This document shows positions 1 through 64,000 of a DNA stretch of 64,000 nucleotides, in pieces (within the stretch, counting starts at the first letter, position 1; each line of letters begins with the position of its first letter). The notes beneath the pieces were generated by a model. The model made no database searches and had not been told where the DNA came from. It was given only the letters and a program-made list of their open reading frames with translations. The translations under genes were made by a program, and so were the position numbers. The stretch comes from an uncultured bacterium (GTDB lineage: Bacteria; Desulfobacterota_D; UBA1144; Nemesobacterales; UBA2774), in the NCBI GenBank assembly GCA_963705505.1, contig CAVPJU010000010.1:512001-576000 (forward strand). Direction: 5' to 3'.

Positions 1-308
1 TGAGCTTCGAGAATAATTGCTTCTCTTGCACACAAATTGTACAACACAACCAAACGAGCCATTTGCCGATACAGATAGAGCTTACATTTTTTATTATAAA
101 GCACATAATGGGTTTTCTCGTTTAATTCGGCTGATAAAACATGCGGGGCTGATGGTCGGCACCTCACACAAAATACATATGACATCACCACAGCGACCCG
201 GATCGATTTCCGTTGTTTTGACAATCAGGGAACGGATTGTAAAGGCATTATGTACAATAACAGACAAACAAGAACAGAAATTCGCTCAAAAGAATAAGGA
301 GTTTTTTT

Positions 309-1193
309 ATGAAAATTCACACCATAGACCATAACTTCTTTACGCAGAGGGTAATAGCTTCATATCTTATTGAAAACGGCGGCGAACCTGTATTAATAGA
401 AACCGGCCCCGATACGACATTTCATAAACTGGAAAGGAGTCTAAACGAGCATGGTTACTCCATAGAAGACATAAGAAATGTTTTTGTCACACACATACAC
501 CTGGACCACTCCGGGGCAGCCTGGCGCTTCGCTGAAGCAGGCGCCAAAATCTATGTTCACCCTTTTGGAGCCAAACATCTGGCCGATCCCATAAAGCTCG
601 TAGCATCCGCAAGACGAATTTATAACGATCAAATGGAAACACTATGGGGTGAAATCCGGCCTATAGAAAGGGAAAACATCTATGAAATCCGGGATGGGGA
701 AAAGATAACAATCGGCAGTATCAATATTCAGGCTATTGAAACCCTCGGGCATGCATCCCATCATCATTCCTTTCTCGTAGACGATCTCTTATTTACGGGA
801 GACGTGGCCGGCGTATGTATAGAAAACGGTCCGGTATTGCCGCCTACCCCTCCGCCCGAGATCAATGTCGAACTCTGGCAGGAGTCAATACGAAAGATTT
901 TGAGCTTGAAACCGCAAGCCCTGTATCTTACTCATTTCGGCAAGTCAGGCGATGTCAAAGAGCACATGACAGAACTCGAAAACAGGCTTCTCGAAGTTAC
1001 CGAATGGACGGGAGAGAGACTGAAACAAGGAAAAACCGAAGAGGCAATGATAATTGAACTGGAAAGTATGTTCAGAGAGATACTTGTGAAAGCAGGAGCG
1101 GATAAACAATTAGTCGAAGCTTATGAGCTGGCAGACCCGTTTTGGATGAACGTAGCGGGACTGGTGCGCTACTGGAAAAAGTTTCGAATGTGA
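309..1193 (+). CDS. MBL-fold metallo-hydrolase
   Basis: THIHLDHSG (HxHxDH) motif, GHASHH, FTGD and late LTHFG metal ligands. Confidence 0.9.
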   Translation: MKIHTIDHNFFTQRVIASYLIENGGEPVLIETGPDTTFHKLERSLNEHGYSIEDIRNVFVTHIHLDHSGAAWRFAEAGAKIYVHPFGAKHLADPIKLVASARRIYNDQMETLWGEIRPIERENIYEIRDGEKITIGSINIQAIETLGHASHHHSFLVDDLLFTGDVAGVCIENGPVLPPTPPPEINVELWQESIRKILSLKPQALYLTHFGKSGDVKEHMTELENRLLEVTEWTGERLKQGKTEEAMIIELESMFREILVKAGADKQLVEAYELADPFWMNVAGLVRYWKKFRM

Positions 1194-1278
1194 ACTCGCT
1201 CCGACGGGTCCGATTTTGCGGAAACCCTAAACCGTGCGAACACACAAAGACCAATCCTAGACGAAAGAAAAAATTAAG

Positions 1279-2058
1279 ATGGAACTCAATATTATTAAAT
1301 CCGGCAGTTCCGGCCCCGAAGTCGTTATCCTGCACGGGCTCTTGGGGTCTTCACGTAACTGGCAGCGCATTATGCGGGAGCTGTCAGCCGACTGCCGTGT
1401 GATCATCCCGGATTTGCGCAATCACGGCGATTCGCCGCACGGCCCTCACAGCATCGCGGCGATGCGGGATGACATCGTGAGACTCATCGAGACAAACTGC
1501 GATGAGCCCCCTCATCTGGTAGGCCATTCCATGGGCGGGCTTGCGGCTATGGCGGTATCAACCACCGATGCTTCGGCGATTGCGAGCCTTATAGTGGTCG
1601 ACATAGCCCCGGTTCGCCGGACGGAGGGGCTCCTGAAAATACTCGATGCCCTGATGGAGCTCAACCTGAAATCCATAAATTCCCGAACTGACGCCGACAG
1701 GGCTCTGTCAGAGAAGATCCCGGACCCCGGGGTACGCCAGTTTTTACTTCAGAATCTCAAAAGGGAGAACACGGGAGAGCTTGCCTGGCGCTGCAACCTT
1801 CCCGAGCTTCGCAGGTTCGTAGAGGAAGAAACATTCGAGCTACCTCGCCAGGCGGTTTACGAAGGGCCGACACTGGTGATCGCCGGAGGCAGATCCGAAT
1901 ATAAAGTCTGGGAGCACGAGAAGCTCCTCAGGACGCATTTCCCCGCCATGATTCTCGAGATATTCGAGGACGCCGCCCACTGGGTTCACATGGACGCGCC
2001 CAACCGTTTCGTATACCGGTTACTGGAATGGCTGGGCGTGCACGCCTCCAAAGCCTGA
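1279..2058 (+). CDS. Alpha/beta-fold hydrolase (YbfF/ABHD11-like esterase)
   Basis: HGLLGS, DLRNHG, GHSMGG nucleophile elbow, AHWVH catalytic His. Confidence 0.88.
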   Translation: MELNIIKSGSSGPEVVILHGLLGSSRNWQRIMRELSADCRVIIPDLRNHGDSPHGPHSIAAMRDDIVRLIETNCDEPPHLVGHSMGGLAAMAVSTTDASAIASLIVVDIAPVRRTEGLLKILDALMELNLKSINSRTDADRALSEKIPDPGVRQFLLQNLKRENTGELAWRCNLPELRRFVEEETFELPRQAVYEGPTLVIAGGRSEYKVWEHEKLLRTHFPAMILEIFEDAAHWVHMDAPNRFVYRLLEWLGVHASKA

Positions 2059-2156
2059 GGTATTCCCAATGAGATTTACCAAGCTTAAATGAAACAGTGT
2101 GATTACCCACACGGCTAAGTACAAACGGACATCATTTGGTTAATACAGCAAGCTTT

Positions 2157-3029
2157 TCATGGGCCGCAGTCAACGACTTCGGGCGACTCGTTATGAACGC
2201 TCCACTCGGCGCAGAGGCCGTCCTCGCCCACTTCATCGCAGGAACAGAAGCAGCTGTTAAACTTGACCTCACTGCCGGGACCGAGCAAGGTGCAGGTAAG
2301 TAGATTGCCGACTCCTGTCGCCGATCCCACGGTAATATCATCCTGAATCCCTATAAAGCTCAAAGGATTACCTGACTCGCACTGTAGATCGGTTACGGCG
2401 CCGGCATCGCATTTGGCGCATACGCTCGGATCACACCCCGACTCGCTGTCGTAAGGTCCCGAAATCTGGTGTCCGTCAAGGTTAGCGCTCGATTTTTCAC
2501 AGTTGGTGGCTATCGGGCACGAGCAAATGACCTCTTTTTTCCCCAGCTTCCCAAAGGTCGGGAATTGATTGCCTTTGGTGCTGGTAAAACACAGGCCTCC
2601 GTCACATTGGGCGTAGGACCCTTTCGCAGCCGAAACGCCGCCGTATTTACCTTTGTTGAGTTCGCCGGGACACGTGTAAGCGGCGAAATCACCGTCCGGA
2701 TACGTGGCCTGCTCAGGGACACTATATGTGCTCACCAGGTAGCCGTTTCCGGGCCCTTCTTCGTTTACGGTGCAAACATCCTCGCCATCTCCGAAGTCGA
2801 AGGGCAGGCTGATGCTATCGCCTTTCAGGATATCGCACCCGCAATATGCGACCTGGTTGAATGTCAAGCAGCTCGCAAGGGCGCAGAGCGCGTATTTCTG
2901 ATTTTTCAATATCAAAAAATCACCCGCTGCTTCACACCCTTCAGGTTTGGCAGCACGTGTAGTACTACCCTCCGCCGATAACACCATAAATGCACAGGCA
3001 AGAATAAATATTGTCTTCGTTATCTTCAT
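2157..3029 (-). CDS. Secreted cysteine-rich hypothetical protein
   Basis: N-terminal signal peptide; 22 Cys in the mature region; AAAGGAG RBS upstream; no CxxCH. Confidence 0.7.
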   Translation of the reverse strand: MKITKTIFILACAFMVLSAEGSTTRAAKPEGCEAAGDFLILKNQKYALCALASCLTFNQVAYCGCDILKGDSISLPFDFGDGEDVCTVNEEGPGNGYLVSTYSVPEQATYPDGDFAAYTCPGELNKGKYGGVSAAKGSYAQCDGGLCFTSTKGNQFPTFGKLGKKEVICSCPIATNCEKSSANLDGHQISGPYDSESGCDPSVCAKCDAGAVTDLQCESGNPLSFIGIQDDITVGSATGVGNLLTCTLLGPGSEVKFNSCFCSCDEVGEDGLCAEWSVHNESPEVVDCGP

Positions 3030-3241
3030 GCTGGCACTCGCTCCTTTAGACAGTCGTATGGACGGCTTTATTTCAAAAAATTCAATTTTCCATTAATTAT
3101 AGTCCCTTCTCCCGGAAACTGTGGCGTGTGTTTTTCAATCTCCCTACATACACATATGCGCGTTCCGGAATTATATGTCAGGCTTTCGACCGTGGTTAAT
3201 GCACGCGAGACGAAGGGGTTATAATTAATCGCCTTTCAATT

Positions 3242-3269
3242 TTGACATGGCATAAGATGGGATTAAATT
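3242..3269 (+). promoter_or_regulatory. Putative sigma70 promoter of the decarboxylase gene
   Basis: TTGACA (3242-3247), 16-nt spacer, TAAATT. Confidence 0.4.
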
Positions 3270-3306
3270 TAGTCTAGCGAAATTTATGGTGTCCGGAGAA
3301 CCCCGC

Positions 3307-4944
3307 ATGTCAAAGCAAATGACCGTCGGCCAATATCTTATAAAAAGACTTTACGACCTGGGTGTCCGGCACGTGTTCGGGGTTCCCGGCGATTACGCTC
3401 TCAGCATGTTTAAGGAAATCGAAGAGAGCAGGCTGAAATTAATAAACACCTGCGACGAGCAGGGCGCCGGATTTGCCGCGGATGCCTATGCCAGGGTCAG
3501 GGGATTAGGCGCGGTCTGCATTACGTACTGTGTCGGAGGTTTAAAAGTAGCCAATACGACCGCTCAGGCCTTTGCGGAAAAATCACCCGTCGTGGTCATA
3601 AGCGGAGCCCCCGGAATAAAAGAGCGCCTCAAGAACCCCCTTCTCCACCACAAGGTCAGAGAGTTCGACACTCAGCTCAAGGTCTTCCGGGAGCTGACCA
3701 TAGATTCCGTACTTATAGACGACCCCCGGACTGCGGCCCCCGAGATCGACAGGGTCTTGGGCTCGGCCTTAAGATATAAACGGCCGGTATATATAGAGCT
3801 GCCGCGGGATATTGTATCCCTTCCGATCAAGTCATATAAACTCTCACGCCCCGTGACCCGCGTCAGTGATGCCGGAACGCTTACAGAAGCGCTCGGGGAA
3901 GCATTAACGATGATCAACAAATCAAGAAAGCCAGTCATAATTGCGGGAGTCGAGATACACCGTTTCGGTCTCCAGGATAGGCTGCTGGAGATCCTCGACA
4001 ATACGAACATACCCTTCGCGACCACAATTTTAAGCAAATCCGTTATCAGCGAAACTCACCCCCTGTACCTCGGCGTGTATGAAGGGGCCATGGGAAGGGA
4101 ATCGGTCCGTGAATACGTGGAGTCAAGCGACTGTTTGATCCTTCTCGGCGCTATCATGACCGACGTCAATCTCGGCATATACACGGCACACATCGAGCGG
4201 GCCAATTCGATATACGCCACGAGCGAAAAGGTATACATCAAATACCATGAGTATGAAGACATAACCATGGACGATTTCATGGAAGGACTGTCGAAAAGAG
4301 GTTTGCGCCGCCGGAAAAGCGCCAGGATACCGGCTCCTCCCATTCCGAAACATCCCCGCCCCGTTAAGAACAGGAAAGTCAGCGTGAGTTACCTGTTCAG
4401 GACCCTTAATTCATTCCTGGACGATAAAACGGTCGTAATCGCGGACCCCGGAGACGCTATGCTCGGGGCTCTCGATATGGTCATTCAAAGAGAAACGGAA
4501 TTTTTATGCCCCGCATATTATTGCTCTCTCGGCTTCGCAGTCCCGGCGAGCCTGGGAGTGCAGATGGCAAGGCCGGATCTTCGCCCCCTGGTTCTGGTCG
4601 GGGACGGCGCATTTCAGATGTCGGGGATGGAGCTCTCGACAATTGCCAGGTTTAAACAGAATCCGATCATAATCGTGCTTAACAATAGAGGCTACGGGAC
4701 AGAGCGGCCCATGATCGACGGGAAATTCAATGACGTCCAGCTCTGGAATTACAGCCGTATACCCGATGTGCTCAACAGCGGCATCGGCTTCGATATCGAA
4801 ACGGAGGAAGAGCTTGAAGAGGCGCTGACTAAAGCCGTTAAGAACACGGGCAGCCTTTACATTCTCGATGTCCACATAGACCCTGAAGACAGGTCGGAGG
4901 CGCACAAACGGCTTACCAGCGCATTATCTAAGAGAGTGAGATAA
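3307..4944 (+). CDS. ThDP-dependent alpha-keto acid decarboxylase (pyruvate/indolepyruvate decarboxylase family)
   Basis: FGVPGDY, DEQGAGFAADAYAR, LLHH, GDGAFQMSG...NNRGY ThDP motif; start 3307 chosen from GGAGAA RBS (ORF track start 3286). Confidence 0.9.
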   Translation: MSKQMTVGQYLIKRLYDLGVRHVFGVPGDYALSMFKEIEESRLKLINTCDEQGAGFAADAYARVRGLGAVCITYCVGGLKVANTTAQAFAEKSPVVVISGAPGIKERLKNPLLHHKVREFDTQLKVFRELTIDSVLIDDPRTAAPEIDRVLGSALRYKRPVYIELPRDIVSLPIKSYKLSRPVTRVSDAGTLTEALGEALTMINKSRKPVIIAGVEIHRFGLQDRLLEILDNTNIPFATTILSKSVISETHPLYLGVYEGAMGRESVREYVESSDCLILLGAIMTDVNLGIYTAHIERANSIYATSEKVYIKYHEYEDITMDDFMEGLSKRGLRRRKSARIPAPPIPKHPRPVKNRKVSVSYLFRTLNSFLDDKTVVIADPGDAMLGALDMVIQRETEFLCPAYYCSLGFAVPASLGVQMARPDLRPLVLVGDGAFQMSGMELSTIARFKQNPIIIVLNNRGYGTERPMIDGKFNDVQLWNYSRIPDVLNSGIGFDIETEEELEEALTKAVKNTGSLYILDVHIDPEDRSEAHKRLTSALSKRVR

Positions 4945-4998
4945 AAGGCGAAACTTCCAACTATAAAATACTGAAATTTAATCAATTTTAATTGCCAA

Positions 4999-5027
4999 TT
5001 GACTATTTTATAATTTTATGCTATATT
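4999..5027 (+). promoter_or_regulatory. Sigma70 promoter of cold-shock gene
   Basis: TTGACT, 17-nt spacer, TGn-TATATT extended -10; implies a ~100-nt 5' UTR, typical of csp genes; AGGAGG RBS at 5116-5121. Confidence 0.7.
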
Positions 5028-5131
5028 AATTTCAGAGTTTGCAGTAGTTCTAGTCTAAATTGAGATATCCATCCGAAATTGATTTTGAACCACTAGCACA
5101 ACCCAATTCAACAAAAGGAGGTTAATCCGAC

Positions 5132-5341
5132 ATGTCAGAACGTAAAATTGGCTTAGTTAAGTGGTTCAATTCTGCGAAAGGCTTCGGCTTCATAGAGCTC
5201 GACGGTGAAAAAGATGTTTTTGTTCACTTCAGCGAAATAAGCGCTACCGGCTATCGTTCTCTCGAAGAAGGACAGAGAGTAGAGTTTACAGTCGTCGATG
5301 GACAAAAAGGCCCACAAGCTCAGAACGTAGTTCTAGCTTAA
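5132..5341 (+). CDS. csp: Cold-shock protein (CspA family)
   Basis: VKWFN, KGFGFI (RNP1), DVFVHFS (RNP2), KGPQAQNV. Confidence 0.97.
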
Positions 5342-5354
5342 GATTTGAATATCA

Positions 5355-5394
5355 AAAGTGCGCTGAAGTGATTCAGCGCACTTTCCCTTCTTTT
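5355..5394 (+). terminator. Rho-independent terminator after csp
   Basis: AAAGTGCGCTGAA-gtga-TTCAGCGCACTTT 13-bp perfect stem followed by a pyrimidine/T-rich tail. Confidence 0.8.
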
Positions 5395-5529
5395 GAACAT
5401 AATTACAAAATCCTGATTACCCCCTGATTTAAAATAAACCGAGTTTACAGAATAGGTTCCGATATTATGGATCGCTCTATAATGTCAGTTGAAATCTCAT
5501 CCGACCAGTTCGTTTTTTTATATATGGGA

Positions 5530-5608
5530 TGGGGTGAGTGACGGGACTTGAACCCGCGACCTCTGGGGCCACAACCCAGTGCTCTAACCAAGCTGAGCTA
5601 CACCCACC
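5530..5608 (-). tRNA. tRNA-His (GUG)
   Basis: Reverse complement folds as a cloverleaf: G-1, GTGGGTG acceptor, CTGGG-TTGTGGC-CCCAG anticodon arm, GGTTCAAGTCC T arm, C discriminator, encoded CCA. Confidence 0.96.
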
Positions 5609-5722
5609 ATTGATTTATTTCGGATTGGACAGGAAAAGAAATAGTACCATATAAAAAAGAGGAGACAAATACTCCCGCCACCCCCGTCATTGGGGGCGGA
5701 GTCAGAACATATTTACTCATTT

Positions 5723-6361
5723 TCATGAACCCCACGCGGCGCCGATGAAGAAAAATCTCCCGAGCCCCACAGTGAAGATCAGGCACCCGTAAAGGGCGTG
5801 CTCGATAGAGACGAGGCCGAGCGATCTGTGCCGGGCATAATTCCATGCAAAGAGCGACCCGCCGAGGACGGACATCAGGACAGCAACGGAATTAATAAAA
5901 ATTATGTGCATATATCCGAAGGCGAGCGCCGATGCCAGGATATACCCTCCCCCGACGCCGAAGAGCGGCCTATAGCGGTTATATACAAATGCCCGGTAGA
6001 TCATTTCCTGAGGCCAGACGGAGAGAACCGGGTACAGGACCATAACGAGAGCCCATATCCCGGGCCGCTCGCGGGGGAATGATAAGAACGACTCGGGCAT
6101 CGTTATCCACGCCGCTGCGGTGATTATCGGAGCGAGGACGGCGAACCGGATAAGGACATATTTTATTTTTCCACGAAGGTTCGCGTCTTCAGGCGCTTTA
6201 TCATCGTTAAATCGACGGCTGTACATGTACGTCCCCGCCGCTCCTGCCCAGAGGATACCGACCATAAGCCACCTGTCTTTTACTAAGAGGATCAGAAGGG
6301 GCGCACCCGCAAAAATCAGGATGAATTCGATCCAGAGCGCGGGCCTCCGCCGCTGATTCAC
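5723..6361 (-). CDS. CPBP-family (CAAX protease-like) intramembrane metalloprotease
   Basis: Polytopic membrane protein with QEMIYR (EExxxR variant), FGYMH and EHALYG motifs; overlaps the upstream OMF stop. Confidence 0.8.
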   Translation of the reverse strand: MNQRRRPALWIEFILIFAGAPLLILLVKDRWLMVGILWAGAAGTYMYSRRFNDDKAPEDANLRGKIKYVLIRFAVLAPIITAAAWITMPESFLSFPRERPGIWALVMVLYPVLSVWPQEMIYRAFVYNRYRPLFGVGGGYILASALAFGYMHIIFINSVAVLMSVLGGSLFAWNYARHRSLGLVSIEHALYGCLIFTVGLGRFFFIGAAWGS

Positions 6362-7785
6362 GAGCTCTGCTCCTGCCAGCCTCCTCCGAGAGCCCGGTAA
6401 ATCTGGACCAGAGCGAGTAATTCATTCAGCCGGGCCTGCGCCAGCCCGAGCTCAGCCGAGAAATAATTCGTCTCGTTCGTCAGCACCTCGAGATAATCCG
6501 TCTCGCCGCTGCTGAACCGGAGATTGGAAAGCCTCGCTGAGTCCTGTGCCGCATTCCTCAACTTTTCCTGCTCGACACGGAACTCCCGGTTCTTGCCGTA
6601 GGCGACGAGCGCATCGGAAACGTCCCGGAACGCGCCCTGTATCGTCTGCTTATAGGTGAGGAGCATTTCCTGCTTCTGCGCCTCGGCAAGCTTGACGCCC
6701 GAGCTTATCCTGCCCGCTTCGAAGATGGGCTGCGCGAGCGCTCCGACAACGCTCCATATACCCGCAGGGCCGCTGAACAGGTCAGACAGCTGCTCGCTCT
6801 GAAAACCGGCTGACCCCGTGAGGGATATCTGCGGGAAGTAAGCAGCCTTTGCGACGCCTATCCGGGCGTTGGCCGCGATAAGGCTAGCCTCCGCCTGACG
6901 TATGTCGGGCCGCCTCTCGAGCAAAGATGAAGGAAGCCCTGCCGGGACGTCGGGCGCATGAGGCTGCTCCGTTAAGGGCAGCCCGCGGGGTATATCCCCC
7001 GGGTTTTTACCAAGGAGAGTACTGAGAAAATTCTCCTCTTGTGCGATTTGCCTTTCAAGGTCAGGGACCTGAGTGGATGCGGTGTAAACGAGCTGCTCAG
7101 ACTGTCTGACATCGAGCATAGAGTTAAATCCGCGCGTTTCGAGCAGACTTGTGAGCTTGAGCGACTCCTGCCGGGACGAAAGCGTACTCTTCGAAATTTC
7201 AAGCTCGAGGTCGAGCTCCCGGAGCTGAAAATAGCTGGCCGCCACGTTCGCCACAAGGGTTGAAATTACCTCCTGGCGGGCCCATTCGCTTGCCAGGAGA
7301 TCGGCTCTGGCTGCTTCGGTCGCCCTCCGGTACTGCCCCCAGAAATCGAGTGTCCAGGACCCGGAGAGACCGACCTCTTCCTGCGTGACCTCAAAAGCAG
7401 GTATCGGGCCTGACTGTGAGTACCGCTGGTTCGTGACGTTAGCGCCCGCACTGATAGTGGGGAATTGATCCGCCCGAGTTATCCCAAGCTGCGCCTGCGC
7501 CTGTAAGATCCGCGCGGCCGCGATCTGCACGTCGTAGTTCTGCTCGAGCGCGGTGGTTATAAGTTTCTGGAGCTCGGGGTCCTTGAAAACCTCCCACCAT
7601 TTCTCGCTGCCCAGGGATACGGCTTCCGACTCGGCCTTAGTGGAACCGCGATAGGTCTCAGGCACGTCCACACTGGGCTTCTTATAGTCAGGTCCGACCA
7701 TGCAGCCGCTGAGCGTGATTAAAACCAGAGATAAAAAGAGCGATAGTAATATAGCGGTATATCCGGTGTCGTTAATTCTCTTCAT
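6358..7785 (-). CDS. RND efflux outer-membrane lipoprotein (NodT/OprM family)
   Basis: LSGC lipobox then MVGPDY, PSSLLERRPDIRQAE, YRALGGGW. Confidence 0.93.
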   Translation of the reverse strand: MKRINDTGYTAILLSLFLSLVLITLSGCMVGPDYKKPSVDVPETYRGSTKAESEAVSLGSEKWWEVFKDPELQKLITTALEQNYDVQIAAARILQAQAQLGITRADQFPTISAGANVTNQRYSQSGPIPAFEVTQEEVGLSGSWTLDFWGQYRRATEAARADLLASEWARQEVISTLVANVAASYFQLRELDLELEISKSTLSSRQESLKLTSLLETRGFNSMLDVRQSEQLVYTASTQVPDLERQIAQEENFLSTLLGKNPGDIPRGLPLTEQPHAPDVPAGLPSSLLERRPDIRQAEASLIAANARIGVAKAAYFPQISLTGSAGFQSEQLSDLFSGPAGIWSVVGALAQPIFEAGRISSGVKLAEAQKQEMLLTYKQTIQGAFRDVSDALVAYGKNREFRVEQEKLRNAAQDSARLSNLRFSSGETDYLEVLTNETNYFSAELGLAQARLNELLALVQIYRALGGGWQEQSS

Positions 7786-10700
7786 GTCGTCTTGGCTCCT
7801 GCGTCGCCCCCCGTTACGACAGGAGGGATGCGCGTGTGTCCCGCGCGGAAGAAGGACACCCGGTCGAGCACCTTCTCCTGGAACTCTTCGAGATAGAGAT
7901 AGATGACGGGCGTGATGTAGAGTGTGATGAACTGCGATACTACGAGGCCGCCTACGATGACGAGTCCCAGAGGTCTGCGTGAGGATCCGTCCGCGCCGTA
8001 CCCGAGAGCAATAGGGACCGCGCCGATCACGGCTGCGAGCGTCGTCATAATAATGGGGCGGAACCGCTCCATGCTCGCGTCGTGGATGGCGTCATATGCG
8101 CTCTCGCCCGCTTCGACATGCTGGCGGGCGAAATCCACTATCATGATCCCGTTTTTCTTGACGATGCCCATCAGCATGAACATTCCGACAAACGCGTAGA
8201 GCGACGCCTCCGCTCCGAAGAGATAAAGAGCGAGGAGTCCCCCGACGAGGGCCGTCGGAAGGGTCGATAGGACCGTGAGAGGGTGCACGTAGCTCTCGTA
8301 AAGTATCGCCAGTATGACATACATCACGAACACGGCGAGCGCCATCAGGACAGTCAGGTCGTGGACGGTGTTCTGGAACGTGAGGGCCTCGCCCTGGAGG
8401 CTCGCGCGCACACTCGGCGGGACGATATCCGAAGCCGCTTTATATATGTAATCGGTCGCGTCCCCGATAGCCACGCCGGGCTTGAGGTTAAAGAAGATCG
8501 TGACGCTAGTGAACTGATTGATGTGATTCACCGACTGCGGACCCAAAGTCGTCTTCCATGTGACAAGCTCTTTAAGCGGGACAAGGTTCTTGCCGTCATC
8601 CGACCTAATATACAGAAGAGACAGGTCCTCAGGGTGCGAGCGCGCTGAGTCCTTTGTTTCGAGAATGACCTGATACTGGTCGGTCGGCTTTTTTATAAGA
8701 TATAGATAATTCTGCGAATATGCATTCCTGAGCAGGTTGAGTATCCGTGTCTCGGAAACGCCGCGGACCCTCGCCTGTTCCCTGCGAATGTCTATGTTGA
8801 GGCTCGGTGTATTGTTGTAAAAATCTGAGGATACGGTTGCGAAACCGGGGAATTCCATTAGCTTGCCCATAAGCTTCGTCGACACGTCGTACACCTCATG
8901 AGGATTCACGCCGGATAATGAAAATGCGTACTGTCCCTGGTTCTGGTTAGTCGCGCCAGTGCTTATCTCGAGAACGGGGAACGGCCTCAGGAATGCGAAC
9001 ATCCCGGGGATAGCAAATAGCCTGCCCATCATCTGACCGGCCTCGTATTGTATAGGCAGACGTTCCTTGGGCGACTTGAGGAAAATAAAAGTCAGCCCCT
9101 GGTTGGACGCTATGAACTGGCCTCCTCCGGTCATGGTGAAGTCCATAAGAACGCTCGGGTCCTGATGGAGTGTGTCATCAACCTGATCCTGGAGTGCGCG
9201 CATCTGCTTGGGCGAAGAGCCTTCCGGCCCGATGAAGACTCCCTGAATTACGCTGCTGTCCCCCACGGGAAGGAAGGCTTTGGGAACGAGCATGAAGAGA
9301 CCAATAGTACCCGCAAGACATATAACCCATATGATCGCGGATACCCACCTGTGCCTGAGAAACCACCATAACGACTTGCCGTATACCCCAAGCACACGTT
9401 TCTCAGCCCCGCCGATCACCCGTTCCATCCAAGTCTGCTTCACTCCGTGTCCTCTGTCCTTGAGAAGCCTTGCGCACATGAGCGGCGTTAGCGTTAGTGA
9501 TACGAGACCCGAGGCAAGAATCGCTACTACTATAGTGATCGCGAACTCGCGGAAAATCCGGCCTACGAGCCCGGACATGAAGACGAGCGGGATGAATACA
9601 GCCGCAAGAGAGATAGTCATGGAAAGTATGGTAAAGCTAATCTCCTTCGAGCTGTTAAGGGCGGCTTCGAAAGCGCGCTCCCCGTTCTCCATCCTTCGCA
9701 CGGTGTTCTCGAGGAACACTATCGCGTCGTCCACCAGGAATCCGACTGCAAGCGTTAGCGCCATAAGAGAGAGGTTGTCGAGGCTGTATCCCAGCATCCG
9801 CATCACTATGAAAGTGAGGAGCAGCGATAGCGGTAGCGCGACAACTGGGATGAGTGTGTCCGTAGCACGACCGAGGAACATAAAAATTACGATTACGACG
9901 AGGACGAAGGCTATGACCAGCGTCTGCTGGACGTCCGCAACGGAATGGACTATAGTCTGCGAGCGGTCGTAGACCGGCGTAATACGAATAGATGCCGGAA
10001 GCTCCGAGCTGACCAGCGGCAGGAGTTTCTTCACGTTTCCCGCGACTTCGACGGCGTTAGCCCCGGCCTGACGGAAAACGGCAACGACAACAGTTGCGCT
10101 AGGCTCCGGATAACCCCGTATCCAGAACCGCATGTTGATCCTCTCGTCCTGCACCGTGTCCTGCACCTGTGCGACGTCGCGCAGGTAAACGGGAGCGCCG
10201 TTTACACTCTTCACTATGAGATTACCGTAGGATTCGGCACTTTCGAGCTGTCCCTGAGGGCGAAGAAGCGCTGTCCCTGTCGCAGAGTCGAACTGTCCGG
10301 CGCCGGCGTAGCTCGTCCCGTTTATGACCGCATCAGACAAGTCGTCGACCGATATCCCGCGCGCCCACATCGCGGACGGATCCGCTTTTATCCGTATCGC
10401 GGATTTTGTTCCGTACACGTCCACGCGGCTCACGCCGGGCACGATGCTTATCCTCTGGCCCAGTTGGGTGCTCGCGTAGTCGTAGAGCTCGCCGCGTGTA
10501 ATGGAGTCGCTTGTGAGGGCGATGTAGAGTATCGGCTGGTCGTTGGGATTCGTCTTAGTGAGTGTCGGAGGCGAAGGCAGATCGACGGGTAGGCTCCCGG
10601 TCGCCTGAGAGATAGCGGTCTCTACGTCCGTCGCCGCCGCGTCCAGGCTCTTATCGAGGGAGAACTGGAGAGTGAGGCTCACGAAGCCCTGAGTGCTCTG

Positions 10701-10946
10701 TGACGTGACAAGCTGAAGCCCGTTTATCTGCATGAACTGACGCTCGAGCGGTGTCGCGATATTATTCGCCATAGTCTCGGGGCTTGCGCCCGGATAGGAA
10801 GCGGTCACGTTGATGACAGGGTAATCCACCGCAGGCAGATCGTTCACCGGGAGCTGGAAATAGCAGAGCACGCCGAAGAGAATGACCGAAGCGGTGAGTA
10901 CCGCCGTCATAACCGGACGGCGGATAAAACGTTCCGAGAGACTCAC
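7782..10946 (-). CDS. RND efflux permease (MdtB/MdtC-like)
   Basis: 1054 aa; FIRRPV, GFLVDDAIV, GIVKKNGIMIVDF, RFRPIIMTT. Confidence 0.93.
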   Translation of the reverse strand: MSLSERFIRRPVMTAVLTASVILFGVLCYFQLPVNDLPAVDYPVINVTASYPGASPETMANNIATPLERQFMQINGLQLVTSQSTQGFVSLTLQFSLDKSLDAAATDVETAISQATGSLPVDLPSPPTLTKTNPNDQPILYIALTSDSITRGELYDYASTQLGQRISIVPGVSRVDVYGTKSAIRIKADPSAMWARGISVDDLSDAVINGTSYAGAGQFDSATGTALLRPQGQLESAESYGNLIVKSVNGAPVYLRDVAQVQDTVQDERINMRFWIRGYPEPSATVVVAVFRQAGANAVEVAGNVKKLLPLVSSELPASIRITPVYDRSQTIVHSVADVQQTLVIAFVLVVIVIFMFLGRATDTLIPVVALPLSLLLTFIVMRMLGYSLDNLSLMALTLAVGFLVDDAIVFLENTVRRMENGERAFEAALNSSKEISFTILSMTISLAAVFIPLVFMSGLVGRIFREFAITIVVAILASGLVSLTLTPLMCARLLKDRGHGVKQTWMERVIGGAEKRVLGVYGKSLWWFLRHRWVSAIIWVICLAGTIGLFMLVPKAFLPVGDSSVIQGVFIGPEGSSPKQMRALQDQVDDTLHQDPSVLMDFTMTGGGQFIASNQGLTFIFLKSPKERLPIQYEAGQMMGRLFAIPGMFAFLRPFPVLEISTGATNQNQGQYAFSLSGVNPHEVYDVSTKLMGKLMEFPGFATVSSDFYNNTPSLNIDIRREQARVRGVSETRILNLLRNAYSQNYLYLIKKPTDQYQVILETKDSARSHPEDLSLLYIRSDDGKNLVPLKELVTWKTTLGPQSVNHINQFTSVTIFFNLKPGVAIGDATDYIYKAASDIVPPSVRASLQGEALTFQNTVHDLTVLMALAVFVMYVILAILYESYVHPLTVLSTLPTALVGGLLALYLFGAEASLYAFVGMFMLMGIVKKNGIMIVDFARQHVEAGESAYDAIHDASMERFRPIIMTTLAAVIGAVPIALGYGADGSSRRPLGLVIVGGLVVSQFITLYITPVIYLYLEEFQEKVLDRVSFFRAGHTRIPPVVTGGDAGAKTT

Positions 10947-12151
10947 GATTCACCCCCGGGCTGAGCCTTAGGGTGTTTCTCGGCAACGCTGCTATTTCCG
11001 ACGTTTACCTTACCCCCGGGCATGACCCCCAGCTGTCCGTTGACGACAACGCGCTCTCCGGGCTTGAGTCCTTCCGCAATAACAACCATATCACCCTGCC
11101 TCTGACCCGTCTTCACGGGCCTTAGCTCTGCTGTCGAGTCCTCTTTCACCACGTAGACGAATGTGCCTCTCGCCGACGACTGGAGGGCAGGCGCCGGTAC
11201 GAGCACCGCATCCGGCATCGTGGCGAGCACGAGCCTCACCTTGACGAAACGTCCCGGCCACAGCGTGTGGTCGGGGTTCGGGACAGTAGCGCGGAGCGTC
11301 ACGGTCCCGGTGGGGTCCTGCACTGCGTTGTCGAGAAACGTAAGTTCACCCGCGAGCGGCTGACCGCTCCCGTCGGGCAGGCTCACTTCGGCTTTCAGCG
11401 ACCCCTCCGCCATGTGCTGCTGCACGGCCGTGAGGTCGTTCTCGGTGACGGTGAATTCGGCGTATATCGGGTCCACACGCTGTATGGTCAGAAGCGAACC
11501 GTTGTTCGCGGTCACCACGTTCCCTATATCGACGAGCCTGTGCCCCGCGCGTCCGTCGATCGGTGAGGAGATGGACGTGTATTCAAGATTGATGCGGGCG
11601 GTCTCGACCTCGGCCTCGTTCTGCGCGACCGCGGCCGCAGCCACATCGACGGCGTTCTCCCTCGTATCGTATTCCTGCTTCGAGATCGCCTTCGCGTCCA
11701 CGAGGCCGTCCGCCCGCGCAAACTGTATTTTCGCCAGGTCGAGCCGCGCCCTCGCCTGAGCGAGGTTCGCCTCGGCAAGGTCGAGAGCGGCCTTATACGG
11801 GCGCGGGTCTATCGTAAAAAGGGGGTCGCCCTTCTTGAGCTCGGCTCCGTCCTCGAAATGGATCTGCGTTATACGCCCCGATACCTGCGGCTGGATCGAT
11901 ACGGCCTCGCGAGCGACGCACTTACCGACCTCGTCAAGATACACAGGGACTTCCCGGCTGACAGCAGGGGTGACGGTTACGTTGGCGGGCGGACGCTCGG
12001 GCAGCGCCGCGCCGTTATTCCCACAGCCCGCCAGAACGAAGGCCGAGAGGAAGGCGGCACAAAGCACGCTCATAGCAAATACGCTGACAAATCGCCTGTG
12101 AATCCGGTGCGCGGCTGCGCCTCTTGACTGTACTGATCTTTGTTCGCTCAT
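10943..12151 (-). CDS. RND periplasmic adaptor (MdtA-like)
   Basis: LAGC lipobox, lipoyl-like PQVSGRI, SPIDGRAG, LWPGRFVKV. Confidence 0.92.
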   Translation of the reverse strand: MSEQRSVQSRGAAAHRIHRRFVSVFAMSVLCAAFLSAFVLAGCGNNGAALPERPPANVTVTPAVSREVPVYLDEVGKCVAREAVSIQPQVSGRITQIHFEDGAELKKGDPLFTIDPRPYKAALDLAEANLAQARARLDLAKIQFARADGLVDAKAISKQEYDTRENAVDVAAAAVAQNEAEVETARINLEYTSISSPIDGRAGHRLVDIGNVVTANNGSLLTIQRVDPIYAEFTVTENDLTAVQQHMAEGSLKAEVSLPDGSGQPLAGELTFLDNAVQDPTGTVTLRATVPNPDHTLWPGRFVKVRLVLATMPDAVLVPAPALQSSARGTFVYVVKEDSTAELRPVKTGQRQGDMVVIAEGLKPGERVVVNGQLGVMPGGKVNVGNSSVAEKHPKAQPGGES

Positions 12152-12243
12152 AAAATCCTCCCCGCAAGATTCGGCTTGTCCGTACGAGTTATCATATTAA
12201 TTTTCCTTCCGCATAAGTTTTGGATTAATGGCATAATCAAGAT

Positions 12244-13017
12244 TCAAAGTCCCTCGTGACAAGAGGGATACAAATCATCTTTTCCGCTCATAAAGAAATA
12301 ATCAGAAAGCTTGTCCCTCAAAAAAAGCCTCGCCCTGCGAATCCTGGACTTCACATTCGGAAGCGAGAGATTCAATATGTCCGCAACTTCCCGATTCGAA
12401 AGACCTTCCACGTCCCTTAGATGGAAGACGACTCTGTGGGCTGCCGGAAGCTCATTCAACGCCTTTTCTATTGTCTCCATCACCTCTTTCCTGAAAAGCA
12501 CCTCATCCGGTCTGCCGCTCCAGTCCTTTATCCGGACCCCTTCGAGTACACCATACTCATTGTATGAGACGTGGTCCTCAAGACTCACTTCATTTTCGTA
12601 TATCCGTTTTTTGGCTCTCAGGCTCATGTAGCCCGCGTTCGCCGCGACTCTATAGAGCCATGTTGAAAATTTGGACTCCCCGCGAAACGTGTCGAGCTTC
12701 TCCATGGTGAGGAACACTTCCTGCATAATGTCTTCCGCATCACGGGGATCATGCGTGATGCGGAGCGCGAGCCTGAATATCTTGTCCGCGTACCGGTTTA
12801 CGATCTCATTAAAAGCCTCTTCGTCCTGTGTCCCCACTATCTTCACGACAAGCTCTTCGTCCGACAACACTTTATGGTTTAATATTCCGTCCTTACTCGG
12901 TTGTGTTATTTCCCGAGAATCGGGTGTGGCGGCGGCTTTGTTCCCGTCGGCGGAAGAAAGCCGTTGCTCTTCCGGGACAGGCGATGTTTCAATGCCTTCC
13001 GTGACCGATTTATACAT
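12244..13017 (-). CDS. ECF sigma-70 factor
   Basis: DAEDIMQEVF, FRGESKFSTWLYRVA (region 2), VFHLRDVEGLS..EVA...VKSRIRRAR (region 4); start position uncertain. Confidence 0.92.
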   Translation of the reverse strand: MYKSVTEGIETSPVPEEQRLSSADGNKAAATPDSREITQPSKDGILNHKVLSDEELVVKIVGTQDEEAFNEIVNRYADKIFRLALRITHDPRDAEDIMQEVFLTMEKLDTFRGESKFSTWLYRVAANAGYMSLRAKKRIYENEVSLEDHVSYNEYGVLEGVRIKDWSGRPDEVLFRKEVMETIEKALNELPAAHRVVFHLRDVEGLSNREVADILNLSLPNVKSRIRRARLFLRDKLSDYFFMSGKDDLYPSCHEGL

Positions 13018-13100
13018 CGCGACCTCCTTTTATAAGTACAAGTCTGTATTATTCCGTATTTAATTATTCATCAGTGAACGATCGTGATAAAAAAAACGCC

Positions 13101-13553
13101 TCACCCGTTCTCTAATCTGCCCAATAAACCGATAATCAGTCCCCTCTCATCATCACTGAAAGGCTTGAGCAATTCCTCCACTATCTCCGTCAGCGCACGA
13201 TCCCCTTCTTCGTAGCGGCTCCGGCCTTTATCAGTAATCACGGCCAGAACGCTGCGGCGGTCTTCGGGACAGTCCTTCCTCTCCACAAGACCGTCCGCTT
13301 CCAACCTGTCCACTAGCTGCGTGATATTCGATTTCACGCACAGAAGCTCCTGGGCAAGACGGGTAAGAAGTATCGGCGCTCCTGCTTTTATTAGACGATC
13401 GAGGGCCACGTATTTGGACAACGAGAGTCCGGTAACGGCAAGCGCTTCCTCGACGCGCTGCTCCACAATGTCCGAAGCACGTCTGATTCTCTTAAGGACG
13501 AGGATTTTAGCTTCCCTTTCTTTATCAGAATCTTTATCACATGAATTATTCAT
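13101..13553 (-). CDS. MarR-family transcriptional regulator
   Basis: NITQLVDRLEADGLVER...DRRSVLAVITDKG winged helix. Confidence 0.92.
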   Translation of the reverse strand: MNNSCDKDSDKEREAKILVLKRIRRASDIVEQRVEEALAVTGLSLSKYVALDRLIKAGAPILLTRLAQELLCVKSNITQLVDRLEADGLVERKDCPEDRRSVLAVITDKGRSRYEEGDRALTEIVEELLKPFSDDERGLIIGLLGRLENG

Positions 13554-13595
13554 ATATGAAATATACTTGAGTGAACTAATACCGTCAAGGGACCG

Positions 13596-14492
13596 CTATA
13601 TTCCGGCAACAGCCGGGATAACTTCACGGCCTATTACCTCGATAGGCGTGATCTCATGCGTGTTCGGCATACTGAATATGAAGTGCTGAATACCTATTCC
13701 GGCAAGCCCCCTGCATTGGGCTATAAGGTCGGACGGGGCCGCACCGCCCTCCCCTACATTAACGACACCCAGAACGGTGCGCTCTATCTCATCGTAGGGG
13801 CGGCCGATTTCATCGCAATGACGCCTGAGCACGTCTAATTTTTTTGCTATCTCATCGATGCCGCCTAACGGAGGACCGAACAGGTTGCACGCGTCCGCAT
13901 ACCGGGCAACGAGCCTGAGGGTCTTCTTCTCACCCATGCCGCCCACAAGAATCGGCGGGTGGGGTTTTGAGAGCGGCAGAGGATTGTTTATAGGCTCCGC
14001 CAGCCGATAGTGCTTCCCGTTATAGGGCTTCACCTCACCCGACCACATGAGCTTCGCGATATCAAGCGTTTCCTCGAGACGCTCCATGCGCTCCTTGAGC
14101 GGCGGGAAAGGCAGCCCGAGACCTTGAGCCTCACGCTCGTACCACGCGGCGCCTATGCCGAGGTTTGCCCGTCCGCCGGAGAGGACATCGAGTGTCGTTA
14201 CTGTTTTTATAAGGTAGCCCGGATGGCGGTAGAGTGCGGACGTCACCATAACACCGAGACGCACCCTGCTCGTAAGGGGAGCCAGGTAGCCGAGAGCCGT
14301 GTAAGCTTCAAGCATGGGGTCATGAGGCTCAAGCCCCATCTGAGCCATATCGATTTGAAAGAGGTGGTCCATCACCCAAAGGCTGCTGAAACCCGCCTTA
14401 TCGGCTGCCTCCGCTATCTCACGGAGCTTTTTGCCCGTATTTTGAGGGCTGCCCGGCCAGTCGAAACGTATAACCTGTAATCCTATCTTCAC
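13596..14492 (-). CDS. LLM-class (probably F420-dependent) oxidoreductase, Rv1855c-like
   Basis: WVMDH, TLDVLSGGR, GIGAAWYERE, PPILVGGMGEKKTLRLVARYAD; GTG start with GAGGAA RBS. Confidence 0.85.
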   Translation of the reverse strand: MKIGLQVIRFDWPGSPQNTGKKLREIAEAADKAGFSSLWVMDHLFQIDMAQMGLEPHDPMLEAYTALGYLAPLTSRVRLGVMVTSALYRHPGYLIKTVTTLDVLSGGRANLGIGAAWYEREAQGLGLPFPPLKERMERLEETLDIAKLMWSGEVKPYNGKHYRLAEPINNPLPLSKPHPPILVGGMGEKKTLRLVARYADACNLFGPPLGGIDEIAKKLDVLRRHCDEIGRPYDEIERTVLGVVNVGEGGAAPSDLIAQCRGLAGIGIQHFIFSMPNTHEITPIEVIGREVIPAVAGI

Positions 14493-14865
14493 ATTCCTCT
14501 ACCTCCGCGAGTGTTTTTTAATTACGCATTCCCTAGATAATTATGATGAAAATCACGGTGGAGGGGATGCTTATAATTACATCCGCCGGTGAATTTAGGT
14601 GAATATACATGTCAGATGATTGGTGATGCAGAGGTGAAATCAGGCACGCAGTGATAATCCCACAGGGCGGATACGGCAAAATTTGAAACCGCATACCCCT
14701 ACCCCGCCGGATTGTTATAGAATTAGAAAATTATCTCGGATTTACCCGGATATATAATGACGGATTTATTCAGATACATAGCTCATGCTTCGTGACAGAA
14801 TTATGCACGAAAAAAGCCCGCGATACTCCTCATCATCGGCATACGCCCCCGGGATTTAATCCCGC

Positions 14866-15261
14866 CTACGCGGTGAGCCGCATCCCTTTCTTACGTCTCC
14901 CGAAGGAATAATTAAGACCGCAGGACTCTACCGCCCTCCTCCACGAGCCGAAATGATACTCGGCCGCGGATACGAGTGTCGTCATACCGTTCTTTCTGAG
15001 GATAGAGGGCCTCAGACAATCGCCTTCCGCCCGGAGCCTGTTTATCTCGTTTCTAATCCTCTCCCTCGTCCACTTCCTGTTGTTCCTCGAGCTCTCATAA
15101 TCAATACCGCACGCTTCGAGAGCACTCCTCCATGAGCCGAATGCCTTGCACGCTTTTACATAAAGTGAGGTATGCTCCTTTGCGATATTAGCGGGCTTTT
15201 CCGCATCGGGACTGAAAATCCTGGTTATTTCTCTTTTCACTCTTTCCGCTCGCTTGGTCAT
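14866..15261 (-). CDS. Small basic protein with two FGSWRxAxExCG repeats (homing-endonuclease-associated repeat-like)
   Basis: AFGSWRSALEACG and HFGSWRRAVESCG repeats linked by KWTRERI. Confidence 0.7.
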   Translation of the reverse strand: MTKRAERVKREITRIFSPDAEKPANIAKEHTSLYVKACKAFGSWRSALEACGIDYESSRNNRKWTRERIRNEINRLRAEGDCLRPSILRKNGMTTLVSAAEYHFGSWRRAVESCGLNYSFGRRKKGMRLTA

Positions 15262-15615
15262 GACAATCCATATAACAATATTTATGCCATACGTAAATGT
15301 CTGTTATCACGGGAGATATTGAGGATTCGTCCGCGGGAAATGTGTCTTGTTATCTGACACAGGACACTGGAAGAGTCGGAATTCCGCCCGTCTTTTTATT
15401 ATACAACGGAAATAATCCCCATTGCAATGACCGGACGTACCCGGAAGTCCGGTCACCCGGGCATCCGGGACCATACCGAAGGCTTATGATTCCGGACCCC
15501 TCACCCGCTGCAAATATCTCTCCGCTCGCTAATATAACTTATCATGAAAATTAGCTCTTTATTGTTGTTGTATTCCATGTTAGTTAATATCTAACAAGAG
15601 TCATTCTTAAAGGAG

Positions 15616-17856
15616 ATGACCATGAAGGGTAGGGTGAGCATACTAAGCAAGGTAGTATTCCGTTCTTTTCTGTTCCGGGCTTTTATTTTTTCTTTCCTGC
15701 TGATATCAGTTTACGGTGGATGTAGCGGAGGTGGAGGAGGAGTGGTTCCCCCGCCGCCACCGCCGACTATAGAGGGAAACAAGCTCAATATCCAGATACT
15801 CAACGCTATCATAGGTCCGGACAACCATCCTGTAGCAACAATTAAAATCACAGATGAAAGGGGAAACCCTTTGCAACCTACCGACCTAGATCAATTACGC
15901 CTCATAATCGCGAGGATTGTGGACTCGGGTGAATACATAGACTACATAACGACTAACGAGGATGGAGCCATTCTGCCGTACCGTGAGGATAGTTCCTTGG
16001 GCACGTTCAACGGCCAGGGGGGAGGCGTTTATACCTATACGTTTGCATTTATGCTTCCGCAGGGCTATGACGGCAGCCAGACACACACGGTAGCACTTTA
16101 CGGGTCAAGAAAGGTAGGAAGCCAGACCTGGGTCTCAAACGCTACTTTCGACTTCGTGCCCAACGGGGGCGAAGTCAGGACAATAAGGGACATCGTGAGC
16201 GTCAACTCATGCAATAATTGCCATGACCCTCTTGCCGTACACGGAGGACGCAGGAGAGACCCGAAGCTCTGTATAACATGCCACACATCAAAGATAATCA
16301 ATCCCGATACAGGTCAAGAAGAGGATCTGGTCGACCCCGCTACAGGGAATAGTATCGCCTTTAAGGTTATGATACACAAGATACACATGGGCGAGAGCCT
16401 ACCGAGCGTTATGGACGGCTTTCCCTATATGATAGGTAATAGCGACTTCTCGAGCGTAGTGTTCCCCCAGGACATAAGAAATTGCACGAAGTGCCACGAC
16501 GAGTCCCAAGCGTCCCAGGCTGACGACTATAAGAACGTCCCCACCAGGGCTGCCTGCGGCTCGTGCCACGACAACGTCGACTTCGCCACAGCTACCAATC
16601 ACCCCACGGTGCAGCTCAACGACAACAACTGCTCGGGATGTCATATACCGAGCTCGGGGAACGAATTCGATATATCGGTTACCGGAGCACATACAATACC
16701 GCTTAAATCAAAGACCCTCCCCGGAGTCGTTTTCGATATAGTGAGCGTGACTTCCGCGGAGACAGGCTCGAACAGGGTAGCCCCCGGTGAGCATGCCCAG
16801 GTGCTATTCAGCGTCAGAAACAATAATGGAGATGTTGTAAACCCTCAGGATCTCAATAGACTGTCTCTGACGATAGCGGGTCCCACTACAGATTACGATA
16901 TACAGGACTACCACGGCACAGGAGCGGTTCCGGGAGTAGATAACGTGCTCACAGAGAACGCCTTGAAAGCTTCAGACGGCCCCGACGCCGACGGCAACTT
17001 CGTTTACACATTTAAAGGCATGATCCCGTTGAACGGCTCAGGCACCTACGCGGTCGGCATAGAGGGCTACAAGACCGAGACGGTGGGCGGTGAGAACCAG
17101 ATACTAATCGAGGACGTAAGAGACGCGGGGCATAACGTAGTCAGCTACTTTGCCGTTACGGACCCGGTCCCGGTCCCGCGGAGGACGGTCGTCGACAACA
17201 ATACCGAAGACCAGTACTGCAACTCATGCCACGGGGAGTTCTCAAAGGACTTCAGCATCCACGGAGGCATCCGCAACAACACCCAATACTGCGTCCTCTG
17301 CCACAACCCTTCGAACGACGATATAAGCGTGAGGCCGGTCCCCGACTGGACGGGAAGCGACACTCCTACAACGACCTCGATCAATTTCAGGCAGATGATA
17401 CACAAGATACATACGGGCGAGAACCTTACCGTAACGCCTTACATAATCTACGGGTTCGGGGGAAGCCTGAATGACTTCAGCGACGTCCTCTTCCCGGGCA
17501 AGACGAATGACTGCGCCGATTGCCACGTGCCCAACACGAACATACTCGACCCGGGTATGGGCATACTGGGCCCTGGAATTTTACCGACCATCACCAGGGA
17601 GTTTACGAAGGTGGACGACGAGAACGTCGTTCTGAATACGTTCTCCTTGCAGCCGGTTATTACGGTCTGCACGTCCTGTCATGACGATGTAGGTGTAAAC
17701 GTCGCGGGGAATGCCCTTACGGGCGTGAACCACCTGGGAGGACCGCAGCCTGAGGGAGCGTGCATAAATTGCCACGCCGCGGGCGACCCTCTTGGCGCGG
17801 CGGAAGTGCATCTGGTTCCGCTCCCGTTTGATGAGCGTATAAACCGTCCCCAATAG
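15616..17856 (+). CDS. OmcA/MtrC-family decaheme c-type cytochrome, predicted lipoprotein
   Basis: 10 CxxCH in two pentaheme blocks each preceded by a heme-free domain; duplicated HGG..C..CH..MIHKIH.G motif; YGGC lipobox-like site then Gly/Pro linker; start may be 15622. Confidence 0.9.
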   Translation: MTMKGRVSILSKVVFRSFLFRAFIFSFLLISVYGGCSGGGGGVVPPPPPPTIEGNKLNIQILNAIIGPDNHPVATIKITDERGNPLQPTDLDQLRLIIARIVDSGEYIDYITTNEDGAILPYREDSSLGTFNGQGGGVYTYTFAFMLPQGYDGSQTHTVALYGSRKVGSQTWVSNATFDFVPNGGEVRTIRDIVSVNSCNNCHDPLAVHGGRRRDPKLCITCHTSKIINPDTGQEEDLVDPATGNSIAFKVMIHKIHMGESLPSVMDGFPYMIGNSDFSSVVFPQDIRNCTKCHDESQASQADDYKNVPTRAACGSCHDNVDFATATNHPTVQLNDNNCSGCHIPSSGNEFDISVTGAHTIPLKSKTLPGVVFDIVSVTSAETGSNRVAPGEHAQVLFSVRNNNGDVVNPQDLNRLSLTIAGPTTDYDIQDYHGTGAVPGVDNVLTENALKASDGPDADGNFVYTFKGMIPLNGSGTYAVGIEGYKTETVGGENQILIEDVRDAGHNVVSYFAVTDPVPVPRRTVVDNNTEDQYCNSCHGEFSKDFSIHGGIRNNTQYCVLCHNPSNDDISVRPVPDWTGSDTPTTTSINFRQMIHKIHTGENLTVTPYIIYGFGGSLNDFSDVLFPGKTNDCADCHVPNTNILDPGMGILGPGILPTITREFTKVDDENVVLNTFSLQPVITVCTSCHDDVGVNVAGNALTGVNHLGGPQPEGACINCHAAGDPLGAAEVHLVPLPFDERINRPQ

Positions 17857-17881
17857 GAATAGACCTAAGGACGAACCGAAT

Positions 17882-18202
17882 ATGAAAATGCTTGTCATGG
17901 TTATTCTGATGTCCTCACTGCTCACGCTAGTCTCGTGTGTGAGCAGTGAGGACGAGGGTCAGGACTGGGGCAATATACTTGCCGGCGTCGAGGGATTACA
18001 GCTGACTGAGCAAGACCACCCCGACGGATGGCAAAGGGAAGATTGTTTCGCGTGTCACCCGCTCGAGGTGATACACCAGGAAGACCGCTCGGGGCTGGGG
18101 GTCCTGCTGCTTCAGGACATACGTGAATTTACCGTACAGGAAGGGCTTTCGAGCTGTCCGATATGTCACGGAGATAATGGCGTACCAGCACTTATGGAGT
18201 AG
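17882..18202 (+). CDS. Small diheme cytochrome c lipoprotein
   Basis: LVSC lipobox; CFACH and CPICH. Confidence 0.82.
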   Translation: MKMLVMVILMSSLLTLVSCVSSEDEGQDWGNILAGVEGLQLTEQDHPDGWQREDCFACHPLEVIHQEDRSGLGVLLLQDIREFTVQEGLSSCPICHGDNGVPALME

Positions 18203-18210
18203 TCTTTCAA

Positions 18211-19512
18211 ATGTCAAAACAGATTTTAGGTGCCGCAATAATATTGCTGCTCTCGGCGATGGGGGAGATTGCGGTATACGGGCAGGAGGAGATGATACGC
18301 CCGAGGAGCCTGGGCCTTTACGGAAACACCTTCTTGCTCTTTCAGGCTCCGACGCCGCTCCTCAACGCGGACGGCGATAAAAAGTACGTCTACCCTTTTT
18401 ATCAATACTTGGACTTAAGCTCCAACTATCCGGATCATAATGTGTACTTCAACACATACCTGAGAGGGAGAGAGATCTTTAACGGGGACCAGGATTCGCT
18501 CGACGTATATAACGCGTTCGTCGATATCTCGAACACCCCCGGCACGTACGAGATAAGGCTCGGCAGACAGACCATGACCGAAGGTATCAATTACATACTG
18601 ATGGACGGAGCCCTCGTCAGAATAAAGCCCCTGAAGGGGCTTGAGTTAACGGCCTACGCCGGATACCAGGAAAAAGACATTCAGCCCGATCCCGAAAGAC
18701 CCACTAACAACTTTGGAGTATTCGGAATAAAACTTAAAACGGACGCCATACTCGGCTCGATAATTTCAGTAGGGTATGAGCTCTACGACCCGCAAGACTT
18801 CTCATCGAGGCAGTTCATAAACCTGGCCTTCAACAGGGCCGTGCCATTCACTGATTACGCCGACGTGTACGCGCTCGCTGAGATCGATGTAGGGGAAGGG
18901 AACCTGGGCCTTCTCACGACAGGAGTGGGTATTGCCGTATTGAGGTCACTTTACCTCAACCTCGAATACGATAACTACAACCTGGACCAGGAGAGAGACC
19001 AGTTCAGACTCGATCCGATCTTCGATTTGTTTTCGGTCGGCAGGCTCCAGCAAGCAAGGGTCGGATTAACGTTCACACCCGCATCATTCCTTGAGATAAA
19101 CGGGAGTTACGCCTATTCACACTACGATCCCTCGGATGACAACGGTACGAACGGGAACATCGCAAAGCTCGGCTACATGTTCAATTTCTGGAAGGAGATC
19201 GGGCTCAGGGCGTTCCAGGGGTTTTACTATATCGACGGGAGCGGCAACACCGATTACGCGGTTGGTGTCAATACGAGCCTCTATGAAGAAATAAGGAATG
19301 GATGGCAGCTTGAGTTCGCTTTCGCATATGCTTACTATAACAAGATTACGAACCAGAGCGGAAACGCATTCAGCTACATAGTCGGCAACGAGTATGTGCT
19401 GAAGAAAGACCTCGTTTTGAGAACAGCGGTTGAGTTCAATACAAACCAGGATTTCCATAAAGACATAAGGGTGGATTTGGGATTAAGTTATTTCTTTTCG
19501 ACGAGCCTGTGA
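18211..19512 (+). CDS. Putative outer-membrane beta-barrel (porin of a porin-cytochrome complex)
   Basis: Signal peptide, Cys-free, Tyr/Gly/Asn-rich alternating strands, C-terminal VDLGLSYFF barrel-like strand; sits between multiheme genes. Confidence 0.7.
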   Translation: MSKQILGAAIILLLSAMGEIAVYGQEEMIRPRSLGLYGNTFLLFQAPTPLLNADGDKKYVYPFYQYLDLSSNYPDHNVYFNTYLRGREIFNGDQDSLDVYNAFVDISNTPGTYEIRLGRQTMTEGINYILMDGALVRIKPLKGLELTAYAGYQEKDIQPDPERPTNNFGVFGIKLKTDAILGSIISVGYELYDPQDFSSRQFINLAFNRAVPFTDYADVYALAEIDVGEGNLGLLTTGVGIAVLRSLYLNLEYDNYNLDQERDQFRLDPIFDLFSVGRLQQARVGLTFTPASFLEINGSYAYSHYDPSDDNGTNGNIAKLGYMFNFWKEIGLRAFQGFYYIDGSGNTDYAVGVNTSLYEEIRNGWQLEFAFAYAYYNKITNQSGNAFSYIVGNEYVLKKDLVLRTAVEFNTNQDFHKDIRVDLGLSYFFSTSL

Positions 19513-20132
19513 TGAAAAGAGCACAATTGATTGTATTCATGCTCGCGGCAGCGCTTGCTGCGTGCGGAGCTCAGAACAAGGAACATGACGCCTCGGGGGC
19601 GAAGCCCAAGGTGCCGCTCGACGTGAGGATGAACTTCTCGCACGAGACGCATAAGAAGGTAATGGAGAAAGAGGGATTCCAATGTTTCGTATGCCATCCG
19701 ATGAACGTCAAGCCGAAAGACGAAAAGAGCATAGAAGAGGCCATAAAGATGTCGAAGCAGGCATTTTTCCCCGGAAAGGAGACTTGCCACTTCTGCCATT
19801 ATAACCCCGAGGCCGGCAACATTGCCCCGGGCCAATGCAGCTTATGCCATTTCAACATGGCCGAGATCGAGCCCAAGAACCACAACTTCAACTGGAGTGA
19901 AAAACACGCCATATTCGCGAAAGCCGACGAGGAATCGTGCCAGAACTGCCACGCGCCTAGATTCTGCGAGGACTGCCACAAGAGAAGAGACCTCCCTACC
20001 ATCATGGTCCACGACAGGAATTGGAGGTTCGTCCATGGAATAGAGGCTCGTGCGAACCCCAGGGAGTGCGGTAATTGTCACGAGATTACGTTCTGCAATA
20101 CCTGTCATACGAAGGGCGGATATGATTATTAG
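19512..20132 (+). CDS. Heptaheme cytochrome c lipoprotein
   Basis: LAAC lipobox; 7 CxxCH; c3/c7-like FSHETH start, then two H..W...H...A..CxxCH..CxxCH repeats; TGATG overlap with the barrel gene. Confidence 0.88.
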   Translation: MKRAQLIVFMLAAALAACGAQNKEHDASGAKPKVPLDVRMNFSHETHKKVMEKEGFQCFVCHPMNVKPKDEKSIEEAIKMSKQAFFPGKETCHFCHYNPEAGNIAPGQCSLCHFNMAEIEPKNHNFNWSEKHAIFAKADEESCQNCHAPRFCEDCHKRRDLPTIMVHDRNWRFVHGIEARANPRECGNCHEITFCNTCHTKGGYDY

Positions 20133-20703
20133 GTACATTCTTACAGCTATGTTGATAGTGCTCCTCCCAACTGTCCTTCTGTCGAAGGAAAAAGAAAAAG
20201 AGGAAGAGGAGGAAAACCCTCATACCGCTATGGTTGGCAACGAGTTCGGATGCCTCGACTGCCATACGGAGGTGCCCAAGGAGGGGATGAAGAGCCCGAC
20301 GTATTTCCTCGTGGACGCGCCCTCGGAGAACTGCCTCGGGTGCCACGACGAGACGATGCACCCGGGGTCGAAGGAGCACGAGGGGAAGGAAGCGAAACCG
20401 CTCCCCGGGGACGAGAACGGCAAGATAGCGTGCTTCACCTGCCACGACCCGCACCCGGAGGGGGTGATAAAGGGGAGGAAGGTGTACGGGGCTGAGCTCG
20501 ACCAGAGGAGCATGGATTTCATGAGACTCATAGTGGGGCCCGAGCTCGGGAAAGAGCTGGGTACATCGATAGAGTTCGATCCCGACAAAAAGGTCTATCT
20601 CAGGGAGCCGATGAACAAGGTATGCAGCACATGTCATGAAACAATAAAATACAAGGGGGTCTATACACCATGGTACAAATTTTCAGAAATGTTTACGTAT
20701 TAG
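20122..20703 (+). CDS. Tetraheme cytochrome c
   Basis: Signal peptide from ATG 20122; CLDCH, CLGCH, CFTCHDPH, CSTCH. Confidence 0.85.
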   Translation: MIIRYILTAMLIVLLPTVLLSKEKEKEEEEENPHTAMVGNEFGCLDCHTEVPKEGMKSPTYFLVDAPSENCLGCHDETMHPGSKEHEGKEAKPLPGDENGKIACFTCHDPHPEGVIKGRKVYGAELDQRSMDFMRLIVGPELGKELGTSIEFDPDKKVYLREPMNKVCSTCHETIKYKGVYTPWYKFSEMFTY

Positions 20704-21146
20704 CTTTAATGCTCATAATCCCCGCGGCGGCTTTCGCTCAGGACACGAGCGTACAGCAGAAGGGGATAGAGATATTCGTCGAGCATAGGTGTTATACCTG
20801 CCATACAGTTAAGGCGGAAGCCGCGCAGATAGACGCGGCAAAAGTCGCCTTTGCCAAAACGAAGGGAGTCGAATCCAAGGAGACTGCAGAAGAGAAGGAA
20901 GAGCCCAAAGGCGGCGACCTCTCCAACATAGGGACCGACAGGACTCAGGAATGGCTTACTAAATTTCTGAAAGACCCGAAGGATTATTTCAAGGACACTC
21001 CTGACTGCAAGAAACTCGCGAAGAAGAAGGAGAGGAAGAAGTTCAAGGGCACGGACGCTGAATTCCAGGATCTCCTGGCATGGCTCTCATCACTCAAATA
21101 CGGCGACAAGCAGGAAGCGGGCTTCAAGTCGTGCTTAAAAGAATAA
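20670..21146 (+). CDS. Monoheme class I cytochrome c, paralog 1
   Basis: AFA signal peptide, CYTCH, GGDLS, FLKDP; no Met or His after the heme motif. Confidence 0.85.
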   Translation: MVQIFRNVYVLALMLIIPAAAFAQDTSVQQKGIEIFVEHRCYTCHTVKAEAAQIDAAKVAFAKTKGVESKETAEEKEEPKGGDLSNIGTDRTQEWLTKFLKDPKDYFKDTPDCKKLAKKKERKKFKGTDAEFQDLLAWLSSLKYGDKQEAGFKSCLKE

Positions 21147-21218
21147 GTGTGTGACGATGACTACTTCGAATCGATTAAGCTTAAATTTAACGAACATCTT
21201 CAATATATTTGCAGTAAG

Positions 21219-21261
21219 AATCTATGTAAGGTGTCATAACATATGACACCTTACATAGATT
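21219..21261. repeat. Perfect 20-bp inverted repeat with 3-nt loop
   Basis: AATCTATGTAAGGTGTCATA-aca-TATGACACCTTACATAGATT. Confidence 0.9.
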
Positions 21262-21374
21262 TTAATTTTCTCAAGAATAAATAGATAGTACATACGGGTA
21301 GTTATCGTAATACGAATGTGGCCTAAAATATGCACACTAAATTATAGTGAATGAATAATCGAGAGGTGTATATC

Positions 21375-21851
21375 ATGGTACATATTTACAGATATGTTTA
21401 CGCATTGGTACTGATATTAGCGGTATCCGCGTTAGCGCACGCCCAGGAAAGTAGTGTACAACAGAAAGGAATAGAGATATTCGTCGAACATAGGTGTTAT
21501 ACCTGCCACCAGATAAAAGCCGATCAGGATGCTATTCTAAAAGCAAAAGAAGCCTTAGCAAAGTCAAAAGGAGTTGAATTCAAACCAGAAGAAGAAAAAG
21601 GAGAAAAAGGGATAGCGCCCGACCTTTCGGATGTCGGCAAAAGATGGGATGCGAAATCACTTGAACCCTTTCTAAAAGATCCAAGACCTTACTTCAAGGA
21701 CACACCTGAATGTCAGAGTAATGCAAAGAAATTTTATAGAAAAAGATTTAAAGGAACACAAGACGACTTCAATGCTCTTATAGCCTACCTTACGAGCCTA
21801 AAATATGATTCATACAATAAAGATTTTGTATCATGCTTGAAGGAGCATTAA
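21375..21851 (+). CDS. Monoheme class I cytochrome c, paralog 2
   Basis: AHA signal peptide; shares SVQQKGIEIFVEHRCYTCH with paralog 1; GAGAGG RBS before ATG 21375. Confidence 0.85.
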   Translation: MVHIYRYVYALVLILAVSALAHAQESSVQQKGIEIFVEHRCYTCHQIKADQDAILKAKEALAKSKGVEFKPEEEKGEKGIAPDLSDVGKRWDAKSLEPFLKDPRPYFKDTPECQSNAKKFYRKRFKGTQDDFNALIAYLTSLKYDSYNKDFVSCLKEH

Positions 21852-21986
21852 TAACATTCTGGAGCAAGATTAGAAGTTTATTTTTTTCACGGCAAAAAAT
21901 TTAATTTCTCAGCAAGAAAACGTTTATCAATTAATTTAAGAGTATGAAATCTACGGCTTATACTCCTTCTCTTCGCGGGGATTGTT

Positions 21987-22502
21987 ATGGAAAAAGAAGA
22001 CGTCACATTAGATTCTTCCGAATCCACAAATGACAATCTGAAAGGAAACTCAAAGCGCGAATTTCTTTCCCAAATATTCCTAATACTTGGTGCTGTATTA
22101 GCTTATGGTCTGTTTGCGCTCGAAGGTATGTTATTTATCGTCCCGAAAAGAAGAGAAACAGAAAAAATAAAGATATACGGAGGCCGGCTGAGCCAATACA
22201 AGTTGGGCAGTGTGAAGGCATTTTATGATCTCGAAGGCAATGAAATTTTGATAATGCGGGACGAATCGGGACTCAAGGCTTTTAGCACAGTCTGTCCACA
22301 CTTGGGATGCAGAGTGCATTGGGAAAGCGACAAGAATGAATTTTTCTGTCCCTGTCATAAAGGGGTTTTTAACACAAACGGAGTTGCAATTTCCGGCCCG
22401 CCGGCGAAAGCCGGTCAAAGCCTGAGAAAAGTGTCCATAAGCGTCGATGAAAATAGTCAAATAGTGTATATAGAGGTAAATAAACCAAGGATCAAAGCCT
22501 GA
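21987..22502 (+). CDS. Rieske [2Fe-2S] subunit of a Rieske/cytochrome b complex
   Basis: Tat-like KREFL plus TM helix; CPHLGC and CPCH boxes; GPP. Confidence 0.93.
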   Translation: MEKEDVTLDSSESTNDNLKGNSKREFLSQIFLILGAVLAYGLFALEGMLFIVPKRRETEKIKIYGGRLSQYKLGSVKAFYDLEGNEILIMRDESGLKAFSTVCPHLGCRVHWESDKNEFFCPCHKGVFNTNGVAISGPPAKAGQSLRKVSISVDENSQIVYIEVNKPRIKA

Positions 22503-22504
22503 TA

Positions 22505-23581
22505 ATGAAGGGTAAATCCATACTATCCATAAATGGTCTCGTTAAAAAGTTAGACGAGATGTTTCCCTTTGATTGGGAAATACTGAGACAGGCAGGCGCA
22601 GAGCCTGTACCGCACCATTTAAAGAAATGGTGGTTTTGCCTGGGCGGTACGGTTCTTTACCTATTTATAATTCAGGTTTTAACAGGCATCGCGCTTACTT
22701 TTTACTACATTCCATACCCTCAGGAAGCCTTTCAGAGCATTGCCAGAATCACACAGGAGATAAGATTCGGATGGTTCATCCGTTCTTTGCACAGGTGGGC
22801 TTCTAATTTTTTAATTGTTGCGTTGTTCTTCCATATGTTCCGCGTCTATTTTACCGGTGCTTACCGACACCCCAGACAACTCAACTGGTTAATAGGATTC
22901 ATGCTTTTATTCATCGTTCTAACATTCGGTTTTACAGGATACTCGCTTATTTTCGAGCAACAAAGTTTCTGGGGTGCTACGGTTGCGACTAATCTCACGG
23001 ATGCCGTGCCGTTTGTTGGACATACCATCGCGTACTTTTTACGCGGAGGATCGGTTATCGGCGATAACACCCTGACAAGGTTCTTCATGCTCCATATAGG
23101 AGTCCTTCCGACATTAGCTTTCATTCTAATCGGACTCCACATTCTTTTAATCCGCCTTCACGGCGTTACGGAATTATACTTCGAGGGCGAAATTGTGCCG
23201 GATGAGAAGCGTTTTTTCCGTTTTTTGCCCGACCACGTAATTAACGAACTCATGCTCGGCGTACTGCTTCTTTACCTGCTTACAATTCTGGCATTAACTT
23301 TTCCTGTCGGTCTCGGCACACCCGCGGACCCAACCGTCACCCCGGAGCACATAAAGCCGGAATGGTATTTCTACTTCAATTTCCGTCTTCTTAAACTAAC
23401 CTCTCTTAACGTCAGTGTTGTCTTCACATTGTTTCTCTGCTTAGCGATTTTTTTATGGCCATTTATCGAAGAATTTTTGCGAAAAAAAATTAAATTCCCC
23501 GATGTTCTGTCGGTTATGCTCGGTCTTGTTTTTGTTCTGATATTTTTGCTTTTTACAGTGTGGGAAAGCTTTGCACCATAG
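22505..23581 (+). CDS. Cytochrome b (unsplit, b6-like) of a Rieske/cytochrome b complex
   Basis: WWFCLGG, RSLHRW...FHMFRV and FMLH...LH heme b histidines, PEWY Qo motif. Confidence 0.93.
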   Translation: MKGKSILSINGLVKKLDEMFPFDWEILRQAGAEPVPHHLKKWWFCLGGTVLYLFIIQVLTGIALTFYYIPYPQEAFQSIARITQEIRFGWFIRSLHRWASNFLIVALFFHMFRVYFTGAYRHPRQLNWLIGFMLLFIVLTFGFTGYSLIFEQQSFWGATVATNLTDAVPFVGHTIAYFLRGGSVIGDNTLTRFFMLHIGVLPTLAFILIGLHILLIRLHGVTELYFEGEIVPDEKRFFRFLPDHVINELMLGVLLLYLLTILALTFPVGLGTPADPTVTPEHIKPEWYFYFNFRLLKLTSLNVSVVFTLFLCLAIFLWPFIEEFLRKKIKFPDVLSVMLGLVFVLIFLLFTVWESFAP

Positions 23582-23607
23582 CAAATATATACTTGTGAGA
23601 GGCTATA

Positions 23608-25206
23608 ATGTCACTTAATGCAAAAAGATGGATCGTAGCTGGACTGTCATTTTTTCTGTTAGCAGCTCTTCTAATAGTTTCATATAGGGAATCGCAGCGA
23701 AAGCTCGTAGAAGAGAGGCAGGTTGCCATCGTAACAGCTGATAGCAGAGCATGCGTAGATTGTCATAAGACCGATCACCCCGCATTAGTGAAGGAATGGG
23801 AGTACTCCAAGCACGCTAGAGTCGGAATAGGTTGCGTCGAGTGTCATGCCGCTAATAGAAATGATACCGATGCCTGGAAACATGAAGGAGTATACATATC
23901 AGCCCTGGTTACCCCCCTTCGTTGTGCAAAATGCCACGAAAAGGAATATAAGGAGTTCGCTAACTCTCCCCATGCGAGAGCGGCAGAACTTATTTTTAAC
24001 CCGGATAACGCGCTAGCGGGAAAAACAGTTAAAGTTGCCGGACAAGGTAATGTTTCAAATATCGCAAGAAGTTGTCAGGAATGTCACGGAAGTATTATCA
24101 AGTTTCTAAGAGACGAAAAAGGCCAAATAGTCCGTACCGGCTCTCAGAAAAAGCCTTTTATAGATCCTGATACATGGCCTAACAGCGGCATTGGCAGGTT
24201 TAATCCCGACGGCTCCAAAGGCTCGTGTCATGCATGTCACTCACGCCATGCGTTCCAGGCTGAGCTCTCCCGCTCACCCCAGACCTGTGGTAAATGTCAT
24301 ATGGGACCGGATTATACAGAGATTGAGACCTATAATGAATCGAAACACGGCATTCTATTTTACCCAAACCGTGAAAGGATGGACCTTGACAAGAGAGGCG
24401 AATGGGTATTGGGACGGGATTATTCGGCCGCTCCTACCTGTGCAACCTGCCATATTAGTTCTTACATGTCGGCTCAAGGATTTGTTCAGAGTGGTTCTCA
24501 TAATGTAGGCGAACGAATAAGCTGGAACCTTTTACCTGTAATAAGTACGAAAGTAAATCTTGTTGTTTATGAAGACGGTTATAGTGAGGACTATCCCGAA
24601 ACAAAGGAAACACCGAATATAGGCGATGAAATCATTACAACCGAGACAGTGGTTGAGAATGAAAAGGTTGTAAACAAACAAGTGAGAAGAAAAGTTTCAG
24701 ATGTTATAAGTTCGGATGATAGAAGAGAAAAGATGATAGGGGTTTGTCTGAACTGCCACAACGACACGTATATAGATAATTTTTACAATCAGTACGATAA
24801 GTTTGTCGAGTATTATAACAATATATTCGCTGAACCGGCACAGAATCTCATGGACAGTTTACAAGCCGACGGCTTAATAAACCCGGGAGCTCCACTTGAA
24901 AGCCAGGTACAATGGGCGTTCTGGGACTTATTGCATCGTGGGGGAAGACAAGCAAGGATTGGCGCAAGCATGATGGGGCCGAGTATAACACGACAGGGTA
25001 TGTATCAAGTTTCAGAAACCTTTTATTCGAAATTCCTCCCTGCAGTAATAAACGCAGCAGCACAGAAAGGTCCTGATATGGAGAAAAAATATCGCATGAT
25101 GGTGGATAAAGAGCTTTCGCGTCAAGATCGTACGTGGATTGAGGAACCACTGCTGAATAAAACAAAATCGCCCAAAAAAACTGATAAACAAGGCTATGAG
25201 AAATAG
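23608..25206 (+). CDS. Membrane-anchored octaheme cytochrome c, hydroxylamine oxidoreductase (HAO) fold family
   Basis: 8 CxxCH; CHSRHAF, CGKCHMGPD..E.Y.ESKHG, APTCATCH, HNVGERISW, GASMMGP family motifs; N-terminal TM helix. Confidence 0.88.
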   Translation: MSLNAKRWIVAGLSFFLLAALLIVSYRESQRKLVEERQVAIVTADSRACVDCHKTDHPALVKEWEYSKHARVGIGCVECHAANRNDTDAWKHEGVYISALVTPLRCAKCHEKEYKEFANSPHARAAELIFNPDNALAGKTVKVAGQGNVSNIARSCQECHGSIIKFLRDEKGQIVRTGSQKKPFIDPDTWPNSGIGRFNPDGSKGSCHACHSRHAFQAELSRSPQTCGKCHMGPDYTEIETYNESKHGILFYPNRERMDLDKRGEWVLGRDYSAAPTCATCHISSYMSAQGFVQSGSHNVGERISWNLLPVISTKVNLVVYEDGYSEDYPETKETPNIGDEIITTETVVENEKVVNKQVRRKVSDVISSDDRREKMIGVCLNCHNDTYIDNFYNQYDKFVEYYNNIFAEPAQNLMDSLQADGLINPGAPLESQVQWAFWDLLHRGGRQARIGASMMGPSITRQGMYQVSETFYSKFLPAVINAAAQKGPDMEKKYRMMVDKELSRQDRTWIEEPLLNKTKSPKKTDKQGYEK

Positions 25207-25390
25207 AGCGCTCTCGGCGTGGCATGGTATTATTATAACTCTATTTCTGGTGATGCCCGGAATAATTATTCCGGATTTATAAACAGGGATTCAAAATATT
25301 ATGAGGGTAAAAAACAATAAGAATTATGGACATTTATAACACACACTTCCGTATTTAAAAATAAACGTCTAAAGGAGAAGAAATCCAGTC

Positions 25391-26107
25391 ATGTTCAAAG
25401 AGATAACAGATCTATTTGGAGTTACTGCGTCCAATGCCACAGGTTTAGTAAAAGGACTTAATGGGGGGATTGTTTCAGAAGATCCGGGAATGAGGCTTAT
25501 ATCATTCGTGGCTCTCGGTCTATGCCTCTTAACAATAGTTCTTGTCGTGTACAAACTTATATTCTTGCGAAGGGATTCTTCAATAGGTGTAACAACCAGA
25601 TGGATTTTTTTGATCACGTTTATAATCCTTTCCCCGCTGACTTATTTCATTAGTTTCGGCATTGGAATTGAAAAATCAAAGCCCGTTGAATTCTGTAACA
25701 ACTGCCATATAATGAACAGTCACGTGGAAGACATGAAGGACCCCGATAGCGAAAGCATTGCTTCCCTTCATTATAATAATCGCTGGATTTCCGACGACCA
25801 ATGTTACACCTGTCATTCGGATTACGGGCTTTATGGAGCAGTCGGAGCAAAATTTGACGGCATCAGGCACATAATGGATTACTACGTTATGGGTTATCCG
25901 AAGAAACTAAAGATACGGGGCACCTATAACAACGAGAGATGTCTTTTCTGCCATGCCCCTGTCGCATCTTATCAAGAAGTTAAAGAACATCAAGATTATG
26001 CGGCGGAAATCAAATCGAGTAAACAGTCTTGTTTCGGTTTAGACTGTCACGTTTCTCCCCACCCTGATGAAACAAAGGAAATAGAGGAAACCTGGAGGAC
26101 GAAATGA
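25391..26107 (+). CDS. NapC/NirT/NrfH-family membrane tetraheme cytochrome c (quinol dehydrogenase)
   Basis: Two N-terminal TM segments; FCNNCHIM (CxxCHxM), CYTCH, AKFDGIRH, CLFCH and atypical CFGLDCH. Confidence 0.82.
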   Translation: MFKEITDLFGVTASNATGLVKGLNGGIVSEDPGMRLISFVALGLCLLTIVLVVYKLIFLRRDSSIGVTTRWIFLITFIILSPLTYFISFGIGIEKSKPVEFCNNCHIMNSHVEDMKDPDSESIASLHYNNRWISDDQCYTCHSDYGLYGAVGAKFDGIRHIMDYYVMGYPKKLKIRGTYNNERCLFCHAPVASYQEVKEHQDYAAEIKSSKQSCFGLDCHVSPHPDETKEIEETWRTK

Positions 26108-26316
26108 ATTCAAAAACAAATTATTTTAATGTATTTGTAATAATTGCCGGCACGCTAAACATCTTGGGAATGATTTTAATCATTATTCCTGTAGTTGAAC
26201 TTACCCCGCTTACACTGATTATCTCTGCAGTTTTTGGGGGAGGTTTAGTGATACTTTCAATTGCTATATACGCCGCAGTTGTAACAAGGGATCTTATAAG
26301 ACGTGGCATCCTCTAG
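26104..26316 (+). CDS. Small two-TM membrane protein
   Basis: ATGA overlap with the NapC-like gene, GGAGG RBS, two hydrophobic helices. Confidence 0.65.
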   Translation: MNSKTNYFNVFVIIAGTLNILGMILIIIPVVELTPLTLIISAVFGGGLVILSIAIYAAVVTRDLIRRGIL

Positions 26317-26372
26317 CAGAGGATCTCCGCTCATATACGGGTTCTGCACTAATCCTCCGCTCCTTATGAATT

Positions 26373-26410
26373 TCCTCCCCCTTCAAGGGGGAGGACTAAG
26401 GTGGGGGTGA
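26373..26410. repeat. REP-like palindrome
   Basis: TCCTCCCCCTT-c-AAGGGGGAGGA followed by GGTGGGGGTGA, between convergent genes. Confidence 0.6.
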
Positions 26411-26546
26411 TGAATCCCCCTTCATCCTCACACGCTTGGCGTGTTTTTACGATTTCTGCGGGGCTTCGTGAATTTCAGAGGGCGCAATACAGACCATAAC
26501 CGCTGAGGGTCTCTGATTGAAGATACCGGACCTCTCTCAAGTCATA

Positions 26547-26969
26547 TCATTCGATATTTTTATAGAGGAACCTGACGAGGTCGGTAGTGGTTACTATCCC
26601 TGTGAGGTCGCCTTTTGCGTTAACGATCATGATGGAATGAAGGGAGCTGTCCGAGAGAATCTTCGCAGCGTCCTTGAGTGAAGAGTCCTCATCGAATATG
26701 ACGAGCTTGCCGGTCATGACGTCCTTGATGTTATAGGTGTGGTCGAGGAGCGTGTCGAGCATCCTCGTGTCGGTGGAATCGAAATCGAATATCAGCTTGA
26801 ATATGTCCTGCGTCGAGATAATCCCCACCGGCTTCTTACCCTTGAGCACAGGGACGTGGTGTATTGTGTTCTCCCTGAATATCCTCGCCACGGCACTCAG
26901 GTTCTGGTTATCGTGCACGGAAATGACATCCGCGCTCATTATCTCCTTTACCTTAACGTTCTCAATCAT
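26547..26969 (-). CDS. CBS-domain pair protein
   Basis: KVKEIMS, IHHVPV, VGIISTQD, IKDVMT, GIVTTTD. Confidence 0.9.
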   Translation of the reverse strand: MIENVKVKEIMSADVISVHDNQNLSAVARIFRENTIHHVPVLKGKKPVGIISTQDIFKLIFDFDSTDTRMLDTLLDHTYNIKDVMTGKLVIFDEDSSLKDAAKILSDSSLHSIMIVNAKGDLTGIVTTTDLVRFLYKNIE

Positions 26970-27169
26970 AATCCGTCCCTCGCATCTTATTTTTTGCTAT
27001 GGATTATACACACTCGACGACACCGGTAAACAAGCGCCGGGGCGAAAAACCCCTTATCACTAAAATTATACTGCCCGCTCCGTTGAGATGAAAGATAAGT
27101 ATATTATCTTTCCCTGATGAGGTCGCTTCGGGCACGACATATGTGTGATCTCAGCTCCGAAGAATAACA

Positions 27170-27346
27170 ATGAGCAGAATCGTAATCAGCGGCTCAGGCA
27201 TCTACACACCCACGGATTCCATTTCCAATGACGAGCTTGTCGCTTCTTTCAACTCCTATGTCGAACAATATAACGGCAGCCGCGAAAAAGAAATCATGCG
27301 TGGAGAGATAGAGCCGCTTAAAAAATCGAGCGCCGGATACAGCTGA
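27170..27346 (+). pseudogene. N-terminal remnant of a beta-ketoacyl-ACP synthase III (PA3286-like FabH)
   Basis: Hand translation MSRIVISGSGIYTPTDSISNDELVASFNSYVEQYN...GEIEPLKKSSA then TGA after 58 aa; resembles the N-terminus of long FabH-type KAS III. Confidence 0.65.
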
Positions 27347-27405
27347 AGCGGGTCTTATCAAACAATAGCGCGCCGGAATTATCATACGTATACGAAGCGG
27401 GAAGA

Positions 27406-27849
27406 TCACATGAGCATCTCAGCCCTGTATCCGAAATATACCCCGTTATCTATGAACCTTAAGGTTTCGGGAACAACTTTGAAGAAGGCGTAATACCCGG
27501 CCCCCCGAGGCAGTTTGTCGCTCCCCATAAGCTCGGTCAGGAAGGGATACTTTTTCTCGAAAACATTTCTCGCCAGCTCCGCTTCCTCTTCGCGCACCTC
27601 ATAAGCTCTCCCCATTATCTGCAGCCCCCGGACAGTCCTCCAGTCGGCATGATCCGTGCTTATAGTGACGGCGACTTTGGGGTTGATCGATATATTGAGC
27701 GAGTGCTCAGAATCCGGGTTTGAAAGGAAATACAAGGTAAGTCCGTCACTCGCATAAAACAGGGACGCCGCATAAGGGTAGTTATCTCTCGATGTTGCGA
27801 GGCTCATCGTATTATGTCCGTGTAGAAACTCGGTGACTATATCTTCCAT
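27406..27849 (-). CDS. Pyridoxamine 5'-phosphate oxidase-like flavin-binding split-barrel protein
   Basis: MSLAT, PYAASLFY, SEHSLNI..NPKVAVTI, RGLQIMG; start 27849 preferred over 27939. Confidence 0.82.
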   Translation of the reverse strand: MEDIVTEFLHGHNTMSLATSRDNYPYAASLFYASDGLTLYFLSNPDSEHSLNISINPKVAVTISTDHADWRTVRGLQIMGRAYEVREEEAELARNVFEKKYPFLTELMGSDKLPRGAGYYAFFKVVPETLRFIDNGVYFGYRAEMLM

Positions 27850-27939
27850 TTCATAAACCGTTTGCTTAAAAGAATTCTGAGCCCGTGCCCGGAAAGACCG
27901 GGACGGTTTTCTCGGTGAAGCGGCGGCCCGGATTGTCAC

Positions 27940-28245
27940 TCACCACCTCATAACTGTTTTCCACTCGCCTGCGGTGTGCTCCCCCGTCATCTCTATCCAT
28001 TCCATGTGAATAGCATCATCGGGACAGGACTCGACGCAGTGTCCCTCGCTGCCGCACGTATCGGCGCGGACAAGAAGCGCAAAATCGTTATTCACGATCT
28101 TGAGGGATTTCGGAGTGCATGCTTCGACACACTTCCCGCAGCCCGTGCACTTTTCAAGGTCTATGTCAGGAAGCCATTTGTAGCTGCCTTCTCTCATGCC
28201 TTTATATACTTCCATTTTTTCCTCCGTATATCGTATTAATCCCAT
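27940..28245 (-). CDS. 4Fe-4S dicluster-type ferredoxin
   Basis: CTGCGKCVEACT and CGSEGHCVESCP (second motif has Glu in place of one Cys); start uncertain. Confidence 0.82.
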   Translation of the reverse strand: MGLIRYTEEKMEVYKGMREGSYKWLPDIDLEKCTGCGKCVEACTPKSLKIVNNDFALLVRADTCGSEGHCVESCPDDAIHMEWIEMTGEHTAGEWKTVMRW

Positions 28246-28368
28246 CCCCACTTTCCGCCAGCACGGATTCAATTCCCATATCAGAGCCGCTCGTTCGGCA
28301 TTCCGGTTGCGCCTCTTTAAATTATCAGTTCCTGGTGGCAATTACGTCAAGGACAGAAGTCGCACTGA

Positions 28369-28390
28369 GATTGAGACAAATGTCTCAATC
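28369..28390. promoter_or_regulatory. Palindromic operator candidate upstream of the ferredoxin gene
   Basis: GATTGAGACA-aa-TGTCTCAATC, a perfect 22-bp dyad, directly after the Crp/Fnr gene. Confidence 0.55.
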
Positions 28391-28445
28391 ACCGCGGCAT
28401 GTTCTTTTGATAACTCCTGTAAGCGGGGGTCGGGAGAAAAAATTT

Positions 28446-29159
28446 TCAGGCGAGGAGATTTTGAAGCGCGGATTTGTCCCTAATAACGGTAGTACGACGG
28501 CCGCAATCAATCAACTCCATTTTTTTGAACAGCTGAAGAGCCCTGCTGAGCGTTCTTCTCGACATGCCGGCCATATCCGCCATCTCCTCCTGACTCAGGC
28601 TGAGCTTTATAACGATCCCTTCCGGGGAGGGTTCGCCGAACTCATCGCAAAGCCTCAGGAGGAGCGAAGCGAGGCGCTCCTCGGACGTCGCTAGGGCTAT
28701 GTTCCTGAAACCTTCGTATGCTTTTGAGAGCTCTTCTCCGAGAGTCTCCGCCAGCCTCAGACATACGGGCCCGTTCTTTTTAAGCAGGCCCAGGAAATCC
28801 TCTTTATCTATAAAGCTCAATTGAGATTCCTCGACGGTCCTCGCGGTAAAATCATGGGGCTTTCCCGACAACGCCGCTCTCGCTCCGATCACGTTGCCGG
28901 CCGATGCGTAACCCAATACTGCACTTCTGCCGTCCTGGGAATGAATGTAAAGTTTGACGCGCCCGGAGCACACACAATAAACGCCGCGCGGTTTTTCTCC
29001 CTTCAGGAATAAGACGAAGCCCTCGGGATAAACGAGTCTCTGGAGCAAGCCTTCGAGCTCCAGAACGCCCGAATTATCGAGACCCGAAAAGATGCCGCCT
29101 GCCCTCAAGCTGCACGTATGACAGGTGTTATATTTCTGACGGGTTGGCGTTTTCCTCAT
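28446..29159 (-). CDS. Crp/Fnr-family transcriptional regulator
   Basis: N-terminal CHTC, cNMP-binding barrel (SGRVKL), ERLASLLL, LSQEEMADMAGMSRRTLSRAL HTH. Confidence 0.92.
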   Translation of the reverse strand: MRKTPTRQKYNTCHTCSLRAGGIFSGLDNSGVLELEGLLQRLVYPEGFVLFLKGEKPRGVYCVCSGRVKLYIHSQDGRSAVLGYASAGNVIGARAALSGKPHDFTARTVEESQLSFIDKEDFLGLLKKNGPVCLRLAETLGEELSKAYEGFRNIALATSEERLASLLLRLCDEFGEPSPEGIVIKLSLSQEEMADMAGMSRRTLSRALQLFKKMELIDCGRRTTVIRDKSALQNLLA

Positions 29160-30267
29160 CGGATTGTCCCGCTACGTATTTCCTCGGCACGTAAACACAG
29201 TAGGGCTCGGACTCCATGTAATCCCCGGTCACTGCATATGACCTCGCCCTCGAGCCTCCGCATATGTTTTTGAACTCGCACACGCCGCACTTGCCCTCGA
29301 GCCTGTCGTAGTCCCTGATCTCTATGAATAAAGGGGAGCTCCTGTAGATATCGACTATGCTCTCGTTCTTTACATTGCCTCCCGACAACGGCAGGAATCC
29401 GCTCGGATACACCTCGCCCCTGTGCGAGATGAAGACGAAGCCCTTCCCGTCGTTTATACCGCGGGGCGCCCTGCCTATCGTGTCCTGCTTCCTCTCCGCT
29501 CCAACGTCGGGCGTACGTTTGCCCGCCCTCGATTCCCTCACCCTCGCCTGGGCGACGTATCTCCTGTAATGGGGCGCTTCCGTGGACTTGATGTCGTAAG
29601 GCATCACCTTCGAGAGCTCATACATCCTCGCGAAGACCTCTTCAAACTCCTCGGCGCTCGGTTCGTCCTCCACCCTCCCCCTCCCCGTCGGGACGAGGAA
29701 GAATACGCTCCAGAGGACGGGGTTGAACCCGCTAATGAGCTTGGCAATGTTGTCGAAGTCGCCGATATTGTATCTCGTCACGGTCGTGTTGACCTGAAGC
29801 GGGATACCGAGTTCAGCACACTCGGACAAGACCTCGAGAGTCCTTGAGAAACTCCCTTTAACTCCCCTGAATGAATCATGAATTTCGGAAGTTGAGCCGT
29901 CGAGGCTCACGGCCATTCTCGATATGCCGGCCTCTTTAAGCCTTCGGATAGACTCATTTGTGAGAAGCGGCGTCACGCTCGGGGACACGGTCGTCCGCAG
30001 CCCTTTCTTCACGCTGTGAGCGATGAGGTCGTAAATATCCTCCCTTTTGAGGGGGTCCCCGCCCGTAAACACAAGGAGGGGCGAGCCGAATTCACTGATA
30101 TCATCTATGAGGTTTTGCCCCTGGTACGTAGTGAGCTCAAAAGGGTCACTGCATGTCCTCGCATCCGCCCTGCAGTGCAGGCACGCGAGGTCGCATGACT
30201 GCGTAACCTCCCATATCACTATGAATGGGGAAAGGTCAAAGTCTATATTCGATCTTTCATTACTCAT
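29128..30267 (-). CDS. Radical SAM/SPASM protein (AhbD/NirJ-related, TIGR04053-like), copy 2
   Basis: IWEVTQSCDLACLHCRA, TGGDPL, TEAPHYRR, PSGFLP, CGVCEFKNICGGSRAR..EPYC. Confidence 0.88.
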   Translation of the reverse strand: MSNERSNIDFDLSPFIVIWEVTQSCDLACLHCRADARTCSDPFELTTYQGQNLIDDISEFGSPLLVFTGGDPLKREDIYDLIAHSVKKGLRTTVSPSVTPLLTNESIRRLKEAGISRMAVSLDGSTSEIHDSFRGVKGSFSRTLEVLSECAELGIPLQVNTTVTRYNIGDFDNIAKLISGFNPVLWSVFFLVPTGRGRVEDEPSAEEFEEVFARMYELSKVMPYDIKSTEAPHYRRYVAQARVRESRAGKRTPDVGAERKQDTIGRAPRGINDGKGFVFISHRGEVYPSGFLPLSGGNVKNESIVDIYRSSPLFIEIRDYDRLEGKCGVCEFKNICGGSRARSYAVTGDYMESEPYCVYVPRKYVAGQSDEENANPSEI

Positions 30268-30417
30268 GGATGTCTGCCATCGTCACGAACTAATACAATC
30301 GCATACTTCATGTCACACTGAATATATTATACGTCCACACCGCAATTGCTTTAAATAAATTTTACGCGGTAAACACCCGAAACGCCGGTGTCCTCAGGCT
30401 CGCTCGACGTGCGGGTT

Positions 30418-31575
30418 CTAAAGATCGGCATGCCGGATACCCTCTCCTTCCAGAGACCCCCGTTTGAAGTCTTCGGGAACAAAGGCGCAGTAGGGCTCTG
30501 ACTCCATGTAGTCCCCTGTCATGGCGTAAGCCCTTGCCCTCGAGCCTCCGCAGATGTTTTTGAATTCGCACACACCGCACTTGCCCTTGAGCCTGTCGTA
30601 GTCCCTGATCTCCACGAAAATTGGAGATTCCCTGTAAATATCGACAATGCTTTCGTTTCTCACGTTCCCGCCGGATATGGGTAAAAACCCGCTGGGAAAG
30701 ACCTCCCCGGTGTGAGAAATAAACACAAAACCGTTGCCCGAATTGACCCCCTTGGGAGCCAGCCCGATACTACCCCCGGGTCCGAAATCGCGCGTGAGGC
30801 GCTCTGGCAGTCTCACTTCAAGGGGATTCCCGCCGGCTGATCCCTTTTTTGTCTCCCGCTCGACCACATACCGCCTGTAATGCTGAGCCTCCGTAATTTT
30901 GACTATGAAATCGACCTCTCTCGAAAAGCTGTAAAGCTTCTCAAAAAGCCTTTCATACTGGTAAGCTTTCATCTGTTTCAAAAGCCTCCCTCTGCCCACG
31001 GGCACGAGGAAAAACACCTCCCAGAAGACGACCCCGAGATCCCGCACGAGCCTGGCAATTTCTTCGAAACAATCGATATTGTGCGTGCCGAGCGTCGTGT
31101 TGATTTGAAGCGGAATCCCCGCGGAATGGGCGTATTGAGCGCCCCTCATCGTCAAATCGAAAGCTCCGGGAATCCCCCTAAACGTGTCGTGTATCTCCTT
31201 GTCAGGCCCGTCCAGGCTGAGTGCCATCTGAGCGAGACCCGCCTCTTTCAGCCTCCCAACCACCTCCGGCGTCAGGCTCGGCGTGGCGGCAGGAATTGTG
31301 GCCATACGCAAACCCTGTCGAGCCCCATACCTTATCAGATCGAAAATATCCTCTCTCTTTATCGGATCTCCGCCGCTCAGTATCATAATCTGCGTCCCCA
31401 TCGAGCGGACCTTATCAATCAGGTCAAACCCCTCCTCCGTTGAAAGCTCTCCGGGGCTGCGCACATTGACCGCTTCCGCCCTACAATGCCGGCACGCTAG
31501 GTCGCATGCCTGTGTAACCTCCCAGATTACGACAAATGGGGTTAAGGAAAAATCCATGTCCTTTATGCTCTTCAT
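30418..31575 (-). CDS. Radical SAM/SPASM protein (AhbD/NirJ-related, TIGR04053-like), copy 1
   Basis: IWEVTQACDLACRHCRA, SGGDPI, TEAQHYRR, PSGFLP, CGVCEFKNICGGSRAR..EPYC. Confidence 0.88.
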   Translation of the reverse strand: MKSIKDMDFSLTPFVVIWEVTQACDLACRHCRAEAVNVRSPGELSTEEGFDLIDKVRSMGTQIMILSGGDPIKREDIFDLIRYGARQGLRMATIPAATPSLTPEVVGRLKEAGLAQMALSLDGPDKEIHDTFRGIPGAFDLTMRGAQYAHSAGIPLQINTTLGTHNIDCFEEIARLVRDLGVVFWEVFFLVPVGRGRLLKQMKAYQYERLFEKLYSFSREVDFIVKITEAQHYRRYVVERETKKGSAGGNPLEVRLPERLTRDFGPGGSIGLAPKGVNSGNGFVFISHTGEVFPSGFLPISGGNVRNESIVDIYRESPIFVEIRDYDRLKGKCGVCEFKNICGGSRARAYAMTGDYMESEPYCAFVPEDFKRGSLEGEGIRHADL

Positions 31576-31949
31576 AGCCGGGGCTCCTCACTTAATACTG
31601 AGCAAATTTGGTGCAACTCCCATGCCATAAGGGCCCACTGCCGAGGCTCCGGGCGAATATGCAGACATTTATAAAAATTTGCCTATTGCAGAGAGGGTTA
31701 CAGCAGGGATAACCGCCGAATCCCAACTTGTAAGGCCCGGAATTTGCCGAAAGAATGCGTAAGACTTTCTGACACCTTACACCCTGCCGCGATCCGCCAT
31801 GCCCCAAATATTTGAGAATACTCTGGCACCATAATTGCTTTTTCCATGTAGGATACGGCTCCGAGGGTCATAAATGCCTGGTAACAGAGAACCGCTTAGC
31901 ATGACCGATGCATCCGATGAATAAAAAGTCACCTCGTTTAGGGAAAGTA

Positions 31950-33401
31950 ATGCCGCGTATAATCGTGATTGGCGCGGGCATTACGGGTCTGAGCGCGGCT
32001 CACAGGCTCATGGAGCTCAGCGCGGAGCACGGACTCCCGCTAGAGGTCACAGTCCTCGAAGGCAAAGTAAGGCCGGGGGGCGTCATATCGACGAGAGATA
32101 TGGGCGAATTTCTCGCTGAGGAAGGGCCCGACTCGTTCCTGAGGTCAAAGCCCGAGGCGCTCGGCCTTTCCATACGCGCGGGTCTCGAGCACCGTATTAT
32201 AGGAACGAGTGCAGAAGCGGGGACACTCTTCGTCGTACGCGGGGGTAAGCTCATTCCCCTTCCCGAGGGTCTATTCCCCGCGCCTACGCGTATGGCGGCG
32301 CTATTCAACTCTCCTCTCCTCTCGATAAGGGGCAAGCTCCGCATGTCGCTCGAACCGGTGATCCCGAGACGCAGTTCGCGCGGGGACGAGAGCGCTGCCT
32401 CCTTCATAAGGCGGAGGTTCGGTGAAGAGGCTTACGAGCGCATGGCGCAGCCGCTCCTCTCAGGAATATACGCGGGCGACCCCGAGACACTGAGCGTCCG
32501 CGCGGCGCTTCCGGGACTCGCGAAGATGGAAGAGGATTACGGGAGCGTCGTACGGGGGATGAGGAAAAGCGGAGCAGCCTGGGGAGCCCGTAAAGACGGG
32601 AAGGAAGGAAACGGCGGGAGGTTCGCCTCATTCGATCGCGGTCTGGGGACGCTCATTAATACGCTGGTCTCGCGGCTGCCGGAGGATTCCGTCAGGCTGA
32701 GGAGCCGTGTGAAAAGAATCGATCCTGCGGGCGAAGGCTTCCTGGTCCACCTGAGCGGAGGGAATCCGATCGAGTGTGATGCGGTCATAGCGGCGCTCCC
32801 CGCGTCTCAAGCCTCACTCATCACCGGGGGCCTCGACCTCGAGCTCTCACTCAGCCTATCTCGGATAAAGTATGTATCCACAATAGTGATAAACCTCGCT
32901 TACCGCAGGAGTGACGTGGCCCATGCGCTCGACGGCTCGGGCTTCGTAGTCCCGTCGTCCGAAGGTATACCCCTGCTTGCATGCACATTCAGCAGCGTGA
33001 AATTCCCCGGTCGCGGTCCCGAGGGGACTGTCCTGCTTCGCGTCATTATGGGAGATTCTCAGAACCCCGTTATTTGCTGCCATGACGACCAGAGCCTCAT
33101 CTCTTCGGCTCACGGAGTTCTCTCTTCCCTGGCGGTCGTAAAATCCCCGCCTATATTCAGCATCGTAAGCCGGAACCCGGAGTCGATGCCGCATTATGCT
33201 GTCGGACACGAGGCACTCGTTGAGAGAATAATGGAGAGGGCACGGAGATACCCGGGGTTGAGACTCGCCGGCAACGCGTACGGCGGTGTCGGCATTCCCG
33301 ATTGTGTGCGCTCGGGGGAGGAAGCAGCTCTGGAAATATTCACGTATATCGGGAAGAGGGAGGCTAAGAATGAAGGTCACAAGTCCCGCAGGAGAGCTTG
33401 A
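31950..33401 (+). CDS. hemY: HemY-type protoporphyrinogen/coproporphyrinogen oxidase
   Basis: IGAGITGLSAA FAD motif, EEGPDSF, GIYAGD, MPHYAVGH, GVGIPDCV. Confidence 0.9.
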   Translation: MPRIIVIGAGITGLSAAHRLMELSAEHGLPLEVTVLEGKVRPGGVISTRDMGEFLAEEGPDSFLRSKPEALGLSIRAGLEHRIIGTSAEAGTLFVVRGGKLIPLPEGLFPAPTRMAALFNSPLLSIRGKLRMSLEPVIPRRSSRGDESAASFIRRRFGEEAYERMAQPLLSGIYAGDPETLSVRAALPGLAKMEEDYGSVVRGMRKSGAAWGARKDGKEGNGGRFASFDRGLGTLINTLVSRLPEDSVRLRSRVKRIDPAGEGFLVHLSGGNPIECDAVIAALPASQASLITGGLDLELSLSLSRIKYVSTIVINLAYRRSDVAHALDGSGFVVPSSEGIPLLACTFSSVKFPGRGPEGTVLLRVIMGDSQNPVICCHDDQSLISSAHGVLSSLAVVKSPPIFSIVSRNPESMPHYAVGHEALVERIMERARRYPGLRLAGNAYGGVGIPDCVRSGEEAALEIFTYIGKREAKNEGHKSRRRA

Positions 33402-33567
33402 CGTAATTATTACAGGCACGGCAGTGGAAGGCGACGCCGTCATACTCAACGCCAATGTGGGCGTGTGGGAAGTGAGAGTATTCCTGGGGTTACAAGATTT
33501 CAAATTCTTTCTCTCGGTACTCTTCCGGCCTAAAGTTTTGATTCTGCTTTTGAAGCAGCTCTTATAG
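33370..33567 (+). CDS. Small hypothetical protein
   Basis: MKVTSPAGEL..., 65 aa, GGAGG RBS, overlaps the hemY 3' end. Confidence 0.5.
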   Translation: MKVTSPAGELDVIITGTAVEGDAVILNANVGVWEVRVFLGLQDFKFFLSVLFRPKVLILLLKQLL

Positions 33568-33625
33568 AAGCCAAAACAAATCCACACACAAATCTCACTT
33601 TATAAAGCCGGGAAGAAAAAAAGAC

Positions 33626-33652
33626 GAGATCCTGAAATAAATTCGGGATGAC
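33626..33652 (-). repeat. REP-like palindromic element (copy 1)
   Basis: Reverse complement GTCATCCCGAATTTATTTCAGGATCTC; similar copy at 42819-42845. Confidence 0.55.
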
Positions 33653-33677
33653 AAAGGAAAAAAATCATCCGGCCTCC

Positions 33678-34184
33678 TCACACCCCGCCACGTACTAGCA
33701 GGACTGCAAGTAATACAACCAGCAGGGCGAGAATGAAGTTGAGCCTGCCGAGCATGACAGCCGCTCGTCTGAGACTCTTGCCGCGGGGAGAGAGCGGGTC
33801 CTCGCGTATAATCTCGGACGCTCTAGGCCCTATCCAGAAATCGTGGACGATGCTTATGAGCAGGATCATTCCTACAATGATGAGCTTCTGAAGGAGAACG
33901 CGCCCGAATGATCCCTCGAAAATCCGCCCCGTCAGGAGGTCGGAAAAACCGTAGCCTCGGCAAGCGAGGTTAATCGTCCCCGTAATGATGAGAAGGATGA
34001 GGGAAACCCACCCGACGAGCCTGAACCTTACACCCGCCTGATAGAAGACCGCCGGGAAAAACCCCTGCAACTCGGGCTTCCTGAGCACCGGAATCAATAC
34101 GAGTATCAGAAAGAACATCCCCCCGACCCAGACCGTCGCCGAGAGTATATGGATGAATACGGAGATGACATATAGAGTTTGCAT
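33678..34184 (-). CDS. CopD/DUF4149-like four-TM membrane protein
   Basis: IHILSATVWVGG, TGTINL, K..IV, VHDF; four hydrophobic helices. Confidence 0.7.
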   Translation of the reverse strand: MQTLYVISVFIHILSATVWVGGMFFLILVLIPVLRKPELQGFFPAVFYQAGVRFRLVGWVSLILLIITGTINLACRGYGFSDLLTGRIFEGSFGRVLLQKLIIVGMILLISIVHDFWIGPRASEIIREDPLSPRGKSLRRAAVMLGRLNFILALLVVLLAVLLVRGGV

Positions 34185-34215
34185 GTGAGCGCTCCTCGGA
34201 TAAGAGAGCCCCGGG

Positions 34216-34839
34216 TCAGGATTTCTGTTTTTTCTTCGACAGCACGGACCGGAGCGACGCGATGATACCCGGGAGCATCGAGACTATGATTATCAATAGA
34301 ACGATAGGGAATAGATATTTGTCCACACCGGGGATCGTCGATCCCAGAAAGTAGCCGAGGGCTGTTATGCCGACAGCCCAAAGAGCCCCGCCGACCAGAT
34401 TGTATAAGATGAATGTCCGGTAATTCATCCTGCCTACGCCCGCGAGTATCGGCGCGAACGTCCTGATAATGGGCATGAAGCGGGCGATAATTATGGTCTT
34501 GCCGCCGTGCGTCTCGTAAAAACGGGCTGCACGCTCGAGGTGCTTCTTGTGGAAAAAGAACGAGTCCTCTTTCTTGAATATCGCCGGCCCCGCCTTGCGC
34601 CCGAACGCGTAGCCGAAGTTGTCCCCGAGCACAGCGCCGAAGAAGCATATCAATATGAGGAGCACCAGGTCCAGATGCCCTTGTGAGGCCAGGAATCCCG
34701 CCGTGAAGAGGAGCGAGTCCCCGGGTAGGAAGATGCCCAGGAATACCCCGCACTCGGCAAATATTATGATAAATATGCCTATGTATCCGGCCCATTTAAT
34801 GAGGGCCACGAGGTCGATGTCGATAAACGGCAGATGCAT
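34216..34839 (-). CDS. dedA: DedA/VTT-domain membrane protein
   Basis: FAECG..LPGDSLLFTAG, GDNFGY, ARFMPIIRTFAP. Confidence 0.92.
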   Translation of the reverse strand: MHLPFIDIDLVALIKWAGYIGIFIIIFAECGVFLGIFLPGDSLLFTAGFLASQGHLDLVLLILICFFGAVLGDNFGYAFGRKAGPAIFKKEDSFFFHKKHLERAARFYETHGGKTIIIARFMPIIRTFAPILAGVGRMNYRTFILYNLVGGALWAVGITALGYFLGSTIPGVDKYLFPIVLLIIIVSMLPGIIASLRSVLSKKKQKS

Positions 34840-35137
34840 GATCGGTTTTTGGCGGGCGCGGGATAATTATGACCGTGCCGAGCGGTCAAGAGTGTACCAC
34901 AGGAAAACAGTTGCAACTACTTGAAAGAAAAGAAGGGCTTGAGGGCTTGGGAAGAATCCGTCGTCATTGCCAAATCGCAAAAATGTCGCTAATCATGGCT
35001 GGAAGAATCCTTCGACGCTTCCCGACTCCGGCCCGGGAATTCGCCGGGACGAGCGGCAAGCTCTGGGCGAAGGGTTTTGGCTGCTGTTGTCGGCGGAAGG
35101 TAGGGTGTTTCGGTGAGTTCGTAAAATCACACTATGT

Positions 35138-35154
35138 GTGCGCGCCCGGAGGGA
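35138..35154 (-). repeat. 17-bp copy of the tRNA-Arg 3' end
   Basis: GTGCGCGCCCGGAGGGA identical to 35228-35244. Confidence 0.8.
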
Positions 35155-35230
35155 ACGGTTCTGAGCGTGCGTAAGAACCGGACGCCCTTGGCGAATTGCA
35201 ACACAGTCACTGTGCCTCGGGAAAAAAGTG

Positions 35231-35304
<74 letters not shown>

Positions 35305-35314
35305 ATTGTAATGA

Positions 35315-35701
35315 TTATCGTTTTGTCATGTTAATGCTCTTATGCCCCAATAACCCCTGGACAGTAGCCAGATTGACACCGTTCATAACTCGAACGCTGG
35401 CGAATGTATGCCTGAGATCATGAATCGTTAATCTTTCAACACCTGATCTTCTCACCGCTGCAGTAAATACAGTCTTAAACGCCCTAACCTGCTCACCTCC
35501 GCGATTGAATAGAAATTCACTAGAGGTTTTGTATTTTACCGACTTTAGAGACTCATTCAACTGCTTACTGACGGGAATATATCTCGACTCGCCATTCTTC
35601 GATTCCTCAACCCGGATATACCATTGTTTCAGGTTCGCATTCTCCCATTTGAGTTTAAGTTTTTCACTCCGTCTCGTACCGGTATTTATAGCCATTACCA
35701 A
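35315..35701 (-). pseudogene. Tyrosine recombinase (integrase) C-terminal remnant
   Basis: [35 protein letters not shown]; N-terminal domains absent, stop codon where the catalytic Tyr belongs. Confidence 0.85.
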
Positions 35702-35844
35702 AATGGGTCTCGAGGACTCAGCGTGATAAATTATATTAATTATTAGGTATTTTTAATCAATAGTCATTTGTAATCCGTTGTAGACAAAATTTTCTCCATA
35801 TTATATAATGGGAATTAAGCTGTTTTAAACAGGAGGATAGAGGA

Positions 35845-36624
35845 ATGTCAAAGCTTATCAAACTTAGCTTATCAGTAAAATTGTATATCTTCTTTATCGT
35901 GTTATTTATCATATCGGCCTTACCCGCATTTGCACAGGTCACGGTTTACGATAGTGTGAATAATTTTCTATCAAGTAACCCCGGGATTGGGTTTCAGGAC
36001 TTCTCGGGAGCGACCATACAGGACCCGTCATTTGCTCAAGCATGTACAGCCCCTGCAAATAGTTCTAGTAACGATGGTTGTTTTACCCCCGGAGTTATAC
36101 TGCCTGGTATACAATTCACCGCCACTCCGGTCATATCCGCTCCTGTCGATCTGGCTATTTTACCAAAGGATTTTTTGGGTATTGGCAGTCCTCCTGCAAA
36201 TGCGCTCGTGAATAACTTCTTCCATGCGAATTTCGAGATAGATTTCGACCCACCCGTAACCGCCGCAGGAATGACTATGGGTTGTGATACAAACATCCCT
36301 GCCGGTCATAAAGATATAATAGTCGAGGTTCGCGATCCACAAAACATTCTTTTATATTCGACGCATGCTGACGTTTCGATCTTTTTCAATACATTCTTCG
36401 GAATACAATCACAGTTTCCAATTGGCAAAATCTTATTGAAAAACTCAGACCCGACCGCCCCTGATATAGAAAGATCCGCCAAGGGCGTCATAAATATTTG
36501 GTTCGGACAGCGTCAACAAACCGTGCCTACACTTTCCGAATGGGGAATGATCGCTGCGGCTGCGGGGTTGGGATTGGTCGGGGTGTTCTTCGCGGTGAGG
36601 AGAAGAAAGGCCGCCGTTAATTAG
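35845..36624 (+). CDS. IPTL-CTERM sorting-domain surface protein
   Basis: AFA signal peptide; C-terminal VPTLSEWG, TM helix, RRRK. Confidence 0.88.
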   Translation: MSKLIKLSLSVKLYIFFIVLFIISALPAFAQVTVYDSVNNFLSSNPGIGFQDFSGATIQDPSFAQACTAPANSSSNDGCFTPGVILPGIQFTATPVISAPVDLAILPKDFLGIGSPPANALVNNFFHANFEIDFDPPVTAAGMTMGCDTNIPAGHKDIIVEVRDPQNILLYSTHADVSIFFNTFFGIQSQFPIGKILLKNSDPTAPDIERSAKGVINIWFGQRQQTVPTLSEWGMIAAAAGLGLVGVFFAVRRRKAAVN

Positions 36625-36791
36625 CAGGATTAAGCATAGGATAAAATGTATATATAGAAGACAAATTATCTAGTAGTCCAGTTTGAAGCCCCGTTCTGCT
36701 GTCCTCATCCTCCAGTAGTTCGGGGCTTCCCATCAATAACGTATACCATGTATACTATCGATAAAACAACTTGTTCTCCGGAGGGTTAACT

Positions 36792-36986
36792 ATGAGGAAT
36801 ATTCTCGCATTTATAACAGTTATTGGATTCTCCGCTGCGGATGCGTTTGCAGGCGCACCAGTGCCTATACCAGTAACTAATGTACCCACCCTTAGCGAAT
36901 GGGGGGCAGTCGGCGCGGTAGTAGTATTGGGGCTTGTCGGCATGTTCTTCCTCATAAGACGCAGGAAGCACGGCTGCTGCGGCTGA
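36792..36986 (+). CDS. Minimal IPTL-CTERM protein (64 aa)
   Basis: GGAGG RBS; signal peptide ending AFA, 10-residue linker, VPTLSEWG, TM, RRRK. Confidence 0.75.
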   Translation: MRNILAFITVIGFSAADAFAGAPVPIPVTNVPTLSEWGAVGAVVVLGLVGMFFLIRRRKHGCCG

Positions 36987-37233
36987 AGCCTCGGGACCGC
37001 GTCCGCTAAGCTCCGGGTTCCCGCTCAATTCAACTGTTCTTTTCATTGCGACGCTTACGAAAAAACGAATTAAGCGGATTAAGCCTTTACTGTCTCTCTA
37101 TTCTTCTTATTATTATTTCTCGGCCATTTCCATGTGTAATCCAATCTTCAATGGAGGCGATAGACCTGCCCTATTTCCGATATGATCCCGGCAAGTTGTA
37201 ATATCAAAGGAAGGTTGTAAAAATGTATCGAAT

Positions 37234-37277
37234 CGGATTAGAAGTCCGTTGCTCTATCCAACTGAGCTACGGGCGCA
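37234..37277 (-). repeat. Duplicate of the 5' half of tRNA-Arg (att-like)
   Basis: CGGATTAGAAGTCCGTTGCTCTATCCAACTGAGCTACGGGCGCA identical to 35262-35305. Confidence 0.9.
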
Positions 37278-37623
37278 AACAAGCAATTCCGGGTGGTTAC
37301 ATGATAAATTTAATTATATCTTCCGTTAGTTTCCAGTGATTTCCCGGTTCGGAAGAAAGTTAAATTTACCCAAGCAGTCTCAGCTAGGCAAAAGGGAGGA
37401 AACGTATAATGACCGAACCGGCTAAGAAGGATAACAGCTACCATGTTTCTCATAACTGACGATTTGTTATACCTTACAAAGTGTGCACGAAAATATTATA
37501 ATGATTTTGAAACATCCCCATCGGCGCAGAGGGGAGTCGATTCGATGAAAAAATCGTGTTCCGCATATCAGCGGATATCGCCGAATGAGAATCCTTCAAA
37601 CAGTTAAACCATACGGGTGATAT

Positions 37624-38643
37624 ATGTATGTCAGCGTCATAATACCCACATACCAACGCTGCAATTCATTAAAGCGCGCTTTGATCGCCCTTTGCAGCCA
37701 GACTTTTCCAAAGGAGAATTATGAAGTAATTGTATCAATAGACGGATCAACCGATTCCACACAAGAAATGTTAACCGGTTTTGAGTCACCGTTTAAGCTT
37801 CGTACGATATGGAAACCGAACGCAGGGAGATCAGCAGCACGCAACAGGGGTATATCAGAGGCAAATGGGGATATTCTAATATTCCTCGACGACGATATGG
37901 AAGCATATCCGGAACTGATCGAACGGCATTATAAACACCACAAAATTAATCCAAGATTATGTGTTTTGGGGAATGTCCCGGTACACATCTGCAACGATTC
38001 ATCCCCGTTGGAAATGTATATTGCGGAAACTATATACATTCCTTTCATGGAGCGGATAACCTCCTCCGGTTATAAATTTCAAGGTTTAGAGTTTTATGGC
38101 GGAAACTTTTCAATACGCAAAGAAGTCATACAAGAAATTGGTTCTTTTAACGACGAGTATAATGTCAATGAAGATATGGACCTGGGGTTACGTATTATGT
38201 ATGCCGGGATAGAGATTATATCCGAACCCAATGCGCTCTCAACACAATATATTGAAAAAGATTATGAAGGAATAGCGATGCATACCATAGAGCAGGGGAA
38301 ATCCGAAGTCATATTTGCACGGAAATATCCAAACACATTTAGTTTCAACAGAATCTGCGAATATAATAAAGGCACGATAAAGTGGCGTTTATTCAGGGCA
38401 GGGTTAATCTGGCTGAGTTTTCAATCTCTGAAATTTCCACGTTTTGTTGCTCATATCGTTAGACTGCTGGAAAAATACAGTCCCAACCGGGTGAAGAGGT
38501 GTTATAACCTGTCTTTGGATTACTTTTTTTGGTTTGGAGTATTCTCCACTCTAAAGAGTCCAAAAAATCAAAAAGAACTAATATCTAAGATCAAATCTCA
38601 CAAAGAACCCCGACGATACGACTTTATCTCTACGCTTGTCTGA
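37624..38643 (+). CDS. Glycosyltransferase family 2
   Basis: VSVIIPTY, DGSTD, SAARNRG, FLDDD, EDMDLGLR. Confidence 0.92.
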   Translation: MYVSVIIPTYQRCNSLKRALIALCSQTFPKENYEVIVSIDGSTDSTQEMLTGFESPFKLRTIWKPNAGRSAARNRGISEANGDILIFLDDDMEAYPELIERHYKHHKINPRLCVLGNVPVHICNDSSPLEMYIAETIYIPFMERITSSGYKFQGLEFYGGNFSIRKEVIQEIGSFNDEYNVNEDMDLGLRIMYAGIEIISEPNALSTQYIEKDYEGIAMHTIEQGKSEVIFARKYPNTFSFNRICEYNKGTIKWRLFRAGLIWLSFQSLKFPRFVAHIVRLLEKYSPNRVKRCYNLSLDYFFWFGVFSTLKSPKNQKELISKIKSHKEPRRYDFISTLV

Positions 38644-38765
38644 CATGCTCCCTTATATAAAGGCCCTGAGTTATATATACCCTTTTGGCCGGATAATAAT
38701 GAATGACCACCGGAACGCACATTGGCGGATAGCATCCGCCGGCAACCGGGAGTTATCCCGGTCCG

Positions 38766-40694
38766 TCAGAACGTGAGCCTGACGCCCGCCCGCGGCGTTA
38801 TACCGGGCGCGGGAAAGCCGACGAACTGCTGATACTCTTCATTGAACAGGTTATCCACGGCCAGATACATCTTTATCCCGTCATCGGGCTTCCATGACAC
38901 CGCGATATTGAAGACGTCATAAGGGTCGAGCGTTACGTCCCCAGTCGGTATGGACGAGTCGGGCACGCTCCCGACGAAAACCGCGTCTAAATTAACCTCC
39001 ACACTCTCATAAGGGCGGAAGATGACCGAGAACCCGCCCCACCACGTCGGACGGTTCCTGAGTTCCTCATCTGTGCCTATTATATTACTATCCGCGTAAT
39101 TCAAGCTCCCGGAGAGTTTGAGCACGTCCCAGGGACTGAGGTCTCCTATCAATTCGAACCCCTTTACGGTCACCTCGGAGCGGTTGACGAGGATTGGCGG
39201 CGGCCCCTCCTCGAAGTCGATCAGGTTCTTAAACTTATTGTAGTAGACATTTAGCTGAGCCCCCGCCCTGCCGCCCCAGACCCTCTGACTTATACCGAGG
39301 TCGAGGCTCCTGCTTTTCTCGGGCACGAGGTCGGGGTTGCCGACTATCGGATTTGCGAGAGAGAAGAATGAGGGGAGCTTGAAACCCTCGCCCCAGTTCG
39401 CCCTGAGCGTGGTACCGGTCGCGGTTATCTTATATGAAACCCCCGCCCTCGGGCTGAATGCGGAATTGAACCCTTGCGGAAAGTCCTCCCTTGCGCCGAG
39501 CACGACGTAGAGGTTCTCAACCATACTCCAATGCACTTCGGCGTAGGGGGAGAGGATATATCTGTTGAGATCGAAACTAGTAGGCGTTGGGAATTCGCCG
39601 AAGAGCATCCCCTGGCTCGTACCATCCTGAAACTCCGCCTCGAACCCCGCTATGACGTCGAGTCCTTCGTAAACGGAAAACGTGTTGACGAGGTTCGCAT
39701 CGTAATTTTTATAGTCGCTGTCCGATTCATTGGGAGGGATGCCGAAAGGGTCGCGCACGCCGGGGGCTATACCGGGGGACGTGAAGTCCTCTTTGTCATT
39801 GTAATACCCGAGCTTGATGCTGTACTCCCACCACTTGACGGGGCTGTGCGTGTAATTGAGCCCCAGGAGAAACTGGTCTATATTCCTCGCATCCGTATCG
39901 CGGAGCACGGCGAACTCCGGGCCGCCGCTGTCGTCAGGGAAGCTCGTGCTGTCTATGTGGGAGTACCTTATCGTGGATGTGAGCTCCATATCCTCCCTTT
40001 TGAGAAGCCCAAGGCTCGAGGTAAAGGTCGGGCTTTTGAACGTGCTCCCCTTAACCTGCGTGCCGTCGTCGAGATAGGAGCCTGTTATGGAATAATCGTA
40101 GAAAGAGCCCGCTCCCGAGAGCTCGGCGAGGGCCTGGAACTGATCATAGCGCCCGACCGAGCCTTCGGGACTGAACTTCGGCTTCCCCTTCCCTTTCTTC
40201 GTTATGATGTTGATTACCCCGCTGAGCGCGTCGGAGCCGTACAGGGAGGACATAGGGTCTCGCACGATCTCTATCCTCTCTATGTTGTCAGTACTCAGCG
40301 CGGAAAAATCAAACGAGCCCCCGCGGCTGTTATTGGGATCGTTCACCTTTACCCCGTCTATGAGCACGAGTGTGAAATTCGGGTCTCCGCCCCTGATATA
40401 AACCGAGGTTACGCCGCCCCTCGATGCGGGCTGATCGACGTAGAGGCCCGGTACTTCTTCCAGGAGCTCGCCGACACTCTCCGCATGGCTCGCCTCAATT
40501 TCATCCTGCGTAATGACGGTGACGCTCGCAGTGCTCTTGCTGAGCGCGGTCGGGTAGGCCGTGCCCGTAACTACTACGGGCTCGAGCGTTTCGGGTGCGG
40601 GCCCTTGGGGTATCTCATCCTGCCCGTATGAAGCAGCCGCACGTAGAGCAAAAAATCCGGAGATTATGATAGAGAATATGCGGTTATTTCTCAT
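38766..40694 (-). CDS. TonB-dependent receptor (BtuB-like size and plug)
   Basis: EPVVVTG TonB box, LVLIDGVKVN, IERIEIVR..SSLYGSDALSGVINIITK, NLFNEEY, terminal Phe. Confidence 0.92.
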   Translation of the reverse strand: MRNNRIFSIIISGFFALRAAASYGQDEIPQGPAPETLEPVVVTGTAYPTALSKSTASVTVITQDEIEASHAESVGELLEEVPGLYVDQPASRGGVTSVYIRGGDPNFTLVLIDGVKVNDPNNSRGGSFDFSALSTDNIERIEIVRDPMSSLYGSDALSGVINIITKKGKGKPKFSPEGSVGRYDQFQALAELSGAGSFYDYSITGSYLDDGTQVKGSTFKSPTFTSSLGLLKREDMELTSTIRYSHIDSTSFPDDSGGPEFAVLRDTDARNIDQFLLGLNYTHSPVKWWEYSIKLGYYNDKEDFTSPGIAPGVRDPFGIPPNESDSDYKNYDANLVNTFSVYEGLDVIAGFEAEFQDGTSQGMLFGEFPTPTSFDLNRYILSPYAEVHWSMVENLYVVLGAREDFPQGFNSAFSPRAGVSYKITATGTTLRANWGEGFKLPSFFSLANPIVGNPDLVPEKSRSLDLGISQRVWGGRAGAQLNVYYNKFKNLIDFEEGPPPILVNRSEVTVKGFELIGDLSPWDVLKLSGSLNYADSNIIGTDEELRNRPTWWGGFSVIFRPYESVEVNLDAVFVGSVPDSSIPTGDVTLDPYDVFNIAVSWKPDDGIKMYLAVDNLFNEEYQQFVGFPAPGITPRAGVRLTF

Positions 40695-40810
40695 TTAATC
40701 GTCGCAGGCGCCGCTCCCCAGTAATCAGGGGGCGTCCTTTCCCCCGCATGATATTCAGTAATCGGTAAGAGTAAAGGAAAGTGCACACGGTTTACGGGCT
40801 TACGTATACT

Positions 40811-42619
40811 TTAACCGCGGCCCTCCTTCTTCCTGCGGGTGTATGTGTACATACCCACGATCGAGAACGAGAAGACGGAGCCGAGTATAAAGGAATAAGC
40901 CAGATACCTGTATTTTAGTTTTGGAATCAGCGTGCCGAGAATATCCCACTCCATTTTCTGATAATCAACTTTCTTGTCAACGAGATAATTGGTTATCAAT
41001 TCGGCCTCGTTCTCTTTAATGCCGAGATTGGGCATCTGAGCATTGGGGTTGTCGAACCTGGGTTCCATTATGTGGTACCTCATCCAGGTCTTTATCTGGT
41101 CCGTGCCCCGTTTGCTGAGCACTTCCTGTCTGGCGCTCCGGTAGTTCTTATAAGGCTCGACGTCGAGCTCGTCAAGTTTTTTTACGCTGTCGATATACTT
41201 CCGGGATGAAAGTCTCTCGCTTACTCTTGAAACGAGCTGCTCCCTGTCCAGTCTCGGACCCACTGTGCTCCACCCGTTTTCGTCACGCATATGGCACCCG
41301 TAGCATCCGTGCTGTTCGAGCAGCACCTGTGCGCTCGTCTCATTCTTGAGCGTATAGGGGTGTTTACTTTCAGGGTTGTATGTAACTTTCAATACCACGC
41401 TCCTGCCGTCGGCAAAGGGCAGTATGGGGACGAAGTAAAGCCCGTCGGGACCGATCGCGAGCCCCACGAGGGTCTGAAACTTCGTACCCCTGTATCTGAG
41501 AAAAGTGTCGGGAGGGGCGAGCAGCCTGTTTTTCCCGAAACTGTAATCGAACATAACGACGCTCCTCCCCCCGCTCTCGAGCGGATCTACGTCGGGGTCG
41601 CCGCAGAGGTCGAGGTAGAACCTGCCCCTGTATTCCTCGGGAAATATGTCCAGGTCCTTGGGGAAATAAGTAAGCTGAGTCACACCCGCAGCCGGCACGA
41701 AGACAACGTTCGCGTTAGTCGCGATGCTCATGTCGGTCCCGTCCCAGAGGTAGTTCACCCCTTCATGGACCTCGATGAACCTGTCCACGGAAAGGCCGTT
41801 GTCCGCGACGAACACGCGCCCGTCGACTATCTTCAGCCCGAAAGGGTTCCTTAATCCGAGCGCCCATACGAAATTCCTAGACTTCGTTATGTCGTCGTCG
41901 ACATAGAAAGGGTTGGTTTTAACGGGCTTCCCGTCGAGTGTCATACGGAGAATCTTCCCGAAGAGAAAATTTATATCCTGGCTTCTGACATAGTTGTGTA
42001 CGTTCGAAAACCTCAGGTCGAACCCGTCGCCCACGCTCACGTAGAGCATGTTGTCGTAAACCTGACAGGAGCCTATCTGATGGGAGGGGCTTGAGCCCTG
42101 CCTCTTGAATATATCGGTGAAAGCCGTCATGGAGTTGGGTTTGAGGGAGAATGTCCCGGGGGCTGTATCGAACCTCGCAATATTGTTATGCAATATCTTA
42201 TTTTCGTCCTGATACGCGAACGTAACGAAGACATAGCCGTTTGCAGGGTCGAGGCAGATGCCCGCAAGCCCGTTCTCGCCCGAGAAGGCAGGCAGCTCCT
42301 CGGAAGGTTTTAATTTAAAGAAGTCCTCGGCGAACGTATAGACCGTCCTGTCGTTGGTGACGACCTTAACCTTGCCCCGGAGCTCGGTTACGAAGTATAG
42401 AGGGTCCTTAGGTCCCTTCCCGGGATTCGGGACGAAAGCTATCGCCGCAGGGAACTGATAACCCTCCGTGTCTATGCTGATATCGAAGTTCTCTTTCAGC
42501 GACCAATCACTCTTCCAGTCATACTTTTCGTCGGCATGCGAGGAAAGTGAACAAAAAAAGAAAATAAATAAGGCGGGTATGAAAACCTTAACCTTGGGAA
42601 ATACAGAGCTCCGAGCCAT
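40811..42619 (-). CDS. PQQ-dependent sugar dehydrogenase (GSDH beta-propeller) fused to a monoheme cytochrome c with C-terminal anchor
   Basis: GKILRMTLDG, GLRNPFG; C-terminal CYGCH...GPRL...QMPNL; final TM helix plus RRKK. Confidence 0.8.
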   Translation of the reverse strand: MARSSVFPKVKVFIPALFIFFFCSLSSHADEKYDWKSDWSLKENFDISIDTEGYQFPAAIAFVPNPGKGPKDPLYFVTELRGKVKVVTNDRTVYTFAEDFFKLKPSEELPAFSGENGLAGICLDPANGYVFVTFAYQDENKILHNNIARFDTAPGTFSLKPNSMTAFTDIFKRQGSSPSHQIGSCQVYDNMLYVSVGDGFDLRFSNVHNYVRSQDINFLFGKILRMTLDGKPVKTNPFYVDDDITKSRNFVWALGLRNPFGLKIVDGRVFVADNGLSVDRFIEVHEGVNYLWDGTDMSIATNANVVFVPAAGVTQLTYFPKDLDIFPEEYRGRFYLDLCGDPDVDPLESGGRSVVMFDYSFGKNRLLAPPDTFLRYRGTKFQTLVGLAIGPDGLYFVPILPFADGRSVVLKVTYNPESKHPYTLKNETSAQVLLEQHGCYGCHMRDENGWSTVGPRLDREQLVSRVSERLSSRKYIDSVKKLDELDVEPYKNYRSARQEVLSKRGTDQIKTWMRYHIMEPRFDNPNAQMPNLGIKENEAELITNYLVDKKVDYQKMEWDILGTLIPKLKYRYLAYSFILGSVFSFSIVGMYTYTRRKKEGRG

Positions 42620-42818
42620 AATTTTTATATTCCGATATCCGATCGTGATAATACGCGGTACGTGACCAAAACGGGAACCCTGTATCCGAAATAGTGCGAA
42701 TAACAGACTCCCACTCCCTTATTTAATATTAACCACTCGTTATATAGATGTAAATCTCAATAAGCCGGGTGTTATCGGACTAATGCCGGCCTCCATGTAA
42801 TCAGGACTCTCTTTTTCA

Positions 42819-42845
42819 GTCATCATGAATTGATTTCGGGACCTC
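42819..42845 (+). repeat. REP-like palindromic element (copy 2, degenerate)
   Basis: GTCATCATGAATTGATTTCGGGACCTC resembles the reverse complement of 33626-33652; both are followed by T-rich tails. Confidence 0.5.
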
Positions 42846-43025
42846 GTTTTTTCTTTTGATTCTCTTAATTATAGCCGAAGATTTTTCCGGAATCGCTCTG
42901 AGCAGAGCCGAATGATCGAATATTATTCGTCCCATCGTTATTTATCGGGCATCACCCGCTCTCTGGTCTTGATACCTCCTAACTTGTTAAGCGAAACCGG
43001 GTTATAATTTGACGGGACACAAAAA

Positions 43026-43370
43026 ATGGGTGAAAAAAGAAAATACAGGAGGCTTCCTTACAGGAAGAGGATAAGGCTCGGAAAAGACGACCCTACTTTC
43101 ATGGGCTACGCTTCCAACATCTCCGAGCGGGGTCTCGAGATCGAAGCGCGGAATATCTATCCCACGGGCACCAGGATCGTAATAAGCTTCCAGGACGAAA
43201 ACGACTCGGGGAAGGACGGTGAGGAGATAAGGATACAGGGGATAGTCAAGTGGTCTACCCGCCTCGTTGGAAGCCTTTCCGGAAACATGGGCATAGAGAT
43301 CACCGAGGATTCCGGGGACGTCGTAAAGAGGATTTACAGGGAAAGGATTAATAAGCTCACAAAAGAGTGA
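43026..43370 (+). CDS. PilZ-domain protein
   Basis: EKRKYRR (RxxxR) and NISERG (D/NxSxxG) c-di-GMP motifs. Confidence 0.85.
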   Translation: MGEKRKYRRLPYRKRIRLGKDDPTFMGYASNISERGLEIEARNIYPTGTRIVISFQDENDSGKDGEEIRIQGIVKWSTRLVGSLSGNMGIEITEDSGDVVKRIYRERINKLTKE

Positions 43371-43520
43371 GGCGCAGAATTGCGGAGCTTCCGCTCACCA
43401 ATGAAGCCAGGCCCGCTCATCCTGAGCCTGCCCAAAGGGGTGCTCAACGTATACCCATATACGGTCTCTGCGAAACTCCTCCACTCCATCCAACGACCGA
43501 CGCCAGACCCCGCCCCGTTC

Positions 43521-43994
43521 TCAAAACCTGGGGGCGTAGGCGAGGTTCTGCAGCCAGAAATCTATCACGTACTCTATCCTCGGCAATAGGAGCGGGCGGT
43601 ACTTGTCGAGGTCGGGAAGATGCACCCACCGACACTCGATAATCCCCTCCCTGAACTGCGGAGCGACGTCCGAATCCTCACCGTGATAATGGACGAGGTA
43701 CCAGTGCGTCTTTTTCAGATATTTCGTCTTCTCGTGTCTCGTGGTATGCCATGTGGACACGAGCTTCCCCTGTATGGTGAGCTTCTCCTTGTCGAGCCCG
43801 GTCTCCTCGCTTACCTCCCTGAGCGCGGTCTCGAGTGGGTCGGATCCCATCTCGAAGCGGCCCTTGGGCAGGTCCCACTTACCGCGCTTGAAAATGAGAA
43901 GGATGTGGTAATTATCGTTATAAACAAGCCCGCCGGCAGACCTTACGCGGGGCAGGTTCAAGGTGTTTGCTAATGTATAATCTTCGTCATTCAT
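43521..43994 (-). CDS. NUDIX hydrolase
   Basis: LPKGRFEMGSDPLETALREVSEETGL Nudix box. Confidence 0.9.
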   Translation of the reverse strand: MNDEDYTLANTLNLPRVRSAGGLVYNDNYHILLIFKRGKWDLPKGRFEMGSDPLETALREVSEETGLDKEKLTIQGKLVSTWHTTRHEKTKYLKKTHWYLVHYHGEDSDVAPQFREGIIECRWVHLPDLDKYRPLLLPRIEYVIDFWLQNLAYAPRF

Positions 43995-44874
43995 TTCCCG
44001 GTCCTGTCAGTACATCCTGGGCGTGGAGCTCCTGCTCGTCAGCCATTTCCTTGAGTACTGAATATTGTAATTTATTGAGTCCGCTGAAAGCAACTCCGTT
44101 TATTTCTATGGTGTGTGTCTCCGTGACGTCCTCGCCCGTGAGCGGAACGAATTTCGTGTTCCCGTATTGCCTCACGACATATAGCATGCAGGTGAGTCTC
44201 GAGGTTTTCCTCGAATTCGAGTTTATGAGTATCCATGGGGATTTCTCGGACGCCGTGTGCGCGAACATCTGTTCCTTATACTTCGTAAATGTCTCCCATT
44301 TCTTCCGCGCATTGTAATCGTTCTCGGAAAATTTCCAGAACTTGAGCGGGTCGGTCAGGCGCTCCTGGAAGCGGTAGAGCTGGTGCTCGGGATCGACCGA
44401 CAGGTAAAACTTAATGAGCTTGAGCCCGCCGTCTATCAATTCGTGCTCCCAGTCAAGGACCTTGTCCATAAAGTACTCGTACTGCTTCTGAGTGCAGTAG
44501 CCCATAGTCGGCTCTATCAGCGCGCGGTTATACCATGACCGGTCGAAGAACACGATTTCCCCCGGCTTGGGCAAGTGCTGCTCGTATCTGTGAAACCAGT
44601 ATTTCGACTCCTTCGGAGTCGGGACGCCCAGGTCGACGATATGGTAGTACTTGGGCATCAGGTTCTGTGTAAAGCGGAGAATCGTCGAACCCTTCCCCGC
44701 GGCGTCGCGGCCGTCAAAGCAGATACACCACCTCTCGCCCGCCTTCGCTATACTTTGCTGGATCAGGAGCAGCTCGAGCTGCAAGCGCCTCTTCTCTATA
44801 TAATAATCCTTGAGGTTTATACCCTCATAAGGGGATTCGATTTTTTCTACACTGTCGCCTTTAAGCCTTTTCAT
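43987..44874 (-). CDS. ppk2: Polyphosphate kinase 2
   Basis: DGRDAAGKGS Walker A, FDRSWYNRA, EPTMGYC, DPLKFWKFS. Confidence 0.93.
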   Translation of the reverse strand: MKRLKGDSVEKIESPYEGINLKDYYIEKRRLQLELLLIQQSIAKAGERWCICFDGRDAAGKGSTILRFTQNLMPKYYHIVDLGVPTPKESKYWFHRYEQHLPKPGEIVFFDRSWYNRALIEPTMGYCTQKQYEYFMDKVLDWEHELIDGGLKLIKFYLSVDPEHQLYRFQERLTDPLKFWKFSENDYNARKKWETFTKYKEQMFAHTASEKSPWILINSNSRKTSRLTCMLYVVRQYGNTKFVPLTGEDVTETHTIEINGVAFSGLNKLQYSVLKEMADEQELHAQDVLTGPGNE

Positions 44875-45254
44875 TCAGTTTCTCCTACGGAACTTGCCGT
44901 GCGCCGATTAGCCCTGAGAGACACTGTTACGAACCCTGGCCGTGATGCTTTCTCAGATTAAATACACCTCACCCTTTATCAATTATATCCGGGCAATGAG
45001 TTTGAATTAAATCTGCATGCAAACACGGTTAAATTTCACTTCGGCAGGTCGGATTCGATGCATTCACTATTATATAAAAACGAGCGAACTATTTCAAATC
45101 CCTCCCTTAAGGCGTATCAGTTTTCATGCCGGCTCCAACGAAATTGAGTAAAGTCCCGATTATACATTGCCGATCATGCATATCGACACTATCATTAGAA
45201 TTATACAGATCAATGTTAAGGAATTGTTAAGACCGGTAAGTCAGGAGAGATATT

Positions 45255-45743
45255 ATGAAAATTAGAGTGAGAATAACCGTTACATACACACTTCTGCTCG
45301 TATTCGGCATCGGCATATCCGTAGCGATCGGGAATATAAAGGCCGACGCCGGGGAGCTTTCTGCCGGGAGCGATGAGATGACGGCGCAGATAGACCCCGA
45401 GCCCGAGCAGCTCGACCAGGTATCGGAGCCTGTTGAGGATCTGGCCGGGCAGCCGGAGGTCGAGCCGACTGAGCCGCTTGACGAGGACTCGGAGACTGAC
45501 GACCAGGCCTCCGAAGAGGTGGGGTCCGACATAGCTCCTACGGAGCCGCTCGACGAGGACTCAGAGACTGACGACCAGGCTTCTGAGGAAGTGGGATCGG
45601 ATTCCGAAACCGCCGAGCAGGCGACAGAGGTGCTGCCGCCCGGGCCCTCCGGAGAAGAATACCCGCTCGACAACCAGGCTCCAGTTCAGGAAGAAATTCC
45701 GCTTGGAGACAGGGAAGCCGAAGGGAAAGGGTTAGGGGAATAA
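45255..45743 (+). CDS. Exported highly acidic protein with a 24-aa tandem repeat
   Basis: AGGAG RBS, signal/anchor, PTEPLDEDSETDDQASEEVGSD twice (45465-45530, 45537-45602). Confidence 0.7.
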   Translation: MKIRVRITVTYTLLLVFGIGISVAIGNIKADAGELSAGSDEMTAQIDPEPEQLDQVSEPVEDLAGQPEVEPTEPLDEDSETDDQASEEVGSDIAPTEPLDEDSETDDQASEEVGSDSETAEQATEVLPPGPSGEEYPLDNQAPVQEEIPLGDREAEGKGLGE

Positions 45744-45913
45744 AGCAGAGTCTGCGCTCACACGCATAGTGTGATTCTACGATCCTAACCAACTCATTCG
45801 CTCCGTCCAGCAACCGACACAAACTCCATTAGTCCCGAGCTTACACGAAGTGCAGTCGAAGGGTTGAGATGCGGTTCGTCTTAGCCCTGTCTATAGCATA
45901 GTAAAGGTTTTGG

Positions 45914-47692
45914 TTACAACCTGCAGGCCCCGGGATCGCATTTGATGAAATACTCTTTTTCAAAAGCGCTCTCATCCGCCCCTATCTCCAGCACATGCTG
46001 CTTCCCCGAGCCGCATCGGAATACAGTAATCCCCTTGCACCCGAGACCGTAAGCCAGCATATAAGCCTCTTTCACGTCCTTGACCGTGGCGCTCTCCGGC
46101 ATGTTTACCGTTTTTGAGACGGAATTATCCACATGCTTCTGAAACGCAGCCTGTATTCTTATATGCTGCTCATACGGTATATCGAGAGCCGTAACGAATA
46201 TTCTCTTTACCTCGTCCGGAATCGCTTTTGCGCCGCTTATGTCACCAGATTCGAGAAGCTCCCGCAGGAAGCGGTCATGGAATCCCTCCGGGAAAAGATG
46301 CAATTTCCTGATGCGCTCAAGAAATACGGGGTTGATCTCGTAGAGCGTTTCGCCGCCCAGAACATTTCTTCTCCCGTATGCGAGTGCAAAAAGCGGCTCT
46401 ATGCCGGAAGTCGTCCCGGCTATGATGCTGATCGTGCCCGCGGGAGCGACGGACGTGAGGGTCCCGTTCCTTAACCTTTTGCCCTCCCGGGCATACGTGC
46501 TCCTCTCCCAATTCGGGAACACACCCCTCTCCTGCGCAAGCTCCGTCGACGCGCGCAGAGCCTCGCCATATATGAACGACATGAGCTCTCCGGCGAAATC
46601 CACCGCCTGAGCCGAATTATAAGAGATACCGAGCTTGATGAGCATCTCGGCGAAACCCATCACCCCCAGCCCTATCTTTCTGTTTCCCCCGGTGACCGAT
46701 CCGATTTGGGGCAGCGGGAACCTGTTCACATCTATGACATCGTCGAGGAAACGGACTCCGTCCCGGACAAGGCTCCCTAGTTTTTCCCAATCGACCGACG
46801 CCCCATTATTATCCACCATAGCGGATAAATTAACCGAGGCGAGGTTGCAGCTCTCGTAAGGGAGGAGAGGGAGCTCGCCGCACGGATTGGTTGACTCTAT
46901 CTCGCCGAGCGCTCTTAAGGGATGAGACCTGTTTATAGTGTCGAGAAACAGCACTCCGGGGTCTCCGGTAGTCCAGGCGCATTCGGCGATCTTCTCAAAA
47001 ACCTCCCGTGCGCGAAGCCGCCCCGCGACACCTCCCGACCTGGGATCGACGAGCCCGAACATACCGTCTCCTTCAAGAGCCCCCATGAAGGCGTCCGTGA
47101 TGCCTACAGACAGGTTGAAATTCCTCAATTCCCCTTCCCCCAGCTTCGCCGTAATAAAATCGAGTATATCCGGGTGGTCGACCCTGAGAACCCCCATGTT
47201 GGCGCCCCTTCTCCTCCCGCCCTGTTTGATATTCTCGGTTGCACTGTCGAATATCTTCATGAAGGACACGGGACCGGAAGACCTCCCTCCGGTGCTCGAA
47301 ACGATCGAGCCTTTAGGACGAAGCCTCGAGAAGGAAAAGCCCGTGCCCCCTCCGGTCCTCTGTATCAGAGCCATATTCTTGACCGCATCAAAAATATCCT
47401 CGATCGTGTCGTCCACCGGGAGGACAAAACATGCGCTAAGCTGCCCGAGAGCAGTCCCCGCGTTCATGAGAGTGGGCGAGTTTGGAAGAAACTCAAGCGA
47501 GCGCATCATCTCATAGAACCGCTCCTCCCACATACGAGCGGATGCCCCGTCTCCGTGGAGGCGCTCGGCCTCGGAAACCCCTTTCGCGACCCTCCTGAAG
47601 AGCTCCCCGGGAGTTTCGATTACCGCCCCCTTGTCGTCCCTCCTGAGATACCTCGCCTCAAGCACCTTCTTAGCGTTTTCGGATAAATTCAA
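45914..47692 (-). CDS. nrdJ: Class II (adenosylcobalamin-dependent) ribonucleotide reductase
   Basis: FLPNSPTLMNAG, QLSACFV, RRGANM, TNPCGE, SCNL, APAGTIS, C-terminal CDPGAC; TTG start. Confidence 0.93.
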   Translation of the reverse strand: MNLSENAKKVLEARYLRRDDKGAVIETPGELFRRVAKGVSEAERLHGDGASARMWEERFYEMMRSLEFLPNSPTLMNAGTALGQLSACFVLPVDDTIEDIFDAVKNMALIQRTGGGTGFSFSRLRPKGSIVSSTGGRSSGPVSFMKIFDSATENIKQGGRRRGANMGVLRVDHPDILDFITAKLGEGELRNFNLSVGITDAFMGALEGDGMFGLVDPRSGGVAGRLRAREVFEKIAECAWTTGDPGVLFLDTINRSHPLRALGEIESTNPCGELPLLPYESCNLASVNLSAMVDNNGASVDWEKLGSLVRDGVRFLDDVIDVNRFPLPQIGSVTGGNRKIGLGVMGFAEMLIKLGISYNSAQAVDFAGELMSFIYGEALRASTELAQERGVFPNWERSTYAREGKRLRNGTLTSVAPAGTISIIAGTTSGIEPLFALAYGRRNVLGGETLYEINPVFLERIRKLHLFPEGFHDRFLRELLESGDISGAKAIPDEVKRIFVTALDIPYEQHIRIQAAFQKHVDNSVSKTVNMPESATVKDVKEAYMLAYGLGCKGITVFRCGSGKQHVLEIGADESAFEKEYFIKCDPGACRL

Positions 47693-47863
47693 TGGGTTCT
47701 CCTGTCTCAGTAAGTATAGGTTGGAAAAAACAGGAGTAACAGGGAATCGATATAAACGTGCTTATGTACTTTTAGGATATTTGAAAAAGTCTCCGGCGAA
47801 AATGGAATTCGTTTCGGTCCGAACGTGCGGATTCAGCTGCCGAACAGCCTTTCCCGATAGCCC

Positions 47864-49309
47864 TCACCCCTTCACGACCCCTATAGGTCTCAGGCGCGCG
47901 ACTTTCTTAGCGATGCCCGCGTTGTGGACGACGTCGACAACGTCTTCAATTTGCTTGTAGGCTTCGGGCATCTCCTCGAAGACCGTTTTCCTGCCCCTCG
48001 CCATGACTATGATCCCCTTCTCCCCGAGCTCCCCGATTATATCCCTCCCCCTGCCGAGCTTAAGCGCCTTTGTCCGTGACATGACCCGCCCGGCCCCGTG
48101 ACAGCTCGACCCGAACGTCTCGTCGAGAGCTGCCTCCGTCCCTACGAGCACGAACGAAGCCCTGCCCATGTCTCCGGGTATGAGCACGGGATGACCGACG
48201 TTTTTATATATCTCGGGGATGAGAGGATGTCCCTTGGGAAAAGCCCTTGTGGCGCCCTTCCTGTGGACGCATACCTTTTTCCTCTCTCCGTTCACTTTGT
48301 GTGTTTCGAACTTGGCGATGTTGTGGCTCACGTCGTAAACGAGGCTCCCGCCGAGCTCGTTAGGCCCAATCCGGAGTATGGAGTAAAAAGAGTCCCTGAC
48401 GAAGGACATGATGACCTGCCTGTTCACCCAGGCATAATTCACAGCTGCCGCGAAAGCAGAGAGGTATCTCCTCCCCTCTTCGGAATTAATATGAGCGCAG
48501 GCGAGCTGTCTGTCCGGGAGCTCGAGGTTCTTCTTCCTCATGTAGGAAAGCATGACGTCTATGTAATCGGTACAGATCTGATGGCCGAAACCCCTCGACC
48601 CGCAGTGAATGAGGACGCACACCTGACCTTTGAAAAGGCCGAAGGAGTCGGCGACAGACGGGTTAAAAACCTCGTCCACTACGTCGATCTCGAGAAAGTG
48701 GTTTCCGGAGCCGAGCGTGCCGATCTCATCCTTTCCCCTCTCGTAAGCCCTCTCACTCACGGCATCCGGGTCACCGCCGGGGAAGGTGCCGTAGTCCTCC
48801 ACCCTTTCAGCGTCCTCTTTCTCGCCGTACCCTCTCTCAATAGCCCATTTGATACCCTTTGATATCATCTGTTTGTAGTCTTCCTGAGAGAGCTTTATCT
48901 TCCCCCCCTCGCCGAGACCGCAGGGGACGCGGCGGAATATCTCGGTGACGAGGTCCCTCAGCACAGGCTTCACTTCTTCTTCAGTGAGGTTCGTCCTCAT
49001 GAGCCTCACGCCGCAGTTTATGTCGTAACCCACCCCGCCCGGCGATATGACCCCGTCCTCGGCATCGAACGCAGCGACACCCCCTATGGGGAATCCGTAT
49101 CCCCAGTGTATGTCGGGCATGGCGATCGAATATTTTTGTATTCCCGGAAGATAGGCGACGTTCATCACCTGCTCGAGGGCCTTTTCCTCTCTTATGGCTT
49201 CGAGCATCTTCTCTGTCGTATAGACCCTTCCGGGGACGAGCATCCCTCCCGTCCGGGGAATTTCCCAGAGATAGTCGTGTATTTTCCTAACTTCTATCCT
49301 GTCATTCAC
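47864..49309 (-). CDS. rtcB: RNA-splicing/repair ligase RtcB
   Basis: MPDIHWGYGFPIGG, GYDINCG, GSGNHF, HRKGAT, HGAGR, EEMPEAYK. Confidence 0.95.
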   Translation of the reverse strand: MNDRIEVRKIHDYLWEIPRTGGMLVPGRVYTTEKMLEAIREEKALEQVMNVAYLPGIQKYSIAMPDIHWGYGFPIGGVAAFDAEDGVISPGGVGYDINCGVRLMRTNLTEEEVKPVLRDLVTEIFRRVPCGLGEGGKIKLSQEDYKQMISKGIKWAIERGYGEKEDAERVEDYGTFPGGDPDAVSERAYERGKDEIGTLGSGNHFLEIDVVDEVFNPSVADSFGLFKGQVCVLIHCGSRGFGHQICTDYIDVMLSYMRKKNLELPDRQLACAHINSEEGRRYLSAFAAAVNYAWVNRQVIMSFVRDSFYSILRIGPNELGGSLVYDVSHNIAKFETHKVNGERKKVCVHRKGATRAFPKGHPLIPEIYKNVGHPVLIPGDMGRASFVLVGTEAALDETFGSSCHGAGRVMSRTKALKLGRGRDIIGELGEKGIIVMARGRKTVFEEMPEAYKQIEDVVDVVHNAGIAKKVARLRPIGVVKG

Positions 49310-49371
49310 TAGACGCTTCCCTATAAGATAATTTATTACAAATCAGCAGCTTATCACAGGCAAGATAACCG

Positions 49372-49920
49372 CTAAGGCGTTATAAGCCCGTATTTCCCCG
49401 ACTTCTTTCTATAGATTACGTTGAGGTCGCCCGTGTCCTCATTCCTGAAGACGTGAAAGAACCTGTCCTCGTCCTGGAGCACCATCAACGCCTCCTCCGG
49501 CGACAGCGGTTTCTCGATAGAGAGCTTTTCCTCCGCTATCAGCCCCGCCTCGCGGACAGGAGGCTCTTCGTTCCTCCGCTTCACTTTCTCACGCGCGATC
49601 TCCTTCCTTACCTCGATGCGCCTGTCTTTAAGCCGGTTCAGCTGCTTGTCTATGTCGTCAAGAGTGAATTCGAGCGACATGAAGATATCGTTCGACTCTT
49701 CCCAGGCGTGAAGCGCGCCCCCGCCCGGGGTTTTGAGATATACGTCTATATCCACACGGTGCCTCTCCCTGTGTTTTTCCACGGTGAAAGTCACGATCGC
49801 CTCGACTTCCCCCTCCCCCATCTCTTTCAGATGCCTTTCGAACGTTGACAGCCTGTGCTCAGCGACGCTTTTCAGGTCCTCGGAAATCTCGATACCCTTT
49901 CCTATAAATTCGATCTTCAT
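49372..49920 (-). CDS. hpf: Ribosome hibernation promoting factor (long HPF/RaiA)
   Basis: N-terminal S30AE fold, C-terminal KPLSPEEALM..FHVFRN..NVIYRKK.G.YGLI. Confidence 0.9.
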   Translation of the reverse strand: MKIEFIGKGIEISEDLKSVAEHRLSTFERHLKEMGEGEVEAIVTFTVEKHRERHRVDIDVYLKTPGGGALHAWEESNDIFMSLEFTLDDIDKQLNRLKDRRIEVRKEIAREKVKRRNEEPPVREAGLIAEEKLSIEKPLSPEEALMVLQDEDRFFHVFRNEDTGDLNVIYRKKSGKYGLITP

Positions 49921-49988
49921 ATCTGCACCCTCTCTTTATATTGTAGTTAATCGTCACTTAACGTAAAACACGGCTCCTTATAAGTTCC

Positions 49989-51752
49989 CTATTCCTGCAT
50001 CACATAAAGGCCGGGCGCGTCGTCAAGAGGCGGGTACCCCTTCCTCGAAGCACCCAGGGATGGAGGCGGAGTCTTTTTGCCCGAGCGCTTTTTGAGCCAG
50101 GCTTCCCACGCGGTCCACCATGAACCTTCCCGCTCCGGCGTCCTCGCCGCCCAGCTCTCGGCATCGATGTATGTGTCTTTCTCGTTGCGCGTCTCTATGC
50201 GGTAAGTCCTGTCGGGGTGTCCCGGCTCGCTGACTATTCCGGCGTTATGGCCGCCGCTCGTGAGAACGAACGTCACCTCGGTATCCGCAAGGAGGTTGAT
50301 CTTGTAAACCGAGCGCCACGGAGCCACGTGGTCCCTCACGGTCGACACGACGAACATAGGGATACGTATATCGGTAAGGGAAACCGGCCTGTCCTTGACG
50401 AGATAGCGCCCTTCGGCAAGGTCGTTGTTGAGGAGGAGGCCGCTCAGATAATCCGAATGCATACGGTAGGGCATCCTCGTCGCGTCCGCGTTCCACGCCA
50501 TTAGGTCGAACATCGGCTCGCGCTCCCCCAACAGATAGTCGTGCACCATGCGCGACCAGATGAGGTCGTTTGACCGGAGCATCTGAAAGGCACCCGCCAT
50601 CTGTTTCGTATCGAGGTAACCCTGGTCCCACATCATATCCTCGAGAAAGGCGAGCTGGCTCTCGTCTATAAAGAGCATAAGCTCCCCGGCCTCATGAAAG
50701 TCCGTCTGTGCCGCAAGCAGGGTCATGCTCTTGAGACGGTCGTCGCCGTCGCGCGCCATCGCTGCGGCAGCGATAGCCAGGAGAGTCCCTCCGAGACAAT
50801 AGCCGAGGGCGTGGATTTTTCTATTCGGTATGATACCGGACACGGCCCGGAGGGCTTCCATGATCCCGAGCTCCAAGTAATCCCCCATGCCGATGTCCCT
50901 GTCTTCGGGCCCGGGGTTTTTCCATGAGATCATGAAAACGGTGTGTCCGTTATCGACGAGGTATTTGACGAGGGAGTTATGCGGAGAGAGATCGAGAATA
51001 TAATATTTCATTATCCAGGCCGGGATGATGAGGACAGGCTCGGCGAAGACGGTTTTGGTCGACGGCTCATACTGTATAAGCTCGATGAGTCGGTTACGAA
51101 ATATGACCTTGCCCGGCGTGACCGCAAGGTCTTTCCCGACCACGAAATGTTCCGTGCCCACGGGTTTTTTCCCGATCACGGACCGCTCCCAGTCTTCTAA
51201 CAGATTGAGCCAGCCCCGGAAGAGGTTATTGCCCCCCGACTCAATCGTTTTCCTGAGTATTTCGGGATTCGTCAGTATAAAGTTCGAGGGCGCAAAGATA
51301 TCCAGTATCTGGCGGGTGACGAAAGAGACGACGTCTTCATGGTGGCGGTTAACTCCGTCAACCCCTGTAGTCGCGTTGTGGAACCACTGCTGGGTCAGGA
51401 GGAACGACTGGTACATGAGGTTAAACGGCACGCGCTGCCACCCCTCGCCGCTGAAGCGTTTGTCCTGGGGCAGGGGCTCGATGCAGGGCTGAGTGCCCGG
51501 CTGAGACGCGCACCTGAAAGCGTAAACATAGAACCTTACGGCCTTCCTGAGCGCCTTCTGCACGAGCTCGAGCTGCTTTGCGGGCGAGATACCGAAATGC
51601 ACGAGCCAGTCGAGATATGCAAGCATGAGCGCAGCGGGCGATATGCCGAGCGTAAAGCGGCTTATCAGGGAATGAACCATTTTGTCCACGCCCGAGAGCG
51701 CGTTCGGGAGGTCGTCTTCCCTGTCGATGTCGTCTTTAATTTTCATCGTCAT
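49989..51752 (-). CDS. phaC: Polyhydroxyalkanoate synthase (class I-like)
   Basis: VTPGKV, KYYILDL, GYCLGG lipase box, WNAD, DHVAPW, GGHNAG, GSWW. Confidence 0.92.
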   Translation of the reverse strand: MTMKIKDDIDREDDLPNALSGVDKMVHSLISRFTLGISPAALMLAYLDWLVHFGISPAKQLELVQKALRKAVRFYVYAFRCASQPGTQPCIEPLPQDKRFSGEGWQRVPFNLMYQSFLLTQQWFHNATTGVDGVNRHHEDVVSFVTRQILDIFAPSNFILTNPEILRKTIESGGNNLFRGWLNLLEDWERSVIGKKPVGTEHFVVGKDLAVTPGKVIFRNRLIELIQYEPSTKTVFAEPVLIIPAWIMKYYILDLSPHNSLVKYLVDNGHTVFMISWKNPGPEDRDIGMGDYLELGIMEALRAVSGIIPNRKIHALGYCLGGTLLAIAAAAMARDGDDRLKSMTLLAAQTDFHEAGELMLFIDESQLAFLEDMMWDQGYLDTKQMAGAFQMLRSNDLIWSRMVHDYLLGEREPMFDLMAWNADATRMPYRMHSDYLSGLLLNNDLAEGRYLVKDRPVSLTDIRIPMFVVSTVRDHVAPWRSVYKINLLADTEVTFVLTSGGHNAGIVSEPGHPDRTYRIETRNEKDTYIDAESWAARTPEREGSWWTAWEAWLKKRSGKKTPPPSLGASRKGYPPLDDAPGLYVMQE

Positions 51753-51831
51753 AGATGATCCGTCACTCCGGAATTCAGTCCCCGCCCTCCGTTCACAACA
51801 CCCGGGTCAGAGCTTTGCCTCCCCGACCCTC

Positions 51832-52236
51832 TCATGACGTATAAAATGAATAATGGAAGATTTTTTGAGAGTTCGTCGAATGTCCTTCCGCCTTGAAATT
51901 CAGATAGAGCTTCAGACCCGAATATTCGCCGAGCATTAAAGGGCTTTCATTCGAAACCCCGTCCGGGAAGCTTGAATTATAAATAGTCAGCTCGTATTGA
52001 GCCGCGCTTCCTATATCTTCGGGGTTCATGCTTTCGAGAGGGTTCACGAGCTTAAACCCTGCGTCCCTGCCCGAATCTTCTCTGAAAATAAAAGTAACGT
52101 CGATATCGAATATTCCGCCTTGAGGCGTAGGGAGCTGAAATGAAGCTGTGATTTCATTTCCCTCGAATTGAATCACGGTCCCCGACGCTCTCAAACTGCA
52201 CTCGCCCGATTTTATGTATAAAGGTAACATGATCAT
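51832..52236 (-). CDS. Hypothetical protein
   Basis: 134-aa ORF with GGAGG RBS, beta-rich; no motif recognised. Confidence 0.6.
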   Translation of the reverse strand: MIMLPLYIKSGECSLRASGTVIQFEGNEITASFQLPTPQGGIFDIDVTFIFREDSGRDAGFKLVNPLESMNPEDIGSAAQYELTIYNSSFPDGVSNESPLMLGEYSGLKLYLNFKAEGHSTNSQKIFHYSFYTS

Positions 52237-52724
52237 TGCCTCCCCAGGCTTCTAACTGCGGTTTATCGAATACTCAATTCCCGATTTCATGACTGCACTG
52301 AGAGATACACCTCTGCATAATCCTATACATGTGCAAACTACGTACCACAAGGTGTCTATGCATAACTTATACACTTTATTCGGTTATTTGCAAATAAGGC
52401 CAGTGTCGAGTGTCCTAAAAGCTTACAGAAGAAGTTTTAAGGGGCTTTTTTCCGCTCAAAATTTAGCCAGACGACATATTTGCTACCTTATCATAGTACT
52501 TTGTCGTATAAGGGATCAAATGTCGTTGGGACAGAAGTTACACTCACCAGGACTTTCCCTCGTAGCTATCCCTTACGGCATTATGAGAGAACCGTATCGC
52601 CGCTGGTATAAATACTGCTATACTTTATATCAACCTTATTAAAATCTTGTGAAAATTCCAAAAAGCCGCAAGGCCCGTTTGAGATGAGACAGATCATCGA
52701 ACAAAAAATCTCTGGAGAAGCCCC

Positions 52725-55148
52725 ATGAAAGTGCAAAACAAGTATATACGCTGGTTTGGCGATATCGGCATCGAAGACGTCCCCTTCGTCGGCGGAAAGA
52801 ACGCTTCTCTCGGAGAGATGTATAGAGAGCTCACGGAGAAGGGCGTCAGAATTCCAAACGGCTTTGCCATAACCGCCGAGGGGTACAGGCACGTGCTGAG
52901 CTCGGCGGGAATCCTTGAACAGCTCAAAGATACAATGGCGGGTCTTGACAAGAGAAACGTATCCGATCTTGCGAACCGGGGCGGGAAAGCGAGGGAGCTA
53001 ATTGTCAGCGCTGGCATTCCCCCCGACCTCTGGGAGGAAATAAAGAACGCCTATGATAAACTCTCGGAGCAGTACGGACAAAATACCGATGTCGCGGTGA
53101 GAAGCTCGGCCACAGCGGAAGACCTGCCAACAGCTTCATTTGCAGGACAGCAGGAGACATATCTTAACATCCGGGGCTACCATCCCCTCAAAGAGGCGTG
53201 CTCCAAATGCTTTGCCTCTCTCTTTACGGACAGGGCCATATCGTACCGCATCGACAACAATTTCGATCATTTCAGAGTCGCCCTCTCCATAGGCGTGCAA
53301 AAGATGGTCCGCTCGGACCTCGCTACGAGCGGAGTCATATTCACGCTCGATACCGAGACCGGATTCCGCGATGTCGTTTTTATAACGGCATGCTACGGGC
53401 TCGGAGAAAACATAGTGCAGGGCACGGTCAATCCGGACGAGTACTACGTCTTCAAGCCGACATTCAAAAAAGGTTATAAAGCGATTATTAAAAAAGAACT
53501 CGGACAAAAGAAGATAAAGATGGTATACGGGGTGGGCGGTTCGAAAATCCTCACGCGCAACGTGGAGGTGCCCGAAGTCGACCGGAGGCGCTTTTCCGTC
53601 TCCGATGAGGACATACTCAAATTAGCGGATTACGCGATTACCATAGAGGAGCACTACTCGACCAAGTCAGGAAAAGCCCAGCCAATGGACATCGAATGGG
53701 CAAAGGACGGCCTGACCGGGGACATCTTTATCGTCCAGGCGCGTCCCGAAACCGTCCAGTCACAGAAAGACGTGCAGGTGCTTGAGACATACCGTCTGGA
53801 CAAAAAGGGGCCTGTTCTGGCTCAAGGCAAGAGCGTGGGAGAAAAGATCGCGGGCGGAAAAGCGCGCGTAGTCTACAGTGTAGACCAGCTTTCGGAGGTA
53901 ATGCCTGCTGAAGTCGTGGTTGCCAACACCACGACCCCCGACTGGGAGCCCGTAATGAAAACCGCTTCTGCAATCGTAACGAACAGAGGAGGACGAACCT
54001 GCCACGCGGCAATCGTGAGCCGTGAGCTCGGAATACCAGCGGTCGTCGGCGCCGAGGGAGCGACTGAAAAGATTCGAACGGGAGAGATCGTGACCGTGAG
54101 CTGCGCCGAGGGCGATGAGGGGATAGTTTACGAGGGAAACCTGCCTTTTCATATCGATACAGTCCGCCTGAATGAATTGGGGCGTCCCAAAACCAGGATC
54201 ATGATGAACATGGCTAACCCTGAGCTCGCCTTTTCCCTCTCCATGATCCCTAACGACGGCGTCGGGCTCGCGCGAATGGAGTTCATAATCACAAGCTACA
54301 TTAAAATACACCCTATGGCTCTCGCGCACCCCGAAAGGGTTTCCGATCCCGGTATCCGTGATCAGGTCAACGGCCTGACTTCCGGTTATGAGAATAAGGG
54401 AGATTACTTCGTCGATAAGCTCGCCCAGGGTGTTGGGACCATAACAGCAGCTTTTTATCCCAAGCCCGTAATTGTCAGGATGAGCGATTTCAAAACCAAT
54501 GAATACGCAACACTGATCGGCGGGCAGTACTTCGAGCCAAAGGAAGAAAATCCCATGATCGGATTTCGTGGGGCTTCACGGTATTACGACGAGAGATACA
54601 GGGAAGGCTTTGCGCTCGAGTGCAGGGCTATGAAGAGGGTGCGCGAAGAAATGGGGCTCGAAAACCTCATTCTGATGGTCCCGTTTTGCCGGAGGACGGA
54701 CGAGGCGAGAAAGGTTCTGGAAGAGATGGCAAAAAACGGGCTTAAAAGGGGAGAGAACGGGCTTGAGATATATGTGATGTGCGAGATTCCGAATAACGTG
54801 ATATTGATCGATGAATTCAGCCAGCTCTTTGACGGGTTTTCCATCGGCTCGAACGACCTTACACAGCTCACGCTCGGTGTCGACCGAGATTCGGAGCTGG
54901 TAGCTCATGACTTCGATGAGCGGGACCCCGGCGTGATGAAAATGATCTCGATGACTATAGAAGGGGCCAAACGAAACAAGCGGCATAGCGGCATCTGCGG
55001 TCAGGCGCCGAGCGACTACCCGGAATTCGCCGAATTCCTGGTAAGAGAAGGAATAGACTCCATATCCCTTAACCCCGACTCCGTTATGAAAACCACCCTC
55101 AGCGTGCTCGAGCTTGAAAAAGAGCTCAGGGGAAGACGCAAAGCCTGA
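52725..55148 (+). CDS. ppsA: Phosphoenolpyruvate synthase
   Basis: VGGKNASLGEM, AVRSSATAED, GGRTCHAAIV phospho-His, GFSIGSNDLTQ, GICGQAPSD. Confidence 0.96.
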   Translation: MKVQNKYIRWFGDIGIEDVPFVGGKNASLGEMYRELTEKGVRIPNGFAITAEGYRHVLSSAGILEQLKDTMAGLDKRNVSDLANRGGKARELIVSAGIPPDLWEEIKNAYDKLSEQYGQNTDVAVRSSATAEDLPTASFAGQQETYLNIRGYHPLKEACSKCFASLFTDRAISYRIDNNFDHFRVALSIGVQKMVRSDLATSGVIFTLDTETGFRDVVFITACYGLGENIVQGTVNPDEYYVFKPTFKKGYKAIIKKELGQKKIKMVYGVGGSKILTRNVEVPEVDRRRFSVSDEDILKLADYAITIEEHYSTKSGKAQPMDIEWAKDGLTGDIFIVQARPETVQSQKDVQVLETYRLDKKGPVLAQGKSVGEKIAGGKARVVYSVDQLSEVMPAEVVVANTTTPDWEPVMKTASAIVTNRGGRTCHAAIVSRELGIPAVVGAEGATEKIRTGEIVTVSCAEGDEGIVYEGNLPFHIDTVRLNELGRPKTRIMMNMANPELAFSLSMIPNDGVGLARMEFIITSYIKIHPMALAHPERVSDPGIRDQVNGLTSGYENKGDYFVDKLAQGVGTITAAFYPKPVIVRMSDFKTNEYATLIGGQYFEPKEENPMIGFRGASRYYDERYREGFALECRAMKRVREEMGLENLILMVPFCRRTDEARKVLEEMAKNGLKRGENGLEIYVMCEIPNNVILIDEFSQLFDGFSIGSNDLTQLTLGVDRDSELVAHDFDERDPGVMKMISMTIEGAKRNKRHSGICGQAPSDYPEFAEFLVREGIDSISLNPDSVMKTTLSVLELEKELRGRRKA

Positions 55149-55190
55149 GATACTGCTTCCGGCGAAGCGGATCAGCTACGACTCCCCTTC

Positions 55191-55901
55191 CTATTCCCAA
55201 TCCTCATTGAACTTTATATTTTGAAGGACTTCGAAGGCTCTTTTTTGCAATTCCGGGTCCCTGTTCTCACCGGTCGAAACGTGCACATACATAACTTCAT
55301 AATAGAACGCATCATTGCTGCCAGGCAACTGCTTATACGGTCCTTCGATTACATAAAATTCCACCGCTTCATAAAAATATTTATCACTCTGGTTTAATTC
55401 CTTATCTCTGAAAGTCGTCGAGGGACCTCCGGCCTTAAATTCAAGCCGTTTGGACGAGAGGAAATCATAATACGCCATCGCGCAGACCTCTTTCACGCCA
55501 TTACACGACCCTGAATCGTAATTTATATTCTCCGCCTGTAGCGACTTATTTTTCAAGAGCTGCCTGTCATGATAATTTCTTACCCAGCTGAGCAAATATT
55601 CATCGTTGAGCTTTTCGCTCCAGGACCTCAACCCGGTCGTGATATAAATATAGTACATATCGTTCCCGCCTCCGCTTGCGAACCTGACCAGCTCTTCGCA
55701 CGGGCCGGGGCCGTAAAGCATTTGAACCCAGTGTTTATCCACGTACCACTCCCCCTGCTGCGGGGGCAGAACGGATACGCAGCCGCTGACTATCCTTTCC
55801 GACGGGTCTTCTATCCGTACATATTTTGTGGTCGAGCAGCCGATAATTAGAATTATAGGGAGCAGAAGCGGTATTGATACGGGTTTTACTTTTATGGTCA
55901 T
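55191..55901 (-). CDS. Hypothetical lipoprotein
   Basis: Hydrophobic leader with IIGC lipobox-like site. Confidence 0.65.
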   Translation of the reverse strand: MTIKVKPVSIPLLLPIILIIGCSTTKYVRIEDPSERIVSGCVSVLPPQQGEWYVDKHWVQMLYGPGPCEELVRFASGGGNDMYYIYITTGLRSWSEKLNDEYLLSWVRNYHDRQLLKNKSLQAENINYDSGSCNGVKEVCAMAYYDFLSSKRLEFKAGGPSTTFRDKELNQSDKYFYEAVEFYVIEGPYKQLPGSNDAFYYEVMYVHVSTGENRDPELQKRAFEVLQNIKFNEDWE

Positions 55902-56051
55902 GTCATAGTTTCTGAAAAGCCGTTTTCTGTGTAGACCAGCAAAGCCAAATCATTCAATACAACATGACTGGGTACTTCCCCACTATAAAATAAACCGCTT
56001 CCACTTGTCAATAGCGTCTTATCTCCCGTGTTGAGTGTCCGGGAGGAGCAT

Positions 56052-59000
56052 TTACGAAACCCTGCTCTTATACTCATAATAGAGGAGGGGCACCATCGTC
56101 CTCGAAATGAGCGTCGCTGCTACTTCTCCCGCCATAAGAGAGATGGCCATACCCTGGAATATAGGGTCGAAGAGGATTACCGACGACCCGACAATGACGG
56201 CCGAGGCGGTGAGGAGCATGGGCCTGAACCTTATCACCCCCGCTTCCACGACGGCGTCCTTGAGGGCAACACCTTCCGATAGCTTGAGCTCTATGAAGTC
56301 GACCAGTATGATCGAATTCCTTACCACAATGCCCGCGCCGGCAATGAAGCCTATCATGGACGTCGCCGTGAAAAACGCGCCCAGGAGAGCGTGGCCGGGA
56401 AGGATACCGATCAGCGAAAGCGGAATGGGCGCCATGATCACGAGGGGTATGATGAAAGACCTGAACCACCCGACGATCATCACGTATATGAGCACGAGGA
56501 CTGCGGCGAACGCTATACCCAGGTCCCTGAATACTTCATATGTTATCTGCCACTCGCCGTCCCATTTCATTGAGTAGGTGTCCTCGAGCTCCGGCTGAAC
56601 TGAGGAATACTGTTTAAGCTTATAGCCTTCCGGTAACTGCAGCTTGTTTATTGCTTCCTTCATCTTGAGTATCGCATAGACCGGACTCTCCGCCCTTCCC
56701 GCGACGTCTCCGGTCACATATACGACCCTTTTTAGATTTTTGCCGTATATGGTCTTATCCTCTACGGTCTCCCTCACGTTTACGAGCTCGGAGAGGTTTA
56801 CCCGATTGCCTTCAGGCGATATAACCGCTATCTCCTTCAGGCTCTCGACACCCGCCCTCTCGGAGAGCGGCGCCCTCAGCTCAAGCTCGACGGCTTCCTT
56901 GTCCTTCTCTACGTGGGCGAGACCGACGGGGCTTCCGGAGAGGAGAATGCGGATCGTCTTCGCGATATCCTCAGGGCTAATTCCGTTCTGCGCGGCCTTC
57001 TCCCTATCCACTTCGAACACCGCCTTTTTCTGGTCGTCCTCGACATACCAATCGACGTCGACTACACCTTCCGTACCCTCGAAGATCTTCATCACTTCAC
57101 GAGCTATCTCCGTCTGTCTCACGGGGTCGGGCCCGTATATCTCGGCGACGAGCGTGCTCAACACGGGAGGCCCCGGCGGGACTTCGGCTATCTTTATCCT
57201 GGCGCCGTGCCTGTCCCCTATCTCTTTTATCCCCGGCCTTATCCTCTTTGCTATATCGTGGCTCTGTGCATGCCTTTTGCCCTTGGGGACGAAATTCACC
57301 TGTATATCGGAAACATTGCTGCCTTCCCGCAGGAAATAGTGTCTTACGAGGCCGTTGAAATTAACAGGCGCAGCCGTCCCGTCATAGATCTCATAGTCGG
57401 CGACCTCGGGGACAGTCCCCAGGTAATCGCCTATTTCTCTCGATACCGCCGCCGTTCCTTCGAGAGTACTCCCTTCAGGCATGTCGATAATGACCTGAAG
57501 CTCGCTCTTGTTGTCGAAGGGGAGCATCTTTACGGTGACCGCTTTAAATAAAACGAGAACGCACGCAGCGGCCAGAAGAAGCGCTACTAATCCGTAGGCT
57601 TTTATTCTCTTTCTGCCGCTTCCGAGAAGCCCCCGCAGATTCCCCTCATATATATGATTAAGCCTTTTTAATAACCTGCCCTCTTCCTCTCCGGCATTAT
57701 CGGACTTCTTTACACCCCTGAGCACCTTGTAGCTGAGCCACGGGCTGATTATGAAGGCTATGAACAGCGAAATGAGCATCGCTGCCGAGGCGCCGATCGG
57801 TATCGGTCTCATGTAGGGACCCATCAGACCAGATACGAACGCCATGGGCAAAAGTGCGGCTATAACGGTGAACGTCGCGAGTATGGTCGGGTTCCCGACT
57901 TCGTCTACAGCCCTTACTGCAGTTTCGGCACTCACCCCGTACATCTTGAAATGCCTGTATATGTTTTCGACGACGACGATCGCGTCGTCAACGAGAATTC
58001 CGATGGAGAATATGAGCGCGAAGAGCGTCACCCTGTTGAGCGTGTAGCCGAATATATATGTCACGAATATCGTGAGGGCGAGCGTCACGGGAATGGCAAC
58101 CAGCACTACGATCGATTCCCTCCACCCGAGGGCAAGAGCGATGAGGAATGTAACGGAAAGGGCGGCGATAAACATATGTTTCAAGAGCTCGTCCGACTTC
58201 TCTTTAGCCGACTCGCCGTAGTTGCGTGTCGTCTCTATCTCGACACCCTCAGGGACAATACCCCCTTTCAGGGCTTCGAGCTTCCGATGGAGTCTCTCCG
58301 CAATATGTGTCGCGTTTGTGCCCTTTTTCTTTGCGAGCGAGATCGTGACTGCTTCCGAGAGCCCCGACCTGTTTTTTTCAGAAGCCCTGCCGAACCCTAT
58401 AAAGACATAATCGGAAGGCTCTTCCGGACCGTCCGTTATACGCGCGACGTCCCTCAGGTACACGGAGCGGCCGTCACGGACGCTCACGACTACATTGCCG
58501 ACGTCACCCGCATCCTTGAGGAAACCCTCGGTCTCAACAATGTACTCCCCTCCCAGGGATGGGAAAGCGCCGCTCTTTAGTGTGAAGTTCGCCTTATCTA
58601 TCGCGCCCGCGATGCCTAAAGGGGTGAGTGAGTATGCCTTGAGCTTGACAGGGTCGAGCATGATACTAACCTGTCGTTTCTGTCCGCCGATTACTCTGTA
58701 TTCGGAAACTTCACTGTCTTTTTTGAGCTCTTCCGCAACCTCGTACGCTATCCTTCTCAGCTCGTAGCCGCTGTAGCGGTCGCTCCATAATGTGAACGTC
58801 AGAATGGGAACATCGTCAATCGATTTGGGCTTTACAAGGGGTTCCGATACTCCGGGAGGTATCATGTCATAATTCGACATGAGCTTGTTGTAGAGCTTTA
58901 CGATGCTGTCCTCCATGTTCTCCCCGACGTAAAACCTCACGGTCGCGATACTCATTCCGGGTTTGGACATGGTATAGAGGTATTCGACCCCTTTGACTTC

Positions 59001-59231
59001 CCAGATGAGCTTCCCCATAGGCCTCGTGACACGCTCCTCCACTTCTTTCGAGGAAGCGCCGGGGTAGGAAACATACACGTCTATCATCGGGACGATGATC
59101 TGGGGCTCTTCTTCGCGAGGGGTGACTATGACGGCGAATATGCCAAGCGCGAGGGATGCGATTACAATCAGAGGAGTGAGCTTGGACTGTATAAACGTGC
59201 CAGCTATTCTGCCTGCCATTCCCATATTCAT
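56052..59231 (-). CDS. RND efflux permease
   Basis: 1059 aa; [48 protein letters not shown]. Confidence 0.93.
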
Positions 59232-59236
59232 AACAG

Positions 59237-60341
59237 TCAGTTGGCTTCGACGACTCCTCCGTCGACTGCCTTTTGAGCTCCTTCCGTTATTACGATGTCA
59301 CCGTCTTTCAGGCCGGATAGCACCTCTATAGCGCCGTTATAATCCCTTCCCGTCCTCACGAGCCTGTATGTCGCAACCCCCTCGTCATTCACCGTGTAGA
59401 CGCCCTCGAGCTGTCCTTTATCTATAACGGCGGGGCGGGGCACAAGAAGGGCTACTCTTTTTCCGGAAGGTATTAGAACGGAACCATAAAGGCCGGTCCT
59501 TAATGACTCCTCTCCGAGCGCGATTTTGACGAGAAAAGTCCTCGTCCCGGGATCTATCGCAGGCACCACCTCCGTAATGTTTCCTTCAATCACACGGCCG
59601 AGGGCGTCTATGTCCGCATAAACAGTCATGCCGGGCTCGAGCTTGCCGAGCATCTTCTCATCAACGTTCACCTCCAGAGTGAATGAGGAATTGTCTTCCA
59701 CCCTGAGCAGTACCTCCCCGGGGACTGCCATATCCCCGACTTCCGCCTTCTTTCCCGTCACGACGCCCGCGACAGGGGCTTTTATATTTGTGAATCCGAG
59801 ATTTATCTCCGCTTCTTCGAGGTTCGCTTTCGCCATCCCTAGAGCAGCGCTGTTACGCTCAAATTCGATCATCGCCACGATCTTTCTGTGTTTCTATCTC
59901 GTCCATTTCGTGAGCGGATATCGCTTTATCGTCATAAAGATTCTTATACCTTTCGTATGTGAGCTCCATGAGGTGCATATTCTTGCCAGCGGCATCGAGG
60001 GAACGCTGCGCCTCCTTATATCCCTCCCTTGCAGCTTCAGCCCTCCGTGCGACATCCCTGTCGTCGATAGTCAGCAGAACGTCGCCCTCGGAAACCTTAT
60101 CTCCTTCCTTCACTCTGACAGACGTCACTGTTCCCATGACCCTGCTTGCGACATCGCTTACGGTCTTCGCTTTCACCGTGCCTGACGTCCTGTAGTACTC
60201 ATCGACCTCGGTTTTTCTGATCTTTGCCGTTCTCGCACCCTTGATAACGGGTCTTTCAGCATCCGTTTTGCCGGAATCGTTACCTTCACCGCAGGCAGCA
60301 ATCGTTAAACACAGAATGAAAAGTACAGTTATATATTTCAT
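59237..60341 (-). pseudogene. RND periplasmic adaptor split by a frameshift (ORFs 59859-60341 and 59237-59878)
   Basis: 5' ORF has the IAAC lipobox and first lipoyl half; 3' ORF has IKAPVAG and the rest; frames switch at CAGAAAGATC near 59880-59889. Confidence 0.8.
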
Positions 60342-60356
60342 CGAGATATCTATAAC

Positions 60357-61694
60357 TTAGTTTTTAATCCCCAGGTCCTCCAGAATAGTTCCACTTTCGA
60401 ACGAGAGCCTCGCAACGGAGATTGAGTGCTCGTTTTTCATGGCAGCGAGATTAGCCCTCGCCCTGTCGAGGTTCAGCTGAGCGTCGAGGAGATCGACGAA
60501 CGGCGACAGTGAGTTTTCGTACCTTTTCCGTACGAGCCGTGTCCCCTCCGCCGCAGTCTCAAGAGACTTTTCCGCGAGCTCTGTATTTTTCTTCGATTCC
60601 TCTACCGAGAGGTAGGATTCGTATACACGCAGCGAAACCTCTTTTTTCAGGCCTTCCAGACTCTCCTCTATCCGGGAGGCAGTGTGCTTCGCCCTTGCCC
60701 TCTCGTATTCCCTCCTGCCGCCGTTGAATATTTCCCACCTCATGAAAGCCGCGATGAACCAGCTGTCTCCTTCGGCGCCGAAAGGCACGTCCTTGTCATT
60801 GAGCTGGTATGTACCTCTTACGCCAATCCTCGGCAGGTATCCGGAGTCGGCTATACTCACGTTCGTTTTTGCGCTTTCGTACTTAAATTCGAGAGACGTT
60901 ACGTCCTTTCTCGAGAGGGACTTGTCACTGTAATAGCCGAAGTCCCTGAGGGGTATCTCCTCCGTCTCCGCTTCGGTATCCACGGCTTCGTTTAGTCCCA
61001 GGAGAAGTCCGAGTGATCGCTTCGCGACCTTCAGATTCTTTTCCGTGCTCACGAGCTGCTGCTCGGCTTCCGTCACCGCTGTCTCCGCTCTGAGAGTGTC
61101 CGAGTAAAGCCCGAGGCCCGACTTAAATCTCGAATTAGCTACCCTCAGCTGCTCCCTAGCGTCCTCGAGCGCTTTCTGCGACACTTGGACGAACTCTTTC
61201 GCAGTTCCGACCCGAATGTAGGTTTCAGTAACCCTGAACGCGACATATTCCCTCTGCCTCCCGAACTCTTCCCTGCTCGCAAGGTACTCCTTATTTGCAG
61301 ACTTCAAACCGAGCGCCTCCTGTATGGCCAACACGGGCTGCTCGACTGAAATGTTCGTCTCGAAATCGCTCACGGGATCCGGGTTATTGAGAGTCGAGAT
61401 ATCGAAGTCGGATTCCTTGAAACGTCCCTCATTCAGCTTGATCGAAAACACTCCGGTCGGGTTGTTCGTGCGGACAAAGTTTTCCTCGAGATTAACTTGG
61501 GGAAGCAGAAAACTCCGCGATATTCCTACGTCCGCTTTCTCCGCGGAAACGGAGCTTTCGAGAGCCTGAATCTCATCGTTATTTTCGAGCGCCGTATTGA
61601 TCGCGTCCCTGAGATTAAAACGAACATCCTCGGCAGCGCTTAACTGCGCTAGCAGAAAAAGGAACGGAAATAAATAGAAGAAACTCCTCATCAC
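60357..61694 (-). CDS. TolC-family outer-membrane efflux protein
   Basis: Signal peptide, AINTALENN, LLPQVNL, YLPRIGV, WEIFNGG, DLLDAQ. Confidence 0.9.
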   Translation of the reverse strand: MMRSFFYLFPFLFLLAQLSAAEDVRFNLRDAINTALENNDEIQALESSVSAEKADVGISRSFLLPQVNLEENFVRTNNPTGVFSIKLNEGRFKESDFDISTLNNPDPVSDFETNISVEQPVLAIQEALGLKSANKEYLASREEFGRQREYVAFRVTETYIRVGTAKEFVQVSQKALEDAREQLRVANSRFKSGLGLYSDTLRAETAVTEAEQQLVSTEKNLKVAKRSLGLLLGLNEAVDTEAETEEIPLRDFGYYSDKSLSRKDVTSLEFKYESAKTNVSIADSGYLPRIGVRGTYQLNDKDVPFGAEGDSWFIAAFMRWEIFNGGRREYERARAKHTASRIEESLEGLKKEVSLRVYESYLSVEESKKNTELAEKSLETAAEGTRLVRKRYENSLSPFVDLLDAQLNLDRARANLAAMKNEHSISVARLSFESGTILEDLGIKN

Positions 61695-62104
61695 GTAAGC
61701 CTAAATAAGCATCCTTTGATAATTCGGGACTCCGTCATGGATTCTAAATCCATTTCTGAAAGCTTCCCGAGCAGGCGCTCTATATAAGATATATAAAGGC
61801 CGAGACAACTCCGAACAAATAATGTGCGGCCACTTCCCTTCGCATTGCATGATAATATCATCCGTGATATACAGTGCCGATCCATCCATTTAGTATCATT
61901 ATTTTACACTATGATTCAAAACTGGTGCCATTATAGAATGTTGTGTGATGACTGGAATTTACATCGTTGTTTTAAAAATAATCCTTGTCAGAATATAGGA
62001 CAATAGACAGGAATACGCAGTTATCGTACTTGGTAATCAAAGAATTGTAAGAGGCAAGTCAAACCGGCTAGGTCTGAATTGAGTATAGGAGCAGAATGGG
62101 GAAA

Positions 62105-62142
62105 TGGTCGGGATGAGAGGTATCGAACCTCCGACCTCGGCC
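62105..62142 (-). repeat. 3'-terminal fragment of a tRNA-Pro-like gene (att remnant)
   Basis: Reverse complement GGCCGAGGTCGGAGGTTCGATACCTCTCATCCCGACCA: T arm, acceptor strand and CCA; no 5' half. Confidence 0.75.
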
Positions 62143-62212
62143 TAGATGTGATAACTTTAGCTTGTCTTAAATCCCTTATTGTTTGCTCTGCAGTGAAGCG
62201 CTTCCTCACCAT
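62143..62212 (-). pseudogene. IS3-family transposase OrfA N-terminal remnant
   Basis: MVRKRFTAEQTIRDLRQAKV resembles IS3 OrfA starts; GAGGAGG RBS; truncated at the tRNA fragment. Confidence 0.55.
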
Positions 62213-62353
62213 TCTTTGACCTCCTCTTAATAGGGTGTTCTAGGGAATCATTAAAATAGCCCCTGATCCCCATTCGCCATTAAAGCAACTCAAACAGTGG
62301 GTTAAATGTTATTTGGGCTAGTTGTCTAGGACAGCCCTTATTATAATTATGAA

Positions 62354-62755
62354 ATGGATGAGGAACCGAAGTACCCAATAACGATCTATTATGATGGTGC
62401 TTGCGGCATCTGCCGTAGAGAAATGGAGCACTACAGGGCAAAAGACAAAAACGCGAGATTGAAGTTTATCAACGCGAACCATCCGAATTTTGATCCCAAG
62501 AGCGAGGGGTTAGATCCACAAAATATTTTGGATTACATCCACGCGAAAGACGAAAATGGAAAGGTGGTTTATGGTCTAGAGGCTTTCGCTTGGATTTGGG
62601 AAGCCTGCGGATATAAATTACTGCCAATTTTAGTTCGACTCCCTCTTATAAGACAGCTTGCCCGCGCCTTCTATAGATTATTTGCGAGGTACCGCTATAA
62701 AATAAGCAGGGGAAATTTGGACTGTGGTCCTGAATGTGGTCATAAAATGATATGA
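62354..62755 (+). CDS. DCC1-like thiol-disulfide oxidoreductase (DUF393)
   Basis: YYDGACGIC (DxxCxxC), GLEAF..IW, YRLFARYR. Confidence 0.88.
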   Translation: MDEEPKYPITIYYDGACGICRREMEHYRAKDKNARLKFINANHPNFDPKSEGLDPQNILDYIHAKDENGKVVYGLEAFAWIWEACGYKLLPILVRLPLIRQLARAFYRLFARYRYKISRGNLDCGPECGHKMI

Positions 62756-64000
62756 ACATAAAAACGATTCTATGGAGAGATAATTACTGGCTGACAAGAC
62801 TTGTCCTTCAGCGGGGCTTAGCATTTGTTTATCTAATCGCTTTCATAGCCGTCATTCATCAGTTCAAGCCGCTATTAGGGGAACACGGCCTTCTTCCAGT
62901 TCCGCAATTCGTAAAACAGGTGCGTTTCATTGAATCGCCGAGCATCTTCTTCTGGTTTCCAACTGATTTCGCTTTTGATTTGTTCGGATGGATCGGTATT
63001 GCTCTTTCTCTGTTTGCCCTTTCGGGATTCTCGGAAAAGTTCGGCAATTTTATCTCTGCAGGAACCTGGGGCGCACTCTGGCTGATTTACCTCTCTTTTG
63101 TAAATGTGGGTCAAACGTTTTATGCATTCGGCTGGGAGACACTGCTTTTGGAAGCCGGATTTCTTGCGATTTTTTTGGGCTCCGAAAGAACCACACCGTC
63201 GTTTCTTGTAATCCTTCTTTTCAACTGGCTGCTCTTCCGGGTGATGTTTGGCGCGGGACTGATAAAAATTCGGGGCGACACCTGCTGGCGTGATTTAACC
63301 TGCCTCCAGTACCACTATGAAACCCAACCGATGCCGAATCCCTTTAGCTGGTATTTCCATTGGCTGCCGGGATGGATCGACAAAACAGGAGTGCTCTTTA
63401 ATCACTTCACCGAGCTAATCGTCCCATTTGCTTATTTTGCGCCCCGTCGAATAAGTGCCGTTGCAGGGTTGATAACCATATTCTTTCATTCGTGGCTCTT
63501 TGCCAGTGGGAACTTTTCATTCTTGGGACTACTCACGATGGTTCTGGCTCTGAGCACCTTTAGCGACTCATGGTTGAAGCACGTTATTCCAATTCACCCT
63601 CCCGAGCTTACTAAACCCGGCCCTCTTTATTTGTCAGCTACATTGGGACTTACAGTACTTGTTGCGGCATTAAGTTTTTTTACTATAAGCAACATGATAT
63701 CCCAAAACCAATTAATGAACGCTTCTTTCGAGCCGCTCCACTTGGTGAATACCTATGGTGCCTTCGGAACCATCACGCGGCAGCGCTATGAAGTGATTGT
63801 TGAGGGAACCGACGAGTCTGTGCTTACTGAAGCTACCCGTTGGCGCGAATATGAATTTATTGGAAAACCCGGGGATGTGAACCGTACGCCGCCGCAGATC
63901 GCGCCATATCACCTGCGGCTTGACTGGCTGATGTGGTTTGCCGCGTTCTCTGCGCCGAGCCAGCATCCGTGGTTCATAAGTTTTTTGGAAAAACTTTTAG
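62752..64000 (+). CDS. Lipase maturation factor (LMF1) family membrane protein, runs off the window
   Basis: Absent from the ORF track (no stop in window); hand translation from ATG 62752 (ATGA overlap) gives YLIAF, GEHGLLP, FGWETLLLEAGFL, YHYETQPMPNP, APYHLRLDWLMWFA. Confidence 0.9.
   Translation, partial: MNIKTILWRDNYWLTRLVLQRGLAFVYLIAFIAVIHQFKPLLGEHGLLPVPQFVKQVRFIESPSIFFWFPTDFAFDLFGWIGIALSLFALSGFSEKFGNFISAGTWGALWLIYLSFVNVGQTFYAFGWETLLLEAGFLAIFLGSERTTPSFLVILLFNWLLFRVMFGAGLIKIRGDTCWRDLTCLQYHYETQPMPNPFSWYFHWLPGWIDKTGVLFNHFTELIVPFAYFAPRRISAVAGLITIFFHSWLFASGNFSFLGLLTMVLALSTFSDSWLKHVIPIHPPELTKPGPLYLSATLGLTVLVAALSFFTISNMISQNQLMNASFEPLHLVNTYGAFGTITRQRYEVIVEGTDESVLTEATRWREYEFIGKPGDVNRTPPQIAPYHLRLDWLMWFAAFSAPSQHPWFISFLEKLL

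Follow-up and report, generated by a model that had tools for sequence, protein, structure and literature searches.

A predicted electron conduit in an uncultured Desulfobacterota_D bacterium combines a conserved six-gene core with an optional Rieske/cytochrome b/octaheme cassette

Clusters that encode an outer-membrane conduit together with an inner-membrane redox partner have been described before, as far as the available parts of the papers go. In Rhodoferax ferrireducens, mtrABC with two cymA genes and mtrH (PMC6295460) encodes an MtrC/OmcA-family decaheme lipoprotein, a barrel and a NapC-family quinol dehydrogenase, with MtrH/CbcL as a second kind of inner-membrane entry. PCC3, PCC4 and mtoAB-mtoD-cymA of iron oxidizers (PMC5566968) are likewise single-cluster, envelope-spanning conduits with an inner-membrane redox protein, built from other cytochromes, with larger barrels where stated and with a five-helix IMP or CymA only, and the Uet cluster (10.1101/2022.05.06.490989) has no inner-membrane module in the text available. 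Geobacter Pcc clusters of the OmbB-OmaB-OmcB type (PMC4245776) combine a porin of 18-22 strands with 5-14-heme and lipoprotein cytochromes and with inner-membrane cytochromes. Geobacter extHIJKLMNOPQS (PMC5877670) places a porin, several multihemes, a Rieske protein and a cytochrome b in one cluster; it is linked to selenite and tellurite, is dispensable for Fe(III) reduction and, in the accessible portions, has neither an MtrC-family decaheme nor NapC. In Caldithrix (Cabys_2558-2556, PMC5317091) and anammox bacteria (Kuste4569-4574, PMC12954380) a Rieske protein, a b6-like cytochrome b and an HAO-fold octaheme that replaces cytochrome c1 are encoded together, as a proposed nitrite reductase that these excerpts do not tie to an outer-membrane conduit.

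We analyzed a window of 64,000 nucleotides from an uncultured Dadabacteria-type bacterium (assembly GCA_963705505.1, contig CAVPJU010000010.1, positions 512,001 to 576,000). ORF calling showed that 15616-26316 is filled by twelve ORFs on the + strand, with 10, 2, 0, 7, 4, 1, 1, 0, 0, 8, 3 and 0 CxxCH motifs in order (36), to which the NapC-type gene adds one CX4CH. This census confirmed the twelve co-oriented genes and 37 c-heme motifs of the initial annotation, and its family calls (MtrC-type decaheme, Rieske, cytochrome b, HAO-fold octaheme, NapC) were upheld by Pfam/NCBIfam scores. Heme clustering at this site is not due to chance, as six of the 12 ORFs with at least two CxxCH motifs in the 2.88 Mb genome are located here, including its only 10-heme ORF, the decaheme. 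All twelve genes are under purifying selection (dN/dS up to about 0.3 against relatives). Three same-study RNA runs over 12000-31999 left the locus without cover and are uninformative on expression. The proposal of one single system stood in so far as all parts of a conduit are present, but the genes form a two-part mosaic and not one uniform operon, because composition changes after gene 6 and three of the gaps measure 135-204 bp (intergenic distances from gene 1 to gene 12: +25, +8, -4, -8, -34, +204, +135, +2, +26, +184 and -4 bp). The initial annotation set the locus against Shewanella and Geobacter systems with inner- and outer-membrane modules in separate loci, but coding in a single locus is not unprecedented: R. 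ferrireducens mtr-cymA-mtrH, mtoAB-mtoD-cymA, PCC3/PCC4 and Geobacter ext are already described in the sources cited above. A paper on this exact combination was not found in a search that barely covered subscription journals and supplements, where a mention may exist. The accessible text of FeGenie (PMC7005843) has one sentence on porin-cytochrome operons in Dadabacteria, and the main text of a Dadabacteria genome survey preprint contains neither 'iron' nor 'cytochrome'.

The first gene (15616..17856) encodes an MtrC-family decaheme, as judged from the cysteine census, TIGR03507 (425.5 bits vs. a cut-off of 209.3) and the closest solved structure, MtrF 3PMQ (E 2e-30), and the protein is predicted to be located at the cell surface. 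Directly after it, as in the complete loci of relatives, lies the gene for a 106-aa diheme cytochrome c (17882..18202), a predicted lipoprotein (Cys19) without a family in the Pfam/NCBIfam scan. Downstream of the barrel gene, whose end it overlaps by 4 bp, follows the gene for a 207-aa heptaheme cytochrome c (19509..20132), also a predicted lipoprotein, with Cys19 invariant in 21/21 aligned sequences; a search for a solved relative found none, and we infer that this protein is a candidate wire threading the barrel. The core is completed by a predicted periplasmic tetraheme cytochrome c of about 192 aa (20125..20703) and a class I monoheme cytochrome c, monoheme A (20670..21146, PF00034), the last gene of native composition. 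Upstream, on the - strand, a small divergent gene with HNH_repeat (PF18780) domains and a sigma-54-like promoter (14866..15261) is observed, and such a gene precedes the core in most relatives.

The barrel gene (18211..19512) encodes a 433-aa outer-membrane beta-barrel, for which the structure model (pLDDT 87.1) suggests 22 strands, counted from predicted secondary structure, and no plug domain. By fold, the model resembles the barrels of TonB-dependent receptors (Z 18-20) and MtrB (Z 16.1). Nothing above cut-off was found among Pfam and NCBIfam models, no relative in a profile search against solved structures and no plasmid match; a set of representatives clustered at 50% identity contained 220 relatives with E of 0.001 or below, and of 70 distant relatives 69 had no NCBIfam match and one a weak Opr match. 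With 22 predicted strands and no NCBIfam match the protein is not of the MtrB/PioB type (TIGR03509, 26 strands), a model that no genome among 120 of the class matched over cut-off in a scan whose 14 control genomes included no positive control. It does have the setting of a Pcc porin, as a barrel of 18-22 strands beside a 5-14-heme cytochrome and a lipoprotein cytochrome. The locus thus differs from Mtr in that MtrA and MtrB are absent (best TIGR03508 score for an MtrA/DmsE decaheme at the locus, 35 bits vs. a cut-off of 192) and the 22-strand barrel is accompanied by 7-, 4- and 2-heme cytochromes. Like the R. ferrireducens cluster, as far as that is described in the text at hand, it holds two kinds of inner-membrane entry, the second being Rieske/cytochrome b instead of MtrH/CbcL; from the Pcc clusters, in the parts available, it is set apart by the MtrC-family surface cytochrome and by having NapC and Rieske/cytochrome b among its genes.

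At the border between the core and the second half GC3 drops from 0.62 (monoheme A) to 0.35 (monoheme B), and the second half is likely a later-acquired cassette. A motif scan of the spacer predicted a sigma-54 (-24/-12) promoter for this half (21319..21334, + strand), which is conserved in the spacer alignment, and the genome has rpoN; scans for sigma-70 promoters and terminators did not rise above chance, and the window yielded neither an FNR nor a CRP box. The spacer also carries the palindrome GTGTCA-N7-TGACAC (21231..21249), a predicted activator binding site kept in 5/5 aligned spacers. Here it lies within a longer inverted repeat (about 21217-21263, hairpin z -9.95), and a conserved terminator between the halves was considered and rejected: relatives keep just the core palindrome, and a protein-binding site is therefore preferred. 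Related copies of the module are found at C4 and C1 of the genome, and it is this longer module, 80-85% identical, that supports the site and not the bare palindrome, which with one mismatch occurs 6 times genome-wide vs. 4-9 times in shuffles, i.e. not above chance.

The cassette opens with monoheme B (21351..21851, PF00034), a paralogue of A, and both monohemes show weak similarity to the model of cbb3 subunit II. The Rieske [2Fe-2S] protein (21987..22502, PF00355) has a KR-type Tat-like signal, and in the alignment its box 2, CPCHKGVF, is without the Ser and Tyr that, in the part of PMC12954380 available, raise the potential; from this sequence a low-potential center is predicted. The next gene, 2 bp downstream, encodes a 358-aa cytochrome b (22505..23581, PF00033 and PF00032) with a b6-like N-part fused to a subunit-IV-like C-part, and the four heme b His, PEWY, the Rieske boxes and the adjacency of the genes are those of a Rieske/cytochrome b complex. 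Cys45 (WWFCLGG) aligns to the FYCLGG cysteine of cytochrome b6, the ligand of heme ci, so that a 38th covalent heme is likely. Compared with ext, the fused cytochrome b stays below the cut-off of ExtP (219.8 vs. 290), family matches to ExtO, ExtKL (15 vs. 250), ExtI and ExtH are likewise lacking at the locus, a selenoprotein is absent, and the Pfam/NCBIfam scan found no rhodanese or molybdoenzyme gene there.

The 532-aa octaheme (23608..25206), with an N-terminal membrane anchor, has the HAO fold as indicated by eight CxxCH motifs, PF13447 (82.5 bits) and matches to 6H5L, 1FGJ and, closest, IhOCC 4QO5 (E 1.5e-46); its structure model is weak (pLDDT 63.9). The catalytic subfamily has a near-invariant signature, an Asp-His pair after motif 6 (aligned to 1FGJ/6H5L) plus WHHE...MGPDYTHWHG, residues that presumably sit at the heme 4 pocket. 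At these sites the window protein reads DY, LHRG and MGPSITRQG; a one-residue deletion is also seen in this stretch. A clade (support 1.0) unites the protein with four metagenome loci with core genes, and here the signature is eroded: PD[YF]xxWHG is intact in 0/15 operon-linked clade rows vs. 106/108 outside, and WHHE is present in 1/15 vs. 107/108. Residues of the heme-ligand type are kept: Met455 and seven His outside the motifs do not vary across the 123 octahemes. The HAO fold proposed initially was thus retained, but judging from the signature the octaheme is probably no working HAO-type enzyme. This does not prove loss of catalysis, because the distal His is kept by 12/15 clade members and is absent from IhOCC, listed as a nitrite reductase in the accessible part of PMC9250108. 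Pseudogene decay was rejected, as dN/dS is 0.07-0.14 (0.09 against relatives) and all heme motifs are kept. From the Caldithrix and anammox triads, as described in the available text, the locus differs in the eroded signature and in a Rieske protein without both Ser and Tyr.

The NapC/NrfH-type gene (25391..26107) encodes a membrane tetraheme with two predicted membrane helices (PF03264, 37.9 bits vs. a cut-off of 24.1). In the alignment the first motif, CxxCHxM, is invariant (C102, C105, H106, M108), and the atypical fourth, CX4CH (C214-C219-H220), is invariant in 12/12 homologues. A membrane-anchored tetraheme with a CxxCHxM first motif, the meaning of which is treated in the available part of PMC8840924, corresponds to the NapC/NrfH quinol dehydrogenases, and this function is predicted for the protein. 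It remained below the equivalog cut-offs (TIGR03153, 45.8 vs. 134.2; TIGR02161, 30.1 vs. 310.6) and matched structure 2J7A at E 0.28 only. The gene differs from the usual copy of the genus; a tree test rejected the genus copies as one group (p-AU 0.001, for a group named after seeing the tree) and did not reject family-level monophyly. Coupled to it is the last gene (26104..26316), for a 70-aa protein with two predicted membrane helices and no family.

In 120 genomes of the class, the decaheme was found in 24 and the barrel in 25, in nearly identical sets, and the order decaheme-diheme-barrel-heptaheme-tetraheme-monoheme is kept across three families. What follows this core varies. NapC lies directly after the monoheme in 13 of the 25 barrel genomes, two have the arrangement seen here, two a different 5-heme/Rieske/cytochrome b/5-heme block directly after the core and three the same block about 11-12 kb downstream; one has nothing after the core and four are unresolved. 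The alternative block begins with an ExtKL-like protein (73 bits vs. a cut-off of 250), its cytochrome b is 35-39% identical, and G014 has it with no barrel match. G076 and the metagenome locus L058 have all 12 genes in the order seen here (45-93% identity per gene); the two halves, on whose co-occurrence the initial annotation had made its proposal depend, are thus found together elsewhere. Two genera carry the cassette with the monoheme on one side and NapC on the other; the gap in L058 measures 24 bp. The Rieske/cytochrome b/octaheme triad occurs without a core gene in 17/80 metagenome loci, several with short upstream sequence, and two fragmented assemblies (G080, G082) have the cassette and no barrel or decaheme match. 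The inner-membrane modules are swappable, and the Rieske/cytochrome b/octaheme block forms an optional addition to a conserved six-gene core, since it is missing beside the core in the 13 NapC-only genomes, is alien in composition and has its own predicted promoter. In G002 a 670-aa 11-heme/cytochrome b561 fusion and a 506-aa 6-heme NapC-domain protein lie beside the conduit and are, by architecture only, CbcL-like and ImcH-like.

We favor, at slightly better than an even chance, outward electron transfer from menaquinol to the cell surface with two inner-membrane entry points; genes of the menaquinone pathway and a type II secretin are present in the genome. Either the NapC-type tetraheme or the Rieske/cytochrome b pair would oxidize menaquinol at the inner membrane, and from there electrons would travel via periplasmic cytochromes and the predicted 22-strand barrel, threaded by the heptaheme and with diheme and tetraheme as possible adaptors, to the MtrC-family decaheme. 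The NapC-type protein may have been the original entry point, acting as a simple quinol dehydrogenase when acceptors are of lower potential; Rieske/cytochrome b would have added a Q-cycle and with it a larger gain of proton motive force on high-potential acceptors such as Mn(IV), soluble Fe(III) or humics. Having probably evolved from a reductive HAO-type enzyme, the octaheme could now serve this pair as a cytochrome c1-like acceptor and relay, and the sigma-54 promoter may switch on the cassette separately. The differing composition and the separate predicted promoter also mean that co-regulation of the two halves is not assured. Uptake towards O2 is feasible given the two aa3-type and one cbb3-type oxidases of the genome, and MtrC-family proteins occur also in iron oxidizers, including Gallionellaceae (PMC9900912, available part).

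Such an inward conduit would oxidize Fe(II), Mn(II) or reduced humics, with the monohemes passing electrons to the aa3/cbb3 oxidases and NapC and Rieske/cytochrome b running backwards so that the quinone pool is reduced (mixotrophy). The three oxygen reductases, an alternative complex III and the cbb3-like trait of the monohemes fit this direction, as do the mto clusters, which in the text available join porin, monoheme and CymA. However, RuBisCO, the carbon-fixation marker searched for, was not found in the 93.6% complete genome, which makes reverse flow less needed, the predicted low-potential Rieske and menaquinone suit quinol oxidation, and the neighbors in G002 resemble ImcH and CbcL; we therefore regard the inward direction as distinctly unlikely. 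Alternatively, core and NapC alone form the conduit, and Rieske, cytochrome b and octaheme are a periplasmic reductase of altered specificity (for nitrite, hydroxylamine, NO or a sulfur oxyanion) that landed in a heme-rich island. The alien GC3 and own predicted promoter of the second half, the distal His of most clade octahemes and the triad's free-standing occurrence, with its proposed nitrite-reduction route in Caldithrix and anammox bacteria, speak for such a separation. It is nevertheless rather unlikely in our view, as the cassette is inserted ahead of NapC in two genera, tightly so in L058, it is precisely the octahemes of the operon-linked clade whose signature has eroded, the same slot has also received another kind of Rieske block, and the genome search revealed no nitrate reductase (no Nar/Nap-size molybdoenzyme) to supply nitrite; NirK and NrfA were not found either. 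The partner outside the cell could also be elemental sulfur or polysulfide, selenium oxyanions or, by interspecies transfer, another cell, a role already proposed for some Pcc clusters and for Geobacter ext: Pcc clusters exist in organisms that do not reduce solid Fe or Mn (PMC4245776, available part), ext applies the same porin, multiheme and Rieske/cytochrome b logic to selenite and tellurite, and the second Rieske block opens with an ExtKL-like protein. With an MtrC-family terminal protein, no rhodanese or molybdoenzyme gene at the locus and the ExtP model not reached, a non-metal partner seems very improbable.

Beyond the favored outward reading, a bolder one is held only tentatively: that this is a third outer-membrane conduit architecture, in which an MtrC-type decaheme works without MtrAB via an unnamed 22-strand barrel, Dadabacteria twice independently grafted a Q-cycle Rieske/cytochrome b onto it, an HAO-type nitrite reductase is being turned step by step into a catalytically dead substitute for cytochrome c1, and proton-pumping mineral respiration comes as a swappable cassette. 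Energy conservation during electron export is an open question, and in many lineages the complex linking quinol to the conduit is unresolved. The class offers a natural comparison, as the same outer core occurs with NapC alone, with the Rieske/cytochrome b/octaheme cassette added or with a second Rieske block, and the octaheme clade could be used to test a gradual passage from what was likely an enzyme to what is likely a wire. Since the barrel lies outside the tested Pfam and NCBIfam models, MtrB-based screens would overlook this conduit. From the locus, respiration of minerals or humics is predicted for an uncultured group that is widespread in soil and groundwater.

The twelve plus-strand open reading frames (ORFs) at 15616-26316 hold 36 CxxCH motifs and one CX4CH, and since the latter is invariant in 12/12 NapC-type homologues, the 37 haem motifs counted in the initial annotation stand. 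Half of the ORFs with at least two CxxCH in this genome (6/12) lie in the locus, where five junctions overlap or are at most 2 bp apart and three gaps span 135-204 bp. Gene 1 (15616-17856, + strand) encodes an OmcA/MtrC-family decaheme (TIGR03507, 425.5 bits against a cut-off of 209.3) with a lipobox-type Cys36 and MtrF as its best solved match. Shewanella MtrC has a disulfide switch, whereas the window decaheme is without one, as it has no cysteine besides those of the lipobox and haem motifs. In the homologues at L038, L040 and L041 a cysteine pair is found within an insert. Genes 2 and 4 code for a diheme and a heptaheme, both predicted lipoproteins, and gene 5 for a tetraheme; the monohemes of genes 6 and 7 are paralogues of each other. 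Two relatives (G073, L028:2168-3646; G072, L031:16871-18442) have a monoheme protein inserted upstream of the decaheme, with an EB_dh domain in the copy scanned. Elsewhere in the window's genome, at the ends of contigs C5 and C9, near-duplicate 1040-aa six-haem lipoprotein-like proteins are encoded (L141:148-3258 and L142:7270-10413); the one scanned had only weak similarity to MtrC domain II/IV, and the pair are candidate extra surface cytochromes.

No Pfam or NCBIfam family scored above cut-off for the gene 3 barrel. Its predicted structure (pLDDT 87.1) has 22 counted strands and no plug, and the best fold matches are TonB-dependent receptor barrels (Z 18-20), with MtrB at Z 16.1. The family comprises 98 relatives at >=40% identity and 220 at E <=0.001 among 50% representatives; 69/70 distant relatives scanned were without an NCBIfam match, and barrels 80-86% identical to the window's occur in records of Candidatus Dadabacteria or Thermodesulfobacteriota, which would put the host in this group. 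The haem-motif census of ORFs found no MtrA-type decaheme in the genome, and TIGR03509 was above cut-off in 0/120 class genomes, in a search without positive control. The locus is not a member of MtrCAB; it would work like an Mtr/Pcc (porin-cytochrome cluster) conduit and may be a Pcc member. Frameshifts split the barrel gene of G076 (L026:5759-7061) and the decaheme genes of G077 and G007 (L039:14398-16550; L042:14617-16780), by assembly error or decay.

Across the 120 class genomes the decaheme was found in 24, the barrel in 25 and the octaheme in only four. Arrangements were assigned for 21/25 barrel genomes (G069, G070, G074 and G075 left out): genes 1-6, the core, are followed by NapC in 13, by the rest of the 12-gene form in two (G000, G076), and in another two (G002, G010) by a 5-haem protein, a Rieske protein, a different cytochrome b (35-39% identical) and a second 5-haem protein. 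This last block lies ~11-12 kb downstream in three genomes (G005-G007), and in one (G017) the core has no adjoining inner-membrane gene. As these genomes are kin and not independent, no statistic was placed on the counts. The initial annotation had proposed a search for conserved synteny, and the 12-gene form indeed recurs in G076 and, whole, in metagenome locus L058, with partial forms in L054-L056, G080 and G082. Counting against a tight core-block link, a Rieske block is without a barrel match in G080, G082 and G014, all fragmented assemblies. In G002 the conduit is followed directly (L145:9502-19430) by genes for a 9-haem protein paired with cytochrome b561, for a NapC-domain protein with 6 haems and for a fusion of an 11-haem part to cytochrome b561. 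Together they resemble the inner-membrane cytochromes of Geobacter, the fusion being CbcL-like and the NapC-domain protein ImcH-like by architecture only; ImcH homologues were reported only in Fe(III) reducers (PMC6295460).

Genes 1-6 have GC3 values of 0.61-0.72, and genes 7-12 fall to 0.31-0.48, under the 5th percentile of 0.51 (genome 0.64, sd 0.08); the same step is present in G076, L054 and L055. The heptaheme tree tracks taxonomy. The window NapC is placed outside the clade of usual copies from its own genus and three other genera, and genus monophyly was rejected (p-AU 0.001) for a group named after viewing the tree, with no donor identified. dS to relatives is 0.5-2.0 for the core, 1.1 for the octaheme and 0.2-0.5 for the Rieske protein, cytochrome b, NapC and the small gene, and these lower values suggest that the last four were recently exchanged. 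The junction at 21146-21351 is seen again in four other assemblies. Its 204-bp spacer, 93% conserved in five assemblies, contains a palindrome (21231-21249) and a sigma-54-type -24/-12 element (21319-21334). The ~200-bp AT-rich module carrying both (21147-21374) recurs before unrelated genes at C4:531-722 and C1:283142-283258 with 80-85% identity, which may reflect a common regulon or else a promoter that moves. The genome also has rpoN, and from these features the cassette is predicted to be separately inducible. The quinone-to-surface parts do lie in one 12-gene run, as first proposed, but we read the second half as an acquired cassette with its own predicted promoter.

In most relatives the core is preceded by a divergent HNH_repeat (PF18780) gene, whose region in the window (14866-15350) has a conserved TGGCA...TTG sigma-54-like element, with a related palindrome at 15342. 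After the locus (27940-33401) come a ferredoxin, a Crp/Fnr regulator, two TIGR04053 radical SAM genes and a protoporphyrinogen-oxidase-like gene; this set is also near the core in many relatives and probably provides haem supply and anoxic regulation. A 58-aa ORF at 27170-27346 is similar at its start to a 372-aa protein that G097 (L032) encodes next to the core, and is probably a gene remnant. At 40811-42619 the window encodes a glucose/sorbosone dehydrogenase-family protein of 602 aa that has a single CxxCH.

The canonical Rieske box 2 motif is CPCHGSxY. In the window protein it ends CPCHKGVF, with Ser and Tyr absent, residues that raise the potential by about 130 and 65 mV (PMC12954380). 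The predicted potential of the window's Rieske protein is well below +200 mV. Cytochrome b is b6-like with subunit IV fused, and has four His, PEWY and a cysteine aligned with that of b6 FYCLGG. The gene 11 product, a tetraheme of NapC/NrfH type, carries CxxCHxM and is a weak match by NCBIfam. Gene 10 is an HAO-fold octaheme nearest to IhOCC, from a large family (4552 matches among 8000 candidates scored). Among 80 metagenome loci, core genes accompanied it in 4, Rieske and cytochrome b without core genes in 17, and neither in 59. All operon-linked octahemes fall in one clade nested in the free-standing family (FastTree support 1.0), across which MGPDYTHWHG changes stepwise to MGPSITRQG. Within this clade, taken as 15 rows from the tree (7/15 without known gene context), PD[YF]xxWHG is kept in 0/15 (106/108 outside), WHHE in 1/15 (107/108), the motif 4 Trp in 1/15 (108/108) and the distal His in 12/15 (108/108). 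The window octaheme belongs to the most strongly altered copies, with 36 changes across 250 conserved columns where the median is 4, yet its dN/dS is about 0.09. Met455 and seven non-motif His do not vary in any of the 123 octahemes. In HAO proteins seven haems serve transfer and one, haem 4, is catalytic (PMC8042395), and we infer that catalysis was lost or changed and the wire kept. Against lost catalysis, the distal His is missing also in IhOCC, which is listed as a nitrite reductase (PMC9250108); that article also lists OcwA and OmhA as related folds with a role in extracellular transfer. That the octaheme/Rieske part forms a separate reductase cassette is, on balance, unlikely.

Single-cluster conduits are already published as a concept: mtrABC with cymA and mtrH in Rhodoferax ferrireducens (PMC6295460), mto clusters, PCC3 and PCC4 (PMC5566968), Pcc clusters with inner-membrane cytochromes (PMC4245776) and the Geobacter ext cluster with porin, Rieske and cytochrome b (PMC5877670). 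An HAO-type octaheme combined with Rieske/cytochrome b has been described from Caldithrix (PMC5317091) and Kuenenia (PMC12954380). The sections consulted of PMC12133095, on mtrCAB in Desulfobacterota, make no mention of Rieske or UBA1144, and in the article passages, abstracts and listings covered this gene combination was not found described. What is new, as read from the genes, is that an MtrC-type terminal is paired with a barrel that has no name, that one and the same core has been joined by two different Rieske modules, and that an HAO-type octaheme appears to be eroding.

The genome (93.6% complete) encodes a type II secretin, two aa3 oxidases and one cbb3 oxidase, alternative complex III and a second Rieske/cytochrome b; its NosZ-like gene scores 426 bits, under the cut-off of 625. 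Menaquinone pathway genes were found, with MqnC-like matches below cut-off; an MqnC-like gene lies in two pieces in different frames (C10:120609-121636). RuBisCO, NirK, NrfA and nitrate reductase were not found in this 93.6% of the genome. Inward electron transfer appears slightly less probable even than a separate reductase cassette, and a conduit serving a non-metal partner is improbable. We lean modestly towards an outward direction of the conduit, and the gene content fits a heterotrophic host that would use it as an anoxic outlet.
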